Shown: one piece after another, positions 1 to 64,000 of the stretch
Numbering within the stretch: position 1 is the first letter of the stretch
Layout of the letters: each line of letters starts with the position of its first letter
Virus record (IMG/VR): IMGVR_UViG_3300037042_002125
Coordinates: 158,079-222,078 of that record
Reading direction: 5' to 3' (one strand)
DNA: 64,000 bases
The notes under the pieces: model-generated
What the model was told of the DNA's origin: nothing
Seen by the model: the letters and a program-made list of their open reading frames with translations, nothing else
Databases searched by the model: none
Position numbers and translations under genes: made by a program

Positions 1-156
1 CGTACAGAAGAAGAAGCAGATCAAATTCTTACCTGGATGTACGGCACCCAAAAGCCAATGTCTGCTGCTCTACAAGAGATAGCTTGGGATAAGGCGACAG
101 TGACCCAAGCTGTGGCTGATGCCGTTGAGACTCTTAAGAAGGCGTTACAACCATGA
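1..156 (+). CDS. hypothetical protein, 5'-truncated by the window edge
   Basis: Frame 1 is open from base 1 to TGA at 154-156 and overlaps the next ATG (ATGA coupling). Confidence 0.6.
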   Translation, partial: RTEEEADQILTWMYGTQKPMSAALQEIAWDKATVTQAVADAVETLKKALQP

Positions 157-488
157 CAGAAGATATAGACAGAATAAACGTCAGGAGTATGCTTGATCGT
201 ATCCAGAGAGCTGTTGACGAAACAATGGCCAGTCCTCTTAGGGTACTACCAACACAATACTCTATTACGCAACTAAACGCCCTACCAAACAGGCAAAAAA
301 TTGCGATCATAAATATGTCGGGTAACAACCTGCCTGACCTTGAAGATTTGAAAGCACAAGGGCGCATACATGACTTCAAGATAGAGTTCACAAAGGCCGG
401 CATGGCTGACATATACATCAGCCCTATCCAGGCAATTGAATACATCAACGTATCCATTAAGTCTCAAAAGAAAGGTAGTGAGCAATGA
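153..488 (+). CDS. hypothetical protein; C-terminus resembles the tail-sheath C-terminal strand
   Basis: 111-aa ORF, ATGA-coupled on both sides; motif DIYISPIQAIEYINVSI. Confidence 0.6.
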   Translation: MTEDIDRINVRSMLDRIQRAVDETMASPLRVLPTQYSITQLNALPNRQKIAIINMSGNNLPDLEDLKAQGRIHDFKIEFTKAGMADIYISPIQAIEYINVSIKSQKKGSEQ

Positions 489-778
489 TTGTAGAAGAAG
501 TAAGACCCGGCGTAAAACAGTATAGGATGATGGCAAACAATAGTGACCTAAGTCCAACTAGGAAACGAACAAGCTACAAGAGACTATCTAAAACAGAGGA
601 AGAGCTATTAACTTTTTTAGCTAAACCAAAGACTGTTCTAGAAGTAGGGAAGTTTGCCGAAGCAAATCTTGAAACTATACGCTACCACTTGCGAAAGCTT
701 GTTACCCAAGGCAAGATAGAGTATTCTGCATCATCTGGAGAATCTGGAACATATCATCAGTATTGGACAAAAAAGTGA
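485..778 (+). CDS. winged-helix DNA-binding protein
   Basis: LLTFLAKPKTVLEVGKFAEANLETIRYHLRKLVTQGKI is an ArsR/HTH-like pattern. Confidence 0.65.
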   Translation: MIVEEVRPGVKQYRMMANNSDLSPTRKRTSYKRLSKTEEELLTFLAKPKTVLEVGKFAEANLETIRYHLRKLVTQGKIEYSASSGESGTYHQYWTKK

Positions 779-1191
779 ACAAGAAAATTAACAACCCTAT
801 CATATGCGTTGACTTCGACGGAGTGATCAATAGCTATACCTCAGGCTGGATTAGCATTGATGTAATACCTGATGATCCTGTCCCTGGCGCTATCGAATGG
901 CTTATGGATCATCTTCCAACACCAGAAGGTCTCGGTCACATGGATGAATACAAAGGCCCTATCGTCTGCATCTATTCGTCGCGCTCGAAGGAGAACCGTG
1001 GCATCAAGGCTATGCAGCGGTGGCTGGTCAAGCACGGCTTACCTCGTCAGTACATCACTGACAATGTGCTTCAGTTCCCTACTCAAAAGCCAGCGGCGTT
1101 CTTGACTCTTGATGATCGCGCTATATGCTTCACAGGCACGTTCCCTACCACGGAGCAAATGATGGCGTTTAAACCTTGGAACAAGAGGTGA
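775..1191 (+). CDS. HAD-superfamily phosphatase (nucleotidase/PNKP-like)
   Basis: DFDGV motif I, SSR motif II, K...LDDRA motifs III/IV; probable GTG start at 775 overlapping the previous stop. Confidence 0.8.
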   Translation: MNKKINNPIICVDFDGVINSYTSGWISIDVIPDDPVPGAIEWLMDHLPTPEGLGHMDEYKGPIVCIYSSRSKENRGIKAMQRWLVKHGLPRQYITDNVLQFPTQKPAAFLTLDDRAICFTGTFPTTEQMMAFKPWNKR

Positions 1192-1194
1192 GTT

Positions 1195-1443
1195 ATGAGC
1201 AACTTGTTGATGCAGACGATAGGCAACGACGATTGGATGAAAGCCAATGCTCCAAAGATTAAAAATATCTTGCCTGATACGTGGACGCACATAGCCAACT
1301 TGAATGGTTTACAATTAGGTTACCAGCTCAAACTACTTGGCATCGACTGGCGTTCAGAGGATGAGTTCGGTAAGTGCATGATATATCTTGAGCGTATAGG
1401 TATTATGAAACGAGACGGTATGTTGATCAAGAGGGCCTTATGA
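1195..1443 (+). CDS. hypothetical protein
   Basis: 82-aa ORF with GAGGTG RBS, in operon. Confidence 0.65.
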   Translation: MSNLLMQTIGNDDWMKANAPKIKNILPDTWTHIANLNGLQLGYQLKLLGIDWRSEDEFGKCMIYLERIGIMKRDGMLIKRAL

Positions 1444-1667
1444 CAACAGTATTTGTCGTGACAATAAGAGACGTTGTCACTATCATCTGCGTAGTAGTTG
1501 TTCTCATTGCATGTGTTACACCATTGCTTTTGACATTGATGAGGCAACGTCGTTGCCTGCACAACGAAGGGGTTACTGAAACGTCTACTTGCGATGCAAT
1601 CTGCCGCAAGTGTAGAAAGAATCTGGGGGTTCATAGGAACCTGGATACTGAAAAGGGATCACAATGA
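1440..1667 (+). CDS. small membrane protein with Cys/His cluster
   Basis: Hydrophobic N-terminus, then CxH...CxxC; ATGA-coupled. Confidence 0.6.
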   Translation: MTTVFVVTIRDVVTIICVVVVLIACVTPLLLTLMRQRRCLHNEGVTETSTCDAICRKCRKNLGVHRNLDTEKGSQ

Positions 1668-1945
1668 AATTTATTCGGCAAGCACCTATTGATCCTAACT
1701 CCAAACTAGGTAAGGCACGCTATCAGGTCACCAACGCAAAATCAGCTCTACATCGTGGTGAAGAAGCTAGAGATGAAGCACAAATTATTGACGCAATAAA
1801 CAGTGCAAACCTATTCATCAAGCTTGCCAAGTCTGCTTTGGATGGATCTGATGAAGCAAAACTCAAAGTGTCTACTAATAGGTTTGGTAAAACAACCGTT
1901 CACTACCAAACGCCTGCAATACAACCTCCTCCAAGGAACCCTTGA
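1664..1945 (+). CDS. hypothetical protein
   Basis: 93-aa ORF, AAAGGGA RBS, ATGA-coupled. Confidence 0.6.
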   Translation: MKFIRQAPIDPNSKLGKARYQVTNAKSALHRGEEARDEAQIIDAINSANLFIKLAKSALDGSDEAKLKVSTNRFGKTTVHYQTPAIQPPPRNP

Positions 1946-1948
1946 CGT

Positions 1949-1957
1949 TAATTTCAT
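1949..1957 (+). promoter_or_regulatory. TAATTTHAT motif (putative late-type promoter)
   Basis: TAATTTCAT in the intergenic gap; the motif recurs before about 8 genes. Confidence 0.5.
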
Positions 1958-1977
1958 GTAACTATTAGGAGCAGGCT

Positions 1978-2388
1978 ATGACGATGACAGCCAAACAGTT
2001 GATGAAATTTACGCCGCGGAATAGAAAAGATGCTTCTCTATCTGCTCGCATCAAGGAAATAAAAAAGGGCACTTTGTCAAATGGATCTACGATCTACAAG
2101 GCAAAGATTATGACTACCCGCACACCAGCGGGTGCTCGTAAACCGCCTCCGCCTATGTACACCTATGTGACTACAGTAGAGGTTAGTCCAAAGGAAAAAT
2201 GCGTGGTATCCTGTTCTTGTGAAGACTTTTTGTTCACGTGGGAGTACACCTTGAACAAGAAAGGTGCAGCCCGTATTGAATACTCCAATGGAGAGTCGTC
2301 TAAGGACAGGAATCCTCAGCAAATTCCTGGAACGTGCAAACACATCTATTCATTCCTAACACGTTTGATCGACAAAGGAAAACTATAG
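1978..2388 (+). CDS. SWIM-type zinc-finger protein
   Basis: CSCEDF...TCKH (CxC...CxH); AGGAG RBS. Confidence 0.7.
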   Translation: MTMTAKQLMKFTPRNRKDASLSARIKEIKKGTLSNGSTIYKAKIMTTRTPAGARKPPPPMYTYVTTVEVSPKEKCVVSCSCEDFLFTWEYTLNKKGAARIEYSNGESSKDRNPQQIPGTCKHIYSFLTRLIDKGKL

Positions 2389-2429
2389 GTCAGGTTTAGC
2401 ACAGACTAAATCTGGCAGTTTGGTACATC

Positions 2430-3500
2430 ATGACAACCCCAACATCAACATCGTCTAGATCAGATCCAAAATCCCACCCAAAATCTTCAAATGGCAAGGC
2501 AACAATAAACAACTACAACCACTCAAAGTTGTTTGCCAAGCTGAAATCAATTGAAGAGACTATACCAAACAATCTCACCTCCTATCAGTACCTAAGTGTC
2601 CTTGACGAATTGATCTACCGTGGTCTGTATCCTATAATTGAAGGTACAAAATTCTTCGAGAACTTCTTGGCACAGATTCTTGGGTGGCAAACAATAAATT
2701 CGAAGCGCAAGGTCGTTGGGGTTGGAAGACAGGCCTTTAGTTCATACACCACATTGTATCTTCTCCTTGATGACCCAAAGCAACGCATAAAGCTTATCAA
2801 GAAGATGAAGATTGATAGGGCGGTCTTATTTGAGGCAATGCGTAGGTGGACATCGATCTCAGAGGAAATAGTTTCTATATCTGAGACAGACGTAATAACC
2901 TCTGATGCCTTAACACAAATTGCAGACCTTAGCGAAAGGGCTTCAATACGAGATGGGTATCATGTGATAGCCCTTTACAATCAAGTACACTACTGGCATA
3001 ACCAAGCAGTAGCTTTTAAATCTCAGATCTTAGAAAAGTACACTCGCCTGTGCCTTACCACTGCCCAACGTGATTACGTGCAGATGGATTGCCAGGGAGA
3101 TTTAGATGACATAATTCAAGTTTACTTCATGAGCGCAGGCAAGGCCATTGATAAATGTGACACCGAGAAGGGTGTTCTTACCACACATATTCAAAACTGG
3201 CTGCTCAGCGCCAAGAACGTAGTCATAGCTACCTATGTAAACGGGGCAGTTACGCAAACCAAGGCAAGTACCGCAGGTGCTTCTATCATTCGTACAATGG
3301 TAGATCACGTTAGCCTAGATGAAATCGAAAACATGATTGCAGAGGAATTAGATGACCCAGCAGAAAAAGAAGAGACGGTCTATCAGGTACGGAAAGTAAC
3401 ACGCTTCTTTGACAAGACAGGTATAGGTCGAATCCTTTTGGGCATACAAGACGTTCTATCAAAAGAAGATGTACAGGCACTGAGGGCTCACGCACTGTAA
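2430..3500 (+). CDS. phage sigma-70-like RNA polymerase sigma factor
   Basis: Region-2-like DLDDIIQVYFMSAGKAIDKCDTEKGVLTTHIQNWL (compare DLIQEG..GL..A..KFD..KG..F.TYA..WI). Confidence 0.7.
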   Translation: MTTPTSTSSRSDPKSHPKSSNGKATINNYNHSKLFAKLKSIEETIPNNLTSYQYLSVLDELIYRGLYPIIEGTKFFENFLAQILGWQTINSKRKVVGVGRQAFSSYTTLYLLLDDPKQRIKLIKKMKIDRAVLFEAMRRWTSISEEIVSISETDVITSDALTQIADLSERASIRDGYHVIALYNQVHYWHNQAVAFKSQILEKYTRLCLTTAQRDYVQMDCQGDLDDIIQVYFMSAGKAIDKCDTEKGVLTTHIQNWLLSAKNVVIATYVNGAVTQTKASTAGASIIRTMVDHVSLDEIENMIAEELDDPAEKEETVYQVRKVTRFFDKTGIGRILLGIQDVLSKEDVQALRAHAL

Positions 3501-3503
3501 ATA
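3496..3503 (+). promoter_or_regulatory. TGTAAATA motif (putative phage promoter)
   Basis: Recurrent intergenic octamer; overlaps the sigma stop codon, upstream of the clamp gene. Confidence 0.55.
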
Positions 3504-3551
3504 CAATAGTTAAGTGTAAGCATCTCTTTCTCAAGAATAGGAAAAACAAAC

Positions 3552-4622
3552 ATGCAATTCTCAATCGACTCTGAACTACTGGGCGGCACAATCCGTACTT
3601 TGCAGCGTATAGCCCAAGCCGTTTCTATCTCACTTGAGGTCGCCAAGGGCAACGTTCTTATCACAGGCACTGGCAACGGGAACTCTTGTTCCATCAATTT
3701 GCCTTGCAAGATACTCGAGAAGTCCGCGCAAAACAAATTCAGCATTGCCGCTGAAACGTTAGCTAACGCAATTGCAAAACGCAAGGACATGAAGATCACA
3801 ATCAAGGACACGTCCATTGAGCTGGCGAGTTCTCGGTATGCGGTTGAGCTCTTGATCAACCAGTTTGAACAGATTGAAGTTATCCCAGAAGCTGTCAAGC
3901 AAGACAAGAGCTTGAAGCTCAGTACAAAATTCCTTGATGCTATACGGGCCAACTTGAGCAAGATAGAGTTGAAGCCTTTGTTAAGTCTCTATGATTACAT
4001 TCCTATTGGTATCAAGAGCACTGACGAAGGTACGTTTGTTGCTTGCTTTGATACTTGGCAGTCGGCGTTTTTCTTTGACAAAGAAGTTACTGGCAAACTA
4101 GAGTTCACGTTGCCTAGCAATATCTTCATGACGATTGCCAAAGAGTTCAAGAACCAAAGCTACAAACTTTGCATCACCGACAGCACGGTATACGCCTACA
4201 ATGATTTCTTTGAGTTGGGCATTGCGCTGACGCAAACTGAAGGTGAGCAGGTTACGTTAGGTCACATGCTGGCTCTCTACAACAGTCTCAAGAAAGATAA
4301 AAGCGGCGTAAAGATCAAATTGAAGACAGAAGGCATAAACCAACTGATCGAAAATGCCAAAGCTGTCTACGAAAAGGATAGCACATTTACGTTCACTACC
4401 AAAGGTGACAAATGCAAACTTGTGCTCAAGAGTTCATTTGGCTCCATGAGCACGTTGGTCATGATGGAAGAAGCGCCCGCAAAGGACGTCAGCTTCTCTT
4501 GCGACTTCTCATTCTTTAGCACACTGCTTGCTAAAGCACCACCCACCCTTGAACTCAGAGTAAATGATAGGATGATGTTGTTTTCCAACAAGCCTGTCAC
4601 GTACCTCTTGAGTCTGGTATAA
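3552..4622 (+). CDS. dnaN: DNA polymerase III beta-like sliding clamp
   Basis: 356 aa, MQFSID..LL start, three-repeat alpha/beta pattern, replication context. Confidence 0.7.
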   Translation: MQFSIDSELLGGTIRTLQRIAQAVSISLEVAKGNVLITGTGNGNSCSINLPCKILEKSAQNKFSIAAETLANAIAKRKDMKITIKDTSIELASSRYAVELLINQFEQIEVIPEAVKQDKSLKLSTKFLDAIRANLSKIELKPLLSLYDYIPIGIKSTDEGTFVACFDTWQSAFFFDKEVTGKLEFTLPSNIFMTIAKEFKNQSYKLCITDSTVYAYNDFFELGIALTQTEGEQVTLGHMLALYNSLKKDKSGVKIKLKTEGINQLIENAKAVYEKDSTFTFTTKGDKCKLVLKSSFGSMSTLVMMEEAPAKDVSFSCDFSFFSTLLAKAPPTLELRVNDRMMLFSNKPVTYLLSLV

Positions 4623-4632
4623 GGGCTAGTCC

Positions 4633-5091
4633 ATGTCTACAGTAATTGAAGAATCCTCTCCAATGCCGTTGACGATGGACTTAGACATAGCAGAGTCCTT
4701 CAACAAGCGTCTAATAACGAGCTACATCTACCGAGGCCGGACATACTTCCTATTGTTCTACAAGAATGGGACGCCTGGCCCTTTTTACGTTGAGGATGCA
4801 CCCTACGCAGAGAACTCCTTGCTCTCAATTGGAGAAATCAAATGCAAGGCAGACGATCTTGTGATAGGTAACATCTTCTACACTAATGTAAATTACAGAT
4901 GTGAAGGCAGCTTTCTGCTAGTCTACAGCGGGGTGTTCAAACATTCCATCAACAAGAAATTGCCAAGGGACTTGAACATGTCCTTGTGGGCTAAGACTCC
5001 TTACATGCAAATCTTCCAAGAGAAGAATAGAGCAACGTTAGTAATTAGTCCTATGCTCAAGAATAGTATCAAACAGAATCTGGAGATCTAA
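4633..5091 (+). CDS. hypothetical protein
   Basis: 152-aa ORF in operon. Confidence 0.65.
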   Translation: MSTVIEESSPMPLTMDLDIAESFNKRLITSYIYRGRTYFLLFYKNGTPGPFYVEDAPYAENSLLSIGEIKCKADDLVIGNIFYTNVNYRCEGSFLLVYSGVFKHSINKKLPRDLNMSLWAKTPYMQIFQEKNRATLVISPMLKNSIKQNLEI

Positions 5092-5655
5092 ATGGCTAAC
5101 AAAAAAGAACAGAGTAGAAAAACCAAAGAGGTTGGCGGTGAGAGCCTTAAGAGATCTCTGCTTGAGGACGATACGTACAAACGTTACCGTAACATTGTCA
5201 AGGCTATCAAGGACAAAATTATTGTGGATGATATGGACGATGAAATAAATCGTCTGCATAGCGGGCGTATATCACGCACGTTGTATGGTACCACACCGGG
5301 CGGTGACAAGATCATGAACGCGGCGCTGCAAGATGCTTCCCACAGGTCCCGCATGGCTGAAATACGGGTGCGGGTATCTAAGCAAGCTGACCTGCTGGAC
5401 ATTACGTTGGAAGCTACACGCATCTACTTGGCTCGCCAGTTTGCAGACGAGGTGCCAGACATACGGACTAAAGGCGAACGCATGGCCTACTTCGATGCTC
5501 ACCTCACCAATGGAATTGTCATGCACTCCAAACTCAAATCATTGATATCTCGCATTGACGTGCTGATCAAAGACGTTGACCAAACTGGTTTTTCTTTGAA
5601 ACATTGCGTGGACATCCTTGAGCTGGTATACCACAACTCGGGGGCGAAGCAGTGA
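5092..5655 (+). CDS. helical hypothetical protein, possibly a UvsY-like mediator
   Basis: Helical composition, directly before the SF2 helicase; the function is inferred from position only. Confidence 0.5.
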   Translation: MANKKEQSRKTKEVGGESLKRSLLEDDTYKRYRNIVKAIKDKIIVDDMDDEINRLHSGRISRTLYGTTPGGDKIMNAALQDASHRSRMAEIRVRVSKQADLLDITLEATRIYLARQFADEVPDIRTKGERMAYFDAHLTNGIVMHSKLKSLISRIDVLIKDVDQTGFSLKHCVDILELVYHNSGAKQ

Positions 5656-7160
5656 AAGTGTTCTGCAGGGATGCCTTGTACATCCCAATACACAAAGTAA
5701 ATGACGAGGAATATTCTGCTGTAGAGAGAAAATTCGAAAGAGATTCTTACGTAGATGAAGGTCAATGTGAAAAATGTGACTACTTCTCAGAGCGACCTTG
5801 CGATATCTGTACCGACTGCCCCAATTATGAGGGCAAGGTCAAGATGCACAGCATTGTCAAGAAGGACAGTGGTAAGAAATTCCTACGACTGCCTTTTGGA
5901 TCTAGGGCTGCTGTAGAGAAAATCTTTGGGCCCGTAACGTTTGTGAACAAGAACGAAGATGTGCCTATGAAGAAGGCAATCGAGTTCACTGGTGAGTTGC
6001 GAGAGGACCAAGTACGTGCTACCAAGAAGATGTTCAACGCAGAGTTCGGTGTGTTGAAGTCTCCGCCTCGCAGTGGTAAGACCGTCATGTGCGCCTACCT
6101 TGTGTGCAAGCTTAGCCAGAAGACTTTGATACTTGCGTCGCAAAAGGACTGGCTGGATAATTTCCATGAGACGTTTGTAGGTAGTGATACACAGACGCCA
6201 CTGACAAACATTAAAGGTAAACGTATTGGGTTCCCTAAGACGTTGGCTGACTTTGAGAAGTACGACATATGCTTAGTAACCTATCAGAAGTTTCTGTCAG
6301 CTAAGGGTAAGAAGCTACTCAAGGCCATTAGCAAGATGTTTGGTATCCTCTTAATTGACGAGGTGCAGGCAGTTGGTGCCAAGGAGTTTGCGACTGTAGT
6401 GAGCAAGATTCATACACGCTACAAAATCGGAGTTAGCGGAACACCTCAGCGGAAGGACAGCAAGGAATACATCATCTACAGTCTGCTTGGCCCTATCTTC
6501 TACGAGAACCACGTAGAGAAGTTGAGGCCTCGCCTTGAGTATGTTCGAACAGAGTTAGCAGGTAAGATGCCTCAGACGTGGACATACATGGTCAACAAGG
6601 TAGAGGAAGATCCTAAGAGACTTAAGCTAATAGCAGAGACGGCTATCCAAGATGTTAAGAACAAACATTTGGTATTCATACCTTTGGGCCGTGTGAATGT
6701 GATTAAGGCTCTTGTCAAAGCCATCAACATACTGTGTGGTAAGCAAATAGCCGCAGCGTTCTATGGTGGCATAACCAAAGAGAAGCGGATTAGCGTGATA
6801 CAAAAGGCGCGTGACTACAAATACAAAATCATTGTAGGTAACACGAGGCTGTTAAGCACTGGCATAAACATACCTCGGGCTAGTATGCTCTATCAGGTCA
6901 CCCCTTCGGCTAACTTGCCCAAGGCTCAGCAGAGATTTGCGCGTATCCTAACGCCGTACGATGGGAAACCTGAACCTGTGTTCAAGTATTTCCTTGATGA
7001 TGTAGACGTGATACGCTCGTGTATGCGTAAGGAACATTGGCAATGTGTCATACCAATGTTCAGGCCTAAGATGACCGGGCACGTCAAGGAGACCCTTGAC
7101 GCCTATTTCAAGAACAGTAAAAAAGCAAAACAGGACGCTTATACAGGCGGCTACATATGA
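5652..7160 (+). CDS. superfamily 2 DNA helicase (UvsW-like) with N-terminal Cys cluster
   Basis: SPPRSGKT, LIDEVQ, SGTPQR, STGINIP, QRFARILT; CxxC..CxxCxxC at the N-terminus. Confidence 0.9.
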   Translation: MKVFCRDALYIPIHKVNDEEYSAVERKFERDSYVDEGQCEKCDYFSERPCDICTDCPNYEGKVKMHSIVKKDSGKKFLRLPFGSRAAVEKIFGPVTFVNKNEDVPMKKAIEFTGELREDQVRATKKMFNAEFGVLKSPPRSGKTVMCAYLVCKLSQKTLILASQKDWLDNFHETFVGSDTQTPLTNIKGKRIGFPKTLADFEKYDICLVTYQKFLSAKGKKLLKAISKMFGILLIDEVQAVGAKEFATVVSKIHTRYKIGVSGTPQRKDSKEYIIYSLLGPIFYENHVEKLRPRLEYVRTELAGKMPQTWTYMVNKVEEDPKRLKLIAETAIQDVKNKHLVFIPLGRVNVIKALVKAINILCGKQIAAAFYGGITKEKRISVIQKARDYKYKIIVGNTRLLSTGINIPRASMLYQVTPSANLPKAQQRFARILTPYDGKPEPVFKYFLDDVDVIRSCMRKEHWQCVIPMFRPKMTGHVKETLDAYFKNSKKAKQDAYTGGYI

Positions 7161-7780
7161 AAGAGCAAGAGGAAGATCCCCGTTTCAAGAACAGGGGCAA
7201 GTTGAAGATACGGCTTGCTGAAAAGTACATTACGATAATGAAGAACAGAGGTGTCAACGGTGGAGTGTTCAGACAGAACCCCTTTGTGTTGATGCCTACG
7301 TCCTTCACTTCCGACGTTGAGGGTCTCAAGCCCAAAGTGTTTAGCCGTCAGAAGCAGTTCGAGATGTTTGACAAGTTCATGGAGTCTCCTTTTGAGCCTA
7401 TGAACTGTTGCATTGTATCTGCTCCTGATGACGGGAAGGCCAAGCTAATGGCAGCCTACATGATGCAGCACGCCATAGCCCAGCACAATAGCTACACGTC
7501 CTTGCCTATGTGGATTGATCTAACTGGCGGCTTTGACAATCCGCTCGTTGTAAATAAAGTGAAGCCCTCCTTGCTTGTAATAAACAATGTAGGAGTAGCA
7601 TCAACTCAATCCAAGATGGAAAAGCTTAGGGACATACTGGAAGTGTATAGTGACATACCGCGCATTGTAGTAGCAACTGGTTGTGACCCCTACTACTTCT
7701 TCATGCGTCACTTGTATCTGCCCATACACTCGCTGATGTACCTAACCAATTCATCTGTCAAAAAATCTATTGAACTCTGA
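7157..7780 (+). CDS. degenerate DnaC/IstB-like helicase loader
   Basis: Eroded Walker A (SAPDDGKAK) and Walker B (LLVINNVG); immediately upstream of dnaB. Confidence 0.5.
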   Translation: MKEQEEDPRFKNRGKLKIRLAEKYITIMKNRGVNGGVFRQNPFVLMPTSFTSDVEGLKPKVFSRQKQFEMFDKFMESPFEPMNCCIVSAPDDGKAKLMAAYMMQHAIAQHNSYTSLPMWIDLTGGFDNPLVVNKVKPSLLVINNVGVASTQSKMEKLRDILEVYSDIPRIVVATGCDPYYFFMRHLYLPIHSLMYLTNSSVKKSIEL

Positions 7781-7814
7781 GGCCTATTTGCGTCAGTAGT
7801 CAAAGGGGAATATC

Positions 7815-9242
7815 ATCAAGTTAGTTGCAACAAACTCTGAGATGTCGGTACTTAGGGCAGCCGCCTCTAAGAATCCAACAATCGCAGGGACAGTCCTACA
7901 AGGTATTGATGAGTCTTACTTTCACAACGAGTTTGCGAAAGAAGTCTTGGCACGGATACTTAAGGTTAATCAGAAGTCAGGAACTCCTCCTACTTGGCGT
8001 GAGTTATGCGACGACCCTCATATCCGTGAGGAGACAAGAAAGAAGTTACGCACCTCTGAGATTGACAAGATCAAAACCCCAGAGGAAGCACTGCGTAGCA
8101 TAAAACTTCTGCACGGCTACAGGCAGTTGCGTGGAATGTTCCAGCTGGCAGAAGATACGGTGGTATCACTGCGTAAGAAGAAGGTCAACCCAGATCGGCT
8201 GTTGACTACAATGGCGGATACGATCATCCAGCTAAGACAGAACCGAAGCGAAGGTAACCAAGTCCTTACGTTCGGCAAAGGTAACAACACCACTGACATA
8301 GTGAAGAACCTGCTGCTCGATGAAGAGAAGAATTTCCTACCAACAGGCTTTAAGGATTTTGACGACGAGAATGGTGGCATTAGCTTTGGCAATTTGTTCT
8401 TGTTAGCTGGTTCAACAGGTGGTGGCAAGAGCGCATTGGCAGCACAGTTAGGAATTAACTGGGCGGACATGGGTGAGGACGTAACAGTCATTCCACTTGA
8501 AATGTCCGAGGACGAAATGACAGCACGGTTAATGGCTAATGCAGCCAAGTTGGACGTGCGAAAGATTCTGTTCCGCAGGCTTAGTGAAGACGAGAAGAAG
8601 ATCTACTGGAAACGCTACAAACGATTTGTGATGCGTAAGAAGAAGGTAGAAGGTTCCTTCAGAGTGTTCAAGCCTAAGAGTGACATGAACATCCAAGAGA
8701 TAATGGCTACGGTCTATCCCTTGGGCAGTAGAGTTGTCATCATCGATTACGTGTCGTTGTTGAAGGACGTTGATGGTGATGACGCATGGCAAAAGCTTGG
8801 TGCTGTCGCCCGCTATTGCAAGGTCTATGCCGAGACTCACAACATCATTATCGTCTTGCTGGCGCAGGTTAGCGATGAAGGTATTGTCAGGTACGCAAGG
8901 TCACTTGTTGAACATGCCAACTATGCTTGGAGATTTGTTGCAACGTCTGCAACTCGGGAACATGAGATCATAAACATAGACCAGCTTAAGGCGCGTAATG
9001 GTCGCATGTTTGAGTTTACGCTCCGGGCACAGATGGCCTACATGCGGATACGCAACCTCGACATAGAGGAGAAAGAAGAACTTATGTCCAGGATTAGCGG
9101 GTCGTCTGAAAACAAGGACAAGGGTGCTATTAAGGGCAAGCGGTTTGACAAGACTCGGAAGCACAGTGACAAAGAAGACAAACCTAAGAAGACTAACCCA
9201 GGCAAGGACTACTTGAAGGATTTGTCGGATGACGAAGATTAA
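7815..9242 (+). CDS. dnaB: DnaB-like replicative helicase (probable ATC start at 7815; first ATG at 7842)
   Basis: LPTGFKDFD, AGSTGGGKS, LEMS, IIDY, LAQ, LKARNG; charged C-terminal tail. Confidence 0.9.
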   Translation: MKLVATNSEMSVLRAAASKNPTIAGTVLQGIDESYFHNEFAKEVLARILKVNQKSGTPPTWRELCDDPHIREETRKKLRTSEIDKIKTPEEALRSIKLLHGYRQLRGMFQLAEDTVVSLRKKKVNPDRLLTTMADTIIQLRQNRSEGNQVLTFGKGNNTTDIVKNLLLDEEKNFLPTGFKDFDDENGGISFGNLFLLAGSTGGGKSALAAQLGINWADMGEDVTVIPLEMSEDEMTARLMANAAKLDVRKILFRRLSEDEKKIYWKRYKRFVMRKKKVEGSFRVFKPKSDMNIQEIMATVYPLGSRVVIIDYVSLLKDVDGDDAWQKLGAVARYCKVYAETHNIIIVLLAQVSDEGIVRYARSLVEHANYAWRFVATSATREHEIINIDQLKARNGRMFEFTLRAQMAYMRIRNLDIEEKEELMSRISGSSENKDKGAIKGKRFDKTRKHSDKEDKPKKTNPGKDYLKDLSDDED

Positions 9243-9250
9243 AGGAGCGT

Positions 9251-9853
9251 ATGCTCATGGCTAACTTAACCAAAAAACCTTTACGAAGCTCTGGGGCTGC
9301 CTCGGCCGCCAGGGCTTTCTTGCCTCAGACAAAGGCCCCTAGTTCCATATGGGACAATGCAAAGCTATCTGACATTGGGAACAACTTTGAGATCATTAGG
9401 GAAGCGCCTATCCTCGAGGAGTATTCTTTCCATAACCCTTTCCTAAGAGGGCAATCTGAGTTCATATTCTTTGTAGTTAAGCCTAAATACAAGGTCAAAG
9501 AGAAGAAGAAGGTAGTTACACCCTTAAACTTGAACAGCAAGTTGAGCAAACCTCAGAAGAGAAAGATAGCTAGAGCCATTGGCGATAACATTGAGGATTT
9601 TTCTACGTTCTTCATGGAGGAGATTTTGCCAGTTAGTCTGGCAATATCGTCTGCTGGTCAGAAGGTAGACGAATTGATCCAACAATTGATAGACGATAAG
9701 GCAAACCTGCCAATGTCATTCATCCAAGCTAAAGCTACGCAAGCCGTTTGCTTGCGGATCATTAGACGTATATCACAAAAGTTCAAGCTGACTAAAGACG
9801 AACAGCGTATGATGTTTAGGGAGTATCTACGTGAAAACGTTTTCAAAATCTAG
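9251..9853 (+). CDS. hypothetical protein, possibly terminase small subunit
   Basis: AAGGAG RBS; overlaps the terL start; the function is inferred from position only. Confidence 0.55.
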   Translation: MLMANLTKKPLRSSGAASAARAFLPQTKAPSSIWDNAKLSDIGNNFEIIREAPILEEYSFHNPFLRGQSEFIFFVVKPKYKVKEKKKVVTPLNLNSKLSKPQKRKIARAIGDNIEDFSTFFMEEILPVSLAISSAGQKVDELIQQLIDDKANLPMSFIQAKATQAVCLRIIRRISQKFKLTKDEQRMMFREYLRENVFKI

Positions 9854-12800
9854 TAGTGGGAGTGGGATAATCCTACCTCACTTTGCAAGCAAGAGTAAAA
9901 ACTATGTTGACTCTCTGTTCAACAATCCTGGTTCCGCATCTTTACCTTGGGAGGCTTTCCCTGATGACTATGATCCACTCGATCTTATAGCAGCAGACGG
10001 AGAGTTTGATCTTGCTAAAATGATGGACAAGGCCGTAGACAGCATAACAGGTCTACCTAGAGATATCCGCCTACCAGAAGGTGATTTTCCAGAGGCTAAG
10101 AACTACTTTGATTATTGCGAAAACTTTGTAGGTCCTGACACAAAATTTCCTTTCTCCCGTCAGATGTGGGCAGCTATTCATCTGCTTGCCGAATACTGCC
10201 CTAGGTGTTCTCACCCTAAATGGGAAAATATTTTCAACGTAGGCGTTGACGTTGACCCTCGCAACATACCCAACAACGTCCGCCTTCTCCACTATGGGAA
10301 ATGCCCCAAGTGCAAGACAACAAAGGCTGAACTGTTTGCTAACAAGGAGCTAAACCTATACGTTGAAGCCGCTTGGTTATGGGGACAACGTTCTGGCAAA
10401 TCAATCTTGACCGCTAGTCTCACGAACTACCTTCTCCACAAGTACCTCAAGTTTCCAAAGATGAGTGCTATATGTGAGGGTATTCAATCCAGCACACCAT
10501 TGACAGCTACATTCGTTGGCGTTCGTTTTGCGGACGCCATTGCTACCTTGTGGGAGCCAATCACTAAAGGTATACATGATAGCCCTTGGTTTAGGGAATA
10601 TCATGCGATGATGGATCAATACGGTACCAAACTTGGCATTGAGTTTTACAGATTTAAAGATCAGTACCTAAAATACGGCCACAAGAATTTAGAAATCTAT
10701 CCAGCAGGCCCATCCAAACGTGCCCTACGTGGTCGTACTCGTTTCTTGTGCCTTACTGGCGATACTTTGGTAAATACAGACAGGGGTTTGGTAGAGATCA
10801 AAAACAATTTGCAGGGTCAGTCTGTAGACGTTTACATGACTAAAAATGCAGATATTACTTACCATGCATACTCGGGTAAAAAGGAAGTCTTTGAAGTAAC
10901 TCTTGGTAACGGCTTATCTGTTACTGGGTCTTCGGTGCACCCTCTCCTAACGTTAGACTTAGAGACATACAAACCTAAATGGACAAAAATCGAAAACTTG
11001 ACCGTTAACGACTACGTCGTCTGTGGATTAGGTGGCACGTTTCCAGATGAGTTAACCTTGCCTTCCGGCGATCTACCGTCTAAAGCCAAGTATGAAGTAG
11101 CTATTGAGGAAATGGTAAAGCGTAAGACGTTCTATCTTGCAGATATAACTAAAGTATGTGGGTTGTCTCCAAACGTGTTAAGCATAACAACCTGCCAGTA
11201 CACTAGGCTAGGTTTACTGACAAAACGTAAGATGTCACAGACTGGGACCTCTTTATTCTCAGTAGCTAAAGGCGTGACGGTCAACCAACTACTTGCAGCA
11301 AAGAAAAAAGGCTCTCAGCGTATAACTCAAAACAGGAACAAGACACAATTCCCGCTATCAATGACCACAGAACTAGCAAGTGTTCTGGGGTACTTGGTAG
11401 CTGATGGGAAATATACAGAACAAGGGTTTGCTCAAGAACTAGGTTTTGGCACAACCTCAATACTTAAGGCTGAGGACTTTGCGGCCAAATTCCAAGATAC
11501 CTTTGGGTGTGCACCTCGTAGGCGTACAGGTTATAAATCTGATGTAAAACTAGGAAAGGTGTATGGTTGTAGGATTGCGTACTCTGCGGTCAAAGACTTC
11601 TTAAAAACTATAGGACTAGTCCCCGCCGTTGCAAAGACAAAAGAAGTACCTTGGTCTATTCTACAGGCTGACCGAGACAGTGTGGTAGCTTTCCTGTCAT
11701 CTGCTATTAGTTGCGATGGCCGAGTTCCTAATACTTTCAATAAAGGCCTAGGTAGAACGGTTAGTTATACGTCAACTAGCTTAAAATTGCTGCAACAGAT
11801 GCAAATTTTATTCTTTAAACTTGGGTACCCGTGCCATATAAAACAGAATACTGACGGTACGTCTAAGGTCGTCCTTAAAGCCTACACTGCCAGCAAGTTT
11901 CTTGATGAGTACACTGGGCTAGAAAAACGCGACTGGCATATTAACCGAGAACGTACCGTACGTAGAAACTCTATGTCGTATTCAGAGTACCGTATCCCAG
12001 GTTTAGAACTTCGCAATACAAGTATGGTGTACTTTGTTCATACTCTAAAAGAGTTAAATGCTCACAGCCGAATAAATACTTCTGGACTAGGTCATCTTAT
12101 AGACAAAAATTTTGTCTTTTCAAAAGCGAAGACCATTAAGTCAAAAGGTGTTAAGAAAACCTACGACATTAGTGTTGATAGTAAAAGTCACGCGTTTGTT
12201 GCCAACGGGATTGTTGTCCACAACACAGGTCTCGATGAATTAGGTTGGTTCCCTATCTCAGGCGAGAACAGAGACCTTGAACGTGCAGACGCAGACGAAG
12301 TTCACACAGCACTTGACCGCTCCTTGCTTACGATGCGGCGCGAAGTGCGTACCTTGTACCGAAAGGGGTACAGCAATTTCATACCTGGTATCGCAATCAA
12401 CATTTCCAGTCCTGCAGACGAGACAGATAAGATGTGTAGGCTGGTCGAGGAGAATAGATCGAGCACTCGTGTGTTGGCGCTTCAGCTTGCTACGTGGGAA
12501 ATTAGTCCTTTGTTTACCAAGGACAACGAGGAAATTGCAGATGCATATTCTAAGAATCCAATAGATGCCGAGCGTGACTATGGGGCTAAACCTCCAATGA
12601 ACGCGCGGTCGTTTATGGATATGTCTGTGGCGGCCCGAGGGTTTAACGGACGTAATGCTGCTCACGTTACGCCTTTTGAGAAGACTATAAACGAGAAGGT
12701 CAGACGTGCGGCAGCTCTTGATAGTTGGTCACCCTCAACTCCTCAGCCAGCGTCGGTGTTATCAATGGATGCAGGTCTGACAAACAATTCGTTTGCCATA

Positions 12801-13547
12801 ACCATTATGAACTTGAACCAGACTAAAGTTGGTGAGTTGATAAACACTAGAGTTCAAGTGCAGGTGGCGGTTGAGATTCAGCCGCGACCAGGGGTAATGC
12901 TTCACTATAGCAAAATCTACAGTGACGTTATCAAACCAATGATAAAACATTTCAACGTCCGCTTCATGTTCGCAGATCGTTGGAATTCTGTTGCTTTATT
13001 AGACACAGCAGAAGAAGATTTCAAACACATTGGATTAGTCGCCAAGCAGCACAGTGTCAAGTACCCCGATTTCTTGACCACCAGGTCATATTTAGAGGAA
13101 GGTAAACTTATCCTTCCTAAACTTGAAATGGAATATGAGAAGATTCGACAAATTGATAGCTACCCCTCTTATTTTGAAGGTAAGCCAGCCGCTCATCTAT
13201 TGTTCCAGTTTGCCACTGTACGTGATATGGGTAGTACAGTTATCAAAGGTGGACCTTACACAGATGACATTTTTAGGGCCTTGGTTCTAGGTGTAGGTCG
13301 TATTCTCAATCCGAAGATCATGGAAGAGATTCTAAAGATGGGAGTTGTCCTCAACCAAAGGAATTTCGGTGCCGTAACAATGGGGAGATCTTTTGGTATG
13401 TCTAGTCCAATAAACTACCTTGCGAATAGGGACCCGTCTAAACCCAATGTAGGTTCTACAATCCTATCTGGGTATTCTACTATTAGTCCTGTTGGGGGTT
13501 CTAACTTTGCAACCTCACAAGTTGTAAGAAGTTCTAGGACAAGGTAG
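9831..13547 (+). CDS. terL: terminase large subunit, intein-containing
   Basis: Walker A WGQRSGKS, RGRTR..|..GLDELGW Walker B, ISSP motif, RNase H-like nuclease (SMDAG, ADRWNS, TDDIFRA). Confidence 0.9.
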   Translation: MKTFSKSSSGSGIILPHFASKSKNYVDSLFNNPGSASLPWEAFPDDYDPLDLIAADGEFDLAKMMDKAVDSITGLPRDIRLPEGDFPEAKNYFDYCENFVGPDTKFPFSRQMWAAIHLLAEYCPRCSHPKWENIFNVGVDVDPRNIPNNVRLLHYGKCPKCKTTKAELFANKELNLYVEAAWLWGQRSGKSILTASLTNYLLHKYLKFPKMSAICEGIQSSTPLTATFVGVRFADAIATLWEPITKGIHDSPWFREYHAMMDQYGTKLGIEFYRFKDQYLKYGHKNLEIYPAGPSKRALRGRTRFLCLTGDTLVNTDRGLVEIKNNLQGQSVDVYMTKNADITYHAYSGKKEVFEVTLGNGLSVTGSSVHPLLTLDLETYKPKWTKIENLTVNDYVVCGLGGTFPDELTLPSGDLPSKAKYEVAIEEMVKRKTFYLADITKVCGLSPNVLSITTCQYTRLGLLTKRKMSQTGTSLFSVAKGVTVNQLLAAKKKGSQRITQNRNKTQFPLSMTTELASVLGYLVADGKYTEQGFAQELGFGTTSILKAEDFAAKFQDTFGCAPRRRTGYKSDVKLGKVYGCRIAYSAVKDFLKTIGLVPAVAKTKEVPWSILQADRDSVVAFLSSAISCDGRVPNTFNKGLGRTVSYTSTSLKLLQQMQILFFKLGYPCHIKQNTDGTSKVVLKAYTASKFLDEYTGLEKRDWHINRERTVRRNSMSYSEYRIPGLELRNTSMVYFVHTLKELNAHSRINTSGLGHLIDKNFVFSKAKTIKSKGVKKTYDISVDSKSHAFVANGIVVHNTGLDELGWFPISGENRDLERADADEVHTALDRSLLTMRREVRTLYRKGYSNFIPGIAINISSPADETDKMCRLVEENRSSTRVLALQLATWEISPLFTKDNEEIADAYSKNPIDAERDYGAKPPMNARSFMDMSVAARGFNGRNAAHVTPFEKTINEKVRRAAALDSWSPSTPQPASVLSMDAGLTNNSFAITIMNLNQTKVGELINTRVQVQVAVEIQPRPGVMLHYSKIYSDVIKPMIKHFNVRFMFADRWNSVALLDTAEEDFKHIGLVAKQHSVKYPDFLTTRSYLEEGKLILPKLEMEYEKIRQIDSYPSYFEGKPAAHLLFQFATVRDMGSTVIKGGPYTDDIFRALVLGVGRILNPKIMEEILKMGVVLNQRNFGAVTMGRSFGMSSPINYLANRDPSKPNVGSTILSGYSTISPVGGSNFATSQVVRSSRTR
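10749..12224 (+). mobile_element. intein (492 aa) with LAGLIDADG homing endonuclease
   Basis: Starts CLTGDTLV, has block B SSVHPLL, LAGLIDADG-like LGYLVADG and FLSSAISCDG, ends TYDISV..HAFVANGIVVHN; the +1 residue is Thr. Confidence 0.92.
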
Positions 13548-13549
13548 TT

Positions 13550-13558
13550 TAATTTAAT
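13550..13558 (+). promoter_or_regulatory. TAATTTHAT motif
   Basis: TAATTTAAT before the Zn-ribbon and portal genes. Confidence 0.5.
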
Positions 13559-13578
13559 TGCATGTAAAGGGGTACCTA

Positions 13579-13839
13579 ATGTCTAATTCCACCACACCAA
13601 TCCAGAGAATCATTCCTCGCGTCATGCAAGCTCAGCCACATTCTGAAACGACAGTGGCTAAGACTACAGTGACAGTGGGTGCAGATGGTAAGGAAAAAGT
13701 CACGTCAAGAGTTGAAAACATCAACGAAGGTCAATGTCCAATATGCGGAACTCAGTTACGACCAACCGAAGCTAATGGAAATACTGTCCTGTATTGCCCC
13801 GCTCACAACATTGTGATGCCGGTTCGAGATCAAAATTAA
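13579..13839 (+). CDS. small zinc-ribbon protein
   Basis: CPIC...CPAH; ATG at 13579 after AAAGGGG. Confidence 0.65.
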   Translation: MSNSTTPIQRIIPRVMQAQPHSETTVAKTTVTVGADGKEKVTSRVENINEGQCPICGTQLRPTEANGNTVLYCPAHNIVMPVRDQN

Positions 13840-13851
13840 AGGTAGAACAAT

Positions 13852-15717
13852 ATGTTCGGTACTGACAGAAGAATATCCGTTAATGGCAGCACATTGCGTT
13901 CAACAAAGCTAGGTCAACTGTCCGCCACAAAGACAATAAAGTCTCGGACAACTGAAATGGCAAACCTGTTCGGTGGTGGCCCATTAGGAGGAGCAGGAAA
14001 CTCCTCAATGAACGTCTACGCGTCTGGTCCTCTTGCATCTGTATCCATGCTAAACGGATTGGTACCAGAGCAGGAGGATTATCTACGACGTTACTACAGG
14101 GACATCTACTACCTCGATGCCGTAGCTGGTACCACAGTGGACTTGATGTCCACGTTTCCATTTTCAGAGTACACTCTCACTGGTTGCGACACAGACAAAC
14201 TTGAGAAGTATGCAGAGTCGTTGGAACGTCTTAACATCCGTTCGCTGATGCCTGAGATTAGCACAGCCTACTTGGTCGAAGGTTCCTCAATCTCCAGTCT
14301 GATCTTTAACCAGAGAGAAAAGATCTTCATCGACCTGGTTATGTTCGGCGTTGACAACTGCACCATCCAGCAACTGCCGTTCTACTCGACCGACCCAAGC
14401 ATTACGGTCAAGAACACTCAGGCGATGATCGAGTTCATGCGCTCGAATGACAAGCAGGCAAGGGCAATCCGTTCTTTGCTTCCACCGCAGTTGGCAGCAA
14501 CGTTCGCCAGCAATGCGTTCAAGCTTGACCCATTGACGACCTTGTATTTGTCCCGCAAGACGCTCCCAGGTTCAGAGCCTATCTCGTTCTTGAAACGCAT
14601 GTTGCCTATCTACCTTCTTGAGAAAACTCTGTTCCGCGGAACGATTGTTGAAGCCAACAAACGCCAGCGCAGTATGTTGCACGTCACAATGGGCGACGAC
14701 ACTCACACGTTCACACCAGAAGAAATGGCAGAGACTGTCAACCAATTCCAATTGGCAGATTTGGATCCACTAGGCGCCGTCATTGGCACACGTGGTACTG
14801 TCGCAGCTTCTGAAATCCGCCAAGGTGGTGATTTCTGGAAGTGGACAGACACTATCGACACGATGACTCCCTACAAACTTCGCGCCTTGGGGATAAGTGA
14901 AGCATTCCTAAGCGGCGACAGCAATTTCAGCAACACAGAGACGGCCTTGTCAGTGTTCCTGGAAAACCTCGATGCGTACAGGTCATACTTGACGTACGAA
15001 GTGTTCACTAACAAGATCTTTCCGATTGTCGCTATTGCCAACGACTTCTTCAAGAAGGGTAAAGAAATAGATACGTCAAAACGAAACAAGATGACGTACC
15101 AAGCCAACAACCATAAGGACTTGGACATTCCGTTGATGCACTGGCACAAACGTCTTGAAGCAAAAGACGAAGACAACATCATAGAGACTCTCACTACGTT
15201 ACAAGAAAAGGGATTCCCCATTCCTATGCGTATGTGGGCAGCGGCTGCTAAGGTAGACCTCGGCGCATACTACCACGACCTGCAACAGGACAAAGAAGTT
15301 CGAGAGTTGATTGCCAAATACAGCGGCCAAAAGCCAGAAGATATTGGGGCAGCCAAAGACGGTGAAGGCGATGAAGAGGATGATGGAGAATTTGCATCTT
15401 TGCACAACATCACTCAGCCTGTTCGCTCACAGAATCTGTTGGACCGTGACTTTGGGCCTAACGCAGGCGAAGTTGTTGGTCGTACAAAGACCGGCAAGGC
15501 CACGTACATCTTAAATCAGAAGCGCGCCAATGATGAAGCCAATCAAAACATTGCAAAGGCAATGACAGAGTTGAACAAGCCTGAGGTGAGGGCAGCCGCA
15601 TTGAAACGTGTTCGCTCTGCTTTAGGCGCAATTCCAAACATCATTGGTGAGCCACTTCGCAAAGCAGAAAAATCTGCGTCTCTTGCACGAGCAAGAGCAT
15701 CTGGTTCACAGCATTAA
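13852..15717 (+). CDS. portal protein
   Basis: 621 aa just after terL; portal-like segments (YYRDIY..D.V...VD, KLRALGISEAFLSGDSNFS). Confidence 0.75.
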   Translation: MFGTDRRISVNGSTLRSTKLGQLSATKTIKSRTTEMANLFGGGPLGGAGNSSMNVYASGPLASVSMLNGLVPEQEDYLRRYYRDIYYLDAVAGTTVDLMSTFPFSEYTLTGCDTDKLEKYAESLERLNIRSLMPEISTAYLVEGSSISSLIFNQREKIFIDLVMFGVDNCTIQQLPFYSTDPSITVKNTQAMIEFMRSNDKQARAIRSLLPPQLAATFASNAFKLDPLTTLYLSRKTLPGSEPISFLKRMLPIYLLEKTLFRGTIVEANKRQRSMLHVTMGDDTHTFTPEEMAETVNQFQLADLDPLGAVIGTRGTVAASEIRQGGDFWKWTDTIDTMTPYKLRALGISEAFLSGDSNFSNTETALSVFLENLDAYRSYLTYEVFTNKIFPIVAIANDFFKKGKEIDTSKRNKMTYQANNHKDLDIPLMHWHKRLEAKDEDNIIETLTTLQEKGFPIPMRMWAAAAKVDLGAYYHDLQQDKEVRELIAKYSGQKPEDIGAAKDGEGDEEDDGEFASLHNITQPVRSQNLLDRDFGPNAGEVVGRTKTGKATYILNQKRANDEANQNIAKAMTELNKPEVRAAALKRVRSALGAIPNIIGEPLRKAEKSASLARARASGSQH

Positions 15718-15726
15718 GGACATGTC

Positions 15727-16455
15727 ATGTCAATACTTAGCTTAGCCGCAAAAGATAACAGGAAATTCCTCGAAAGATTTATCTCTCAGTATTGCAGTGA
15801 AGATCCTGGGCAATTTCTTTTCTTGCCTATCAATGTAGGTGCTTGGTATAAAGGCATTACTGGAATGAGTTCCAAGGACAAAGAGCCAAAGGGACTTAAA
15901 ACCTTAACGAAGGCTATTTTGGCTATTGGCAAACCTCCGGTTATTGGTACCACTGTATACAGAATGGCAAACGTAAAAGTTCCGCCATCTGGAATTGAGA
16001 CGCTGATGGGTAGACCTAGGAAACTGCAGGTTGGCCCACGACCAATACTGTCCTTTTCCAGAGATAGGGAATACACAAAGAAGTTCTACAAAAAATTCTA
16101 TACCCGAGGTGGTGGTACCCCTATCAAAAGGGGAGACGCTAGGTTTGCCTACGTGGTGCTAATGACAGAAGTGTCAATAAAAAATTATGTGTTGGACACA
16201 CATACAATCACAGAACTGTTCAAGTTGATACTGACAAACTGGGAGTTTACGTTGTCATTAGTAGAGCAACTAGACCCAAATGAATGGCAAAAACTAAGAA
16301 AACAAATAACCAAATACCCCTTCACGGCAACGTACAAAGAGATATCTACTGTATTCATACAACAGCAGCAAGAGGTTATCCTGAGAAGTAAAACCTCTAC
16401 ATTTCCAAATGTCGAAGTAGTAGATGTACTTTGGCATAGTGGTAACAAGGACTAA
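15727..16455 (+). CDS. putative ADP-ribosyltransferase (R-S-E type)
   Basis: VYR ... LSFS ... QQEVIL in canonical order. Confidence 0.45.
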   Translation: MSILSLAAKDNRKFLERFISQYCSEDPGQFLFLPINVGAWYKGITGMSSKDKEPKGLKTLTKAILAIGKPPVIGTTVYRMANVKVPPSGIETLMGRPRKLQVGPRPILSFSRDREYTKKFYKKFYTRGGGTPIKRGDARFAYVVLMTEVSIKNYVLDTHTITELFKLILTNWEFTLSLVEQLDPNEWQKLRKQITKYPFTATYKEISTVFIQQQQEVILRSKTSTFPNVEVVDVLWHSGNKD

Positions 16456-16461
16456 CAAATC

Positions 16462-16914
16462 ATGCAACCACCATTCAAAGTAGCTGCGTTCTGGAACTCG
16501 TTTAATTCCCAGGTAGCAACTCGCGTTCTTCGAGATAGCTTGGCCATCCAACGGCTGGCAAAAGCCAATCGCGCTGACTTTGTTATCGCGTGTGACCCCG
16601 AACTTCACCACACGTTGTCTGCAATGGGCATTCCTGTTACGAGCGATTTTGTTAGCCCCAATATGGTTAGGGCTTACTTGATGAGAGATGACTTAACAGA
16701 TGACCTAACTGATCGTCTACCTGAGTGTGAGGATACTGAGTTGATCACCTTGACTCCAATGCCTGCACTAGGTGATGGGCACAGTGAACAGACAGTTGAC
16801 CCTTATGCCGGTGTCAAGTTGTTCAAGGATTGGAAGGCAATTCCGGAGACACTTCCTCTGGACAAGGCGCCGCCTAAGGGACCTTCGGACCCCATGTGGT
16901 CACCTTGGTTGTAG
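16462..16914 (+). CDS. hypothetical protein
   Basis: 150-aa ORF with AAGGA RBS. Confidence 0.65.
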   Translation: MQPPFKVAAFWNSFNSQVATRVLRDSLAIQRLAKANRADFVIACDPELHHTLSAMGIPVTSDFVSPNMVRAYLMRDDLTDDLTDRLPECEDTELITLTPMPALGDGHSEQTVDPYAGVKLFKDWKAIPETLPLDKAPPKGPSDPMWSPWL

Positions 16915-16923
16915 GGGTGTAAG

Positions 16924-18792
16924 ATGGCAACACTCGACCAACTCAAAGATCAATACCTTGCCGCAAAAGAAAAATACTACAACGATAAAAACGGCAAGAA
17001 CCTTATGTCGGACGCAATGTTCGATAAGCTTGAAGACAAGATACGCAAAGCCGACCCTAAATGGAAAGGGTTTAAGGCAGGGGCACCCGTCAACAAAAAG
17101 ACGAAGGTGAAGTTGCCTATCCCTATGTTCTCGCTCGATAAATTGAAGGCACCAACTGTACAGGCATGGCTAGACAACCAAAACCCAAATGACGACGTAA
17201 CGTTGAGCGATAAGCTTGATGGGTCCTCCCTTGAGATCGTCTACACTCGTGGTGTACCTACATTTTGTGCCACCAGAGGCAATGGCGTCATTGGTGGAGA
17301 GGTTAGCTTCTTGATACCTCACCTGAGGATTCCACAGAAGGTAGGGACCGCAGACTTCACTATCCGCTGCGAAGGCTTGTTCTCTAAGGCAGGTTTCCTC
17401 AAGTACAAAGCTGAGTTTGACGCAGCCCGCAATGCAGCCAGTGGTATCTTGAACAGGCAAGACATTCACCACAGCATGAAGGACCTCAAGGTAGTGGTGT
17501 TGCAGGTCATGAAGCCTAACGTTCAACCTAGTAAGGGCTTGCGTTGGGCAAAGCAAAAGGGCTTCACTGTCGTCCCGTTCAAAGTGTTTAAGGTGCGTGA
17601 TCTTAATGCACACAACCTAAGCACCCTTCTGGCCCAGCGTAAGGTCGCATCTAAATTTGACATGGATGGGCTTGTCCTTACGCTTGACAAGGTCAACAAA
17701 CTGCCAATGAACGGCAACCCCGACTGGGCAAAGGCCTTCAAACAAAACATTGATACTGATAGTGCGCCTGTCACCACAGTAAGAGCAGTAGAGTGGGAAG
17801 TGTCATCTCACGGCCTTATCAAACCAGTGATTGTGTATGACGCGATAAATTGGGACGGTAGCACTCTAACTAGAGCAAGTGCCTACAACGCCAAATTCGT
17901 CAACCTGAATGGCATTGGTATAGGGTCGAAAGTTGCCTTGATACGCTCAGGAGAAATAATACCTAAGGTTGTCAAGGTTTTGAAAAAAGCAGCAAGGACA
18001 GCTATCCCTGATCCTAAAGTGTTCGGTGACTACCACTTAACCAAGAATGACACTGACTATGTGCTGAGCGCACCCCTTGAGAATGAGGATTTCCGGGTCA
18101 AGAAGATTGCCCGCTTCTTTGCTAACCTCGAAGTTGATTACCTACGTGAGCAGACAGTTCGCAAGATGTACGAGGTAGGCTTTGACAACGTCAAGAGCAT
18201 AACACGGGCGACAGTCAAAGACTTCATGGGCATCCCTGGCATACAGGCCAAGGGCGCCAACAAACTCTATGAGGCTATCCATTCCAAAATAGACCAAGGC
18301 GTTCCTGTGGTAAAACTGATGGACGCTAGTGGTGTGTTTCCCAGTGGTATGGGCGAGACACGTTTTGAAACCATTGCCAAGTACCATGACTTATTGGACC
18401 TGTGCGCTTTGCCCGAGTCTGAACAATTGGCTATTCTGTTGAAAATTCCTGGGTTCAAAGACTTGACTGCTGACTTCTTTATCAGAGGCAGTAAGAAGTT
18501 TCTCAAGTGGGTTAAGCTAGTAGGTATAACCCCGGTTAAGCCAAAGAAAGTGAGGGTAAAACTTGACAGCCAAAAACTCGCAGGAATGGGAATCAGTTGG
18601 ACTGGGTATCGCAGCGATGAACAAGAAAGCACCGTCAAAGCAAACGGCGGAACAGTTGAGAGCTTCGGAGGACGGACGAAAACTTTGCTGGTTAGTCCAA
18701 CCGGAAAGGCAAGCTCAAAAGCCCAGAAAGCAGAACAAAAAGGAATCCCAGTCATGACATGGGAAGCCTTTGCACGCAAGTACAAACTCTAG
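16924..18792 (+). CDS. ligA: NAD-dependent DNA ligase
   Basis: YY..MSDAMFD, PMFSLDK, KLDG, ATRGNG, RNAASG, DGLV, AFK, RSGEIIP, HhH repeats, C-terminal BRCT. Confidence 0.95.
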   Translation: MATLDQLKDQYLAAKEKYYNDKNGKNLMSDAMFDKLEDKIRKADPKWKGFKAGAPVNKKTKVKLPIPMFSLDKLKAPTVQAWLDNQNPNDDVTLSDKLDGSSLEIVYTRGVPTFCATRGNGVIGGEVSFLIPHLRIPQKVGTADFTIRCEGLFSKAGFLKYKAEFDAARNAASGILNRQDIHHSMKDLKVVVLQVMKPNVQPSKGLRWAKQKGFTVVPFKVFKVRDLNAHNLSTLLAQRKVASKFDMDGLVLTLDKVNKLPMNGNPDWAKAFKQNIDTDSAPVTTVRAVEWEVSSHGLIKPVIVYDAINWDGSTLTRASAYNAKFVNLNGIGIGSKVALIRSGEIIPKVVKVLKKAARTAIPDPKVFGDYHLTKNDTDYVLSAPLENEDFRVKKIARFFANLEVDYLREQTVRKMYEVGFDNVKSITRATVKDFMGIPGIQAKGANKLYEAIHSKIDQGVPVVKLMDASGVFPSGMGETRFETIAKYHDLLDLCALPESEQLAILLKIPGFKDLTADFFIRGSKKFLKWVKLVGITPVKPKKVRVKLDSQKLAGMGISWTGYRSDEQESTVKANGGTVESFGGRTKTLLVSPTGKASSKAQKAEQKGIPVMTWEAFARKYKL

Positions 18793-18802
18793 GAAGTACA
18801 GT

Positions 18803-19315
18803 ATGGAAGCACACACCTACGCAAACATTAGGGAATCTATTCGATCTGGAGATTTGCTGGCCTTTTCTCATGGAGACTTCAAGTCGTTTAATGGCATGCT
18901 TGTCAAAGGGGTCCGTGTGTTTACAACATCCACCTATAGCCATGTGGCAGTAGCGTGGGTTGCAAAAGATAGAGTGTTTGCTCTTGAGGCAGTTGTGCCT
19001 AAGGTACGGATATTTCCCTTGAGCTTGTTAGGCGATTTTGATCTTATTCCGCTAGAAGCGCCTTGGACAGCAGACACAGAACAGTATGCTTTGTCAAAGG
19101 TAGGCGCTGACTACTCGAGGTGGACAGCAATACAAGGCTTCTTCAACCCTCTTGCTGATGGTGACGTTTCAGAATGTGCAGCCTATGCTCGTGAGGTTTT
19201 GAAGCGCGATGGAATTGATTTAGGGAAAATGTCCCGACCGGATACTGTCATTCATGCTGCCCAAGATTTGGGTGCCACTTTGATTCATGTCGCCAACGGC
19301 GGCTATGTAGCTTAA
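18803..19315 (+). CDS. permuted papain-like NlpC/P60 (YiiX/YebB-like) enzyme
   Basis: GDLL, YSHVAV, then ECAAY (His before Cys indicates permutation). Confidence 0.75.
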   Translation: MEAHTYANIRESIRSGDLLAFSHGDFKSFNGMLVKGVRVFTTSTYSHVAVAWVAKDRVFALEAVVPKVRIFPLSLLGDFDLIPLEAPWTADTEQYALSKVGADYSRWTAIQGFFNPLADGDVSECAAYAREVLKRDGIDLGKMSRPDTVIHAAQDLGATLIHVANGGYVA

Positions 19316-19332
19316 TCTTTAGAAAGTTCACT

Positions 19333-21285
19333 ATGATATTCCAAGTAACAGACGCAGGTCGGCTCCTCCTAGATTCAATGCCAGATGGTGTTGTAATAAC
19401 ACGAGCAGACTTTGGGGATGCTTTCAACTACTCCTTGCCACCTAACCCAACTGGCCTAACTGGTGCATTGGTTTATAGCGCCAACGTAGTGTGGAATCCA
19501 CAAATAGTTGATGTGAATACTCTACGCTATTCTATTCTACTGGCTAACTCTTTACCAAGCTTTGCCTTTGGCGAAGTTGCTCTCTACAGTGACACCACGT
19601 TGTTGGGAGTTGCCGTTAATGCTGTTATGCTTAACAAAATTGGTCCAGTTAGTGGATCAAGTGGACAAACCTTCAAGCTTGATTTCTTTATTGGTAACGC
19701 TCCAGGTCAGCAATATGCTGTAGGTGACGTTATAGGAGATCAACGTGCCTTTGCGCGTCTGCCAGTTCCAGACCTTCTCAAACCTCCTGCTCTCAATGAG
19801 ACAAATGCCTATGTCATCTATGGTATTGGTGAGAATGATATTCCGTATTTTGCATTCTCTGATCCAACAGGCAAGTGGAGTTTCAGTTCAAAACCGTCAA
19901 TCTACATAACAGGTACAATAAGTGATGTTGGTACGTATGGCCTACAAAGCTTTGATATTACTGGTAGCTACCCAGGGCCAGTAACTGACCTAGTTCTTCA
20001 ATTTGTATCTGGCACAACTCGCGGCTACTGCCGTCAAGTATCTTCTATGGTGACAGATGGAATTGTGTGGACAACTCCGATGACTTATCTGCCGTCTGTT
20101 GGGGACAGTTTCATAATCCTAGGTCCCCAAGTGTCTAGTGGCGGTACCATAACCGCCACAGCGGACGACTACGCAGCGTTCTCTTTCAATGGTTCGGCAT
20201 TGGTAGTACCACAAACCTTTGGTCACTATGTAAATACCTTTGAGAGTGGTACTAGCACTAGGTTGAGTCATACTAGCCTAACTTCTGCACACTACAATGG
20301 AGGAGGTAATACTGCTCTTGGGTATAGCTCCTTGGCACAAATATCTGTTGGTAACAACAACACAGCAGTTGGCGATCAAGCAATGAGAGATACAGGCGGT
20401 GGCGATAACAATACTGTCGTTGGTGCACAATCGCTTTCTTCTGACGCCTCTGGGGTATCAGGTAATTCTACTTTGGGTTACAACACTTTAAGTTGGTTAA
20501 CACAGGGCAACAATAACGTTGCCATAGGGCACTCTGCATTAGCCACAGCAGGTTCCCTTATCGATAACGTTGCAGTTGGGGCGTTTTCCTTAACCAATTT
20601 GTTGGGTCAAGGTGCAGGTGCAGGCAATGGACATCGTAATGTGGCCGTTGGCGCATACTCTTTAACAGGTAGCACTATAGGGGATGACAATACTGCAATA
20701 GGTCATAGTGCGGCATACAGTTCCACCAGTGGGGTTAGAAATACGGCCGTAGGTGGTAAGGCTATGTACAGCGTAACTGTCGGGTATAACAATACTGCCG
20801 TTGGTTACTATGCAGGTCAAAACCTTACAACAGGTACTAACAATACGTTCCTGGGGTACAATGCTTTGGCGTTAACAGGAACCGCATCTAATACAATTAC
20901 GTTGGGCAACAGTGCCATAACGACGTTGCGTTGCCAGGTTACAACAATTACCGCACTGTCTGATTTTAGGGACAAAACAGACATTATGCCGTTGCAGCAA
21001 GGTATAGATTTTGTCATGGGCCTTAAGCCCGTTAGCTTCACTTGGAATACTAGAGATGGTTCCAAGGTAGGCATTAAAGATAGCGGATTCATTGCACAAG
21101 ACCTTAAGCAGTCTCAAGATGAAGTAGGGGCCCAGGACATTTTAAAGTTAGTCTGCGAAGACGACCCTGAACATCTTGAAGCATCTGCTGGTCGCTTGTT
21201 GCCAGTCTTGGTAAAGGCTATCCAGGACCTTACAAACCAAGTCAATAGTCTTAAGGCCGAGTTAGCTATTCTTAAGGGGGCCTAA
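19333..21285 (+). CDS. tail fibre protein with 14-aa N.A.G repeats and C-terminal S74-type intramolecular chaperone
   Basis: Baseplate-attachment-like N-terminus (QVTDAGR..GEVALY), NTAVG repeats, SDFRDK cleavage motif, GFIAQD, terminal coiled coil. Confidence 0.85.
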   Translation: MIFQVTDAGRLLLDSMPDGVVITRADFGDAFNYSLPPNPTGLTGALVYSANVVWNPQIVDVNTLRYSILLANSLPSFAFGEVALYSDTTLLGVAVNAVMLNKIGPVSGSSGQTFKLDFFIGNAPGQQYAVGDVIGDQRAFARLPVPDLLKPPALNETNAYVIYGIGENDIPYFAFSDPTGKWSFSSKPSIYITGTISDVGTYGLQSFDITGSYPGPVTDLVLQFVSGTTRGYCRQVSSMVTDGIVWTTPMTYLPSVGDSFIILGPQVSSGGTITATADDYAAFSFNGSALVVPQTFGHYVNTFESGTSTRLSHTSLTSAHYNGGGNTALGYSSLAQISVGNNNTAVGDQAMRDTGGGDNNTVVGAQSLSSDASGVSGNSTLGYNTLSWLTQGNNNVAIGHSALATAGSLIDNVAVGAFSLTNLLGQGAGAGNGHRNVAVGAYSLTGSTIGDDNTAIGHSAAYSSTSGVRNTAVGGKAMYSVTVGYNNTAVGYYAGQNLTTGTNNTFLGYNALALTGTASNTITLGNSAITTLRCQVTTITALSDFRDKTDIMPLQQGIDFVMGLKPVSFTWNTRDGSKVGIKDSGFIAQDLKQSQDEVGAQDILKLVCEDDPEHLEASAGRLLPVLVKAIQDLTNQVNSLKAELAILKGA

Positions 21286-21288
21286 CAC

Positions 21289-21297
21289 TAATTTTAT
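21289..21297 (+). promoter_or_regulatory. TAATTTHAT motif
   Basis: TAATTTTAT in the intergenic gap. Confidence 0.45.
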
Positions 21298-21329
21298 TGG
21301 TAAACGGGAAACACACTAAGGCGGTATTT

Positions 21330-21890
21330 ATGGTAACTAAGAGAGACAATGGTGACCCCATAGATACTGGGGATTTCCCAGAGGACTTTGTTCCTTCACA
21401 ACTAAAACTTGAAGCACTTGTCTCTCATCCAAGTAGATTTGGAAAAGGGCACGAGCGAGAGTACGAATATGAATCAGACAGCAGGTTCAGATTAGATGCG
21501 GAAAACTCTAATACAGAATACTTGAATGGTGCTGCACCTAATTTTTCTGACCGCAGAGTTGCCAATGATGAAGCTGCTATCTTTCATTTGGTAAAACAAA
21601 TTCATTCAGACGTAAAACATCTAGATGGGAAATTAAGCTCTCACATCATAGACGAACCTAAGGATACGGCTAAAGCAATACAAAAGGCAATAACCGAATT
21701 GGTTCCTAACGGTGATGTGTCAAAACACTTTAATAGTCACAAGAGTGCTTTTGATTCTGATGATGCTAATAAAAAAATGTGGCGGGGCATAATAGAAAAA
21801 ACAGTTGGGGGAGTTATTTGGGCTGCTTTAGGTTTATTAGCTCTTGCCATATGGGAATACGTAAAGAAGCAATTGGGAGTATCAAAATGA
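21330..21890 (+). CDS. membrane-anchored protein (possible holin/antiholin)
   Basis: Single C-terminal TM helix GGVIWAALGLLALAIW. Confidence 0.6.
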   Translation: MVTKRDNGDPIDTGDFPEDFVPSQLKLEALVSHPSRFGKGHEREYEYESDSRFRLDAENSNTEYLNGAAPNFSDRRVANDEAAIFHLVKQIHSDVKHLDGKLSSHIIDEPKDTAKAIQKAITELVPNGDVSKHFNSHKSAFDSDDANKKMWRGIIEKTVGGVIWAALGLLALAIWEYVKKQLGVSK

Positions 21891-21915
21891 GAAGCAATTG
21901 GGAGTATCAAAATGA
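21866..21915 (+). repeat. perfect 25-bp tandem duplication containing RBS, stop and ATG
   Basis: GAAGCAATTGGGAGTATCAAAATGA at 21866-21890 and 21891-21915. Confidence 0.95.
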
Positions 21916-22055
21916 GTAGGCAATTTAGATATGCGTTGGCAATTTGGCCGTTTGTGCTAGGTCTTTTGATCATATTTGGGTTGTACGAGGAGAACATTAT
22001 TTCTTCCTTGTTATTGGAGATACCTAGCAATATATCAAACGTTATCTCTAAGTAA
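21912..22055 (+). CDS. 47-aa membrane peptide (not in ORF track)
   Basis: GGGAG RBS; MSRQFRYALAIWPFVLGLLIIFGLYEENIISSLLLEIPSNISNVISK. Confidence 0.55.
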   Translation: MSRQFRYALAIWPFVLGLLIIFGLYEENIISSLLLEIPSNISNVISK

Positions 22056-22061
22056 TTTAAT
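22053..22061 (+). promoter_or_regulatory. TAATTTHAT motif
   Basis: TAATTTAAT overlapping a stop codon, before the collagen-like gene. Confidence 0.45.
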
Positions 22062-22097
22062 GTGTAAATTGTTTTCAACGCCTACAAAGGACAAATC

Positions 22098-22712
22098 ATG
22101 CTAATGCTGTTGCAAAAGACTTTCATGGATGACACAGGTACGCCATATGCGAATTACCCTGTTGTTATCACTGAGTGTGGTTCAAACAATCCTGTTCGCC
22201 TGTACACCCAATCAGGGTTGTTGATGGAACGTTTTGGAAATACAAAAACAGATTCAGACGGAATCATTTCTGTGTATGTGTCAGATGAAAAATTCTATGG
22301 CGCAAATCTTTTTAATCCCTCAAACGGGTTGAAGGTACAAAGTGTATACCGTCTTGACGTTGGTAATGGCGCTGACGTTCGCGTTGGCCCAACTGGCGCA
22401 GCCTCTACTGTTACTGGACCTACAGGACCGTCTGTCACAGGACCGTCTGTCACAGGTCCCACTGGCGCAGCCTCTACTGTTACTGGACCTACAGGACCGT
22501 CTGTCACAGGACCGTCTGTCACAGGTCCCACTGGTGCTGACTCAACTGTTCCTGGACCTACAGGTCCTCAAGGTGACTCGTTGACGGGACCCACTGGTGC
22601 TGACTCGTCAGTCACGGGACCTACAGGTGCCGCAGGCAACGATGGGGCTACTGGCCCGACCGGTGCAGACGGTGTGGCTGGCCCAACAGGCCCAACAGGC
22701 GCAGCACCCTGA
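22098..22712 (+). CDS. collagen-like (GPT-repeat) virion protein
   Basis: Beta-rich N-domain, then GPTG repeats including a 69-bp tandem duplication (22392-22460/22461-22529). Confidence 0.8.
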
Positions 22713-22722
22713 TCTGATGTGA

Positions 22723-22730
22723 TGTAAATA
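22723..22730 (+). promoter_or_regulatory. TGTAAATA motif
   Basis: Upstream of the SprT-hypothetical-topoisomerase unit. Confidence 0.55.
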
Positions 22731-22732
22731 CT

Positions 22733-22767
22733 AGGTGGGGTGCAGTTAACTACTGTACTCCACCTTT
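22733..22767 (+). terminator. hairpin, probable intrinsic terminator
   Basis: AGGTGGGGTGCAGT/ACTGTACTCCACCT stem with G-U pairs, then a short T run. Confidence 0.55.
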
Positions 22768-22805
22768 GTGCGTTATTTGTCGTATACCAACTCAGGAACA
22801 ATATC

Positions 22806-23669
22806 ATGTCTATACAGGCTTTACAGAGAGATGCTGAAGAAGCTTCTTTAAGTCATGGCAGACTGACTGTTGACTCAAGTTCTGGTATCACCCTTCCTCC
22901 AGACATAAAATTCAAAACACCTTTTGCGTTCTGCAAGATATCCCAAGGCAGCACGTTCAAGATGAAATACCTATCTGAGAGGTGGCACTTCTTTAACAAG
23001 GAGTTGTTTGGTGGGTCAATGACAGAGCCAAAGTTGATTATAACCAAGGCATTTAAGCACATGAAGACCTTGGGGTTCTGGAGACCTTACACAAAAGAGT
23101 TATCCATACATCATAAGCTTTTCACTCTTGATAGTGACAAACAAATTTTAGGTACCCTTGTGCATGAAATGGCACATGAGTACGATTCTGATATCTTGCA
23201 AACCCCAATTAGAGAGCGAATGATCAAAAAGGGTCATGGTCCTAGCTGGGACGGTATCATGCGGTCTATTGGTCTGCCTGCAGATGCAATGTTTGCAGGG
23301 GACTCTGACGAATTGATTGATGAAGAACAAAAAGAAAATTTGAATATTCGTAGGGGTAAAATCGAGTCACATAACCAAATAACACCCGCGTCCTTTGACG
23401 GCAAGCCTTACATACCAGTTATGTTCATCAAGGGCAGCGGGACCTTGGAGCCAATGCTACTCCTAGATTCTCAGCTTGTACATGGCGATCCTAATTCAAG
23501 CTACAGAGGGTTTACTAAGAAAGACTTACGGACAGGTTCTTGCTGGTACGTAGACATAGATAACTGTCTTAAGCCTACATCTGCTCAACTTAAAAAGTTC
23601 CCTCCTGAGTTTGACACTATACGCACTCTTGAGATAGTTAACTACACGTATGAACGGTATAAGCCTTGA
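22806..23669 (+). CDS. SprT-like zinc metalloprotease
   Basis: FNKELFGG, TLVHEMAH, GHGPSW motifs. Confidence 0.85.
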   Translation: MSIQALQRDAEEASLSHGRLTVDSSSGITLPPDIKFKTPFAFCKISQGSTFKMKYLSERWHFFNKELFGGSMTEPKLIITKAFKHMKTLGFWRPYTKELSIHHKLFTLDSDKQILGTLVHEMAHEYDSDILQTPIRERMIKKGHGPSWDGIMRSIGLPADAMFAGDSDELIDEEQKENLNIRRGKIESHNQITPASFDGKPYIPVMFIKGSGTLEPMLLLDSQLVHGDPNSSYRGFTKKDLRTGSCWYVDIDNCLKPTSAQLKKFPPEFDTIRTLEIVNYTYERYKP

Positions 23670-23708
23670 TAAAGTGCAGGCGAACTAATTCCACTCACTG
23701 GAGAGTTT

Positions 23709-24197
23709 ATGTCCAAAGCAAATTCACAACCTGAGACAAGTAAATGGGTCCCACCTTTCCAAAGGGCAGACAGCATAACACTTGACGGGTGTCATTACCT
23801 TCTAAGTAGGTTCAATAATAAATGGGCAGTATTGCACGATGGTGATTGGGCTATTCTCCCCGAAGAAAAGTACATTTTTGTCTACATGGGAAGAGAGACT
23901 AATGGACGGAATTCCAAGTGGAAAGTTATCCGTAAACAAGGTACACCCAGGCTTACATCTAGTAATGACGAAGAAGCAGAACTTAATACCGAAACCTCAG
24001 ATGGTCTTAAGGACTTCCAAGTTGTGGCCAACATCAACAAACACAAAGATACCTTGCACATTAGGGCACACAATGCTCGCCATGCTGAGATGATTGCGTT
24101 CTGCGAGTTAAGCACTAGAATAAAATTGTCTGTGGCTACTCTACGGTCTATGTGCCTACCTGATTCGCTAAACATACAATTACAACCAGAAGATTGA
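23709..24197 (+). CDS. hypothetical protein
   Basis: 162-aa ORF with GGAG RBS. Confidence 0.65.
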   Translation: MSKANSQPETSKWVPPFQRADSITLDGCHYLLSRFNNKWAVLHDGDWAILPEEKYIFVYMGRETNGRNSKWKVIRKQGTPRLTSSNDEEAELNTETSDGLKDFQVVANINKHKDTLHIRAHNARHAEMIAFCELSTRIKLSVATLRSMCLPDSLNIQLQPED

Positions 24198-24202
24198 CCA
24201 TC

Positions 24203-25879
24203 ATGTCCAAAAAAGCTTTTTCTCGTATCGCAACACTGGCTCGCGTAAAGCCGAAAAGCTTAGATAGTTTCATCTACCTTCTGTATGCAGCATCTGCAGT
24301 ATTGGCAAAAGACGAGACATTGCCTAAGCTGGCACAGAACGTCACAGCTAAAGCAAAAGACGCGGCAGAGGTAGATGCAGAGCTTGGAACTAAAATTGTC
24401 CCAATGTTGGTTAAGATCGTTAAGTCAAACGACTATGATGAAGAAGAGCTGTCTAAAGATGTTCGCGAACTGAGAAAAGCAATTCGGCGTGACGTTGATA
24501 CTGATGCACAGGTCAACCATGATCACATTGATATGCTAAAGGCCCTTACTGCCTACATATCAAGCCGTGCTGAAGGTGCTCTGCGTAAGTTAATCAGCTT
24601 GGCTCCCCTTACCGAGGCAAACGAGCTTATAGATGCTTTGACATTCAAGCCAAACTCGCAAAAGGAATTTCTCAAACCACTCGAAAAGATTGTCAATGCG
24701 TTTCACCGCAAGGGTACTACACTTACTTCCGAAGAGCAGAAAGTACTCAAAGTCAAGTCTCCGAAGGTGCATAAGGAATATCTGCGGCTTCGCAAGGAGT
24801 TCAACAACGTCTGGAAAGATGAGCTACGCAACCTTATTAACAAGGCAGGTCGGCCAATGACTGACTTCCAGTATGCCCTTGACTACTTGAAAAGCCAAGG
24901 CATACATAATCCTTTGCCGCCAGATTTTGAGGGTAACGTAGATGCCAACGGCAAGTTCTATACCAAGACAGGCAAGCTAATTGCTAACGTACCTGGTGTA
25001 GGCTTCAAGATCGTAATGAATCCGGATTACGATCCCAAAGAAGATAACACCTACGTGTTTACTACTGTCAATGCCGAAGGAAAGGTAAGCCAGCATGTCT
25101 ACACTACCGAGTACCGCAAGAAGACAACAGACGTTAAGTTCAAGAAGGTAGACGAGCTAGACGCTGTTATTGATAGCGTCCGCAAGAAGTGGATGAAATA
25201 CGTCAAACAAGGTGGATCAAGTGTTCAGGCTGTAGCCAGCACGGTATTAGAGTTGATCTATCAATTTAGTGCTCGTGTAGGTTCAATGGGTAATTCTACT
25301 GCTGGTCAAGACACTTATGGCATAAGCACGTTGCTATACAAGCAAGTCAAAGCAGGAAAGACTGGTATTCTTATAAAGTACCCAGGTAAGAAGGGCGTTG
25401 TCCAGTCTCACCTGTTGCAAGGCTCTACCGTTGAAGCTAAGTGGTTGATCCGTAACATTAAAGAATGTCTTGTTGATAAAGACCCAACAGACAGAGTGTT
25501 TACGTTTGATAACAACGGTAAATTGTACCCAGTAACAGGCAATATATCTAACAAGTGGTTTGCCAAACTGGGTTCACCCGTTACAGTACACAAACTTAGG
25601 CACGTCAAAGGATCTAGATTGTTTGCCCAAGAGATTGCTGACAATGACAAGGTTATAAACAACCCCAACAAGCCGTTGAACCAATCTCAAGCAGATGCGT
25701 TGTTCAAACAAATGGCTACTAAGGTAGGTGAGTTGTTAGGTCACGTTACTGGCATTGGTAAACAACAGAAAGTTACGCCAATGACTGCGGTGCAGAACTA
25801 CATATCACCTGCACTAATGATTGGTTACTATCAAAGACTCAATTTGAGACCGCCAAAGTTCTTGTCCAAATTTGAGTAA
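24203..25879 (+). CDS. type IB DNA topoisomerase with long N-terminal extension
   Basis: ARVGS..N..TYGISTL, YPGKKG, TVHKLRH, LGH, AVQNYI (catalytic R, K, R, H, Y). Confidence 0.85.
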   Translation: MSKKAFSRIATLARVKPKSLDSFIYLLYAASAVLAKDETLPKLAQNVTAKAKDAAEVDAELGTKIVPMLVKIVKSNDYDEEELSKDVRELRKAIRRDVDTDAQVNHDHIDMLKALTAYISSRAEGALRKLISLAPLTEANELIDALTFKPNSQKEFLKPLEKIVNAFHRKGTTLTSEEQKVLKVKSPKVHKEYLRLRKEFNNVWKDELRNLINKAGRPMTDFQYALDYLKSQGIHNPLPPDFEGNVDANGKFYTKTGKLIANVPGVGFKIVMNPDYDPKEDNTYVFTTVNAEGKVSQHVYTTEYRKKTTDVKFKKVDELDAVIDSVRKKWMKYVKQGGSSVQAVASTVLELIYQFSARVGSMGNSTAGQDTYGISTLLYKQVKAGKTGILIKYPGKKGVVQSHLLQGSTVEAKWLIRNIKECLVDKDPTDRVFTFDNNGKLYPVTGNISNKWFAKLGSPVTVHKLRHVKGSRLFAQEIADNDKVINNPNKPLNQSQADALFKQMATKVGELLGHVTGIGKQQKVTPMTAVQNYISPALMIGYYQRLNLRPPKFLSKFE

Positions 25880-25900
25880 TAAGACTTGACGTTGCAATAG

Positions 25901-25937
25901 AAAAAGGGGCTGTAGACTAAAAATCTACAGCCCCTTT
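25901..25937. terminator. bidirectional intrinsic terminator between the convergent arms
   Basis: 14-bp perfect stem AAAGGGGCTGTAGA/TCTACAGCCCCTTT with A and T flanks. Confidence 0.85.
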
Positions 25938-25954
25938 GTCGTTTGCTTTTCTTG

Positions 25955-26062
25955 TTATGTGACAGCATCTCCAGACAATTTGTTCTCCCACTTGACTATC
26001 CTGTACGACAAATATATGGGAAGCCATACAAGGAGAGCCATGTAAATGTATTCACTCATCAT
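25955..26062 (-). CDS. 35-aa membrane peptide (not in ORF track)
   Basis: MMSEYIYMALLVWLPIYLSYRIVKWENKLSGDAVT; ATGA-coupled. Confidence 0.45.
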   Translation of the reverse strand: MMSEYIYMALLVWLPIYLSYRIVKWENKLSGDAVT

Positions 26063-26208
26063 TTCTTTTTCTCATAGAACTGGCGATTCCACATGTCGTA
26101 AGCATATCCTGCTATACGTGCCAACACGTACAGAACAATCAAGACACATACAACGATTATTAGACCGTTATCAAGCATCTCGATGATTCTGGTGAAAGTA
26201 GTTCCCAT
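26059..26208 (-). CDS. 49-aa membrane peptide (not in ORF track)
   Basis: GAGGAGG RBS; TM helix GLIIVVCVLIVLYVLA. Confidence 0.55.
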   Translation of the reverse strand: MGTTFTRIIEMLDNGLIIVVCVLIVLYVLARIAGYAYDMWNRQFYEKKK

Positions 26209-26209
26209 G

Positions 26210-26572
26210 TCAGGCCTCCTCTTTACCCTCTACCCCACGCACCATACGCCGTGCAGTCCTTACTTCGAGGTTCACCAACGCTTCTTCCATGTGTTGGATG
26301 GCTCGCTGGTTCTCATCGCAGCCAAATTTAGCATCCAAAAACTTTGTGCGGTGAATCAAGATCGCCAGCAAAGCCTCGTTGGTTAAGCCATTTACTCCAG
26401 ATTTTGGAACTGGGCCGTATTGAAACTTGATCAGACATGAATCTTCGCCTAAAGCAACTTCGTAATAGTGTCCAGTTACGTTCGAAATAATCCCACTAGG
26501 GAAGAAGGTTCGTCCTGCAATGGCTGTTACGGTCACCCCATTGTGGTCTTTGTAAATTTGTGGATCTGGCAT
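26210..26572 (-). CDS. tad1: Tad1-family anti-defence sponge protein
   Basis: IKFQYGP..GVNG.TNEALLAILIHR..F.CDEN..AI.HMEEAL..L..R..RR..RGVEG matches the Tad1 pattern as recalled; GGAG RBS. Confidence 0.7.
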   Translation of the reverse strand: MPDPQIYKDHNGVTVTAIAGRTFFPSGIISNVTGHYYEVALGEDSCLIKFQYGPVPKSGVNGLTNEALLAILIHRTKFLDAKFGCDENQRAIQHMEEALVNLEVRTARRMVRGVEGKEEA

Positions 26573-26585
26573 GGTGTAGGTTCTC

Positions 26586-27278
26586 CTATTTCTTTCCCAT
26601 TGATACAAGTGATAAAAATTCAGCTTTAGCAGTGGTAGTCTTGAACACACCACTCAACTTGGATGTAACCGTATCTGAGCAGGCATCTTCTACCCCACGA
26701 GTACGGACGCACATATGTTCTGCCTCTATCAAGACCGCAACGTGTTCTGTTCCAAGAACAAACTTTAGTGTCTCACATATTTGGCTAGCAAGACGCTCTT
26801 GTATCTGCGGACGCCTGCAGAAAAACTCAACGATACGGTTGATCTTACTCAGGCCCAACACCTTGTCTTTGGCTATGTACGCCACGTGGGCGCAACCAAT
26901 TATAGGAAGAATGTGATGTTCGCACGTGGAGTTGACAGTGATATTGCGTTCGAGAACCATCTCGTCTACTTGCATCTTGTTCTCGACAACAGTAGCCTTT
27001 GGGAAATTGTCGTAATCTAATCCCCAGAAGATTTCGTTGAGATACATCTTGGCAACACGCTTGGGAGTATCAGCCAAAGAGTCATCAGACAGATCCATAC
27101 CTAAAGCCTGCAAGATACCAGTTACGTGATCTTGGATTGCCTGTAGCTGAACAGATTTTGTAACCTCTGCATTATTGCTCGGAAGCCTTGTCATTGGCGT
27201 TTCGATGCCTAGGCTTTTCAAGTGAGCCTCGACTCTGCCACCCAGGAATACATCTGCTTTTGCGTCGTCAGTTTTCAT
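26586..27278 (-). CDS. folE: GTP cyclohydrolase I
   Basis: [37 protein letters not shown]. Confidence 0.97.
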
Positions 27279-27295
27279 TGTTATCCTTGTTTAGA

Positions 27296-28216
27296 TTAGG
27301 CCATTGAGGCGTATAGATGCATTTGGAGACACAGCCGGTAGCCCATATGCAAGGCGTAGTTGGCAGCGTACTCATGGTTTATTTGGTTCTCTTTCTGGTT
27401 GAGCAACCCTGGTGTCCAGAAACTAATCACTTCGTCTACAGTAGAACGCTCATGCAGGCTAGGTGTGTATGTACCGTCTGCACCCTTCTTTGTAAGCCGC
27501 AGGATTTTCGACTGTTGTGGCACATCGTTGTAGATGTTCATTGGGGATATATAGATTTCCCTGCCAGTGCGAGCCTTCCATTCTTGAGCCCATTGAGGTA
27601 CGTTCCAGTACGGGCTGTCAAAATCTTGCTTGACAACGAATTTCAAACACTGAACAGAATCTAGAACCTTATCGTTTGGTTTGAGGTACTCAGTAGGTAC
27701 ACCATTCTTCTCGCCACACTTGGGACTACATACAAACGTAACAAAGTCTGGCACTCTCGTGTTGAGCAAACCATTGCTTTCGATTTGGACATGCTTGTAT
27801 GCAAACTGTTGCCGCATCAAGAACTCATACAAGTTATCTTGCAGCAAAGGCTCTCCACCAGTGACGACCAATATGCAGCCGTAAGGCCCAAGCTTTCTGT
27901 CAAACTTTGTTTCCTTATCAAAGCTCTTAGGCAATACCCAAAGAGGTGCAGGAGTCCCGCCTTCATTCCAGTGATCGCATATGGTAGCGTAGGCTTTCGC
28001 CTCTATTTGCTCGTAGGTAAGCCAGTCACCTTGGTCAAAGAACGTGTCGCAGAAGTGACAATTGAGATTGCACTTAGCAAGACGTATGAACAAGGCAGGC
28101 ATTCCTGCATAAGGTCCCTCGCCTTGTATTGTGAAAAACATGCTCGTCACGTACAGGGAATTCGCGGGTGCGTCTTTGAAGAACTTCTTGCCAGTTATTT
28201 CGTTAGTTCCAAACAT
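27296..28216 (-). CDS. queE: 7-carboxy-7-deazaguanine synthase (radical SAM)
   Basis: FFTIQGEG..FIRLAKCNLNCHFCDT, VTGGEPLLQ, IESNG, SPK, LQMH. Confidence 0.95.
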   Translation of the reverse strand: MFGTNEITGKKFFKDAPANSLYVTSMFFTIQGEGPYAGMPALFIRLAKCNLNCHFCDTFFDQGDWLTYEQIEAKAYATICDHWNEGGTPAPLWVLPKSFDKETKFDRKLGPYGCILVVTGGEPLLQDNLYEFLMRQQFAYKHVQIESNGLLNTRVPDFVTFVCSPKCGEKNGVPTEYLKPNDKVLDSVQCLKFVVKQDFDSPYWNVPQWAQEWKARTGREIYISPMNIYNDVPQQSKILRLTKKGADGTYTPSLHERSTVDEVISFWTPGLLNQKENQINHEYAANYALHMGYRLCLQMHLYASMA

Positions 28217-28224
28217 GGTTCATC

Positions 28225-29025
28225 CTATACAGCATCTTTGCTTGTCTCATATCGACCCTCAAATGCCTTGAGAGAGTTTGCAAGGGCGATCTCGTAGTTG
28301 TCACTTAGCCACTGTTTGATCGTTGCCAGATCAGGCGGCGTGGTTTGTTTGTCCAACCAGGCAGTAAGGAAGTAGTTGTCTTGGTTAGCCCCATCCCACA
28401 GCTTGAGATACCGATCTACGGCATAGTACCCATACTTGAACGTACCTGCCTTGTACCCTTTGTCTTGGCGGAATTGATTCAGCAAAGCCTTTGCCATGTA
28501 GCGGGTGTAGAGGTTACGCAAGTCAAAGTCAATTGATCTTGAAAGGCTGAACAACAAAGACCAAGGGTTAAGGCCAAGCAACCCGTGTGCTTCCACGTAC
28601 TCACTTGCGCTGTTCAAATTCAGGCTAGCCATTAGCATCTTTGCCAAAGACAAAGTCTTAACTTTATCCACAGACAAATCTGCAGACATTTGAAGGCTTC
28701 GGTAGATGCTCTCAATTGCTTCATCGGCGTCTTGGCTATCAATCACTGATTGGCTGAGCATGAAGTGAACTGCGTCTACTATCTCCATTTTGCAGTTACC
28801 TAGGTCTTGCTTATCTCCTGACCACCACTCGTAGCCGTAGCTGTTAACGAACTCACCGATCTCTTGAGAGGCTGCTAGGCTGTAATCAAACTCCTGGGTG
28901 CGGCCTTTGTTAAGCCAATCCTCGTTGTAGGCTTTGGTGTTCAAAGCAATCTGGTTAAATACCATTTCACGTATCATCGAATACGCTGGTGAGGTTTTGA
29001 AATCTTCGCCGAAGAGGTTAACCAT
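28225..29025 (-). CDS. dut: dimeric (all-alpha) dUTPase
   Basis: EIGE..YEWW, MEIVDAVHF, YMAKALLNQFRQDKGY, W.G..DN; Campylobacter-type family. Confidence 0.85.
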   Translation of the reverse strand: MVNLFGEDFKTSPAYSMIREMVFNQIALNTKAYNEDWLNKGRTQEFDYSLAASQEIGEFVNSYGYEWWSGDKQDLGNCKMEIVDAVHFMLSQSVIDSQDADEAIESIYRSLQMSADLSVDKVKTLSLAKMLMASLNLNSASEYVEAHGLLGLNPWSLLFSLSRSIDFDLRNLYTRYMAKALLNQFRQDKGYKAGTFKYGYYAVDRYLKLWDGANQDNYFLTAWLDKQTTPPDLATIKQWLSDNYEIALANSLKAFEGRYETSKDAV

Positions 29026-29027
29026 GG

Positions 29028-29570
29028 TCAGTCCTTGTTGGTGTTTGAGATAAATGAGCTACGGCTCTTTGGAGTCTCCCACCAATCGACACGAGAGCAG
29101 GTAACCCCCAAAGCCTTCATCTTTATTGAGACTAAAGTGTGCATCCACTTTGCAAAATTCTCGCTCGTTGGTACAAAGTCTACAACTAGCATACCACCAT
29201 ACAGCTCTTGCAATAAAGGGGACATTGAATCGTTTTCAACAGTCCATGCTACCTCCACTCCTTCCAGCTCTACTGGTTGTAATCTAGATGTTTCTGGGAA
29301 TAGAATTAACCTTAGTGGATCATTTCTGTCAATGACAAACTTGTGATCAATAAAAGTATTTAGCCACTTCTTAAGCCACTCCAAGTGCCTAAAATCTGTA
29401 ACCATACCTCGCACCAACGTGTCTGAGCTTAAAAAGACTTGAACTTTTGCTTCATGGCCGTGCAGATGCCTACAGGCGCATTTCAAGTCTTCTGAAAATC
29501 TACCGTCTAATTCTTGACTCCAAACTCTATGGCCATAACAGAACTCAAAAGTCTTATCAATGTTGAACAT
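29028..29570 (-). CDS. queD: 6-carboxytetrahydropterin synthase
   Basis: FCYGHR, CRHLHGH, GMVTDF, DHKF, PTSEN, WETPKS. Confidence 0.92.
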   Translation of the reverse strand: MFNIDKTFEFCYGHRVWSQELDGRFSEDLKCACRHLHGHEAKVQVFLSSDTLVRGMVTDFRHLEWLKKWLNTFIDHKFVIDRNDPLRLILFPETSRLQPVELEGVEVAWTVENDSMSPLLQELYGGMLVVDFVPTSENFAKWMHTLVSIKMKALGVTCSRVDWWETPKSRSSFISNTNKD

Positions 29571-29592
29571 GGTTTCTTCCTTTATATCAATG

Positions 29593-29606
29593 TAATTTTA
29601 TTTACA
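29593..29606. promoter_or_regulatory. overlapping divergent motifs: TAATTTTAT (+, endonuclease) and TGTAAATA (-, queD)
   Basis: TAATTTTATTTACA contains both motifs back to back. Confidence 0.5.
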
Positions 29607-29632
29607 CTCTAAGTTACTACATGGTGTAAACT

Positions 29633-30613
29633 ATGAACCTAAATACCGCAGTAAAAAAATTCCTATCTTATGCAGATAAAAATGGCATACGTAGACTTTA
29701 TGAAGTCCTACCTGGTTGGTTGAAAGCTAATTACCCGTCTGTTTATTTCTCTACTCCTGAGTTCAAATTGTTAGAACACCTGCCACACAAGAACGATCAC
29801 GCATACAGGGATATGTCTAAAAAAGACAAGGCTAAAGTAAAGGCCTCACGTACACAACTATATAATGCTATTGCTAAACAGGCTTTGAAAATCCGACATT
29901 GCTACGGTTGTGGAGTCGAACTTACCTATAATTTAACAGGTAGTGTCCCGTGTTCTTTACGGTATGTAAGGACTACACGAAGGTCCTGTTCTATGAAATG
30001 CAGTTCAAATTCCAAAGAAACAAGAGACAAAACCTCCGCAACCAACCTTGCAAAATATGGTAATAAGTGTTCCTTAAACGGGAAAGATCAGATAAAGGCA
30101 AAAAAGGCAACCTGGAAGAAAAATCTAGGTGTATCCAACCCTTCACAAAGTCCTGCCACTGTTAGTAAGATACTAGAGGCTAGGTACGGGCGAAAAACAA
30201 TTGATTTAGCTGGAAAGAAATTTTCATACCAAGGCTACGAGAACGTTCTTCTAAAACACTTATTTCACCTAGGCATAACTGCAAACAATGTATCAACCAA
30301 AGCGTCCGTAATAGGTATGTTTGATTACAAGTATTTTGGCAAGATATTCAAGTACCTTCCAGACATAAAAGCAAAAACGTCATCTGGAAAAATTTGGTAC
30401 TTTGAAGTAAAATCTACTTATACTTTGTGTGGAAGTACTTCTATGCAGAAGCAACTGTGGTATAAAGCTAAATCTATGTTGGAGGTACACAAAAAGAACT
30501 TCCGCGTAGTTCTGTGTTCTAGAAACGAGATTCTTATGAAGGCTGACAACCTAGATGAACTGACTGCAATTATAACCTACGTTAAGAAAAAAGGGAAAAC
30601 TATTCCTAGGTGA
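29633..30613 (+). mobile_element. free-standing putative homing endonuclease (PD-(D/E)XK, Zn-binding and TNL.KYG DNA-binding module), antisense to the operon
   Basis: CYGC..CSMKC, TNLAKYG..NPSQ, YLPDI...FEVKS; AT-rich; inserted into the que operon. Confidence 0.75.
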
Positions 30614-30713
30614 CCAACCCATGTAGTAGATTGCAATGTGAGTCTGCTCGCCATTGCCTAAAGGCACAGGAGAAACCAGCTTCGTGTCCGTAACGTTTTG
30701 TTGATTGAAACAT
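30606..30713 (-). pseudogene. queD: 5' remnant of a second, different QueD/PTPS-family gene
   Basis: MFQSTKRYGHEAGFSCAFRQWRADSHCNLLHG then a stop; keeps its GGAAG RBS and upstream TGTAAATA. Confidence 0.75.
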
Positions 30714-30760
30714 TTTTACTTCCAGTAAAGTAGATTGGTGTAGTGTATTGCTAACACTTC

Positions 30761-30768
30761 TATTTACA
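30761..30768 (-). promoter_or_regulatory. TGTAAATA motif
   Basis: Upstream of the queD remnant. Confidence 0.55.
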
Positions 30769-30798
30769 ACTCGATCAAAAGACTTTTTACAAGGGAAG

Positions 30799-30904
30799 GG
30801 GTACACACAATCAGGAAACGCAGTCTTAGAAATGTGAGCGGAGTGGCCTAACGATCTGAATGACGGGACCGTCCTAAGTAATGCGACTGCTGTCGTGTGT
30901 ACCC
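30799..30904. ncRNA. putative structured non-coding RNA element (~106 nt)
   Basis: Nested stems GGGTACACAC/GTGTGTACCC, GCAGTC/GACTGC, CTTAG/CTAAG and GACG/CGTC in an intergenic gap. Confidence 0.45.
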
Positions 30905-30908
30905 AAAA

Positions 30909-31373
30909 CTATCTAAGAGGAACGCGGAGTTTCCCTTTAGACTTACTAGCGGTGGAAGATTGTGTTTCCACTTTTGTTTGCGTCTCAGTTGACGTAGATG
31001 TATTGTCCTGATTGCTTGGGGAGTTAGGCAATCTTCCTGAGTACGCATCAACTAATTTGTCAGCTACCTTAGCACCTGACCATATTGCCATGTACGCAAT
31101 GAAAATCCACGCATCAATCTTTCCTTTGTTGTTTACCAACATGTACATTATTGCCCACGTAGATACACCTAGGCATACAAAGATTGCAAGGCGAAAGGCA
31201 GAAGGTTTATTGAACTCATCGCGTAGCATGTCAGAGAAATCAAAATCATTGTCTGGGTTCTTCTGAGTCTTCCACAGGACCCAACCACCAAGAGAAAGAA
31301 TGACTAGCAATATGAGTGCTGGAAAATCTATGGTAGTCACCCACCATGTCTCAATTCCCTTCAGTGCGTCCAT
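30909..31373 (-). CDS. three-TM membrane protein (holin-like)
   Basis: Three hydrophobic helices and a polar/basic C-terminal tail. Confidence 0.65.
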   Translation of the reverse strand: MDALKGIETWWVTTIDFPALILLVILSLGGWVLWKTQKNPDNDFDFSDMLRDEFNKPSAFRLAIFVCLGVSTWAIMYMLVNNKGKIDAWIFIAYMAIWSGAKVADKLVDAYSGRLPNSPSNQDNTSTSTETQTKVETQSSTASKSKGKLRVPLR

Positions 31374-31385
31374 AGCAATCCCTTC

Positions 31386-31961
31386 TTAAGTTCTTGATCG
31401 GTAAGTCTTACGCTTACTCTTACGCCTACGTCGAAATTTAGGTCGTTTGGGTTGGGGTTTGGGTTTCAACTCTGGTGCCCCTGGTAGGTACACCCTCTGC
31501 CTAGCTCGTGTCGTTCTCTTGGACAGTTCGCCTGCTCTCCAAGCAAGACGCGCCAGTATGCTCATCCTTATATCAGGTTCAACAGGGACAATCTTTGCCT
31601 TCTTGACAACACGCATCAGGCCGTATTCACTTAAGACAAGCACACCTACTCGACTAGGTATGCGAGACATCAGCTCTTTATCCTTGTTGATCTTTCGAGC
31701 TACATCGACTGTGAATGCCAAGTACACACGATCTGCAAATTTCAAATACTCATGCCACTTAGAATCAGATCGGAAATCAGCTACACTTGATTTAACCTCT
31801 ATGAGGACCAAGTCTCCTGATATCTTGTTGCCAATTACGTCTGCCCGACGGGTTCCCCACGATTGCAAACCAACCTCATAGGCCATTGAATAGCGGTACC
31901 TAAAGAACATAAAAGCAGACGCTTTTTTAAGTGCGTCTGCTACTTCACGTCTAGTAGCCAT
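31386..31961 (-). CDS. mmcB: MmcB-family PD-(D/E)XK nuclease
   Basis: RRADVI..IEVKSSVADFRSDSKWHEYLKFADRVY. Confidence 0.85.
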   Translation of the reverse strand: MATRREVADALKKASAFMFFRYRYSMAYEVGLQSWGTRRADVIGNKISGDLVLIEVKSSVADFRSDSKWHEYLKFADRVYLAFTVDVARKINKDKELMSRIPSRVGVLVLSEYGLMRVVKKAKIVPVEPDIRMSILARLAWRAGELSKRTTRARQRVYLPGAPELKPKPQPKRPKFRRRRKSKRKTYRSRT

Positions 31962-32013
31962 TGTAGGCTGTGCCTTTGTTGTTATTGATGTAGGTTGTGG
32001 GTTTGTGTATGCG

Positions 32014-32667
32014 TTAGGCGACAGGTGTCACTATGTTGGAGGCCTTGAGAGCACTTGTGCCGTATGCGTTAACTGCCCACACAACGCATCGTATGTCTTG
32101 ACCAACGTCACCAATCAACAAAGTGTAGGTGTTTGTAGCTTCCCCAGATATTACCACATTGTTTTTATACCACTGGTAGACGTAAGAAGTAGGAACAACA
32201 TTCCATGTTCCGGTATCACAAGTCAGAAGATTTCCAGTGGTCTCAATTCCTGTAACTACAGGGGCGACCGTATTGATCGGCACCATGTTGGCAACACCAA
32301 CACCAAAGGAATACGAGAGACCTTCGATTATTGCACCATTGGATTGATGCACGTAGTTGGCTAGGCCAGAAGAAGAGCCAATCCAAGAACTAGGAAGCGC
32401 ATCACTCACCTTGACAAACTCAGCGAATCCCTGGTAAGCCTTAAGGCGCACATCTTCATGATTCCACACAGAAGCCATGAACTCTTGATTTACTGGACGA
32501 ATTAGAGAAGGGGTTGGGATCCACAGTTCAATAGCCACGTCGCCTGCAACCAGAGTGTATTTAATTTCAGCCCCGGTGAAGGTGATGTTTGCGCCTAGGT
32601 TATACAGGCCAAGAATTTGTTTGGTTTCACGAGCAATTATTGGCAGGTAATACTGGATGGTTGACAT
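32014..32667 (-). CDS. virion protein with C-terminal Ig-like domain
   Basis: PINTVAPVVTG..GNLLTC.TGTW..YQWY..GEATNTYTL..DVG..IRC; preceded by TAATTTTAT. Confidence 0.75.
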   Translation of the reverse strand: MSTIQYYLPIIARETKQILGLYNLGANITFTGAEIKYTLVAGDVAIELWIPTPSLIRPVNQEFMASVWNHEDVRLKAYQGFAEFVKVSDALPSSWIGSSSGLANYVHQSNGAIIEGLSYSFGVGVANMVPINTVAPVVTGIETTGNLLTCDTGTWNVVPTSYVYQWYKNNVVISGEATNTYTLLIGDVGQDIRCVVWAVNAYGTSALKASNIVTPVA

Positions 32668-32716
32668 TGTGCGTCCTCTTAAGGGTGATGGATTACGGTC
32701 TTGTTTCCGCGTCAAA

Positions 32717-32725
32717 ATAAAATTA
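32717..32725 (-). promoter_or_regulatory. TAATTTHAT motif
   Basis: TAATTTTAT overlapping the upstream stop, before the Ig-domain gene. Confidence 0.5.
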
Positions 32726-33463
32726 CTTTGTAGCTATAAGGTATCGAAGGTCGAAGGCAGATATTTTATATTTCTTGGCAGCCTTGGTTGGTGTGAGTTT
32801 GTTCTGTTTAACCTGTCTTATTGCTACTCTTAGGTTATCTACTGACGGTTGACATAGCATGGCACGTAGGTTGTCTACAATTGCAGGCTTTATTTCCTTC
32901 TGTAACCTACTTTCAATCTTTGACAAAGGCGCGGCTGTAAGTAGCCACGTCTTAATCAATCTAGAAACTATGTCTCGCTTATCAACCTCTTTTATCTTGT
33001 ACAAGAAGGTTTGTATCTTTGACAGATCTGACTGTTCATACTTCTTTAGGATCTCCTTTATTGGCTGATACTTGTGATCAGAAAATAAGAGTTGCTCTTC
33101 TTTGTTTGCGTTTTCAATTAACAGTGATCTAAGAACACCTTCTGTGATATGAGAAAACTCTAATCCCGTTGTTGCTGCTTCTGCTCCCAGTAACGGCACC
33201 TTTAGATTACGAGTCAATACAACAGGGTTATCAACTACAAATGCGACGACCTTAGCAATCTTGAAACGGCCTTGCGTCCTTAGTAAGCAGGTACTTGAAG
33301 TAAAAATAACTGGAAATATTGGCTGCGGTTTAAGGCGTCCTTCTAGGATAACCTTCCTAAAAGAATTCTGCTTGACAATACCGTAGTCAACTTTCAACTT
33401 GCCTAGCATAAGGGCCAACTCGATACCTGTTATGCCAGGAACACCATAAGCTGCTACTATCAT
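32723..33463 (-). CDS. hypothetical protein in the replication operon
   Basis: 246 aa, ATGA-coupled to sbcC; possible C-terminal HTH. Confidence 0.6.
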   Translation of the reverse strand: MIVAAYGVPGITGIELALMLGKLKVDYGIVKQNSFRKVILEGRLKPQPIFPVIFTSSTCLLRTQGRFKIAKVVAFVVDNPVVLTRNLKVPLLGAEAATTGLEFSHITEGVLRSLLIENANKEEQLLFSDHKYQPIKEILKKYEQSDLSKIQTFLYKIKEVDKRDIVSRLIKTWLLTAAPLSKIESRLQKEIKPAIVDNLRAMLCQPSVDNLRVAIRQVKQNKLTPTKAAKKYKISAFDLRYLIATK

Positions 33464-35682
33464 TTTGCTCCTGCCTTTCCAGGGACAAGTGTAGACACAC
33501 CACCCTTCTTGACAACTGTGAAGACTCTGCTACCTTCAATCTCTAGTTCTGGCCTAGGTGTGATGACCACAATGTGGGGTATCACTTTGTTAAGCACAGG
33601 CAAGGCCCTGACAAAGGTAGCGACAGCTTCTGGGCCCATGTTAGCCTCGGGCTCATCTAAGATCAAGAAGTTACTACGTTTATTCTTTGGCAGCAAGCTA
33701 ATTGATGCAACAACTAACACCAATGTCAACATACGTTTCTCGGCCCCCGACAGGCGCTTAACATCAGTGGTGATTACCTTCTTACCTTTCTTGCGATTGG
33801 CAAGTACATCTAGCTTTGATCCATACGAGAACTCGAATTGGATATCCTCTGCAAAGAACAGTCGTACAAATTTGTTTACCTGCTGCTGGAGTAACGACGC
33901 GTACCTTTGGATCAAGATTTTCTTCAAGCCCTTTTTGGAGTAGGCATCGATTAGAGCCTTCAACACCGGCTCGTCTTCTGCCTGCTTTTCCAAGACTTTA
34001 CCACGAGTAGCAAGCTGCTTGAGTTGTTTAGATGCCTCTATACCAGCTGTAACTTCTGCCGTGAGGTTGTTCAGCTTGTTGCTTATCTTGCCCAAGTCAT
34101 CTGTTATAGTGTCGAGCTCTTTTGCCTTTGCTCTCTGCTCATCTGTGACTTTAGACAGCTCGCGTATTTGTTCAATTACATCTTTGAACCGATCAAGCTC
34201 AGATTTTTTCTCCATCCACTTTTCAAGCTTTGCCTCAATGTCAGCAAGATCAAGTTTATCACCTTCAGGCTTGACAGGCTTCTTAGGCAACTGCTTGATA
34301 AGCTCGTACGCCTCCGCATAGTTCTGTATTGCCTCAAGGCGTCCAATCGCATCTTCTAACTGCGCTTCTAACTCCGCCTTGAGCGTCTTGTTTTTCTTGT
34401 AGGTGTCGTAATCTTTCTTGTACTCAGCATAGGCTTGACAAGCATACGCAGTCTCTCTTGCTCTCTGCATATCAGATTTTATTGCACCAAGTTCTCGGCT
34501 CTCGTGCGGTGCGCCGCACGTTGGACATTTACCGCCTTGGAAAGACTTGGCGTGATCTAACTCTTCCTTTATACTAAACACTCTTGCGTTAGCCTTCTCA
34601 AGAGACATCTTAGGCTCGTCAACAGGCTTTGGCTTTTTTACCACTCTTGTAGTGTAGGCCAACCTTAGAGTCTTATACTCTTCATCTATAAGCAGGTACT
34701 TGGCAGCCTTAGATTTTACTTTGTCTATCTTATAAGAAGGACCGACCAACTCTTCTATTTTAGCCGCCAACGGCTCGTATGCCTTTAGGTAGACCTTGCG
34801 AAGACGTCTATATGTCTCCCATTCTTGGGCAGATTCTTTCTTTGCCCTTATGCTCTTGATCAGGTTCTTAGTGTTGAAAACTTCTGAGTCAAAAATAGCC
34901 AATGAGGTTGTAGCATTGAACTTAGATATCAGCTTCTTGTTCTGCTCCTCGAAACGAAGCAGGTCACGGACAACTTGATAAGTGTTAAGCTTAGCCAACA
35001 ACTTTTCTTGGCGCTCTTTGTAGATCCCAATCCGTTCTTGACGTTCTTCAATCTCAGCAGGCTTAAGGGCTTTACCTTTCAGATCATCGAACAAAGCCTT
35101 AACTTCTTTGTAGGTAGCACTAGCCTTCTGTGCCTCTCGTAGATCCGCCAAGAGCAGATGTCGTGTTGCGTCTACGTTCTCCAAATTGAACATGCGGACA
35201 AAGAAGTCCTGACGCACTGCTGCCTTGCCAACAATAAGCGGATGAGGGATTGTATTGTCTATGTAGCGTGTGGTATAGAAGTCTTCTTCTGACCCGCCTA
35301 GTAGTGCCTGCAATTTCGTTTCAGCATATCCAAGCTTGCGAACATTCAAGTCCTTCCCATTCTTGCAAACAACAAACTTCTTGCCTTTGCCATAGGTCTT
35401 GACGAATGTTAGGACGTCCCTGCCTTTATCTCCACCACGGAATTCTAAACCTATTTCTGTGTTGGTATGTTTGGTTTGATCTTTTCCACTAGGAGGACTG
35501 CCGAATCCTATTTCTGGAACAGATGTGAACAAGAGAGATTTTCCGCTCGCGTTGGTGTATGACGCCCCACCAGCATCTTTGTTAAGGCCAAAGACAGTTG
35601 TTAACCCTTTGTAAGCAAGGTCAAACTCTGCGCCTTTAGCAAACGTGCCATATCCCTTAACCCAGAATTTAGAGAGTATCAT
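33460..35682 (-). CDS. sbcC: SbcC/Rad50/gp46-like ATPase
   Basis: NASGKS, coiled coil with CPTC hook, LSGAE, ILDEPEANM. Confidence 0.92.
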   Translation of the reverse strand: MILSKFWVKGYGTFAKGAEFDLAYKGLTTVFGLNKDAGGASYTNASGKSLLFTSVPEIGFGSPPSGKDQTKHTNTEIGLEFRGGDKGRDVLTFVKTYGKGKKFVVCKNGKDLNVRKLGYAETKLQALLGGSEEDFYTTRYIDNTIPHPLIVGKAAVRQDFFVRMFNLENVDATRHLLLADLREAQKASATYKEVKALFDDLKGKALKPAEIEERQERIGIYKERQEKLLAKLNTYQVVRDLLRFEEQNKKLISKFNATTSLAIFDSEVFNTKNLIKSIRAKKESAQEWETYRRLRKVYLKAYEPLAAKIEELVGPSYKIDKVKSKAAKYLLIDEEYKTLRLAYTTRVVKKPKPVDEPKMSLEKANARVFSIKEELDHAKSFQGGKCPTCGAPHESRELGAIKSDMQRARETAYACQAYAEYKKDYDTYKKNKTLKAELEAQLEDAIGRLEAIQNYAEAYELIKQLPKKPVKPEGDKLDLADIEAKLEKWMEKKSELDRFKDVIEQIRELSKVTDEQRAKAKELDTITDDLGKISNKLNNLTAEVTAGIEASKQLKQLATRGKVLEKQAEDEPVLKALIDAYSKKGLKKILIQRYASLLQQQVNKFVRLFFAEDIQFEFSYGSKLDVLANRKKGKKVITTDVKRLSGAEKRMLTLVLVVASISLLPKNKRSNFLILDEPEANMGPEAVATFVRALPVLNKVIPHIVVITPRPELEIEGSRVFTVVKKGGVSTLVPGKAGAK

Positions 35683-35693
35683 GTTGCCTAAAG

Positions 35694-35702
35694 TAATTTA
35701 AT
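35694..35702 (+). promoter_or_regulatory. TAATTTHAT motif
   Basis: TAATTTAAT before the lone + strand ORF. Confidence 0.45.
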
Positions 35703-35747
35703 GTACTCTATTTAAAGAGCGTATTTATCCAACCCAAAGGACTTTGT

Positions 35748-36074
35748 ATGCCGTTCTATCTCGAAATCACTACCACCCGTCCAACTACCACCACATTATT
35801 CTTTTCACAATCAGGCGCTGCCGCAACTGCCTTGATAAAGAATCTGCCTTCGAATACGGCATCTTCTCCAGTTGCATCTCGGTCAAATCTGTCAGCCGAC
35901 AAGCTAGTTTCAACTGACCAGTTCAAATGGAATACCAAACTGGCCTATGACAAATACCTTGCGGAAAACGCAGAAGCATTGTCTGAACTGAACTCGGCTC
36001 GCTCGGCGCACAACGCAGCCAACAAAATTGTTCGCAAGGAACGAACGTTCAACGTTGACAAGGCATTGTTCTAA
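35748..36074 (+). CDS. hypothetical protein in opposite orientation to its neighbours
   Basis: 108 aa, AAAGGA RBS, own promoter motif. Confidence 0.6.
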   Translation: MPFYLEITTTRPTTTTLFFSQSGAAATALIKNLPSNTASSPVASRSNLSADKLVSTDQFKWNTKLAYDKYLAENAEALSELNSARSAHNAANKIVRKERTFNVDKALF

Positions 36075-37171
36075 GACTTCGCATACAGAGGTTTGAGTTC
36101 CTTAGTTGCGTTGAATAAACAAGCGGAGGTGAGCACCGTTTCGGGTAGCAAGAACCCTCCGCTCTTCAACCTCAGATCAACCAGATGGTTTTGAACGATT
36201 GCGTAAGCTGTAAGCAAGGTTGACTCTTCAATCTTGCCATACTCTTTAACACCTTTTGACACGTCTTTGTTAACCTGGGACCACCACACTGATTTATGTG
36301 AGTCGCCCTTCAACACCTTTGAGTTCATCAAGAAGCTATTAAGACGGATTAGAGAACCTATGAGCTTGAACGGATCTTGCACATCCAACAGATCACGTTG
36401 CACAGTCCTGAACTTGTTTGCATACACCGCTGTCAATATGCGTACTGCCAACTGGTCGTCCAAAGATTCCGCAGTAGCAAGAGCTTCGTTTATGTCCTTA
36501 GCTGTCACTTTCTTTGACCCAGAACCTGCAACCGATTGGCTCAGAGCCTCTAACAGATTAGCGGCGGATCGTAACTCACCGTTAGAGTTCTCTGCGATAG
36601 TACCTGCTATGTCTTCTGTAACATATCTCATATCCTCACCTTTAGCTATACGCCTGATGAATTTGACGATATGAGCCTTCTCTGGCACTTGCAGAACAAA
36701 CTGAGAGCACCTGTTCTTCATAGCTTGCAACATCTTCTCTGGTTCCATAGAACACAAGATGAACAACGTTGTAGGTGGCGGGTCTTCCAAAGGCTTCAAC
36801 AGCAACTGAGCAGAAGGCCCTGTTAGTTGTTGGCATTCGTCAACAAGGATAACCCTACGTGGTGCTATGCGAGGTTTAAGCTTGCTGATCTTCAAAAGGT
36901 CTCGCAAGTCATCAATACCTCTTGAGTCTGCCGCATTTATCTCATGGTAATCCTGAGACCCAGACAAATCCTTTACACCAAACAACTCAGCAGTGAAGGC
37001 CCGTGCCAGCGTAGTTTTACCTGCGCTAGATGGGCCTACAAACAACAGGGCGTTAGGAACTTTTTTGCTTTTTACAATTCCAGTAAGCCGCTCTACGATC
37101 TTCTCTTGACCTATCACCTTGTCCAAGGTACGCGGACGATATTTTGTATGGAATGGCTGGTTGCTGCTCAT
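36071..37171 (-). CDS. clamp-loader AAA+ ATPase (DnaX/RFC-like)
   Basis: KYRPRTLDKVIGQE, GPSSAGKTT, EINAADSRGIDD, VDECQQL, LLKPLEDPP, NRC. Confidence 0.93.
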   Translation of the reverse strand: MSSNQPFHTKYRPRTLDKVIGQEKIVERLTGIVKSKKVPNALLFVGPSSAGKTTLARAFTAELFGVKDLSGSQDYHEINAADSRGIDDLRDLLKISKLKPRIAPRRVILVDECQQLTGPSAQLLLKPLEDPPPTTLFILCSMEPEKMLQAMKNRCSQFVLQVPEKAHIVKFIRRIAKGEDMRYVTEDIAGTIAENSNGELRSAANLLEALSQSVAGSGSKKVTAKDINEALATAESLDDQLAVRILTAVYANKFRTVQRDLLDVQDPFKLIGSLIRLNSFLMNSKVLKGDSHKSVWWSQVNKDVSKGVKEYGKIEESTLLTAYAIVQNHLVDLRLKSGGFLLPETVLTSACLFNATKELKPLYAKS

Positions 37172-37806
37172 AGTGGTTTTCTTATTAAGAGGTTCCTGTT
37201 GGTAGGTAAAACTTCAGCATGAGGACCTAAGTTATTAGCCATCATAAATTCATTTACAGCTCGCATTAGTCCTTCGAATTGATGCTCGTAGTCGTCAATG
37301 ATGAACACACCACCTGGTTTGAGGTTAGGCCACCAATGAATCAAATCGTCCCTAACACCTTCATACGTGTGGTTGGCGTCGTGGTAGATGAAATCAATAT
37401 TCGGTAGGTCAACATTAGGTTGTGACGTCCTTCCTTTTCTTGGACATAGGTTAGGTATATCCTTTGTCCACAGTGTCCACATATTCACGTAGTCTAAACT
37501 ACTCAGCATGTTCTCTGGTTGTTTGATCCTGCTATTTAATATCACAGACTCACGTTCACCACAAGTGTTTGGATCGTAAATTCCTCGAGGATGATTCTTC
37601 AAATGTATGTCAGTCCAGATGTCAATAGTGACAAGCTTTACTGACTCCTTTTTATTCCACCCAAGAGAATAAGTGCTACGGCCAAACAGAGCACCTAGCT
37701 CTACTATAAGACCATTCTCTGGAACTGCCGCAGCGTGTTCCGCAATGATGTTTAAGATTGGCAACCCATTCCAGCCAGGTATGTGGGGGTTAATTTTCCA
37801 AGTCAT
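37168..37806 (-). CDS. class I SAM-dependent methyltransferase (Methyltransf_24-like)
   Basis: VELGALFGRST, DFIYHDANHTYE, LKPGGVFIIDDY. Confidence 0.85.
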   Translation of the reverse strand: MTWKINPHIPGWNGLPILNIIAEHAAAVPENGLIVELGALFGRSTYSLGWNKKESVKLVTIDIWTDIHLKNHPRGIYDPNTCGERESVILNSRIKQPENMLSSLDYVNMWTLWTKDIPNLCPRKGRTSQPNVDLPNIDFIYHDANHTYEGVRDDLIHWWPNLKPGGVFIIDDYEHQFEGLMRAVNEFMMANNLGPHAEVLPTNRNLLIRKPL

Positions 37807-38819
37807 TTCCGTAGTCCTTTAAGTATTTCCAAACCTCTTGTAACTTGGCTCTTACGCAAGCCTGCAGTGGACATAAATTCCCGTATCACCTCTATCTCAT
37901 CAAAGGCAGAAGTGTCCGTTGTCAACTCTGCGTCAAAATCCCACTCACGTGTTATGAGGGTTTCGAGATCCTTCTTATTTCTGAATACGTTATGGCGAAC
38001 CACGTTAGGATAATCTGACAACACCTGGTTTATGTCAAGGTCTAGACCCTCTTTTATGAATAGCTTGTACAGGTTTAATGGTTCATGATCGAGCGCCTGC
38101 AGATCGTTCTTAGTTGTTATTGTCTCGTTGATCAACTTCCATGGCGGCTTAAACTTAACACACTCAACATCAAGCTCTGACAAAGGGGCTCCCTTGGGTA
38201 GCTTAACGTGGTGGAAGAACTTGGGTAGGCTCTCGCCAAAATTTGTTTGGTACAAGGTACCGCTATAGTAGGTATTACGAACACGATGCTTAGTATGCAG
38301 GTGTCCCATCAACGTGCGGTGCTTTGTATCTATACCCTCAGAGATTGACCTGCCGTTATCACGCATAGACCCACTTACCTCAAAGTGACCTACGTTTACC
38401 TTATCCTTGCGAGTGTTGGTGAAGGGGTAGGGCAAGAAATTAAAAGGCGCACCGTCTATATCTATTAGCTCTTGCTTAGTGTGGACAATCAAATTTGAGG
38501 TACGTGCCCAAGCACATGCTGACTCCAATACCTGTAGACTGTGAGTCCCATCTTCAGCAAAGTCATGGTTCCCTAGTATAAAATGCAGGTCTAAGTCCCT
38601 ATACTTCTTTACGGCCAACAAACCAAACAGAGCTATGTGAGACTCATAGCTCAATCTGGGTTTATCACCTACATCACCGTAGAATATGATTGTCCTAACA
38701 CCTGCTTCTAATGCGTAGTTGAACACCTTAGCAACAGAGTTGACTATAAGTTCACTGGCGTTAGGGATTATGTTGTCTAATTTTCCAAGATGTAGGTCCC
38801 CTATACCTATGCACTCCAT
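37803..38819 (-). CDS. sbcD: SbcD/Mre11-like nuclease
   Basis: GDLHLG, GDVGD, GNHD, GHFE, MGHLH, YSGTLYQTNFGE. Confidence 0.92.
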   Translation of the reverse strand: MECIGIGDLHLGKLDNIIPNASELIVNSVAKVFNYALEAGVRTIIFYGDVGDKPRLSYESHIALFGLLAVKKYRDLDLHFILGNHDFAEDGTHSLQVLESACAWARTSNLIVHTKQELIDIDGAPFNFLPYPFTNTRKDKVNVGHFEVSGSMRDNGRSISEGIDTKHRTLMGHLHTKHRVRNTYYSGTLYQTNFGESLPKFFHHVKLPKGAPLSELDVECVKFKPPWKLINETITTKNDLQALDHEPLNLYKLFIKEGLDLDINQVLSDYPNVVRHNVFRNKKDLETLITREWDFDAELTTDTSAFDEIEVIREFMSTAGLRKSQVTRGLEILKGLRK

Positions 38820-38821
38820 TT

Positions 38822-40282
38822 TTACTCTCCGTCCTCGTCATCTTCGTCAGTTCCTTGTGTTGCTTTCCCTTGGGCTGAGAACAAAATCTCAGCCTTGCCG
38901 CTTGCCATCTGTGCAAAGCACATCTTACGCAGGTTCATAGGCTTGGGTATTCCCGCTTTCTTGCATACGCTGGCCATGTCGTCTTTTGACCCAAGTATCC
39001 ACAGCTTGAAGTCATCCCATGACAACGGACGTGTTGACTTGGAATGGTTCCAGAACAGAGTAAGCGCCGTACGGCCTTTGCCTTTGAGCTGCCCACTTGC
39101 TTTGAGGTAGTGCATGGTGTCGTACACTGGATCAACTCCGTGTGCTGTACCATTGCTATCCTTAGTCCACAGGCGGATGAATCCTTCTCGATCAGATTCA
39201 GACAGTTTGTTCTTAACTGCCTTAACGCTAATGTACTTGTAGAGGTCCTTGCCGCCGTCAATAGAACGTTCTACCTCATAACCCTTCTTGACCTTGTCTT
39301 CCTTAGGCCACAGTTTTATAGCACTAAGGGCACGAGGGTAGAACCGCAGACGTGCGTCACTGTTATATCGAAGCGCCTTTCCACAAGGTTCCGCTTCCTT
39401 AGGACCAAACATTGCCATGGGTACGTCGCGCAATTGGTTAACACCAAGCACAGCTACTTTCTTGCTAGCCAGGGAACCCTTAACCCGCGGCAGATTCTTT
39501 GAGAACATGCGTGCCTGTAGTGCCAGCGAGTTATCAGAGTTGTCTTCATCCTTGTAGTCTGGGTTCATGTTAGGGTAGCTATCAACAATTACAACTCCTT
39601 GCAGACCAGAGTCGGGAGCAGGTACGTATATGCCAGCGCCATAACGCTTAGCCATAGTTGCGTCTGCATGTTCCTTCATGTGTGCATTAGACTTATCGTC
39701 ATCATATACTAGCCACCACTTGCCGTTCAACAGCTTCTTATCAGGCAGTCTACGCAAGATGGCTGCAAACCAGTTGAAGAAGGATACCCCTTTGGTGCTT
39801 GAGCTATATCTCACTCGTGGAGGGACCAACCAGTCGCCTGTCTTATCATCCTTCTTGCCGAACAGTTCTTCCTTTGACATCTTAATACCAGACGTCTTGA
39901 GAATGCTTTTGACATACGGCAGAGAGTTGCCTGTGCTACCTTCAAAGTCACGCAGGGAAATGATAGGCACCTCATGTTTGATTGCACTCGCCATTACCAA
40001 CAAGGCTGCCGTTGTCTTTGCACTCTGCTCTGGACCAAAGTTTGTGTACCATGCTGGCCGTATCCCGCCGCCCAAAATGTAATCAAGCACAAGGCTGCCT
40101 GTGGACATTGGCACAACATCATCGAGAGTGTCGGCATCAGATAGCTTCTTGGCCACCTCATCAAGAACCCTTGTGTACCCTGCGTAGGGGTTGAACGCCT
40201 TGTCAACGGCTTTGTCGACCTTGTTAGGTTTGATATCCTTGTTTGGTTTAGAAGGTTTTTTAGGTGTCTTTGTTTTTGCCAT
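38822..40282 (-). CDS. recA: RecA/UvsX-like recombinase
   Basis: STGSLVLDYILGGG, GPEQSAKTT, IVDS, ALQARMFS, NQLR, GKALRYNSDARL, KNK; start MAKTK at 40282. Confidence 0.92.
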   Translation of the reverse strand: MAKTKTPKKPSKPNKDIKPNKVDKAVDKAFNPYAGYTRVLDEVAKKLSDADTLDDVVPMSTGSLVLDYILGGGIRPAWYTNFGPEQSAKTTAALLVMASAIKHEVPIISLRDFEGSTGNSLPYVKSILKTSGIKMSKEELFGKKDDKTGDWLVPPRVRYSSSTKGVSFFNWFAAILRRLPDKKLLNGKWWLVYDDDKSNAHMKEHADATMAKRYGAGIYVPAPDSGLQGVVIVDSYPNMNPDYKDEDNSDNSLALQARMFSKNLPRVKGSLASKKVAVLGVNQLRDVPMAMFGPKEAEPCGKALRYNSDARLRFYPRALSAIKLWPKEDKVKKGYEVERSIDGGKDLYKYISVKAVKNKLSESDREGFIRLWTKDSNGTAHGVDPVYDTMHYLKASGQLKGKGRTALTLFWNHSKSTRPLSWDDFKLWILGSKDDMASVCKKAGIPKPMNLRKMCFAQMASGKAEILFSAQGKATQGTDEDDEDGE

Positions 40283-40292
40283 TATATTGTCT

Positions 40293-41192
40293 TTATACAG
40301 ATTTTGTACGGAAGAACTCATTGAGACGAGATAGGGCTATCAATGCGCCTGACACTTTGGGTTCATCAACACTATATACCTTGCCTTTTACATCTTTGGG
40401 CAAGCATGTACCTGCAACCCCCATGGTATTCTCATGGCACCCTATTTTGTTATAATTTGTTAGTGTGTTCAGCCTAGGATCCAAGTGTATGTAATCTACT
40501 ATGCTTTGTGCTTGTTTAGAACTTATACCATGATGAACAGCTTCGTTATAAACTAAGTTGGCAGCCATCAACTTGATAAATAAAGATAGGTTCTTTCCTG
40601 TTTTGATCAACAAACATTCTTCTGCAGATTTACGATTAAAGACTATTGGTGTAGTTTGTGTCTTACAGTTACGCAATGTCTTCTTAAACGTATCGTCTAT
40701 TGCCTTGTTTGTCCAAGGTCCATATACGATGTCAGTCTGATTGTAGAAATCAGAAGCAGCATTTTTCTCTGTTAAGAACTCTGGGCATACTATAAGATTG
40801 AAAGCCCTGTGGATAAACCTATACCTCAACATCTTGTATTCGTTTACCCCCATAGTGCTGATCAAGATAACAAGACCTTTGTATTTTAGATCGCACAGCA
40901 AGCTGAGTACTTTGTTGATATTTGTCATATCATACCCATAACCTTTTGCAGGCGTATTGACACAAACAAATATAGCTCTAGTATGGTGTACCCAAGGTAC
41001 ACACAGGTCAGGGTGCTTTTTTACATCATACACCCAAGAGTTGACAGAATTTGCAATAAACCCACTTCCGATTGCAGATCCTACTACTCCATAGCCAATA
41101 ATACCATACTGCGGTTTTGAACCTGTCTCAAAAAGAGTTCTCATACTAAGGGCTGTAGCGGTAGCAAAGTTGCAATTAGTTTTGGTCTTCAT
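40293..41192 (-). CDS. UDP-glucose/GDP-mannose dehydrogenase family protein (short, lacks C-terminal domain)
   Basis: GYGVVG, VCVNTP, IST, CPEFL, DPRL, GVAGTCLPKD. Confidence 0.8.
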   Translation of the reverse strand: MKTKTNCNFATATALSMRTLFETGSKPQYGIIGYGVVGSAIGSGFIANSVNSWVYDVKKHPDLCVPWVHHTRAIFVCVNTPAKGYGYDMTNINKVLSLLCDLKYKGLVILISTMGVNEYKMLRYRFIHRAFNLIVCPEFLTEKNAASDFYNQTDIVYGPWTNKAIDDTFKKTLRNCKTQTTPIVFNRKSAEECLLIKTGKNLSLFIKLMAANLVYNEAVHHGISSKQAQSIVDYIHLDPRLNTLTNYNKIGCHENTMGVAGTCLPKDVKGKVYSVDEPKVSGALIALSRLNEFFRTKSV

Positions 41193-41212
41193 ATATTTCC
41201 TTGTTAACTAGT

Positions 41213-41220
41213 TATTTACA
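41213..41220 (-). promoter_or_regulatory. TGTAAATA motif
   Basis: Overlaps the DUF2264 stop, upstream of the dehydrogenase and recA. Confidence 0.5.
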
Positions 41221-42367
41221 AAATGATGCCTTCACCATACGATGAATCAATAGATACACTTTCACCTGACCATACTTTAGCTTGCGTCCACTTTTGATCT
41301 TCTGAGGACCAAAAGGGATGATCGTCCGATACAGCTAAAGGTAAAAGAAAGAAGCCAGTTGCGTATAGACTAGACGTGCTAACATAAGGTTCAGATAAAC
41401 AGAATGTCTCATACTTTGAATTAAACCCGTTTCTAAGCATCCCATTAGTCTCGAACATATTCTGTTCGAGCCTCTTTAATACTGCAGTCATACCACATCG
41501 GGACTTCCCCAAAAATCCTGACTCATTTATATCTTGGACTTTACTACACCAACGAGATAGGTGGTGAAATGCTCCTAATCTATAAGTAGCAGACCTACCA
41601 ATAACGGGATAAGTACCTTCGGGAGATATAAGGCGCTCTAAGATACGAGAGTACCGTTCTGACCTAAACGGTTGGTTTACTAACAACGCCTGCATTCTAG
41701 GGTCATCGGCGGTAACTTCTTTGATCGTATCTAAAGCAGGGTGGGTTACGATGCTATTGTAGTAATCAGTATGCAAATCAGGACCGTCCCCGTAAATCGA
41801 CCCACCTTTATAAGATGCTAACGTATTAAGGACAGCAAAATCCAGCCTCATAGGATCAAATGCACTTGACGCAAGTTTGTAAGAAAGAACCTCTGGCATT
41901 GCTGCCAGTAACAGCCAATTGTTCGTTAAAGGCCTAATTTTCTTTAGGTACTGGTTGTACACGACAAAGTTTTCAACAGCTATTGTAGTTGAGTATTCGA
42001 GCAGTGACTTGTAACCATAAGACATCGTATCTAAAATGGACCAAGTGAGGTATCCGTAGTCTACTATGTTCTGAGAGCACGGTTTACAGGAAATGTTGTT
42101 TTTACCAGAAAACAAGTTGTTAAACGCCTTAACTGATAGGTCAGCTAAGTCTCTCCTGTCTATCTCAACACTTGACATAGACTCTGGCGCAAATAACCAA
42201 CACCCTAGACTGTAAAGAATTCTAGAGTAAGCCTCTAGGTTTTGACACAGTTGACCGCCGTTAAAGTTACCAGTCCAAGGTATGTGTTTGTCGTCTGCTA
42301 ACAGGCTTAGGCAAGGTTTAGCGTATTTAACAGCAAAAGCTTCCCAGTAATTTCTGTCTCTAGACAT
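41216..42367 (-). CDS. DUF2264-family protein
   Basis: LEAYSR, NNWLL, Y.DG..DYYNS, LERLISPEGTYPVIGRSATYR, E.YVSTSSLY, PFWS. Confidence 0.8.
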   Translation of the reverse strand: MSRDRNYWEAFAVKYAKPCLSLLADDKHIPWTGNFNGGQLCQNLEAYSRILYSLGCWLFAPESMSSVEIDRRDLADLSVKAFNNLFSGKNNISCKPCSQNIVDYGYLTWSILDTMSYGYKSLLEYSTTIAVENFVVYNQYLKKIRPLTNNWLLLAAMPEVLSYKLASSAFDPMRLDFAVLNTLASYKGGSIYGDGPDLHTDYYNSIVTHPALDTIKEVTADDPRMQALLVNQPFRSERYSRILERLISPEGTYPVIGRSATYRLGAFHHLSRWCSKVQDINESGFLGKSRCGMTAVLKRLEQNMFETNGMLRNGFNSKYETFCLSEPYVSTSSLYATGFFLLPLAVSDDHPFWSSEDQKWTQAKVWSGESVSIDSSYGEGIIL

Positions 42368-43130
42368 TTAGAGTTACCCTTTGACTGACCACAGCATCAG
42401 TAGCCTTCCAATTATCATTAAGGTAACCTTGTTCAAGTCCAATATGGTGAGCCTCGCACCCCATAGTGTACCCAATCTTGTACCCTAACTCTGTTAATCT
42501 TATCTCTAACGCTATGTCGTACCCTCGAACTCCTTTTTTACTAAAAGTTTCTTCTATAAGTAACCACAAGTTGTCGTCTTCTAATACGTCTCTTCGCATA
42601 GAGTAGAATTGAGATAGCCACTTGTACTGTATTGTCGATAGGCTCTTGATAAAGTGCACTTTTGCTTTATCTTCTGGCATACCTGCATTGAGATATGACG
42701 CATAAGAGAGATATCTGGTTCTGTTGAAGTCAGAGTAACCCCTAACATTAGCAGCGTCAACTACTCCAATAGTATGAACGTCAAGGCCCCCGCTTCTGTT
42801 AAGAAGCGAATACCAAGCGTTATAGTGAGTTATTAGATCATCATCGAGGTTAACAAACCATTTCCAATCTGGATTTATAGTATTCTTAAACTCCCTTTTT
42901 GACCTTGCTACGGACATAGATTCCGGTATTTCATTGATCAGAAAGTGGTTTTCAGTTGCCAGCGCAGCTAGATCTATAGCAAGGCGTACGTTAGCTTCCA
43001 TTTTGCCATAATGCTGTATTATAAACACAGCGTTGCTGACGTTAGCCATTGCGCAAGACAAAGTAGCAAGCAGGGCATGACTACGCCCGGGATAAGTAGT
43101 TGTTAGAAGTACAAAATCAGTATAATTCAT
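42360..43130 (-). CDS. GT-A fold glycosyltransferase (GT2-like)
   Basis: LLTTTYPGR N-terminal strand, FVNLDDD (DxD), HHIG. Confidence 0.6.
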   Translation of the reverse strand: MNYTDFVLLTTTYPGRSHALLATLSCAMANVSNAVFIIQHYGKMEANVRLAIDLAALATENHFLINEIPESMSVARSKREFKNTINPDWKWFVNLDDDLITHYNAWYSLLNRSGGLDVHTIGVVDAANVRGYSDFNRTRYLSYASYLNAGMPEDKAKVHFIKSLSTIQYKWLSQFYSMRRDVLEDDNLWLLIEETFSKKGVRGYDIALEIRLTELGYKIGYTMGCEAHHIGLEQGYLNDNWKATDAVVSQRVTLNV

Positions 43131-43137
43131 TTAGGTT

Positions 43138-43161
43138 AGAAGGGGGACGTGTCCCCCTTCT
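43138..43161. terminator. GC-rich hairpin after ssb
   Basis: AGAAGGGGGAC/GTCCCCCTTCT perfect stem. Confidence 0.6.
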
Positions 43162-43191
43162 CTCTTTAGTTAATCTTCATCATCCTCAGTC

Positions 43192-44628
43192 TTAGTCGTC
43201 TTCATCCTCGTCGTCTTCATCATCCTCGTCATCATCGTCTGACTTCTTGGACTTTTTGCCTTTATTGGCCTGCTTCTTGGCTTTCTTGGCCGGCTTACCT
43301 TTGGCCTTTTTCTTTGGGACGTCGTCTAGATCATCGTCATCATCATCCTCGTCGTCATCATCTTCGTCCTCATCATCATCGTCATCTTTTTTAGATGGCT
43401 TCTTAGAAGGTTTACCCTTAGCTTTAGACGCTTTGGACTTTGGAACGTCCTCGTCTTCGTCATCATCGTCTTCATCATCCTCATCCTCATCGTCATCATC
43501 GTCGTCGGACTTCTTGGATTTCTTTGAGGGTTTGGCCTTGGCCTTCTTGCTCTTGGGTGTATCATCTTCGTCGTCCTCGTCATCTTCGTCCTCGTCATCA
43601 TCTTCGTCATCTTCATCATCGTCATCGTCGGACTTCTTGGATTTCTTCGAGGGCTTAGCCTTTGATTTCTTTGACTTTGGAGTATCCTCGTCTTCATCGT
43701 CTAGGTCATCATCTTCATCGAGGTCGTCTTCTTCGTCCTCATCGTCGTCTTTGGAATGCTTTTTGCCTTTAGCATTTTTATCTGGCTTGCCTTTACCCTT
43801 CTTTGACTTAGGTGTATCTTCATCATCATCATCGTCGTCATCATCCTCGTCGTCACCCTTCTTTTTCTTCTTACCACCGATAGTTGCCATACGCTCAGAC
43901 CAACGCTCAACTTCCTTCTTGGCTTCCTTAGGTGTTTCTGGGGACATCAGTGCAGACAAATCCCACAGCAAGTATTCCTGCTCTTCTTCTGTCAAGGGGC
44001 TATGGTCACCCTTTTGGATAGAGTATGCGTTAGCCGCCAGCTTCGCATCTGGGTCGTACATGATCGAGACATCGCAACCGTACTTGGGATTCGACAGGTC
44101 AAAGCCTTTCTTCTCGCCAGTCTTTTTGTCCTTGTGACGATTAAGAGCGCCAATTTTCTTCAACTCACGAATGAGTGTACTTGTCAGGCGTACGCCACGA
44201 GCAGGCGTCCAGGTCTTGCTACCTTTCGTCTTAATACCAGTCTTGTCTTCGGACTTGCTTGGGGTGCCTTTTTTGCTAGGCTCGTCTTCTTGCACAGACC
44301 TGATGATTGCATTGGTGAAGTATTCCTTCGAGAACCGAATACGCTCATCATCAGCCTCACAGTATGCACATGACTTGGTACTGTCATGATCTTCTGTTTG
44401 GGGATCGAACGACACACATGTCTTAGGAAATTTGATAGTCTTTCCCTCTTTGGATCTTGACTCAATCCAATGCTTCCCATAAGCAAAGATTGGGCCTACG
44501 AAACGTAGCTGCACCCATTCATTAGGCGGGAACTTGAACATGTCCACTATTTCGTCAGGGCGTGGATCCCTGTTGTTTGTGTCTTTGACGTCGCTAAACG
44601 TCTTGTTGGATTTGAAAACTGCTTTCAC
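43192..44628 (-). CDS. gp32-like single-stranded DNA-binding protein with very long Asp/Lys block tail
   Basis: LRFV, HW, KTC...CAYC, NAIIR, G.DV.I, YSI, LWDL pattern, then about 230 aa of D/E and K blocks; GTG start with GGAG RBS. Confidence 0.75.
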   Translation of the reverse strand: MKAVFKSNKTFSDVKDTNNRDPRPDEIVDMFKFPPNEWVQLRFVGPIFAYGKHWIESRSKEGKTIKFPKTCVSFDPQTEDHDSTKSCAYCEADDERIRFSKEYFTNAIIRSVQEDEPSKKGTPSKSEDKTGIKTKGSKTWTPARGVRLTSTLIRELKKIGALNRHKDKKTGEKKGFDLSNPKYGCDVSIMYDPDAKLAANAYSIQKGDHSPLTEEEQEYLLWDLSALMSPETPKEAKKEVERWSERMATIGGKKKKKGDDEDDDDDDDDEDTPKSKKGKGKPDKNAKGKKHSKDDDEDEEDDLDEDDDLDDEDEDTPKSKKSKAKPSKKSKKSDDDDDEDDEDDDEDEDDEDDEDDTPKSKKAKAKPSKKSKKSDDDDDDEDEDDEDDDDEDEDVPKSKASKAKGKPSKKPSKKDDDDDEDEDDDDEDDDDDDLDDVPKKKAKGKPAKKAKKQANKGKKSKKSDDDDEDDEDDEDEDD

Positions 44629-44673
44629 TTTTACTCCAGTTTGTTGTTAATGGAAATACATAACTAACACGTT

Positions 44674-44681
44674 TATTTACA
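44674..44681 (-). promoter_or_regulatory. TGTAAATA motif
   Basis: Overlaps a stop codon, upstream of ssb. Confidence 0.55.
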
Positions 44682-45399
44682 ATGCTATGTCTGCGTCTTT
44701 TAGAGTCTTCTTATTTATGTACTCCTCTAGTGCGTTCATAACCATCAACCTATCTCGTAGGTTCTTCCTCCACTTCTGATAAAGCTTCCTAACGTAATAA
44801 GATTGAATCACCAATGTGCCGTCAATCAATACACCTAGGTCGTAGTAATAGAATTGATTTCCATAGAAGTCTCGCATACGCTGCCTAAGTGTCTCTTCGT
44901 TTGACCACATGAAGTACGTCGCATGTTCATCGCTAAATGTGAACATATAGACTGGCACGCCTTTACTCATGATCACAAATTTGGACTTACTACTCAGTAT
45001 GTCAAACGTAGCAAACATTCTACCTTTGGCATTCTTGCTAATCTTTGCGTACACAAGATCTAAGTAAGGAAGATTCTTATCTTCCTCAGTAGAGGTAGAG
45101 TTTATAGTTAGTAGGTTGTAGATGATCTTGTGTGTCAAGTTGTCTTCTGACTCATCACCTACACGCATACCACCAATGGTGACACCACGACTTGGAGCAC
45201 TTAGCTTGGAGGTTTCTGCGTCAATGCAACCTAAGAAATAATCAAAAGGTTTCTCTTCGTCAGATACCTTCTCACCAAAGTGATTCCCTATCTCAATCTT
45301 GTCCATGTGTACAAAAGGGAACGTTACTGGAGAGACTGTACTAGATGCCTCTCCCCTATAACTGTGCAAAACAACACACCCGTATAAAAGGCCTGTCAT
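44677..45399 (-). CDS. hypothetical protein, possibly a degenerate Ntn/class II amidotransferase fold
   Basis: MTGLLYG..HSYRG start resembles CGI.G..RG; GRMFA, PVY; no N-terminal Cys. Confidence 0.45.
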   Translation of the reverse strand: MTGLLYGCVVLHSYRGEASSTVSPVTFPFVHMDKIEIGNHFGEKVSDEEKPFDYFLGCIDAETSKLSAPSRGVTIGGMRVGDESEDNLTHKIIYNLLTINSTSTEEDKNLPYLDLVYAKISKNAKGRMFATFDILSSKSKFVIMSKGVPVYMFTFSDEHATYFMWSNEETLRQRMRDFYGNQFYYYDLGVLIDGTLVIQSYYVRKLYQKWRKNLRDRLMVMNALEEYINKKTLKDADIAL

Positions 45400-45403
45400 A
45401 GCA

Positions 45404-46114
45404 TCACCTCTTTAACAGAGACTGGCGAGTAAGAATTTTTATAGCCCTCTCTTTTATAGGGGTCCTATCATACGGGAAAAATCCTTGTAACCCAGTTGTT
45501 ATAAGATGCCCACCGTACTCTTTTAGCAAGTTATCTAAACAAGCTGACCAGACGTAGTTGCGAGCGCCAGGAGCATATCTCCACCCATCATTTGCTGCGC
45601 CACTTTTTGCCCAAGATGTTGGGTAGGAAAAGAACCAAACACTTGATTTTATTTTTACATACTCTTGTGTCGTAATGCTAAGAAGCCTAGGCCGAAGTAA
45701 TTCAGTGCTAAAAACTTTCAAGGTTTCAAGAACTGTTTCGATGTACTCCAAGGTTAGCTTCGGCAAAAGTACCATACGGTAGGATAAGTGATCATACGGG
45801 GTACGATCCACTACAAGAACGTCTAAACCTTCAACTGTTGCTAGTGTTACTTCATCTTGAAGGTTTCTACAATAGTCTTCAAGTATTGCTTCTTGCAAGG
45901 TTAGTTTCTGATCATCGGTGAGGTATTGGGCGTCGCTTTCTGTGCCTATGTTTAATCTTGCATACGTTTGTCTTGTAGTGCTCTTAACAATTCCTGCCTT
46001 TAAACCCAAGGTTGTTGCTTGATCTTTTAACTCTTTGGCTACAGAGGTTTTGCCTACACCTCCTGCCCCCGCCAAAAATATGATGTTCAACGTGTGTGTA
46101 TTATTGGTCTTCAT
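45404..46114 (-). CDS. P-loop nucleotide kinase (AAA_28/dNMP kinase-like)
   Basis: GAGGVGKTS, VVDRTPYD, DGWR. Confidence 0.75.
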   Translation of the reverse strand: MKTNNTHTLNIIFLAGAGGVGKTSVAKELKDQATTLGLKAGIVKSTTRQTYARLNIGTESDAQYLTDDQKLTLQEAILEDYCRNLQDEVTLATVEGLDVLVVDRTPYDHLSYRMVLLPKLTLEYIETVLETLKVFSTELLRPRLLSITTQEYVKIKSSVWFFSYPTSWAKSGAANDGWRYAPGARNYVWSACLDNLLKEYGGHLITTGLQGFFPYDRTPIKERAIKILTRQSLLKR

Positions 46115-49100
46115 TTGTATTCCTCTGGCACTACGCCTAAAATTGGATAGTTGGTGTGAAGGTAACGCTTAAGCTTTTTGTACTTTGGGTCTTCGTAAAT
46201 CGCCCATATTTTTGTCTCTGCTTCTTTGCGGCTCTCAGCATCTAAATCTTTTAAGGCGACCTGATCGTCTAAGGTTTTTAGGATTATCTCGTTCAAATTT
46301 GAATTTGTAAATGACCATTTGTAATGCTTGTCTTCTGTTGCGCCGATTTCCACTTCGATCTCTGGTTCAACTGTGAACTCGAAATTGTAGACGTCCTTGT
46401 AGTGTTTAGTCACACCATACGTCACTGTCCATTGCATCACGTGGATGAAGATAAGCATGATCTCATAAGGCACCTCAGAGTATTGGGCATCATGTACTTG
46501 CTTAAGGATATCAACAGGCATTACTTCTGTGTTTTCATCCATGAAGCCAAACTTTGTTAGAACATCCCACATTTCAACTACAACCAACCGACTGCCTGTA
46601 ACGCCTATCATAGAGGCCAGACCTTGAACAGGACTGTTGGCCGCCCTGCGTAGCAAGCCAGCAACAATGCCGTTTATGCCAGTCATGACACCAAACAGAT
46701 TGCGCCGTACCCCAATAGGGCTGTAGGTGTAGTAATTTTTCTCGGCATGAGCTTTAGACCACTCTAACCAAGCTGCGCCTTTCTTAAACTCAGCAAACAT
46801 CTTGGTCATTATGTCTTTAGCAAGCTTTACCTTGTCGTCCCCAGCTAACTCTACATAATCAGGCTTGAGCTTAAGCAAAGCATCTTTTATCTCTAAAACA
46901 CGTGCCTTAGTAGGGGCTGGAGTGGCCTTTAGTTCGTTCTTAAGTGCGTACTTCTTGTCATCCAAGTTGTTCTTTGCTGTAGTGCGAATGTCCTTAGCAA
47001 GAGACTTGGCGCTTTTTTGATAGATCACACCGAACACAACGCTCTTGATTGCGTCACGTAGTGGATGCTCTTTATCAACCCACATATCAAAGAAGCGTTT
47101 TACGTTCAGCAGATGTATATCGCCCCTCTTTTTCAAATCTTTGAATATTCTATCAGCTTTCAGTGTGTGCTGTATCTCTTTAATTCTTTGTCTTTTTTCA
47201 TCTTTGTTCAAAGATTTAAGCTCCTCTTCTAACTTCTTTATATCCTCTTCACTTAAAGGAAATTTACTATTTGTAGGCAGACTGTAAAGTTGGCGTAGTT
47301 TCCTACGCAACTCTTGGCCGACCTTAAACACGGACGCAAGCACCAAGTCAAAGGAAATCATTGACCACACTCTAACCTCGTGTGCGCTATAGTCAAACTT
47401 GACATGCACATGCCCAGGTGGGGCCCTAAAAGATCGCTTGATGTACTTGGCCTCAGGACCTCTTGATGGTACTTGCTGCAGGCTAGGCTTCATGCTGTTA
47501 AGCCGGCCTGTCACAACATCAAAGAAACCATAGGCCGCACGTAGCATCCAGTCAAGCTTGCTATCAGGCGAATCTTGAATCTTGTTCCACCAGCCTTTAA
47601 CGTATGTAGACCACAGCTTCTTTAGCTTAACAAGCTTGCCGAACTTCTCTACAATAACGTTGTCTCGTTTGTAAGCCTTAATGAACGATACGTTTACCTG
47701 AGGTTTTCCAGTCTTTGTGTGGCTAATTGGTTCTAGACCTAGCACACCAAAGAACAATAGCATTTGATGCTCTGCTTTGCCGAAGTCAAACACTGACAGC
47801 ACTGTATCAAACAGACCTTTGTTTGTCTTTTGGCCAGAGCCTTCATCAAGAAGCTTTGCATTAGCTTGCTTTAACTCCTTTGTACTCATCAAGTCTTTCG
47901 ACAGGTCAGCTATAAGCTTAAGCAAAGGACTTGCCTTCGACTTTAAGAGCGCCAAATAGTTTCTGTCAATGGATATGCCTGCCGCTTCCATGTGAGATAT
48001 GGCATGTACCGTGTTGCTCATCTGGTTTATTACAAGCCTTCGGAAGAAAGGTTTGTAATTCTTATCGCCTAGTGTTAGGTCACTAGCTCTCTCCAACTGC
48101 ATTTGGTGCATACACCACGGGAACACCACATCACCACACCCGTACTTGATGAAATCAGGGTTGCTTATCTTTGTGAGGTTTGGATTACTACGGTCTTCCT
48201 TAGAGAATTTAGATCTCTTGTAGAAGTCATTACCATATACAAACAAAGTCTGTTCTAGACCACCATGTGCTGTACCGAAAGGACTGTCCTTAAGGGCTGT
48301 GCGGTTCTCATCAAGCAACCACTCTCCCGCAGTGATCTCCCATATAGGATGGAAGATGATAGGGATGCCCAAGGACTTGCGTATGATGCGGTTGTCAAAT
48401 TTGCCGTTGACTGCTATAAGGTACTTGCAAGGTAACTCACCAGTCTTGGCATAGAAGAATTTGCGTAGACGCTTCTTTATATACCGAGTCTCTTTAGCTG
48501 AGAATGGAGTTTCCTCATGATCAACAGGCAGCATGTATCCCTTGCCACTATCATCGAAGGCGAATTGAATCGTCTTCATCTTGTTGTGGTTGACCGTCAA
48601 ATTTTCCGTCTCTGTATCGACTGCAATCTTCTCTTCTGTCTTGAGGCGACGATACAGCTTATCAAACTTCTCGATTGTATCAACAAGACGTGGACGTACT
48701 TTGACCTTAGACAAGTCATAGAGCATACGGCCAAGCAAAGCATTGATCACATGGTTCGTGACGTAGAACAGAAGATTAGATCTAGTATAGATCTTGCTTT
48801 CGCCTTCACCTTCGTCTTCGCCATCATCCTCGTCTGCCTGTTCGTCTTTTTTGCCCAACGTGTACAAAGGCAGGAGGTCCAAGCTAGGGACCATCTTGCA
48901 CTTATGTCCGTTAGCTTCTAAGTCAAAAACCCACCCACGCTTTTTAGGCAGGAAGTCAACATCTGGAAGAAGAGATTGAGCAGCGTAATCGCCAAATACT
49001 AAAACCGTTGTTGGTTCTAAGTCAGCAATAGCTACTTTGACGCGCTTAACAAATTCTGCGCGATAGGGCGGCCACATCTCTTTTGGCTTGTCCATGAATT

Positions 49101-49374
49101 TTTCATTGTTGAAGTTTACCGCAGCAAAAGCCACATCCTTGCGACGCAGCCCTTTTTCTTTAGCTCGGTCTAAGCTGTACCTAAGTAAATTAGCCACAAC
49201 TGTTTTTGCTCTGTCATGCAGTAGCTGACGATCTTTTATGTCATGAGTATCGACAGTCTCAATGACAATAAGAATCCTGTTACTTGCAGTCTCCCAATCG
49301 GAATCTACTGGGCACCGTAGACTGTAGCTGCCCTTTTTGTAAGGGACGTCTGGTTTGAAATAACTATCGAACAC
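46111..49374 (-). CDS. polA: family A DNA polymerase with N-terminal uracil-DNA-glycosylase-like domain and 3'-5' exonuclease
   Basis: IADLEPTTVLVFGDYAA (UDG-like), AVDTET, NGKFD, YGCGD, TGRLNS..PSLQQVP, DYSAHEVR, R..K...FGVIY, NSPVQG, VHDA. Confidence 0.93.
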   Translation of the reverse strand: MFDSYFKPDVPYKKGSYSLRCPVDSDWETASNRILIVIETVDTHDIKDRQLLHDRAKTVVANLLRYSLDRAKEKGLRRKDVAFAAVNFNNEKFMDKPKEMWPPYRAEFVKRVKVAIADLEPTTVLVFGDYAAQSLLPDVDFLPKKRGWVFDLEANGHKCKMVPSLDLLPLYTLGKKDEQADEDDGEDEGEGESKIYTRSNLLFYVTNHVINALLGRMLYDLSKVKVRPRLVDTIEKFDKLYRRLKTEEKIAVDTETENLTVNHNKMKTIQFAFDDSGKGYMLPVDHEETPFSAKETRYIKKRLRKFFYAKTGELPCKYLIAVNGKFDNRIIRKSLGIPIIFHPIWEITAGEWLLDENRTALKDSPFGTAHGGLEQTLFVYGNDFYKRSKFSKEDRSNPNLTKISNPDFIKYGCGDVVFPWCMHQMQLERASDLTLGDKNYKPFFRRLVINQMSNTVHAISHMEAAGISIDRNYLALLKSKASPLLKLIADLSKDLMSTKELKQANAKLLDEGSGQKTNKGLFDTVLSVFDFGKAEHQMLLFFGVLGLEPISHTKTGKPQVNVSFIKAYKRDNVIVEKFGKLVKLKKLWSTYVKGWWNKIQDSPDSKLDWMLRAAYGFFDVVTGRLNSMKPSLQQVPSRGPEAKYIKRSFRAPPGHVHVKFDYSAHEVRVWSMISFDLVLASVFKVGQELRRKLRQLYSLPTNSKFPLSEEDIKKLEEELKSLNKDEKRQRIKEIQHTLKADRIFKDLKKRGDIHLLNVKRFFDMWVDKEHPLRDAIKSVVFGVIYQKSAKSLAKDIRTTAKNNLDDKKYALKNELKATPAPTKARVLEIKDALLKLKPDYVELAGDDKVKLAKDIMTKMFAEFKKGAAWLEWSKAHAEKNYYTYSPIGVRRNLFGVMTGINGIVAGLLRRAANSPVQGLASMIGVTGSRLVVVEMWDVLTKFGFMDENTEVMPVDILKQVHDAQYSEVPYEIMLIFIHVMQWTVTYGVTKHYKDVYNFEFTVEPEIEVEIGATEDKHYKWSFTNSNLNEIILKTLDDQVALKDLDAESRKEAETKIWAIYEDPKYKKLKRYLHTNYPILGVVPEEYK

Positions 49375-49402
49375 AAATGACCTCGAAGGTAGTATAAGGG
49401 AG

Positions 49403-49420
49403 GGGGCAAATATTTGCCCC
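49403..49420. promoter_or_regulatory. perfect 18-bp palindrome in the polymerase 5' leader
   Basis: GGGGCAAATATTTGCCCC between TGTAAATA (49430-49437, -) and the RBS. Confidence 0.5.
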
Positions 49421-49432
49421 TTGTTTTGTTAT

Positions 49433-49654
49433 TTACAACGTAGATGATTGTTTACCCCAGGTGATTTTGTTCCACACACGCTCATGACACCAGTAGATGA
49501 AAGGCTTAACGACAATCTCAGTGGTGCCAATAGCAAGAGAAACAATAATCTTCCCAGTTACAACGTAGGAGATGATTACGGTTGTAGCTGTCCCACACAT
49601 GCGATAGCTATACGCCTTAACCAAACTCCTAATGCCAGATTCACCGTTACGCAA
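49433..49654 (-). CDS. DUF2061-family small membrane protein (start uncertain)
   Basis: RSLVKAYSYR..T....Y..TG....AIG..E...K..IYW.HERVW. Confidence 0.8.
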   Translation of the reverse strand: MRNGESGIRSLVKAYSYRMCGTATTVIISYVVTGKIIVSLAIGTTEIVVKPFIYWCHERVWNKITWGKQSSTL

Positions 49655-50498
49655 GTCCCATGTCTTGACGAATCTTTGTAGCAGAGATTGAGTGTGTTGC
49701 GTCATCGAAAGTTTCCTGGGCAATTGTATAACCAACACCGCGTCCGTACCCAATGTGGGTGATGTTCGGCACAACTTGAATCTCGTACTGACCTTGGTAG
49801 ATAGGGTCAAGGTCACGTCGTATGAAGGCCTTAACTTTCTCAATCTCGAATGGATTGGAACCATTCCAGCCTTGGCAATCACGCACTTGGATCACAACTT
49901 GACCCGTCTTCTGGATCAGACGGTCAAACAATGCACGGTGGCCTTCGTGCCAAGGTTGCCAGCGGCCAAGCATCTGCACAGTTTCCTTCTGCCAGTTGAA
50001 GACAGGACGACGGCGGTTGTTCAGTATATGGTCGCCAATGAACTCCGCCCACTTGTCAGCGTTCTGTTCAGGGACTCGGAAGTCGTATTGCTCAGGTGGC
50101 ACAAACGCTTTGTTGGTGTCCTCATACCGGCCTTGGTCGATTGTATCAACCCAGATCGTCCAGTCGGCTTTGAAGTTGTGGCGCATTTCAGGCAGAGGGG
50201 CTACAAAGTCAGCAATAGCAAAATCACCTGCTGACTTTAGGGCAAACTCCGCCATACGCAGTGATTGACGGATGCGCCCGTCATGCGAGAAGTCCCAATC
50301 ATTGAACCGCTTGCGAATCTCGTCGGCGTTGAACCAATCAACCTTTACACAGTACGGGCCAAGCATCGAGTCAGTTGTCATCGCTCTGGACAGCGACATG
50401 TTGTTGGCAGTGCCGTTGTCCTCAATGTATTTCTTAAGTGCCATTGCAAGTGTTGTCTTGCCGGAGCCTGGAAGCCCCATTACGAGTATTTTTGTCAT
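49647..50498 (-). CDS. adenylylsulfate kinase fused to HxGH nucleotidyltransferase
   Basis: GLPGSGKT, NADEIR, DFSHDGRIRQ, DFVAP, FVPP; then GRWQPWHEGH, NPF, SISATKIR. Confidence 0.85.
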   Translation of the reverse strand: MTKILVMGLPGSGKTTLAMALKKYIEDNGTANNMSLSRAMTTDSMLGPYCVKVDWFNADEIRKRFNDWDFSHDGRIRQSLRMAEFALKSAGDFAIADFVAPLPEMRHNFKADWTIWVDTIDQGRYEDTNKAFVPPEQYDFRVPEQNADKWAEFIGDHILNNRRRPVFNWQKETVQMLGRWQPWHEGHRALFDRLIQKTGQVVIQVRDCQGWNGSNPFEIEKVKAFIRRDLDPIYQGQYEIQVVPNITHIGYGRGVGYTIAQETFDDATHSISATKIRQDMGLA

Positions 50499-50516
50499 GT
50501 TGTTACCTTGTTAGTG

Positions 50517-51014
50517 TTAGAAACCAATGTTCTGGTTAATTTTTTTAGCGAATGCCCAATCGTAATGTAGCTCATACTGTAAAGGCTTTTCACGATTTGC
50601 CAAACGCCTAGCTAATTCTTGGGCATGGTACTCTGGGAATACGTTGTCCCATTTGGAAGTTATTCGGATATCAAACTTTGACGGAGGCACAAACAATTTG
50701 TTAGTATCCTCGAACCGACCAGCTTCAATACGGTCAACCCAAATTGTGAATTGGGCATTGAACAATGCTCGCGTTTCCTCGGTAGGACACACAAAGTCGG
50801 CAATGACGTTTGCGCCCCACTTGGCTGCAATGTCACACAGGTGTCCCATGCGTCGCGCTTGCTCAACACGATCAGAAGATGAAAAACCAAGGTCCTTGTT
50901 AATGTTTTTGCGTATATCGTCGGCGTTGAAGTGTACGCACTTTAGATTTTTAGCCAAGGCCTCAGCAAGATAAGTCTTGCCGGACCCTGGTAGTCCCATA
51001 ATTAGGATCTTCAT
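50517..51014 (-). CDS. cysC: adenylylsulfate (APS) kinase
   Basis: GLPGSGKT, NADDIRK..DLGFS..DRVEQARR, DFVCP, FVPP. Confidence 0.85.
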   Translation of the reverse strand: MKILIMGLPGSGKTYLAEALAKNLKCVHFNADDIRKNINKDLGFSSSDRVEQARRMGHLCDIAAKWGANVIADFVCPTEETRALFNAQFTIWVDRIEAGRFEDTNKLFVPPSKFDIRITSKWDNVFPEYHAQELARRLANREKPLQYELHYDWAFAKKINQNIGF

Positions 51015-51033
51015 ATTGTTGAACTAGTTGGAG

Positions 51034-51345
51034 TTACTCGGCTTCGAGCATTTCCTTGACGCGGGCGCGCAACGTGTCGTCAGTCCACGTGCCGCGCACG
51101 GCCAAGTACGCATCGCCTTCCCATGCGGTCATGTTGCGAGTAGTCAGTGGTGTAGTCGGGAACGAAACGACGACCTGAACGCTGCTCAGAGGACCGCGCC
51201 CAAAGTTCTCGCGATGCGGCTGATCTGGATTGGGGTTGGGAGGCGTGTAGCCGTAGTTTTCTTGAACGTCAACGAGATCAAATTCAGTGACGACGACGGC
51301 TGCAATTGCTGCGGCCACTACATAGCTTTTCGACAAGGCTGTCAT
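51034..51345 (-). CDS. hypothetical protein
   Basis: AAGGA RBS; Pro/Tyr-rich loop and C-terminal WEGDAY..GTWTD. Confidence 0.65.
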   Translation of the reverse strand: MTALSKSYVVAAAIAAVVVTEFDLVDVQENYGYTPPNPNPDQPHRENFGRGPLSSVQVVVSFPTTPLTTRNMTAWEGDAYLAVRGTWTDDTLRARVKEMLEAE

Positions 51346-51354
51346 GGTAAGTCC

Positions 51355-52272
51355 TTAAAGTTGAATGGCCGATTTTGGCCGTTGGGGTTGCGGGATAGAT
51401 TGCGGAGATTGTTTAACAAGTTGTGATTGGGTTGTTGGCTGGACATTGGGTACCCAGTTAAGTTGTGATTTGATTTGATCGAAATTACTCCTCCAAAAAG
51501 ATGCGGATTCATATTGCTGCCAAAGGTCTCCAGGCAGAATACTAACACGTTGCTTGAATTCAACCTTCTTACGAACCGTATGGAGACCTACAATTTTTGT
51601 CTGCTGATCAAACTCATCGTAAGAATCTTCCACGCTATTTAAGTCATGGTTGAACCAAGGCTCGCCTATGAAATTATAAATAGCTTTGAGCACACTTAGG
51701 GGTTCGCATACTAACGTATCGTACTCAATGTACAGAATGTTCTTACGCTCATTGCAGAACAAAGATTGCTTTACGTTAGCCAAAGGACCCGCAACATAAC
51801 CTGGGAAGTTAGGAATCTGTCCCATAAGCATATTGCTACGCTCGTACACGGTACTTAGTTGCTGATGACCGTACAGTGGCTTGATCGTGTATGGATTTTT
51901 AGCATTTAGTTGCTCGAATGAATCGAGAATCCAAGGTATTTCTCGGACGCACACAATCATCTTGAACGTAGGGAACAGATCAGCAAGCAAGGCCGTCTCT
52001 GCGGACCACCCTCGGTTGGTATTGAAACAAACGTCAGTCTTGTTTTCCTTGTAGTAACTATCAAACAGATCACGAATCATCTGCCTGCGTTTATCAATAG
52101 ATACTACAGCCTCCATCCCTGCTGCTGTACCTGTATCCTTGATGATGCTGTTGATGTACATAGCCAGCGGATCACTGATGCCAGTGGAGAACCTTGGGTT
52201 CTGCTTCAAGATCGCGCTGAGCAACGTAGTACCCGATCGAGGCAAGCCAGAAATAAAGTGATATGTCTTCAT
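51355..52272 (-). CDS. PAPS-dependent sulfotransferase, RaxST-like
   Basis: YHFISGLPRSGTTLL..IL.QNP, NTNRGW, IVCVR..WILDSFE, YDTL, GLH.VR, FW. Confidence 0.9.
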   Translation of the reverse strand: MKTYHFISGLPRSGTTLLSAILKQNPRFSTGISDPLAMYINSIIKDTGTAAGMEAVVSIDKRRQMIRDLFDSYYKENKTDVCFNTNRGWSAETALLADLFPTFKMIVCVREIPWILDSFEQLNAKNPYTIKPLYGHQQLSTVYERSNMLMGQIPNFPGYVAGPLANVKQSLFCNERKNILYIEYDTLVCEPLSVLKAIYNFIGEPWFNHDLNSVEDSYDEFDQQTKIVGLHTVRKKVEFKQRVSILPGDLWQQYESASFWRSNFDQIKSQLNWVPNVQPTTQSQLVKQSPQSIPQPQRPKSAIQL

Positions 52273-52358
52273 TTGAAAACTCCAGTGACTACGCCGATAA
52301 TGTAGCCAAGAATGAACGCTACCATCGGGTGCTGTATGACGGCGTGAAGTTTAGCCAT
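52269..52358 (-). CDS. 29-aa membrane peptide (not in ORF track)
   Basis: MAKLHAVIQHPMVAFILGYIIGVVTGVFK; overlaps both neighbours. Confidence 0.5.
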   Translation of the reverse strand: MAKLHAVIQHPMVAFILGYIIGVVTGVFK

Positions 52359-54063
52359 TAGACTTCACCTTAGTGATAAGCTTGCCAAGGTCAGGCATGT
52401 ATAGGTACTGTATCTCGCTATTGAACAGAGTGACCAGCGCATCATACGTGCTCTCGACCAGCGGTTGGCCGGCCAGATTGAAGCTGGTGTTGAACAGCAT
52501 AGGCATTCCGGTAATTGACTCAAAAGCTTTGATGAGTTTGTAGTACACAGGGTTCTGTTTTTCAGTAACAGTCTGGATGCGGCAGGTACCGTCAACGTGT
52601 GTCACTGCGGGAATAAGATCGGCCTTGTCTTCACGCACCTTCACAGCGTACATCATGAACGGAGACTCTTCGAGGCCGGCCATTTCAAACAGTTGGTCTG
52701 CGTACTCTGCCATAACCGAGCCTGCAAAGGGGCGGAACCACTCGCGGTGCTTGACCGAGTTGATAAACTCTTTACCATTAGGCGCGCGCGGATCAAACAA
52801 GATACTGCGATTGCCCAAAGCGCGTGGACCGCCTTCTGCTTGCCCTTGGAACAAGGCGACGATCTGTTGTTTGGACAATAGGTCTGCTACATCTTCTGCA
52901 GTTGCATCTTCTACCTTGATGTTGCCGTTCTTCTCAGCCACCTGAATGGCCTCGTAGTTAGGAGGGGCGCCAAGATACACTGACGTTAGAGGGCGCACCG
53001 TCAGTTCCTTGCTGTGCTGATACCACGCGTATTGTGCCAGGCCGATCGCCGTGCCGCCGTCATGCGCCATTGGATCAACGTAGAACTCAATGTTAGGGAA
53101 CGCCTTGACGTACTTGTAGTTGGCGACGCAGTTGAGCGCGAACCCACCAGATAGTACGATGTTGGTTTCACCAGTTGTGTCAATCGCCTTCTGGATCAAC
53201 CGCATCACCATTTCTTCGGCTTCATTTTGAACCGCGTAAGCAAGGTTCTTGTCTTGCTCACGAACCAGATTGAAATCGTTGTGCCACTCACGAGGCTCAG
53301 TGTAGCGTTTCAGATATGGGAACCTGTTCTCGTCGATGTGTGCGCCCGCTGGGTACGCAGGGATCAGCAGGTTTTTGTTTCCCTTGCCGTTGACGAAGAA
53401 GGGTGGGATGCTCGTGTCTGGTTTTCCGTACGGGGACAAGCCCATTGTCTTACCAGCTTCAATGAAGCCGAATCCCAGGTACTGGGAGACAGCTTCGTAT
53501 GCCTTGGTAATGGTGACAGAGCTATCAAACTCTTGGATGCCGTTGTCGTAGTAGGTGTTGGTGCCACCGTCGGAGTAGCGTTTGTAGACTGCATTGAACT
53601 CATGTGGGTAACTGCATTGGTAAATTGTCTCGGTCTCGTATCCGGCAACCTCTGGGCCGTTCTCGCTAACACGTTCACGGTGGACCGAACCAGAACCGTC
53701 AACGATGATTGCGGCGGCGGTCTCAAAGCCTGAACCGTAAAAGGCAGCCGCAGCGTGGCCAAGATGGTGTAAGTTCCCCATCACAGATACCTTGATATTC
53801 GGGTTAAATTTACGGGCCAATGCAGAGTACGCATTTTCCCCTGTCCACGGTAAAACAGCTAATTCCGGTGAGGTACCGCCTATAATTAGCTCGTCTACGG
53901 GGTGATTTATGAGGACCTGTAGCATAGCACGAAACGGGTTTCCGTCGTATTTCATGCGACTGACTCGTTCTTCTTCACCATAGAAGGCAAGAACACCGTC
54001 TACGACGAGGGCGGCGCTGCCGTTGTGGCCTGGATTGATTGCCAAAATTGAATACATGGTCAT
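52351..54063 (-). CDS. O-carbamoyltransferase (NodU/CmcH/TobZ family)
   Basis: GHNGSAA, EEERVSRMKYD, HHLGHA, VDGSG, GKTMGL, GGFALNC, DGGTAIG, GPRALGNRS, REWFRPFA, NTSFN. Confidence 0.95.
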   Translation of the reverse strand: MTMYSILAINPGHNGSAALVVDGVLAFYGEEERVSRMKYDGNPFRAMLQVLINHPVDELIIGGTSPELAVLPWTGENAYSALARKFNPNIKVSVMGNLHHLGHAAAAFYGSGFETAAAIIVDGSGSVHRERVSENGPEVAGYETETIYQCSYPHEFNAVYKRYSDGGTNTYYDNGIQEFDSSVTITKAYEAVSQYLGFGFIEAGKTMGLSPYGKPDTSIPPFFVNGKGNKNLLIPAYPAGAHIDENRFPYLKRYTEPREWHNDFNLVREQDKNLAYAVQNEAEEMVMRLIQKAIDTTGETNIVLSGGFALNCVANYKYVKAFPNIEFYVDPMAHDGGTAIGLAQYAWYQHSKELTVRPLTSVYLGAPPNYEAIQVAEKNGNIKVEDATAEDVADLLSKQQIVALFQGQAEGGPRALGNRSILFDPRAPNGKEFINSVKHREWFRPFAGSVMAEYADQLFEMAGLEESPFMMYAVKVREDKADLIPAVTHVDGTCRIQTVTEKQNPVYYKLIKAFESITGMPMLFNTSFNLAGQPLVESTYDALVTLFNSEIQYLYMPDLGKLITKVKSNG

Positions 54064-54989
54064 TTCACTTTCTTGTCGACGTCAGCACAGATGGATACGA
54101 AGATTTCGTTGAGGTCCTTCTCGGAGAACCGCATGGTTGACTCATTGAGCCTGTTGGACAACGCTACGTCAAGACCGGCCAGACGGATAGGGCTGTACTT
54201 CTTGACGGTCAGACGATCAATGATATTGAAGTAGTCCGGGTACGACGTATTGATCGGGAACGTAGAGCCAAAGATCACAGAGCCGGGTGTACCGACCGCA
54301 CGAGCAATGTGCTGGCCTACGCTGTCGCAACCAACGAAGTAGTCGGCTTCGGCAATCAACGCACCCCACTGGCGCAGATCGCAAGTGTACTTGGCGGCAA
54401 AGTTGTCGTCCTTGAGTTGGAAGTCAGGCTCGCCGAAGAACACCATGTTGTATCTTTGGGCTAATTTCTTCACCAGCGACAGGTAATCCTTTTGGCTCAA
54501 GCTGCGGGATTCTTCATCGATGATCGCAGTCTTGTCAATCTTGGCGCCTCGACCAAACGGTTGGAAGATCACGGTCCGTTGCTTCTTCTGGATGCCCTTG
54601 AGGTCGTTGAGTGTGCTGGTAGCCACAGCGCGTTCGGTGATGTTGAACACCATCTGCGGTACGCCCAGATCGCTGTGATCCTTGGTCAGATTGATTTCCC
54701 GGTCAAAGCCTTCGACCAGCGAAATCTCCTGACGGAAATATGCGGGGTTGCGATACGGCTCAGGTGTGATGATACGATCCGCGTTCTTCACCACGTTGTC
54801 AAACACGCCCTTGGTGTCCAGGTTATACGCACGATCCTGTAGCTCAGGAATGCCCCAGAACAGAAAGTCCCATGCACCAATGAGCACAGCCCAATCATCA
54901 TTAGGGTTGAGCCGTCCGTACTTGATGAGTGCGGGGATGGCCGCGATCACTCGGCCTGCGCCGCCGTCGATGAAAAATATAGTCTTCAC
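54060..54989 (-). CDS. GT-B glycosyltransferase, GT9 (heptosyltransferase)-like
   Basis: GGAGRVIAAIPAL, FQPFG, ADYFVGCDSVGQHIARAVGTP..IFGST. Confidence 0.75.
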   Translation of the reverse strand: MKTIFFIDGGAGRVIAAIPALIKYGRLNPNDDWAVLIGAWDFLFWGIPELQDRAYNLDTKGVFDNVVKNADRIITPEPYRNPAYFRQEISLVEGFDREINLTKDHSDLGVPQMVFNITERAVATSTLNDLKGIQKKQRTVIFQPFGRGAKIDKTAIIDEESRSLSQKDYLSLVKKLAQRYNMVFFGEPDFQLKDDNFAAKYTCDLRQWGALIAEADYFVGCDSVGQHIARAVGTPGSVIFGSTFPINTSYPDYFNIIDRLTVKKYSPIRLAGLDVALSNRLNESTMRFSEKDLNEIFVSICADVDKKVK

Positions 54990-55705
54990 AGTAGGAGTCT
55001 TTCTTCAGTGGTTGTTGCTATTTCGGAAGTAGTAGGCGCTAAGCCTGTTAGCGAAATGTTCAAGTGTCGCTCGAACAGGATGTCAGTCTGGAGCAACGTG
55101 CCTCGCTCATCGTACGAGGTGCCAAAGATGTCGATTGCTACGTATCCGATTGCCGCCATGTACGCGATGACTTCGGCAAACAGAGGTGCGTCCTTGTTGT
55201 ATTCTGCGATTGAGCACTCCAATAAAATGTACAGAGGCAGCTTATCAAGAATGAATCCGGATGCGCCCTTGAGTATCAGTAGCTCTGCGCCCTGTGCATC
55301 GATTTTGATTAGTCCGTTCGTTGACCACGAGCCGAAGAAGTTGTGCTTGCGGTGCAGGGCGTCCACCGTTGTCATGTGCTTCTTCAGGACTAGCGTAGAC
55401 ATCGGGTTGTAGTGGAACGTCTGCTCAAGGAAGATTGAGCTGCCCGTAGTGTTCTTGTCTTCGCCGAGCGTGTAGAAATTCACGTTGTCTTGCTCACGAT
55501 CACCAAGCAAGGCGATGATCGCTCGGTCAGATAACCACGGCGCCTGGCGTTCGTCAGCTTCGATCTGCCACACTATAGCAGTAGGCCACACGGCTCTGAC
55601 CGTTTCAGTGAACTCACCACGGTAGGCGCCAATGTCAAGCACGTAGTTGATGTGTCTTCCGTGGTTCTTCAACACCGAGAACCTCTGTCTGAATTGTTCA
55701 ATCAT
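54986..55705 (-). CDS. FkbM-family methyltransferase
   Basis: LDIGAYRG, IEA, TGSS, IKIDAQGAELLILKG, Q.DILF. Confidence 0.9.
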   Translation of the reverse strand: MIEQFRQRFSVLKNHGRHINYVLDIGAYRGEFTETVRAVWPTAIVWQIEADERQAPWLSDRAIIALLGDREQDNVNFYTLGEDKNTTGSSIFLEQTFHYNPMSTLVLKKHMTTVDALHRKHNFFGSWSTNGLIKIDAQGAELLILKGASGFILDKLPLYILLECSIAEYNKDAPLFAEVIAYMAAIGYVAIDIFGTSYDERGTLLQTDILFERHLNISLTGLAPTTSEIATTTEERLLL

Positions 55706-56502
55706 TTTCTGTTCCAAAAGTCGAGCTGCATATCAGTGTAGAGATTGGTCAGTTCGTGTCCGATCACTTTCTCGGGCTCAGGACTTGTCTGAGCCATCGT
55801 CGGGCGCACGTCATGCAGACCTTCGAGACCGCCGTGGTATGAGTCGTTCTCAGGCATTGGCTGTAGCGAATCCAGACGGACTCCGCAGGACTCAATGCCG
55901 ACGAACTGACAGACCTGGTCCATTGTTCCCTGACTGTTATTTACAATGTCCAAATAGCGTAGCACCAGCAGGTCAGCAGCACCTGATTGAAATCCATGAC
56001 GCAGCGCCATGTAGGGCACGTTGATGTAACGCTCCCACAAAATCTTGCATCTGTTCTTGTCGTTGATCGGCAGCCCCTTGTCGATCAGGTCTTGATCCAC
56101 GAACGTAGTCTTGTGAGAGTTCTTGCGTATCAGCAGAATGTAGGACGCCAGCACACTGGGTATGGATCGCACTGTGCAGATGATCTTGGGACGCTCGTGC
56201 AGAACGTCCTTCATCATGTGAGCCTGACGCGGCCAGATGCGGTTCTTGTCAACGATGATAGGCTTGGATACGTGCTCGTAAGCGCCGAACACCAAGCCTC
56301 GCATCATGTTGCTGTACTGGTTTGGGTCTGGATTGACTAACGCTGCCGAGATTTGGGGCCAGTTGTTGTTGAAGATCGTAATCATGTCCACCACTGGTGA
56401 CGTAGTGGAGGCATGAATCATCGGATGTTGATTCAGCAAGGACGCAAGTACCTGTGAGCCAGAGCGTGGAATGCCCGAGAGCATGATAAAAGACTTGTCC
56501 AT
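55702..56502 (-). CDS. second PAPS-dependent sulfotransferase, RaxST-like
   Basis: SGIPRSGSQVL..LLNQHP, DKNRIW, ICTVR..LAS, GLHDVR, DFW. Confidence 0.88.
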   Translation of the reverse strand: MDKSFIMLSGIPRSGSQVLASLLNQHPMIHASTTSPVVDMITIFNNNWPQISAALVNPDPNQYSNMMRGLVFGAYEHVSKPIIVDKNRIWPRQAHMMKDVLHERPKIICTVRSIPSVLASYILLIRKNSHKTTFVDQDLIDKGLPINDKNRCKILWERYINVPYMALRHGFQSGAADLLVLRYLDIVNNSQGTMDQVCQFVGIESCGVRLDSLQPMPENDSYHGGLEGLHDVRPTMAQTSPEPEKVIGHELTNLYTDMQLDFWNRK

Positions 56503-56987
56503 TACAGTTGTTTCCCGTTCGTTGGGGCCGCAGTTGCTGTAGTACCGCGCATAATCTCAAGGAACTCCTTTGTGCCTAGGAAGTTCCAGCCACCATCAAT
56601 CTCGTACCGCACATTGGCCAAGGCATTTCGTTGGATAGCTTGCACGGCCCAATTCAGTACACGAGCGTCAAGCCGTTGCCCCATTTCCTTTATGGTGACG
56701 AACGATACTCCAGTTCGGGTTGTTTCCAACACTAGCAACGCGTTGACCAGATTAGGCTTCATCCATGCAGGGATAGCGAGCGACCTCAACCATAGACAGC
56801 GGAACGTTTTGCACGGTTGCTCAGGTCGATCTTCATAGATGGTGCAGCCAGTTTCACACACGAAATGGCACTTCGTACCTGGATAGAACTGGTGTCCGTG
56901 CGCTTCGCCGGTCGCCCAACCATCGCAGCAGGCCGTACAGCCACCACAGTTCCTTTCAGCCATTATGTGAATTGTGGCACCTCTCAT
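56502..56987 (-). CDS. Cys-cluster protein (YkgJ/CxxCxxCC-like, Zn or Fe-S binding)
   Basis: CGGCTACC...CHFVC..GCTIYEDRP..CKTFRCLW. Confidence 0.75.
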   Translation of the reverse strand: MRGATIHIMAERNCGGCTACCDGWATGEAHGHQFYPGTKCHFVCETGCTIYEDRPEQPCKTFRCLWLRSLAIPAWMKPNLVNALLVLETTRTGVSFVTIKEMGQRLDARVLNWAVQAIQRNALANVRYEIDGGWNFLGTKEFLEIMRGTTATAAPTNGKQL

Positions 56988-57682
56988 AGCTGCCTCTTCG
57001 TAGTCGGTATGGTAAAGTCAGGACCCTTGAACCATCTGGTAAACTGATGACTAGTTCCTTTAAACTTGTAGGGTCCGATATGGTTGCACACGATGTCAGG
57101 ATCGAGATATATCTGGAAGCCGCCCGTACGTAGCTTGTTGAACGCGTGAATGTCCTCGCTTATGAGGCTACTGTCTTCGATCACAACGTCAAAGATCATG
57201 CGACGCTCTTTGTTGTCCTTGGGATCGATGTAGGGCACACTTGCGTCCCACAAATACTGCATGGCCTTGCGACTCATCTTGACGAAGCCTGTTCCTAGCC
57301 CATCAACTTCGATCAGACCAGTGACGGGGTCCTTGGGACGTCGCTGTACACTGCGAACAACGTACTCCTCAATGTCGCCCTTCTTGCGATACGTGCCACC
57401 AACCACGTCAGCCTCGTGGTCTAGCAGTCGGAAGAACCACTCAGGTTCCCACTCAATGTCGCTGTCAATCCAGATCAGATCGTCAACGCCCGACTCAAGA
57501 GCAACGTGGATTGTGTCGTTACGGGCACGTTGCAGCAGAGCGTCGAAGCTGATCCACATTGGCGTAATATCGACGTCACGTTCCATGCCCATCTTGATCG
57601 TATTGCACAGACTGTTCGTGTACCACACGTCGAGGCGGCCGTCGTAGCACGGCGTTCCTATCATCACTTTTCGTGCGCTCAT
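56984..57682 (-). CDS. GT-A fold glycosyltransferase
   Basis: IGTPCYDG, RARN, WIDSD, GGTY, GTGF, SED, H.G; ATGA-coupled start at 57682. Confidence 0.8.
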   Translation of the reverse strand: MSARKVMIGTPCYDGRLDVWYTNSLCNTIKMGMERDVDITPMWISFDALLQRARNDTIHVALESGVDDLIWIDSDIEWEPEWFFRLLDHEADVVGGTYRKKGDIEEYVVRSVQRRPKDPVTGLIEVDGLGTGFVKMSRKAMQYLWDASVPYIDPKDNKERRMIFDVVIEDSSLISEDIHAFNKLRTGGFQIYLDPDIVCNHIGPYKFKGTSHQFTRWFKGPDFTIPTTKRQL

Positions 57683-58323
57683 TGCAGTGCCTTTATCAAG
57701 TCTCGAAATTCTAGGAGGACAGTCTGTGCATCGGGCCCGAGATAGTTGTTCATGAACGAACGATATGGTACGGTGTCCGTCCACTCGTACACAATCTCCT
57801 CGTACTCGCGGTCGTGAAAAATGCTGTTGCCAACCAGGTGTTCTAGCATACTCAGTTTAGGCACCACAAGCATATTGCCGTCACGCTCAGTGAATATCCA
57901 GCGATGGTGAATGAAACCCAACCACTTGGCGCTCTCGATCCGCGTAAGTTCTGTGCGGATGCTGGGCGTGGTAATGACGCCGGCCTTGGCAATACGCGGC
58001 AGTAGCTCCAACGTAGTGAACGGGTTGTAGAGGTCTTCGAGAGTGTGAGTGCAGATCGCGTAGTCGAAGCGTCCGTGACGTTCCACATACTCAAGCATGG
58101 TGTTCCACGCCTCACGGTCGCAGACATCAATTCTCACGCCACTAGGTGACGTCACTGCATTGATGTCAATCACGAGGTCAGTGATAGACGCAGACCAGCC
58201 TCCGCCATGAGTACCGCCGACGTCAATGACAGAGTATCCCGGCGTCTGTTGTTTGGTGTTCCCTACGTCGTGTAGGATACGCGCACGGGTATGCAGCGTC
58301 CTACCGTATTTGATTGTGAGCAT
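57679..58323 (-). CDS. SAM-methyltransferase-like protein
   Basis: VIDVGG, FDYAICTHTLEDL.NP, HHRW. Confidence 0.7.
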   Translation of the reverse strand: MLTIKYGRTLHTRARILHDVGNTKQQTPGYSVIDVGGTHGGGWSASITDLVIDINAVTSPSGVRIDVCDREAWNTMLEYVERHGRFDYAICTHTLEDLYNPFTTLELLPRIAKAGVITTPSIRTELTRIESAKWLGFIHHRWIFTERDGNMLVVPKLSMLEHLVGNSIFHDREYEEIVYEWTDTVPYRSFMNNYLGPDAQTVLLEFRDLIKALQ

Positions 58324-58325
58324 AT

Positions 58326-59270
58326 TCAAGCCTGCAGTAGTGAGTTGAAGAACTGACGCCACTCGCCAATGCGATGTTCCCAACTGTAGCGACTGTTGAA
58401 CCAGGCCGACTGTGCACGCCATTGTGAGTCGGGTAGCCACGTGTACTCGTCGATAGCGTCTGCAAGCACCTTGGCGTACCGCTCGACTAGTCCGCTGCGC
58501 TCACTATTGACATACGTGGCGTGAGGTCCGCACGTCTCAGGCAACGCACCAAGACCTGTAGTGACTATGTGGCAACCAGCAGCGCCAGCCTCAATCGCGG
58601 ACAAGCAGCTAGTCTCCTCGAACGTACTTGGGTACGCCAGAATGTGAGCCCGTTGCACCGCTACGCGAACGGCTTTGTTGGTGACGTATCCTCTGTAATT
58701 TACACCTGGAGCAGTCCGACATTTGGCAAGGACGTCCTTGTTTTTCTGACCTTCGCCACTAGCGTAACCCGCACCATAGATGATGTTGGATGAGTACACG
58801 TCAAGAACCACATTGCGGCCAGGCTTCACAATCTCGTATGCGTCAAGCAGAATGTCAAGACCCCGATCTGGCATGGAGGTATAGATGAGCCGAATCTGAC
58901 CGTCCGGCTTTGGCACGAACGGTATTGGGTCAATTGCGTTTCTGATTACGGTGTTTTGAACGTGCTCGATGTTGTACAGTTCACGGAATTGGGCAAGCTG
59001 CCATTCACTGACGTAAACAAAGGACGATACTTGGCTGACGAACTCAGCGTCGCGCATTCCATAGGTTGCGGGCTGGTCAGTCATCAAGTGCTGCCACACT
59101 ACGTTGAGCCTTTGGGACTCAAGTAGCTGTGGAGCGCAGATGCTAAGGATCAAGTTGACCCGGCTTAGAATAGCGGGCCAATTTGGTCCTAGGTACCGCA
59201 AGAGGGAGGTGTACAGAAGTTCTGATCCGCCTTTTGGCGTTATTGATATTGGTGTCATGGTCTGTACCAT
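58326..59270 (-). CDS. GT4-family glycosyltransferase (start uncertain: 59270 or 59258)
   Basis: GGSE, VSEWQ, IRNAI, YTSMPDRGL, YPSTFEETSCLSAIEA.AAG, GALPE. Confidence 0.9.
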   Translation of the reverse strand: MVQTMTPISITPKGGSELLYTSLLRYLGPNWPAILSRVNLILSICAPQLLESQRLNVVWQHLMTDQPATYGMRDAEFVSQVSSFVYVSEWQLAQFRELYNIEHVQNTVIRNAIDPIPFVPKPDGQIRLIYTSMPDRGLDILLDAYEIVKPGRNVVLDVYSSNIIYGAGYASGEGQKNKDVLAKCRTAPGVNYRGYVTNKAVRVAVQRAHILAYPSTFEETSCLSAIEAGAAGCHIVTTGLGALPETCGPHATYVNSERSGLVERYAKVLADAIDEYTWLPDSQWRAQSAWFNSRYSWEHRIGEWRQFFNSLLQA

Positions 59271-59282
59271 TGGTGGAGAACG

Positions 59283-59307
59283 AAAAAGGAGTGTACGCAC
59301 ACTCCTT
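59283..59307 (-). terminator. intrinsic terminator after the fibre gene
   Basis: AAGGAGTGT/ACACTCCTT stem plus T tract on the - strand. Confidence 0.7.
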
Positions 59308-59314
59308 ATTTACA
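59307..59314 (-). promoter_or_regulatory. TGTAAATA motif heading the modification island
   Basis: Abuts the terminator stem. Confidence 0.55.
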
Positions 59315-59333
59315 GTGCTTGATCTGCGGACGG

Positions 59334-62300
59334 TCACGCTCCTTCTAGCACACGCACGCGTTCTGTGAGCGCCTCTACGCTGGTAGTCAAAGCGTCATTC
59401 TTTTCTGCCAGTTCCTGAATGGCTTTCACCATCACTGGCAAGAGCTTACCAGGTGCTGCTTCGTATCTTGATTCGTCCTCGTTGGAGATCACAAGTTCAA
59501 GCCAGTCACGGACCTGATGGTAATCCATCGCTTGCTTGAGTTCCTGGGCAATAAATCCAGCGTACCCCTGACCAACTTTTGATCCGTCACGCATATTCCA
59601 TGTGAATTTCACTGGACGGATTTGCCGAATGAAATCAAGACCTAGTGGAATGTCCTGAATGTCTTTCTTGTCACGGGCATCAGATAGTGCAGTGATACTG
59701 GTTACCTGAGCACGGATGGTTGCTATGCTTGCGTTACCAAGAGTAATAGTATTAGAGCAAGCCGCTGCTAATGCCTGTGAGTTAAATCCTATTAGGATAT
59801 TATTTGATCCCCCGTTAACGGTGTATCCGGAACAGCAACCAATAGCTATGTTATTGCTGCCGGTGGTGTTGCCGTAGAGCGCCAAGTACCCTTGGGCGGT
59901 GTTATTACTGCCGGTGGTGTTGGAGTAGAGCGCCTGTTGTCCCTGGGCGAAGTTATTACTGCCGGTGGTATTGTAGAAGAGCGCCTGTTGTCCCTGGGCG
60001 AAGTTATTATTGCCAGTAGTGTTGAATATGAGCGCCAAGTACCCCGAGGCGATGTTATTACTGCCGGTGTTGGAGTAGAGCGCCTGTTGTCCCTGGGCGA
60101 AGTTATTATTGCCGGTGGTGTTGGAGGTGAGCGCCAAGTACCCTTGGGCGAAGTTATTACAACCGGTGGTATTGGAGCTGAGCGCCAAGTACCCTTGGGC
60201 GAAGTTATTGTTGCCGGTGGTGTTGAAGTAGAGCGCCTGGTATCCTATTGCGGTGTTATTACTGCCGGTGGTGTTGCCGTAGAGCGCATGGTTTCCTTGG
60301 GCGAAGTTATTACTGCCGTAGGTGTTGCTGTAAAGTGCAGCTTGTCCCTGGGCGGTGTTATTACTGCCGGTGGTGTTGGAGGTGAGCGCCTGGTATCCTA
60401 TTGCGGTGTTATTACTGCCGGTGGTGTTGGAGTAGAGCGCCTGTTGTCCCTGGGCGAAGTTATTATTGCCGGTGGTGTTGTTGCTATAGAGTGCCTTGTA
60501 TCCCTGGGCGAAGTTATTACAACCGGTGGTGTTACCGTAGAGCGCCCAGTACCCTTGGGCGAAGTTATTACGGCCGGTGGTGTTGGAGGTGAGCGCCAAG
60601 TACCCTTGGGCGAAGTTATTACCGCCGGTGGTGTTGCAGTAGAGCGCCTGTTGTCCCTGGGCGAAGTTATTATTGCCGGTGGTGTTGCTGCTATAGAGTG
60701 CCTTGTATCCCTGGGCGAAGTTATTACTGCCGGTGGTGTTGCCGTAGAGCGCCAAGTATCCTATGGCGGTGTTATTATTACCGTAGGTATTTGAGTAGAG
60801 CGCCGAGTATCCTATGGCGGTGTTATTACGGCCGGTGGTGTTGCAGTAGAGCGCCCTGCATCCTTGGGCGGTGTTATCATTACCAGTAGTATTGCCGTAG
60901 AGCGCCCTGTATCCTATGGCGGTGTTATTACAACCGGTGGTATTGGAGCGGAGCGCCTGTGGTCCCTGGGCGAAGTTATTACTGCCGGTGGTGTTGCTGT
61001 AAAGTGCCCCGCATCCTTGGGCGGTGTTATGGCTGCCGGTGGTGTTACCGTAGAGTGCCTTGTATCCTTGGGCGAAGTTATTACTGCCGGTGGTGTTCTT
61101 GCGGAGCGCCAGTGGTCCTATGGCGGTGTTATTATTACCGGTGGTGTTGCATTGGAGCGCCTTGCATCCTTGGGCGGTGTTACTACAACCGGTGGTATTG
61201 TAGAAGAGCGCCTGGTATCCTTGGGCGAAGTTATTACAACCGGTGGTGTTACCGTAGAGCGCCTGATATCCTTGGGCGAAGTTATTGTTGCCGTAGGTGT
61301 TGAAGTAGAGCGCCTTACTTCCCTGGGCGGTGTTATTACAACCGGTGGTATTGGAGCGGAGCGCCGAGTATCCTTGGGCGAAGTTAGTACTGCCGGTGGT
61401 GTTGGAGCGGAGCGCCGAGTATCCTTGGGCGAAGTTATTACAGCCAGAGGTGTTGCCGTAGAGCGCCCTGCATCCTATGGCGGTGTTATGGTTGCCGGTG
61501 GTGCTGTAAAGTGCCCCGTATCCTTGGGCGAAGTTACCACAGCCGGTGGTGTTCTTACATAGAGCACCGATACCAACTGCAAAGTTATTAGCGCCCGTAG
61601 TATTACTAGCCAATGCGCCAGTCCCGATACCAAGGTTGTTGTAAGTCGGGGTTAGTGAGGCGCCGCCTACCGAAGCGCCATTGACTGTTAATGCTCCGGC
61701 ACCAGTTACCTGTAGGCAGTTAGTACCTGCTTTAAGGTAGATAGTGTTAACCAGACCGGCAGTCCCTACATAAGAGCCTATGATAGTGTTGTCAACACCT
61801 GTGGTTATGCTCTTACCAGCATCAGCACCAATAGCGATGTTGTTACCTGCATTGTTCGATGCGTATAGGGCACAGCAACCGATACCAATGTTGTTGGAAC
61901 CAGTAGTATTGCTGTATAGTGCCTTGTATCCTTGGGCGGTGTTATTATTACCGGTGGTGTTGCATTGGAGCGCCTTGCATCCTTGGGCGGTGTTATTACT
62001 GCCGGTGGTGTTGGAGAGGAGCGCCAAGTATCCTATTGCGGTGTTATTACAACCGGTGGTGTTACCGTAGAGCGCCCTGTATCCTTGGGCGAAGTTATTA
62101 CAGCCAGTAGTGTTGAATAAGAGCGCCTTGCATCCTATGGCGGTGTTATTACTGCCGGTGGTGTTACCGTAGAGCGCCTTGCATCCTTGGGCGGTGTTAT
62201 TATTGCCGGTGGTGTTCTTGTAGAGCGCCTTACTTCCCTGGGCGGTGTTATTATTGCCGGTGGTGTTGCCGTAGAGCGCCTTGCATCCTTGGGCGGTGTT

Positions 62301-62720
62301 ATTATTGCCGGTGGTGTTGCCGTAGAGCGCCTGTTGTCCTATGGCGGTGTTATTACAACCGGTGGTGTTGGAGTAGAGCACCAAGTCTCCTATGGCGGTG
62401 TTATTACTGCCGTAGGTGTTCTTGTAGAGCGCCCAGTAGCCTTGGGCGAAGTTATTACAGCCAGAGGTGTTGCCGTAGAGCGCCGAGTGTCCTTGGGCGA
62501 AGTTACCACAGCCGGTGGTGTTCTTACATAGAGCACCGATACCAACTGCAAAGTTATTCGTGCCAGTAGTGTTACTAGCCAGTGAACCAGTGCCAATTGC
62601 CATGTTGTTGGTTCCGGTGCTAGTTGTCAAGCCAGCACCTACACCAAGGGCCAATTCACCACGTGCGTTCGCATTTGTATCAGGGATGATTGTACATCCA
62701 TTTATCTTGATAGCCATCAT
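59334..62720 (-). CDS. long repeat-rich tail fibre with S74-type chaperone
   Basis: About 60 14-aa repeats (NTTG.NN.A.G..AL), SDARDK, GFIAQE, coiled-coil end; AAGGA RBS. Confidence 0.88.
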   Translation of the reverse strand: MMAIKINGCTIIPDTNANARGELALGVGAGLTTSTGTNNMAIGTGSLASNTTGTNNFAVGIGALCKNTTGCGNFAQGHSALYGNTSGCNNFAQGYWALYKNTYGSNNTAIGDLVLYSNTTGCNNTAIGQQALYGNTTGNNNTAQGCKALYGNTTGNNNTAQGSKALYKNTTGNNNTAQGCKALYGNTTGSNNTAIGCKALLFNTTGCNNFAQGYRALYGNTTGCNNTAIGYLALLSNTTGSNNTAQGCKALQCNTTGNNNTAQGYKALYSNTTGSNNIGIGCCALYASNNAGNNIAIGADAGKSITTGVDNTIIGSYVGTAGLVNTIYLKAGTNCLQVTGAGALTVNGASVGGASLTPTYNNLGIGTGALASNTTGANNFAVGIGALCKNTTGCGNFAQGYGALYSTTGNHNTAIGCRALYGNTSGCNNFAQGYSALRSNTTGSTNFAQGYSALRSNTTGCNNTAQGSKALYFNTYGNNNFAQGYQALYGNTTGCNNFAQGYQALFYNTTGCSNTAQGCKALQCNTTGNNNTAIGPLALRKNTTGSNNFAQGYKALYGNTTGSHNTAQGCGALYSNTTGSNNFAQGPQALRSNTTGCNNTAIGYRALYGNTTGNDNTAQGCRALYCNTTGRNNTAIGYSALYSNTYGNNNTAIGYLALYGNTTGSNNFAQGYKALYSSNTTGNNNFAQGQQALYCNTTGGNNFAQGYLALTSNTTGRNNFAQGYWALYGNTTGCNNFAQGYKALYSNNTTGNNNFAQGQQALYSNTTGSNNTAIGYQALTSNTTGSNNTAQGQAALYSNTYGSNNFAQGNHALYGNTTGSNNTAIGYQALYFNTTGNNNFAQGYLALSSNTTGCNNFAQGYLALTSNTTGNNNFAQGQQALYSNTGSNNIASGYLALIFNTTGNNNFAQGQQALFYNTTGSNNFAQGQQALYSNTTGSNNTAQGYLALYGNTTGSNNIAIGCCSGYTVNGGSNNILIGFNSQALAAACSNTITLGNASIATIRAQVTSITALSDARDKKDIQDIPLGLDFIRQIRPVKFTWNMRDGSKVGQGYAGFIAQELKQAMDYHQVRDWLELVISNEDESRYEAAPGKLLPVMVKAIQELAEKNDALTTSVEALTERVRVLEGA
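59840..62600 (-). repeat. two arrays of ~42-bp coding tandem repeats
   Basis: Arrays at about 59840-61620 and 61860-62600; identical 69-bp segments at 61521-61589 and 62490-62558. Confidence 0.9.
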
Positions 62721-62756
62721 CGTTCCTTTCAAGAACTCGGTTATTTAGATTGTCGA

Positions 62757-62765
62757 ATGAAATTA
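62757..62765 (-). promoter_or_regulatory. TAATTTHAT motif
   Basis: TAATTTCAT before the fibre gene. Confidence 0.5.
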
Positions 62766-62855
62766 GATTGAATTAGTTTTGAAATTTTAGTTCAAGTCTC
62801 TTCCAATATTCTTACTCTATCTGAAAGCACCCTGAGATTTAGTAATAAAGAGTTC

Positions 62856-64000
62856 CTAGAAAGTAATGGAGCCGTTGCCGGTCCATGTATAGATGCGATA
62901 ACCACCTGCTACTGTGATAGTAGGAGAGCCCGTAGTTGCGGCAGCGTCTGCATAACTGTCTGCATAACGGATGACTACTATTCCAGAGCCACCTAACGAA
63001 GATGTATTAGAGCTGCCATCGCCTCCACCTCCGCCACCAGTATTTACTACTCCGTTCTCAGGAATGCTGCCGCTGCCGGCACCTGAACTTGAGCCGCCGC
63101 CACCTGAACCTCCTGATACTGTAGGTCCGTGATAATTACCACCAGCACCACCACCGGCATAATAAGTTTGAATTCCGGATATAGAGGATTGTAGACCACC
63201 GCCCGGATAACGACCGTATGCTGCTCCACCGGCTCCGCCGCCACCACCGGCTGAAGGACTGGACGTATTGCCACCCGAAAATCCTTGGCCGGACGTTCCA
63301 GTGCCAGCAGTTCCGTCAGGCGCAGACCCGCCACCGCCAGACCCACCAGATGCTCCTACTCTAACAACATCGACGATTCCGCCTCGCCCACCCCCTAGTG
63401 ATGTTATTGAGTGGAAAATTGAAGACAATCCAGATGCTTGTGCGACGCCGCCAGCGCCAACAGTTACGGGATAAGTTGTGCCGCTTGAGATTGCAAGTCC
63501 GGTGCCCGACCTAAATCCACCGCCACCACCGCCGCCTCCGCCACCATTGCCGTATCCAATGTTATTGCCACCACTACCACCACCAGCAACTACTAGATAT
63601 TCAACCGTACTCGTAGCAACCATAAGAGCGACATATAAACTAAAACTCCTATCGGTGACTTGATTTTGACCATCAGTTGCACGAATCACAAAGCTATATG
63701 TAGTTGAACTACTCAAGGTCGGGGCAATGCCTGATATAACGCCGGTGCTACTACTTAGTGAAACACCACTTGGCAATACTCCGGAATACAAGCTATACGT
63801 AACTGGTGCATCACCTGTTGCTGCAACAGTAATATTAACGCTATGTGAAACCGTAGCGGTGCCTAAACTCCCTGCTGCCGTTGTCCAAGCGGGTATACCG
63901 CTGTACGAGATACCCGGAACTGCGATGGCCGTTGCACCGTCTGTATTGACAAGGTAGACCGGGTACGTTCCAGCGGCCACGGCTGGTGCAGTGAAGGTGA
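62856..64000 (-). CDS. glycine-rich virion/tail protein with Ig-like domains, 5'-truncated by the window edge
   Basis: Ig repeat (G.LPSGVSL.S.TG.ISG), VEYLVVAGGG.GG, NTGGGGGG, GGSGIVVIRY, YRIYTWTG.GSITF. Confidence 0.8.
   Translation of the reverse strand, partial: TFTAPAVAAGTYPVYLVNTDGATAIAVPGISYSGIPAWTTAAGSLGTATVSHSVNITVAATGDAPVTYSLYSGVLPSGVSLSSSTGVISGIAPTLSSSTTYSFVIRATDGQNQVTDRSFSLYVALMVATSTVEYLVVAGGGSGGNNIGYGNGGGGGGGGGGFRSGTGLAISSGTTYPVTVGAGGVAQASGLSSIFHSITSLGGGRGGIVDVVRVGASGGSGGGGSAPDGTAGTGTSGQGFSGGNTSSPSAGGGGGAGGAAYGRYPGGGLQSSISGIQTYYAGGGAGGNYHGPTVSGGSGGGGSSSGAGSGSIPENGVVNTGGGGGGDGSSNTSSLGGSGIVVIRYADSYADAAATTGSPTITVAGGYRIYTWTGNGSITF

Follow-up and report, generated by a model that had tools for sequence, protein, structure and literature searches.

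A freshwater jumbo phage encodes an APS kinase fused to a 118-residue nucleotidyltransferase which, based on comparative genomics and in the absence of biochemistry, is probably a previously unrecognised and very small ATP sulfurylase. The same pair of genes is found in about four in five sampled SAR11 genomes and in SAR86 genomes, and of 13 carrier genomes 11 lack both Sat and CysD. The locus lies in a 64,000-nucleotide stretch (hereafter the window) of the 222-kb IMG/VR virus record IMGVR_UViG_3300037042_002125 (positions 158,079 to 222,078). Our analysis confirms both open reading frames and supports the original prediction, made from the sequence alone, of a minimal bifunctional PAPS synthase with a tandem kinase paralogue, although with three corrections. 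First, the C-terminal domain (hereafter the mini-NT) is not a shrunken Sat, since its detectable kin are NadM/archaeal NMN adenylyltransferases, and if it is a sulfurylase it represents a separate recruitment within the HxGH superfamily. Second, the module is not a curiosity of this phage. Third, the absence of CysD/CysN and Sat from one window, to which the original prediction pointed, means little on its own, and the argument that carries weight is their absence from whole carrier genomes that do have sulfotransferases. We found no published description of this family. The features of the locus are collected in the table below.

Features of the phage locus (window coordinates unless stated; aa, residue numbers in the fusion protein)
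Position	Strand	Feature	Supporting data
49647-50498	-	Fusion gene, 283 aa: APS-kinase-family domain plus mini-NT; candidate minimal PAPS synthase	PF01583 and NMNAT-like hits; phrog_10255
50004-50498	-	Kinase domain, aa 1-165; a 26-aa insert (aa 27-52) is specific to this phage clade	Foldseek; alignment with a canonical CysC domain
50454-50477	-	P-loop, GLPGSGKT, aa 8-15
50313-50330	-	NADEIR, aa 57-62
50196-50210	-	DFVAP, aa 97-101
50109-50132	-	GRYEDTNK
49650-50003	-	Mini-NT domain, aa 166-283; proposed sulfate adenylyltransferase	Profile match to archaeal NMNAT 1f9a; AlphaFold2 pLDDT 94
49938-49967	-	GRWQPWHEGH, aa 178-187
49845-49856	-	NPFE
49728-49748	-	YGRGVGY, aa 251-257
49668-49691	-	SISATKIR, aa 270-277
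50517-51014	-	Stand-alone kinase paralogue, 165 aa, 18 nt from the fusion; probably an APS kinase	PF01583 56.9 bits; best PDB sequence matches are CysC/PAPSS kinase domains, E 1e-9
51034-51345	-	103-aa ORF of unknown function between the sulfotransferase and the kinases	GC 0.57; no PHROG hit
51355-52272	-	Sulfotransferase 1, 305 aa, a likely consumer of PAPS	PF13469 E 6e-14; PF00685 E 1.3e-7
52351-54063	-	Carbamoyltransferase (NodU/CmcH type), part of the same-strand modification cluster	PF16861 E 4.6e-61; PF02543
54060-54989	-	GT9-family glycosyltransferase	PF01075 E 2.3e-6
54986-55717	-	FkbM-family methyltransferase	PF05050 E 1.1e-10
55702-56502	-	Sulfotransferase 2, 266 aa	PF13469 E 1.1e-11; PF00685 E 5e-9
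58326-59300	-	GT1-type glycosyltransferase at the upstream end of the cluster	PF13692/PF00534
59334-62732		Tail-fibre gene	PF13884
G000 10202-11056 (outside the window)		Second copy of the fusion, 78% identical

The assignment of these genes is more than chance. The APS kinase model PF01583 was above its gathering cut-off (21.1 bits) for both the fusion (31.6 bits, E 2e-7) and the paralogue (E 3.3e-15), phrog_10255 covers both domains of the fusion at E 3.6e-44, at least 8000 clusters at 90% identity are homologous, and the AlphaFold2 model of the fusion has a pLDDT of 92.4 and a pTM of 0.83. A DNA search of the locus against cultured phages gave no match, and among sequencing runs the locus was found only in DNA runs from lake water and sediment, with no RNA run. 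A word-based protein search with the C-domain alone returned only fragments or short gene calls of the same family, and was repeated with a 12-sequence alignment. The original prediction missed the second copy of the fusion, so that the genome holds three kinase domains and two mini-NT domains. The statement that the window has no Sat holds over the whole phage record, where PF01747 has no match. CysD-like sequence is limited to one weak PF01507 hit (22.5 bits) in a 195-aa PP-loop ORF 100 kb away, CysN not having been included in the search.

The kinase belongs to the APS kinase family. The best-ranked Foldseek matches of the fused kinase domain are APS kinases (probability 1.00), and K14, D59, R62, F70, R75, R81, F98, P101 and R106, which include P-loop, catalytic Asp and substrate-motif positions, are invariant between the phage-type kinases and a canonical CysC domain, while the first Asp of the DGD motif is Asn. 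Importantly, this is a divergent subfamily and not an equivalog, as the scores against TIGR00455 were 22.8 bits for the fusion and 53.9 bits for the paralogue (cut-off of 138.7 bits), and the lid segment (DPKGLYKKARAG...FTGI, including KGLYKKAR) is replaced by the shorter GR(F/Y)xDTNKxFxxP. The paralogue is 46% identical to the fused kinase domain and lacks its insert. Its role remains unexplained, as the original prediction had noted, although it probably adds APS-kinase capacity.

The mini-NT carries GRxQPxHxGH and SxTxIR motifs, and G13, R14, Q16, H19, H22, G87, R88, G91 and R112 of the domain are invariant in 47 sequences. By descent it is a trimmed NadM/archaeal-NMNAT-like domain, with a profile match of E 5e-12 to the archaeal enzyme MJ0541 (1f9a) and fold Z scores of 10-10.5 to this group. 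However, it reached only 24.4 bits against TIGR01527 (equivalog cut-off of 181 bits). About 25 residues of the middle of the fold (MJ0541 76-108; profile positions 80-89 span MJ0541 residues 75-109) are replaced by the invariant YGR(D/G)VGY loop, and the domain ends six residues after the ISxTxxR motif, where the NMNAT chains run on (the model aligns to chain residues 1-136 of the 164-residue chain 1f9a_A and to 1-148 of NadM). These observations bear on the possibility of a permuted NadR-like NAD salvage enzyme (a ribosylnicotinamide kinase plus an NMN adenylyltransferase, used by phages to restore NAD+), which NadR, having the same two domain types, would suggest. We consider this very doubtful. 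The deleted segment may carry the nicotinamide contacts, the kinase is of APS-kinase and not RNK type, and the domain order is the reverse of NadR. TIGR01526 does not hit the phage fusion at E<=0.01 and gives only 18.7 bits (cut-off 341) on the SAR11 kinase. Nothing NAD-related turned up in the neighbourhoods read or among the ten commonest viral neighbour families scanned. In addition, NadD is present in all 3 SAR11 genomes tested, but it was not found above its cut-off in the two SAR86 genomes, so that an NMNAT role is not excluded there.

Fold comparison does not separate NMNAT, PPAT and Sat (Z 10.5 to Francisella NadM 2qjt, 10.4 to PPAT and 9.0, with 113 residues aligned, to the T. thermophilus ATP sulfurylase 1v47). 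As PPAT is a joint top fold match (and Foldseek rank 1), and as dephospho-CoA kinase, like APS kinase, phosphorylates the 3'-OH of an adenylyl compound, a CoA-synthase-like pair resembling COASY could be envisaged. This is highly unlikely, since canonical CoaD (176-190 bits) is present in all five carrier genomes tested, CoaE is found in all five (above its cut-off in four), there is no CoA-related context, and the kinase is of APS-kinase type. In contrast to the fold, sequence shows no detectable similarity to Sat, with a profile comparison against a real Sat giving a probability of 1.6%. Analogous motifs occur in the same order, namely HxxH, GRD and ISGTxxR in a real Sat and HxGH, YGR(D/G) and ISATxIR here, although this does not establish that the two GR loops occupy equivalent positions.

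In one protein (P0384) the mini-NT is fused to a canonical CysC (PF01583 212 bits, full length), and another (P0297) has the order NT then phage-type kinase. In SAR116 the mini-NT heads a cluster of aprM-like, aprB (190 bits), aprA (951 bits), a metallophosphatase, a 116-aa ORF and cysC. This was seen on 5 long metagenome contigs besides the SAR116 genome contig, and the identical protein is listed in 1670 blocks of the collection. This cluster is, however, one lineage, as AprA/AprB were found next to the mini-NT in 1 of 80 bacterial loci and in no viral locus. In 70 of 80 bacterial loci the kinase and the mini-NT are adjacent genes. A complex prediction for the separately encoded SAR11 kinase and mini-NT gave no verdict (score 0.00), which is not evidence either way.

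The mini-NT is carried by 99 of 121 sampled Pelagibacterales genomes. All 13 of 13 carrier genomes have PF13469 or PF00685 sulfotransferases, whereas only 1 has Sat and only 1 has CysD; in 14 control genomes sulfotransferases were detected in only 2. Among 40 SAR11 genomes, CysD occurs in 0 of 20 carriers and 5 of 20 non-carriers, the partner kinase occurs in 19 of 20 carriers and 0 of 20 non-carriers, and the pair and CysD/CysNC were never found together. These statistics are modest (Fisher p about 0.03-0.05) and not corrected for phylogeny or genome incompleteness. Interestingly, non-carriers with sulfotransferases tend to have CysD/CysNC, or a cysC-sat-sulfotransferase cluster. SAR11 has AprA but no Sat in our searches, and cysDNCHIJ and sat have been reported absent from the Pelagibacter genome, yet Table 3 of the same study lists cysC, cysQ and aprA in the genomes (PMC5069961).

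In the phage, copy 1 of the fusion is 0.4-0.9 kb from a sulfotransferase, and copy 2 overlaps a 241-aa ORF whose nearest clusters with a Pfam family, by protein-language-model features, are sulfotransferase families. Sulfotransferase is the second commonest neighbour family in 80 related viral loci (25 loci, median 1.4 kb away), and a search of the N-termini of neighbour families for hidden sulfotransferase motifs found only the family already recognised. Importantly, many phages with the fusion show no recognised sulfotransferase. This is the case for 15 of 25 records over 40 kb (mostly fragments), including one 383-kb record rated complete, and for Sano and DLP_6, which were searched with PF13469 only.

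Based on these results, we consider it probable that the 283-aa protein is a minimal two-domain PAPS synthase. In this model, the mini-NT uses its HxGH and ISxTxxR motifs to bind ATP and transfers AMP to sulfate to give APS and pyrophosphate, with the invariant Arg of the YGR(D/G)VGY loop proposed to hold the small anionic acceptor. The kinase domain then phosphorylates the 3'-OH of APS to give PAPS, which pulls the unfavourable first step forward. The PAPS would feed the phage's own sulfotransferases, which sit in a glycan-modification cluster next to tail-fibre genes. The substrate (sulfate), the direction, the role of the Arg loop and the target of sulfation are inferred. In SAR11, SAR86 and SAR116 the same two activities are encoded by adjacent genes, and there the mini-NT is proposed to be the ATP sulfurylase that annotation has missed, which could also run in reverse (APS + PPi to ATP + sulfate) downstream of AprBA.

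The context evidence points to APS as the shared metabolite and not specifically to sulfate activation. It is therefore possible, although we think it unlikely, that the mini-NT works on APS without being a sulfate-activating enzyme, for example as an APS:phosphate adenylyltransferase or ADP-sulfurylase-like enzyme, or as an APS/PAPS-binding regulatory module, as the kinase-like domain is in fungal ATP sulfurylase. Indeed, in SAR11 AprBA could supply APS from sulfite, so that PAPS synthesis there does not strictly need a sulfurylase. However, the two SAR86 genomes tested have sulfotransferases and the kinase/mini-NT pair but no AprA, Sat or CysD, and the phage record has no Sat and no convincing CysD (AprA was not part of the search of this record); APS there has to come from sulfate. 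Furthermore, the catalytic HxGH, the invariant Arg residues and ISxTxxR are strictly kept, which argues against a purely regulatory domain.

A last alternative is that the pair activates a sugar or another phospho-compound for the neighbouring glycosyltransferases, by analogy with HldE (heptose kinase plus adenylyltransferase feeding GT9 enzymes). A GT9-family gene lies in the cluster, one relative of the kinase (P0380) is fused to a PF00483 sugar-phosphate nucleotidyltransferase, the phiRSL1 kinase lies beside NDP-sugar pyrophosphorylase-like genes, and fold matches include HldC and cytidylyltransferases at Z 7-8.5. This seems improbable given the residues that the kinase shares with canonical APS kinases, the fusion of the mini-NT to a full canonical CysC and its clustering with aprMBA and cysC. 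Moreover, there are no glycosyltransferase genes beside it in the SAR11 locus read or among the commonest neighbour families of the viral loci.

It is more likely than not that the mini-NT is a third, previously unrecognised type of ATP sulfurylase and, at 118-130 residues, the smallest, carried by phages fused to its kinase as the smallest known PAPS synthase. It would then be the sat gene missing from SAR11 and SAR86, completing sulfite oxidation (AprBA, then APS + PPi to ATP + sulfate) and PAPS supply for surface-glycan sulfation in the ocean's most abundant bacteria, and resolving the oddity of SAR11 genomes that have aprBA, cysC, cysQ and sulfotransferases but no sat or cysDN (PMC5069961). 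If so, a known reaction is carried out by a family that annotation pipelines currently name "hypothetical", "NMN adenylyltransferase" or "PPAT". This would change how sulfur-cycle genes are counted in marine and freshwater metagenomes, explain a very common phage auxiliary gene and offer a 283-residue, single-chain PAPS generator of practical use for enzymatic sulfation.

Compared with animal PAPS synthases (PAPSS1/2) and bacterial or fungal Sat-CysC fusions (e.g., Aquifex aeolicus 2gks), the phage protein also joins an APS kinase and an HxxH-type adenylyltransferase in one polypeptide, with the domain order of PAPSS and the same proposed chemistry. Its transferase is 118 residues against about 390 for the Sat module (PUA-like domain plus catalytic domain), and the whole enzyme is 283 aa against about 620. 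Relative to Sat-type ATP sulfurylases, the N-terminal PUA-like domain is absent, the mini-NT following the kinase directly, while the gene neighbours (aprMBA, cysC and sulfotransferases) are of the same kind. CysD/CysN (NodP/NodQ) has the same proposed reaction but an unrelated fold (PP-loop ATPase plus GTPase) and is driven by GTP. It supplies PAPS to Nod-factor-type sulfotransferases, which sit next to carbamoyl- and methyltransferases much like those in this cluster. Finally, COASY and HldE follow the same design principle, a small HxGH adenylyltransferase fused to the kinase of the adjacent pathway step, with different substrates and kinase families.

The 222-kb IMG/VR virus record, of which the window is the last 64 kb, is rated 93% complete, and its DNA polymerase is 37-39% identical to those of the jumbo phages Burkholderia BCSR5, Achromobacter Motura and Ralstonia phiRSL1. 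Near-identical DNA occurs in lake-water and sediment metagenomes from several studies. The original prediction of an APS kinase fused to a small HxGH nucleotidyltransferase (hereafter mini-NT), with a tandem kinase paralogue, is confirmed, since both reading frames are present exactly where they had been placed and the N-terminal regions of both proteins hit APS_kinase PF01583 above the gathering score. The C-terminus of the fusion carries GRWQPWHEGH (aa 178-187) and SISATKIR (aa 270-277). Upstream on the same strand lie, in order, a sulfotransferase, a NodU-type carbamoyltransferase, a GT9 glycosyltransferase, an FkbM methyltransferase, a second sulfotransferase, two ORFs with no family match, a weak methyltransferase-like ORF (17.5 bits, below the cut-off), a GT1 glycosyltransferase and a tail-fibre gene. 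This set, directly beside tail-fibre genes, resembles a Nod-factor-style glycan decoration set. From 49.6 kb to the end of the window most genes have a GC of 0.51-0.53, against 0.46 for the genome, although the stand-alone kinase and the first sulfotransferase are at 0.44-0.45. Interestingly, the phage genome carries a second copy of the fusion, which is 78% identical and has a GC of 0.41 against 0.51 for the first copy. It overlaps the end of a 241-aa ORF that has no Pfam hit but whose nearest clusters carrying a Pfam family, by protein-language-model features, are Stf0, Sulfotransfer_3 and Sulfotransfer_1 families. An NT5C-type nucleotidase and a clamp loader lie upstream, and the same arrangement is conserved on other contigs. 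The only other sulfur-nucleotide-like gene in the phage encodes a PP-loop (SGGxDS-like) protein with a weak PAPS_reduct hit of 22.5 bits, too short and too partial a match to be called CysD.

Coordinates of the features discussed in the text (G000, the phage genome; other G and L labels, genomes and loci examined in this study)
Feature	Position	Strand	Size
Kinase/mini-NT fusion, first copy	window 49647-50498	-	283 aa
Stand-alone kinase	window 50517-51014	-	165 aa
GC-shifted stretch with the sulfotransferase and glycan-modification genes	window 49600-64000		
Second copy of the fusion	genome position 10202-11056		284 aa
241-aa ORF together with the second copy of the fusion (outside the window)	G000:C1:9487-11056 (L004:774-2343)		
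PP-loop protein with weak PAPS_reduct hit	G000:C1:107647-108234 (L006:1072-1659)		195 aa
ssDNA-binding protein (phrog_15004)	window 43192-44628	-	
DUF2264 protein	window 41216-42367	-	
SAR116 cluster of mini-NT, aprM-like, aprB, aprA, metallophosphatase, 116-aa ORF and cysC	L037:10001-13601 and L186-L191		
SAR11 cassette with cysC and sat, without the mini-NT	L185 (G043:C2:154500-162000)		
Ralstonia phage phiRSL1 locus with the phage-type kinase	L002:7989-15223		
Xylella phage Sano locus with the fusion	L001:3202-7729		

The best-ranked fold matches of the fusion are APS kinases, and the best PDB sequence matches of the stand-alone kinase are CysC and PAPSS kinase domains. We aligned the phage kinases with a canonical CysC domain (taken from the relative P0384, described below) and found that the P-loop, the second Asp of the DGD motif, the following Arg, the Phe/Arg/Arg of the LGFSxxDRxENxRR motif and the F-x-x-P of FISP are all invariant, whereas the lid segment is replaced by a shorter GR(F/Y)xDTNK motif. 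This is a divergent APS-kinase subfamily, which scores below the NCBIfam equivalog cut-offs. The stand-alone kinase is 46% identical to the fused kinase domain, lacks its 26-aa insert and keeps all the shared catalytic residues. The most economical reading of this second kinase would be extra APS-kinase capacity that pulls the unfavourable sulfurylase equilibrium, although it could also be possible that it serves as a partner in a mixed dimer.

The mini-NT is predicted to fold with high confidence (pLDDT 94). A 47-sequence profile of the domain matches the archaeal NMN adenylyltransferase MJ0541 at E 5e-12, but the match breaks in the middle: profile positions 9-80 align to MJ0541 residues 3-75, and positions 89-114 to residues 109-133. 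About 25 residues of the NMNAT core are therefore missing, and in their place is a YGR(D/G)VGY loop whose Gly, Arg and Gly are invariant. In addition, the protein ends six residues after the ISxTxxR motif, whereas its NMNAT relatives run on beyond it (the model aligns to residues 1-136 of the 164-residue chain 1f9a_A). The missing helix may carry the nicotinamide contacts in archaeal NMNAT. The deleted segment and the APS-type kinase argue against a role of the pair in NAD synthesis, which is unlikely for SAR11, where NadD is kept, but is not excluded for SAR86, where NadD was not found above the cut-off. Structure comparison does not discriminate between candidate functions, as it gives Z scores of 10.5 for NadM, 10.4 for PPAT, 10.1 for MJ0541, 9.5 for NadR, 9.0 for T. 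thermophilus ATP sulfurylase and about 6 for other sulfurylases. A CoA-synthase-like role is unlikely, because canonical CoaD is present in all five carrier genomes tested and CoaE is found in all five, above its cut-off in four. There is no sequence-level similarity to Sat. A genuine Sat from SAR116 shows the motif order HxxH, GRDHAG, ISGTxxR, and the mini-NT has HxGH, YGR(D/G), ISATxIR in the same order.

The family is very large. We found at least 8000 90%-identity clusters of near-full-length relatives, and a search of 1.8 billion representatives gave 1965 hits at E of 0.001 or better. More than 597 viral contigs carry it, and it corresponds to phrog_10255, which includes Xylella phage Sano and relatives. 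Fusions among the relatives offer a first indication of function: P0384 joins the mini-NT to a full canonical CysC (212 bits) and P0297 has the mini-NT in front of a phage-type kinase, and the two domains are therefore linked in either order and with either kinase type. Other architectures of the phage-type kinase exist. It is fused to a PF00483 sugar-phosphate nucleotidyltransferase in P0380 and occurs with 260-300-residue extensions of unknown family in P0303 and P0309, while in P0267 the whole kinase/mini-NT unit follows a DUF4118 membrane domain. The PF00483 fusion, along with the GT9 gene in the phage cluster, gives some support to a sugar-activating, HldE-like role, but this reading does not explain the CysC fusion or the apr-cysC cluster described below.

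In bacteria, a scan of one genome per prokaryotic species found more than 573 loci at 53-64% identity, in SAR11, SAR86, SAR116, Marinoscillaceae and others. In 70 of the 80 loci kept, a 135-aa phage-type kinase gene and a 124-130-aa mini-NT gene are adjacent, in the same order as in the phage fusion, and 99 of 121 sampled Pelagibacterales genomes carry the mini-NT. Interestingly, in SAR116 a stand-alone mini-NT heads a cluster of aprM-like, aprB, aprA, metallophosphatase, a 116-aa ORF and cysC, in which every recognisable gene acts on APS or PAPS. The cluster was reproduced on five 0.5-0.9-Mb metagenome contigs besides the SAR116 genome contig, and the identical mini-NT protein is listed in 1670 blocks of the public collection. 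This would appear to be the position that sat occupies in classical sat-aprMBA operons.

The phyletic pattern points in the same direction, although these tests are small and are not corrected for shared ancestry or genome incompleteness. All 13 diverse carrier genomes have PAPS-type sulfotransferases, while only one has Sat and only one has CysD, and both are SAR116. SAR11 genomes have AprA but neither Sat nor CysD. Among 20 SAR11 carriers and 20 non-carriers, sulfotransferases occur in 18 versus 11, the partner kinase in 19 versus 0, and CysD in 0 versus 5. The five non-carriers with CysD also have CysNC fusions and sulfotransferases, and one of these non-carriers also has a cysC-sat-(pyruvate-kinase-like)-sulfotransferase cluster. 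In L185, a locus of a SAR11 genome without the mini-NT, the cassette consists of canonical cysC, sat, a pyruvate-kinase-like gene, a sulfotransferase and a 243-aa membrane protein that we read from its sequence as a TauE-like exporter, and the same sat plus pyruvate-kinase-like pairing occurs in SAR116 (locus L099). Smith et al. 2016 (PMC5069961) report that 'Ca. Pelagibacter ubique' lacks cysDNCHIJ and sat, yet their Table 3 lists cysC, cysQ and aprA in most strains. A 2026 preprint places sulfotransferases in the SAR11 hypervariable surface-polysaccharide region. A more serious rival than the NAD, CoA or sugar readings is that the mini-NT acts on APS in some other way, such as APS phosphorolysis or regulation. 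However, the two SAR86 genomes tested have sulfotransferases but no AprA, Sat or CysD, and the phage record, which was not searched for AprA, has no Sat and no convincing CysD. Both therefore need a route from sulfate to APS.

Based on these results, the original interpretation of the fusion as a very small bifunctional PAPS synthase is supported, and we infer, in the absence of enzymology, that the mini-NT is probably a sulfate adenylyltransferase. The reaction and the kinase-transferase architecture are known, but the use of a trimmed NadM-like HxGH domain as the sulfurylase would be a new enzyme type, of which we found no description in the literature searched. Source annotations call these proteins hypothetical, adenylylsulfate kinase, NMN adenylyltransferase or PPAT, and one JGI record is auto-named "ATP sulfurylase". 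The same module would fill a recognised gap in SAR11 and SAR86 sulfur metabolism.

The viral neighbourhoods count in part against this reading. Only 25 of 80 related viral loci, and 10 of 25 viral records over 40 kb, show a recognised sulfotransferase. Those records are mostly fragments, but a 383-kb record rated complete has none. Divergent sulfotransferases, of which the 241-aa ORF may be one, escape Pfam, so these counts are lower bounds. RCC1-repeat proteins are the commonest neighbour family of the fusion (26 of 80 loci), slightly ahead of sulfotransferases, and T4-type neck and tail-sheath-stabiliser genes and PhoH are also frequent neighbours. Sano-like phages of Xylella, Xanthomonas and Stenotrophomonas carry the fusion (31-37% identity). 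Sano and DLP_6 have it without a PF13469 gene, although Sano does encode an annotated cysteine dioxygenase 3 kb upstream, and a MazG gene also lies a few kb upstream. In phiRSL1, the 'APS kinase' (ORF238) has the phage-type kinase domain with an unrelated C-terminus and without the mini-NT; this absence of the mini-NT fits a host that already makes APS. It heads a run of glucosyltransferase-like genes, two nucleotidyltransferases, an annotated galactose-3-O-sulfotransferase and a thymidylate-synthase-family gene, which might be a sulfated glycan or DNA-modification locus.

Elsewhere in the window, a full-length DUF2264 protein (E 2.3e-49), from a family described as bacterial, is encoded in the phage replication region. 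The ssDNA-binding protein (phrog_15004, E 1e-79) has a roughly 230-residue C-terminal tail of alternating poly-Asp/Glu and Lys-Ser-Lys blocks, and the opposite strand reads as a long poly-Ser ORF, which is an artefact of the repeat.

Follow-up and report, generated by a model that had tools for sequence, protein, structure and literature searches.

A predicted sulfation and glycosylation cassette linked to the tail-fibre gene of a large freshwater phage

This study was concerned with why a large freshwater phage would carry two RaxST-like sulfotransferases, and with which molecule they would sulfate. The window analysed is a 64,000-nucleotide stretch of DNA, positions 158,079 to 222,078 of IMG/VR record IMGVR_UViG_3300037042_002125. 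A sequence-only reading of the window had claimed that one ORF (ST1) matches RaxST along its length, that a second ORF (ST2) is a diverged paralogue and that the neighbouring fibre has Tyr at its variable repeat positions, and from this it had proposed phage-encoded protein tyrosine sulfation. Each of these observations held in our analysis. The proposed interpretation was only partly supported, because family membership, donor supply and the fibre as the likely target were supported while nothing shows that tyrosine is the acceptor. No published description of such a system was found.

The features of the region are summarized in Table 1. The sulfotransferase genes lie in a tight, one-strand cassette that starts just after a repeat-fibre gene and runs GT4, methyltransferases, ST2, GT9-like, NodU-like carbamoyltransferase, ST1 and then two APS-kinase homologues. 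The genes are packed with overlaps of 1-16 nt or short gaps.

Table 1. Features of the 49.4-62.7 kb region, in window coordinates, with the evidence for each assignment.
Coordinates	Strand	Feature	Evidence
59334..62732	-	Repeat fibre of 1132 aa, the proposed substrate; about 47-55 copies of a 17-residue repeat, NTTGxNN[F/T]A[Q/I]GxxALxx, and a C-terminal Peptidase_S74 intramolecular chaperone domain; repeat region rich in N, T, G and A and nearly free of D/E	PHROG virion structural / tail spike / tail fibre families, E 4e-220; Peptidase_S74, E 1e-11; repeat analysis
58326..59300	-	GT4-type glycosyltransferase (GT-B fold, Glycos_transf_1)	Pfam Glyco_trans_1_4, 5e-10; phrog_2170 glycosyltransferase, 1.5e-29; homologues in 45 of 81 viral loci
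57679..58440	-	Putative class I methyltransferase; listed ORF overlaps the GT4 gene and homologues are 210-219 aa, so the true start probably lies further in	Weak Pfam Methyltransf_23 match, E 0.0036, below cutoff; conserved in the closest cassettes
56984..57784	-	Conserved cassette protein, possibly a GT-A-like glycosyltransferase (weak assignment)	phrog_1574, 1.2e-20; phrog_34859 glycosyltransferase, 3.8e-5; NCBIfam PgaC/IcaA, E 0.0011; found in 31 of 81 viral loci
56502..56987	-	Cys-rich 161-aa protein of unknown function	phrog_9155, 5.6e-35; no Pfam hit
55702..56502	-	ST2 (266 aa), RaxST-family PAPS-dependent sulfotransferase, diverged paralogue of ST1	Pfam Sulfotransfer_3, 1.1e-11; TPST1 the best PDB sequence hit, 4e-4; 34-35% identical to the annotated sulfotransferases of cyanophages S-SKS1 and S-SRM01; 30.7% identical to the Ralstonia homologue
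54986..55717	-	FkbM-family O-methyltransferase	Pfam Methyltransf_21, 1.1e-10; TIGR01444, 1.7e-7
54060..54989	-	GT9-like glycosyltransferase (heptosyltransferase family)	Pfam Glyco_transf_9, 2.3e-6; phrog_8954, 1.8e-78; in a profile search against the PDB all the sugar-transferase matches are GT9 enzymes (heptosyltransferase II best, E 0.0024; WaaC and TibC, E 1.5-2.5, not significant); homologues in T4-like cyanophages lie next to ADP-heptose genes
52351..54063	-	NodU/NolO-type O-carbamoyltransferase	Pfam Carbam_trans_C, 4.6e-61, and Carbam_trans_N, 3.6e-22; NodU, 7e-41; phrog_1601, 4.8e-157
51355..52272	-	ST1 (305 aa), RaxST-family PAPS-dependent sulfotransferase; core residues 1-265, then a disordered Q/P-rich tail	Pfam Sulfotransfer_3, 6e-14; family profile against the PDB gives TPST1, 7e-14; AF2 model, pLDDT 93; Foldseek tops TPST2 and TPST1
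51034..51345	-	Small conserved 103-aa protein of unknown function; many homologues share an E-N-Y-G motif	Recurs beside ST1 and the kinase in 16 of 81 viral loci; alignment
50517..51014	-	Stand-alone APS kinase homologue (CysC-like), taken as the PAPS supply	Pfam APS_kinase, 3.3e-15; carries the DLGFS..DR motif
49647..50498	-	Fusion protein of 283 aa: APS-kinase-like N-domain joined to an HxGH / ISATKIR nucleotidyltransferase C-domain	In a profile search against the PDB the top 19 hits are all APS kinases (2.9e-12 and weaker) and NMNAT matches the C-domain, 2.5e-5; fold search puts APS kinases on top; C-domain is CTP_transf_like; this fusion is typical of viruses; next to ST1 homologues in 39 of 81 viral loci
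49433..49650	-	Small DUF2061 predicted membrane protein; listed ORF runs to 49882, but the domain and the homologues indicate a gene of about 70 aa	Pfam DUF2061, 5.2e-16; recurs next to the kinase fusion

The first step was to establish what the two enzymes are. ST1 and ST2 are PAPS-type sulfotransferases, and both also match Pfam Sulfotransfer_1. BLASTP between them gives 22% identity at E 4e-14, both fall in phrog_27463, and ST2 lies on a long separate branch. The RaxST sequence of Xanthomonas oryzae pv. oryzae PXO99A (Fig. S6 of PMC6637879), read by eye, holds every motif that the sequence-only reading had listed: HFISGLPR.G..LL...L.QNP, F.TNR.W, CVR...WI.DSFE.L, YDTL, FD.....GLH.VR and LP..L......FW. 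ST1 is colinear with RaxST at about 33% identity, although this is an estimate from a hand alignment to a printed text that is missing one residue. The core lengths are similar (267 aa for RaxST and about 265 aa for ST1), the 5'-PSB and 3'-PB motifs are shared, and R12 and S118 of ST1 correspond to the catalytic Arg-11 and Ser-118 of RaxST. Both are soluble cytoplasmic enzymes that depend on PAPS made by separate genes. However, no raxX-like precursor and no RaxA/RaxB secretion genes lie next to the phage genes.

The solved structures nearest to the phage enzymes, by sequence profile and by fold, are the animal tyrosylprotein sulfotransferases TPST1 and TPST2 (profile E 7e-14 and 5e-11; Foldseek E about 2e-9, TM 0.5-0.68), not NodH or Stf0. 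Clustering with carbohydrate sulfotransferases, which had been named beforehand as the result that would count against tyrosine sulfation, was not observed by sequence, although the genomic context points to glycans. Identity to the TPSTs is only 17-20%, the TPSTs are Golgi type II membrane proteins whereas ST1 and ST2 have no membrane anchor, and, by eye, the stretch aligned to the TPST catalytic-base region is not conserved in the profile alignment. The first non-TPST fold match is NoeE (E 1e-7), and the next-best solved relatives are the sulfotransferase domains of the CurM and olefin-synthase polyketide systems. As the phage also supplies APS kinase, which would turn host APS into the donor PAPS, a working sulfation pathway is credible.

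The second step was to ask whether the fibre is the target. The same fibre-to-GT/ST module recurs widely, with ST1 homologues on more than 535 IMG/VR contigs, and fibre-ST synteny holds across many phage lineages. A large N/T/G/S-rich, acid-poor ORF lies upstream on the same strand in 32 of 49 loci with enough flank, and in five loci ST1 is the first gene after it, starting 48-69 nt downstream. The module travels with a fibre gene to different genomic positions in different phages, next to the DNA polymerase here and next to gp13/gp15 and sheath genes elsewhere. In addition, cellular homologues often sit next to autotransporter genes. For these reasons the fibre is considered the probable target of sulfation, whether directly or through its glycans.

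The neighbouring genes favor glycans as the acceptor. First, among 78 distinct viral loci, 67 carry a glycosyltransferase homologue, 60 carry a GT9-family gene (including TPR-GT9 fusions), in 47 that gene lies within two genes of ST1, and APS kinase is present in 37. About 11 of the 78 show no recognisable glycosyltransferase, though most of these are short fragments. Secondly, the STs are translationally coupled to glycosyltransferases, a sugar-type carbamoyltransferase and O-methyltransferases, and in relatives the GT9, carbamoyltransferase and ST1 genes overlap by one base. Characterised NodU/CmcH-family carbamoyltransferases act on sugar or small-molecule hydroxyls, not on proteins. Third, in more distant phage lineages the partners change but remain sugar enzymes, namely a GT4-MT-GT2 fusion and TylF-like sugar O-methyltransferase/GT2 fusions. 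However, the GT9 assignment is weak at the level of Pfam and the PDB, and co-occurrence of ST and GT genes would also arise if both modified the fibre independently.

The identities of the two sulfotransferases, the two APS-kinase homologues, the GT4 and GT9-like glycosyltransferases, the carbamoyltransferase and the FkbM-type and other methyltransferases, together with their packing behind the fibre gene, are shown by sequence, whereas the chemistry that follows is inferred from homology and synteny alone. In this view, the region is one co-directional module that decorates the phage's own fibre. The glycosyltransferases would attach sugars (possibly heptose) to the invariant Thr/Asn of the NTTG repeats in the infected cytoplasm, parallel to the way heptosyltransferases modify autotransporter repeats, and the carbamoyltransferase, methyltransferases, ST1 and ST2 would then tailor those sugars. 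The result would be an acid-poor protein fibre coated with anionic, sulfated, mucin-like glycans, which would affect adsorption, host range or virion stability in freshwater. Sulfate on fibre-borne glycans is the best single reading of the evidence, but it is held only tentatively, at somewhat less than even likelihood.

This combination of activities is also that of the Nod-factor tailoring enzymes of rhizobia (NodH/NoeE sulfotransferases, NodU/NolO carbamoyltransferases, the NoeI FkbM-type methyltransferase and NodPQ PAPS synthesis), in which a sugar is sulfated, O-carbamoylated and O-methylated with a dedicated PAPS supply. However, no NodA/B/C genes are present, NodH was not detected by sequence, the phage sulfotransferases belong to the RaxST branch rather than the NodH or NoeE families, and the proposed acceptor is a glycan on a virion protein and not a lipochitooligosaccharide. 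Virion glycosylation has a precedent in mycobacteriophages (Freeman et al. 2023), where phage-encoded glycosyltransferases modify virion proteins, although those glycans sit on the capsid and tail tube and no sulfate is reported for them. The GT9-like/carbamoyltransferase pair has 35-37% identical homologues in the T4-like cyanophages S-CAM1, S-SSM7, P-SSM2 and others, sited among fibre genes; in S-CAM1 the pair lies between tail-fibre genes, beside ADP-heptose genes. Most of these cyanophage clusters lack the sulfotransferase and APS kinase. In S-SRM01 the sulfotransferase follows the long-tail-fibre gene together with a TPR protein, a glycosyltransferase and an epimerase.

The main rival is that ST1 and ST2 sulfate the fibre polypeptide directly, on Tyr at repeat positions 12 and 16 or on Ser/Thr, with the glycosyltransferases modifying the same fibre independently. 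The only characterised member of this sulfotransferase family, RaxST, sulfates a peptide tyrosine, and the nearest solved folds are also protein-tyrosine enzymes. In at least 18 of 80 cellular loci the homologue sits immediately upstream of a large autotransporter gene with no glycosyltransferase nearby, and one of these loci also has an APS kinase, which argues that family members can act on protein directly. By eye, RaxST is closer to that cellular clade than to ST1. The gene logic is that of the autotransporter heptosyltransferases AAH and TibC with their substrates AIDA-I and TibA, in which a cytoplasmic enzyme encoded beside a large repetitive beta-helical surface protein modifies the passenger protein and a GT9-like fold family is involved. 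Here the substrate would be a phage fibre and sulfation is added, and the phage GT9-like protein matches LPS heptosyltransferase II only weakly and TibC not significantly (E 2.5). No description of a sulfated autotransporter was found in our searches.

In about 47 clean repeats of the window's fibre, Tyr occurs only at the variable positions 12 (22 of 47) and 16 (31 of 47). The window's fibre has 67 Tyr at two repeat positions flanked by invariant residues, and the cassette has two STs. However, only 3 of the 67 Tyr have a D/E within 5 residues and the single DY lies in the C-terminal chaperone domain, whereas RaxX (GGDY) and TPST substrates have acidic neighbours. Across related fibres N1, T2, T3, G4 and N7 of the repeat are invariant, while Tyr is confined to variable positions and ranges from 9-55% at position 12 and 0-61% at position 16 among fibres whose phages keep the same highly conserved STs, and overall Tyr drops to 1.8-2.1% in some whose phages keep both enzymes. 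The autotransporter passengers next to cellular homologues have only 1.5-2.5% Tyr. Lastly, Liu et al., who surveyed raxST homologues, state that these presumably act on other substrates. Direct sulfation of the fibre protein remains plausible but less likely than sulfation of the fibre glycans, and tyrosine as the acceptor is less likely still.

A further possibility is that the cassette remodels the host cell envelope, adding sulfated, carbamoylated or methylated sugars to the LPS core or an exopolysaccharide, for instance to block superinfection or prevent progeny re-adsorption. GT9 is the LPS heptosyltransferase family, homologous gene sets in cyanophages are traditionally called LPS genes although their function is unknown, and there are phage glycosyltransferases that change the host serotype. 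However, no flippase, polymerase, ligase or lipid-carrier transferase was recognised, and none of the enzymes has a transmembrane segment. The TPR-GT9 fusions suggest protein substrates, the module moves with a fibre gene as noted above, and the phage looks like a virulent jumbo myovirus-type phage. This explanation is considered improbable.

The least likely explanation is that the sulfotransferases act on a small molecule or another macromolecule, such as a secondary metabolite, a small peptide like the adjacent 103-aa protein, or glycosylated phage DNA. The Ralstonia homologue (42% identical) lies with cysC in front of a giant NRPS gene, the CurM and olefin-synthase domains are relatives, and phages can glycosylate their DNA. 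However, there are no NRPS or PKS genes in the window. The E-N-Y-G motif of the 103-aa protein is conserved in 10 of 14 homologues, but the protein is absent from most ST1 loci and its resemblance to RaxX is not conserved. The window also has a separate 7-deazaguanine pathway for DNA modification, and in relatives the cassette is linked to tail genes, not replication genes.

ST1 and ST2 are both members of the PAPS-dependent sulfotransferase superfamily, and the observation made in the sequence-only reading, that two RaxST-like open reading frames are present, is upheld. ST1 scored 53.3 bits (E 6e-14) and ST2 45.9 bits (E 1.1e-11) against the Pfam Sulfotransfer_3 model, where the cutoff is 27. 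The 5'-PSB loop was found as GLPRSGTT at residues 9-16 of ST1 and as GIPRSGSQ in ST2, and the 3'-PB motif (R-x7-S) is represented by R110 and S118 in ST1 and by VRSIPSVLAS in ST2. These residues are invariant or nearly so across the family. The AF2 model of ST1 (pLDDT 93.4) has a predicted sulfotransferase fold, since 48 of the 49 Foldseek matches in the PDB at E <= 0.001 are sulfotransferases or the related retinol dehydratase, and the last is an adenylate kinase. The two proteins are distant paralogues (22% identity at E 4e-14) that fall in the same PHROG family but in separate clades in a tree.

The sequence-only reading had likened the RaxST motifs to those of ST1, and this comparison was accurate. 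Every motif listed in it is present in the RaxST sequence of Xoo PXO99A printed in Fig. S6 of Liu et al. 2019. A hand alignment with this printed sequence gives about 33% identity for ST1, colinear over the full length, which is an estimate by eye rather than a computed value, and R12 and S118 of ST1 fall on the catalytic Arg-11 and Ser-118 of RaxST. ST2 shares the same motifs at lower identity. RaxST itself was not recovered by searching. A degenerate DNA pattern for the RaxX peptide DYPPPGANPKH found nothing in the genome contig collection, a second scan run with a family alignment returned 80 other genomes and no Xanthomonas (its pattern ended in GST, which excludes the GSS of RaxST), and none of 289 proteins examined contained RaxST-specific motifs. 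The surroundings also do not resemble the raxX-raxSTAB system. Between 49 and 63 kb the neighbours are glycosyltransferases, a carbamoyltransferase, methyltransferases and kinases, with no RaxA/RaxB secretion genes, and the only small neighbour, a 103-aa protein, resembles RaxX only superficially.

Among solved structures, a profile of 61 family members identified TPST1 (7e-14) and TPST2 (5e-11) as the best matches, followed by the sulfotransferase domains of CurM and olefin synthase. The model of ST1 gave the same order by fold. However, the type II membrane anchor of the eukaryotic TPSTs is absent, as the PAPS loop starts at residue 9 and there is no hydrophobic N-terminal segment. Clustering with carbohydrate sulfotransferases had been named in advance as the result that would count against tyrosine sulfation, and it was not observed by sequence or by fold. 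A tblastn search of plasmids with ST1 at E <= 1 gave no rhizobial hit, and in the profile search of the PDB at E <= 10 carbohydrate sulfotransferases appeared only at E > 1, with heparan-sulfate 3-OST at E 1.2 and Stf0 not listed. NoeE was the first non-TPST match in Swiss-Prot, but only as a fold match (E 1e-7, TM 0.53) and as a sequence match confined to the PAPS-binding loop. The tree that was built did not include RaxST, NodH, NoeE or Stf0.

The window is part of an uncultivated viral genome of 222,078 bp (IMGVR_UViG_3300037042_002125), and reads and contigs holding this region come from freshwater lake water and sediment metagenomes. It encodes a portal, a terminase, a DnaB-like helicase, a Pol III alpha-type polymerase, an NAD-dependent ligase, a UvsX-like recombinase and fibre proteins. 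The portal is 35-40% identical to those of phiRSL1, Motura and PaBG-type jumbo phages. All genes between 43 and 64 kb lie on the minus strand. From the fibre gene onwards the genes follow with overlaps of 1-16 nt or short gaps, although two larger apparent overlaps are probably artefacts of the ORF starts. The order is the fibre, a GT4 glycosyltransferase, a weakly matching methyltransferase, a conserved protein that is possibly GT-A-like, a Cys-rich protein, ST2, an FkbM methyltransferase, a GT9-like glycosyltransferase, a NodU-type carbamoyltransferase, ST1, the 103-aa protein, an APS kinase homologue, a 283-aa fusion protein and a small DUF2061 protein.

Features discussed in the text, with their coordinates
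Feature	Sequence	Coordinates	Strand
Two adjacent 356-aa ORFs	window	2430-3500 and 3552-4622	+
Terminase large subunit ORF (1238 aa)	window	9831-13547	+
Second fibre protein (650 aa)	window	19333-21285	+
Putative 7-deazaguanine genes	window	26586-29570	-
Fibre and cassette	window	49433-62732	-
APS-kinase-like/nucleotidyltransferase fusion (283 aa)	window	49647-50498	-
APS kinase homologue	window	50517-51014	-
103-aa protein	window	51034-51345	-
ST1	window	51355-52272	-
GT9-like glycosyltransferase	window	54060-54989	-
ST2	window	55702-56502	-
Repeat fibre	window	59334-62732	-
Sulfotransferase beside cysC and NRPS gene	Ralstonia solanacearum megaplasmid CP023017.1 (locus L005)	148615-149535 and downstream	
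GT9-like/carbamoyltransferase pair and heptose genes	Synechococcus phage S-CAM1, NC_020837.1 (locus L167)	176-190 kb	
Sulfotransferase beside autotransporter gene	bacterial loci L006-L011, L013, L020, L025, L026, L028, L039, L041, L045, L048, L050, L070, L075	sulfotransferase near 7001-7770 in loci with a full 7-kb upstream flank; autotransporter mostly starting near 7850-8100	

The assignment of the APS kinase homologue and of the N-domain of the fusion is solid, based on the P-loop and APS-kinase signature, a Pfam APS_kinase match at 3.3e-15, a profile search of the PDB in which the 19 best hits are all APS kinases, and a fold search that also places APS kinases on top. Their enzyme activity is inferred from these matches. 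The C-domain of the fusion is a small HxGH/ISATKIR nucleotidyltransferase of cytidylyltransferase-like type, and this fusion architecture is typical of viruses, with homologues in 39 of 81 viral loci that nearly always lie near a sulfotransferase. This domain could be a minimal sulfate adenylyltransferase, which would make the protein a compact PAPS synthase, or it could be a sugar-phosphate nucleotidyltransferase or act on something else. It shows no BLASTP similarity to the heptose-1-phosphate adenylyltransferase fragment of S-CAM1. None of the enzymes in the cassette has a membrane segment, and no flippase, polymerase or lipid-carrier transferase was recognised. Whatever is built is therefore built on a cytoplasmic acceptor, and remodelling of the host envelope is regarded as an improbable role for the cassette. 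The fibre and cassette have 51-52% G+C, in contrast to 44.5% for the rest of the window (1-49400), which suggests a module acquired from elsewhere. In relatives the same module sits at other genomic positions, next to gp13/gp15/sheath genes, and together these observations suggest a mobile module of fibre and modification genes.

ST1 has more than 2480 relatives (protein clusters) at E <= 0.001 in the protein database, of which the 120 best are 62-74% identical, and every context that was looked up was a large phage contig with the same cassette. In IMG/VR, more than 535 contigs encode a relative. A census of 81 of these loci was carried out by ORF calling and phmmer searches with the proteins of the window. 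Among the 78 distinct loci, 67 have a glycosyltransferase homologue, 60 have a GT9-family gene, which lies within two genes of ST1 in 47, 37 have an APS kinase and 32 have the carbamoyltransferase. In the nearer lineages the order GT9-carbamoyltransferase-ST1 is fixed and the genes overlap by one base. In more distant lineages the partners differ but are still sugar enzymes, namely TPR-GT9 fusions of about 450 aa, a 938-aa GT4-methyltransferase-GT2 fusion and TylF-like sugar O-methyltransferase/GT2 fusions, and a stand-alone APS kinase is also found. A large N/T/G/S-rich, acid-poor protein is encoded upstream on the same strand in 32 of 49 loci with at least 6 kb of upstream flank. In five loci ST1 starts 48-69 nt after that protein.

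Homologues are also carried by the cultured phages S-SRM01, S-SKS1 and S-SCSM1, and isolated phages show the same pattern. In S-SRM01, the annotated sulfotransferase (34% identical to ST2) follows the long-tail-fibre gene, together with a TPR protein, a glycosyltransferase and an epimerase. In S-CAM1, homologues of the GT9-like protein and the carbamoyltransferase lie between tail-fibre genes, next to a phosphoheptose isomerase, a heptose-1-phosphate adenylyltransferase fragment and an epimerase, which suggests carbamoylated heptose on cyanophage fibres. The cyanophage literature calls such genes "LPS genes" of unknown function. For the GT9-like protein of the window itself, the Pfam match (2.3e-6) covers only 45 residues, the profile search of the PDB gave heptosyltransferase II at E 0.0024 and TibC at E 2.5, and the link to ADP-heptose genes is seen only in the cyanophage homologues.

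The fibre has about 47 clean 17-residue repeats. Across nine related fibres, positions N1, T2, T3, G4, N7, A9, G11 and L15 are invariant or nearly so, whereas Tyr occurs only at the variable positions 12 (9-55%) and 16 (0-61%). The earlier remark that Tyr occupies variable positions of the repeats is thus correct. However, the tyrosines are not in the acidic context seen in RaxX and TPST substrates. In the fibre of the window only 3 of 67 Tyr have a D/E within five residues, and the repeat region has 4 Asp and no Glu in 960 residues. Tyr content of the fibres also does not track the presence of ST1 or ST2, as high Tyr goes with the sub-lineage that also has the extra methyltransferases. Fibres of phages that keep both enzymes can have as little as 1.8-2.1% Tyr, while N stays at 15-17% and T at about 10%, with 34-128 N-x-S/T sequons. 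The feature conserved alongside the enzymes is therefore the Thr/Asn-rich repeat, not tyrosine. In addition, the repeat region of the fibre holds 32 Cys, all at the variable positions 5, 12, 13, 16 and 17, and related fibres have 3.5-5.5% Cys, which is unusual for a phage fibre and for which we have no explanation. The 103-aa protein just after ST1 was considered as a RaxX-like substrate, but its proline-rich resemblance to RaxX is not conserved. Its homologues do share an E-N-Y-G motif (10 of 14) and a C-terminal VWEGD.Y.AVRG.WTD block, so it is kept only as a weak candidate for a tyrosine acceptor.

Other evidence keeps direct sulfation of protein plausible. The family is common in cellular genomes, with more than 569 hits in the genome contigs searched. 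In at least 18 of the 80 loci retrieved, the sulfotransferase gene lies immediately next to, mostly upstream of, a large autotransporter gene carrying an ESPR signal and an autotransporter beta-domain. The organisms are Dyella, Frateuria, Rhodanobacter, Oleiagrimonas, Pseudomonas sp. MPB23, Azoarcus, Burkholderia multivorans and Acidithiobacillus. No glycosyltransferase was found beside these genes, and the Pseudomonas locus also has an APS kinase. This is the gene logic of AAH-AIDA-I and TibC-TibA, and it suggests that these enzymes modify the passenger protein itself and that autotransporter passengers are sulfated. The passengers are G/S/T/N-rich and acid-poor, with only 1.5-2.5% Tyr. By eye, RaxST is closer to this cellular group than to ST1, and in the tree the phage ST1 clades are separate from the sampled cellular clade. 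In Ralstonia solanacearum, a sulfotransferase 42% identical to ST1 lies with cysC directly in front of an NRPS gene more than 15 kb long, which suggests a sulfated non-ribosomal peptide. The sulfotransferase itself matches on 133 Ralstonia megaplasmids, although the neighbouring genes were read in this one record only. Acceptors in this family are clearly diverse, as Liu et al. also concluded, but acceptors other than the fibre or the host envelope are considered a remote possibility for the phage enzymes.

The interpretation that the phage carries out protein tyrosine sulfation is only partly supported. Homology and the autotransporter pairs favour a protein acceptor. The phage-specific context favours a glycan acceptor on the fibre for several reasons. 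First, there is translational coupling to a GT9-like gene and to a sugar-type carbamoyltransferase. Secondly, sugar O-methyltransferases are constantly in company with the sulfotransferases. Third, the Tyr sites are variable and non-acidic, and ST1 is highly conserved against hypervariable Tyr positions. It is probable that the fibre is the target of sulfation at all. That the sulfate sits on fibre glycans is the preferred but tentative reading, direct sulfation of the protein is less likely, and sulfation of tyrosine in particular is unlikely. The sulfotransferase and APS-kinase assignments, the gene order and the repeat composition rest on sequence and predicted structure, while sulfate transfer to tyrosine or to any other acceptor, and every other step of the chemistry, is inferred from homology and synteny.

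Searches of the literature on phage sulfotransferases, fibre heptosylation and autotransporter sulfation found no paper describing a phage sulfation pathway, a fibre-linked ST/GT/APS-kinase module or sulfotransferase-autotransporter pairs. Sulfotransferase genes are annotated in a few cyanophage genomes, virion glycosylation is known in mycobacteriophages, and the decoration of virion and surface proteins by enzymes encoded next to the substrate gene is also known. What appears to be new here is a complete, conserved and very common phage module, from freshwater and marine samples, that joins a putative PAPS supply, two RaxST-like sulfotransferases and sugar-building and sugar-tailoring enzymes to a repeat fibre gene, and there is a realistic chance that something more novel is hidden in it. 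Sulfate esters are not a known component of phage virions, and bacterial protein sulfation is known essentially from one system, RaxST-RaxX. If the fibre is indeed sulfated, on sugars or on side chains, this would add a new chemistry to phage-host recognition, would give a function to the long-unexplained "LPS genes" of large cyanophages and, together with the sulfotransferase-autotransporter pairs in bacteria, would make the scope of prokaryotic protein sulfation directly testable. An unlikely but not excluded possibility is that RaxST-like enzymes are a general class of sulfotransferases for large repetitive surface proteins, sulfating autotransporter passengers in Proteobacteria and tail fibres in freshwater and marine phages directly on Tyr or Ser/Thr. 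Protein O-sulfation would then be a widespread bacterial and viral modification rather than a Xanthomonas curiosity, and the phages would also bring a minimal PAPS synthase in the virus-typical fusion, with its small HxGH domain acting as the sulfate adenylyltransferase.

Hypermodification of DNA was also considered as a role for the cassette and was judged unlikely, because of the linkage to fibre and tail genes and because the window has a separate set of genes, a GTP cyclohydrolase I, a radical-SAM protein, a dUTPase_2-type protein and a PTPS/QueD homologue in a row, that looks like a 7-deazaguanine (preQ0-type) pathway as used by phages that modify their DNA. The second fibre protein in the window has the same C-terminal Peptidase_S74 chaperone domain, but it has only a short, degenerate repeat region, normal acidic content and no adjacent modifying genes. 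In the terminase large subunit ORF, the terminase match is strongest in residues 800-1177 and a short "recombinase" match falls at residues 765-801; the long N-terminal part may include an insertion, possibly an intein. Lastly, the first of the two adjacent 356-aa ORFs matches a phage RNA polymerase sigma factor family (3.2e-43), while the second has no PHROG match.
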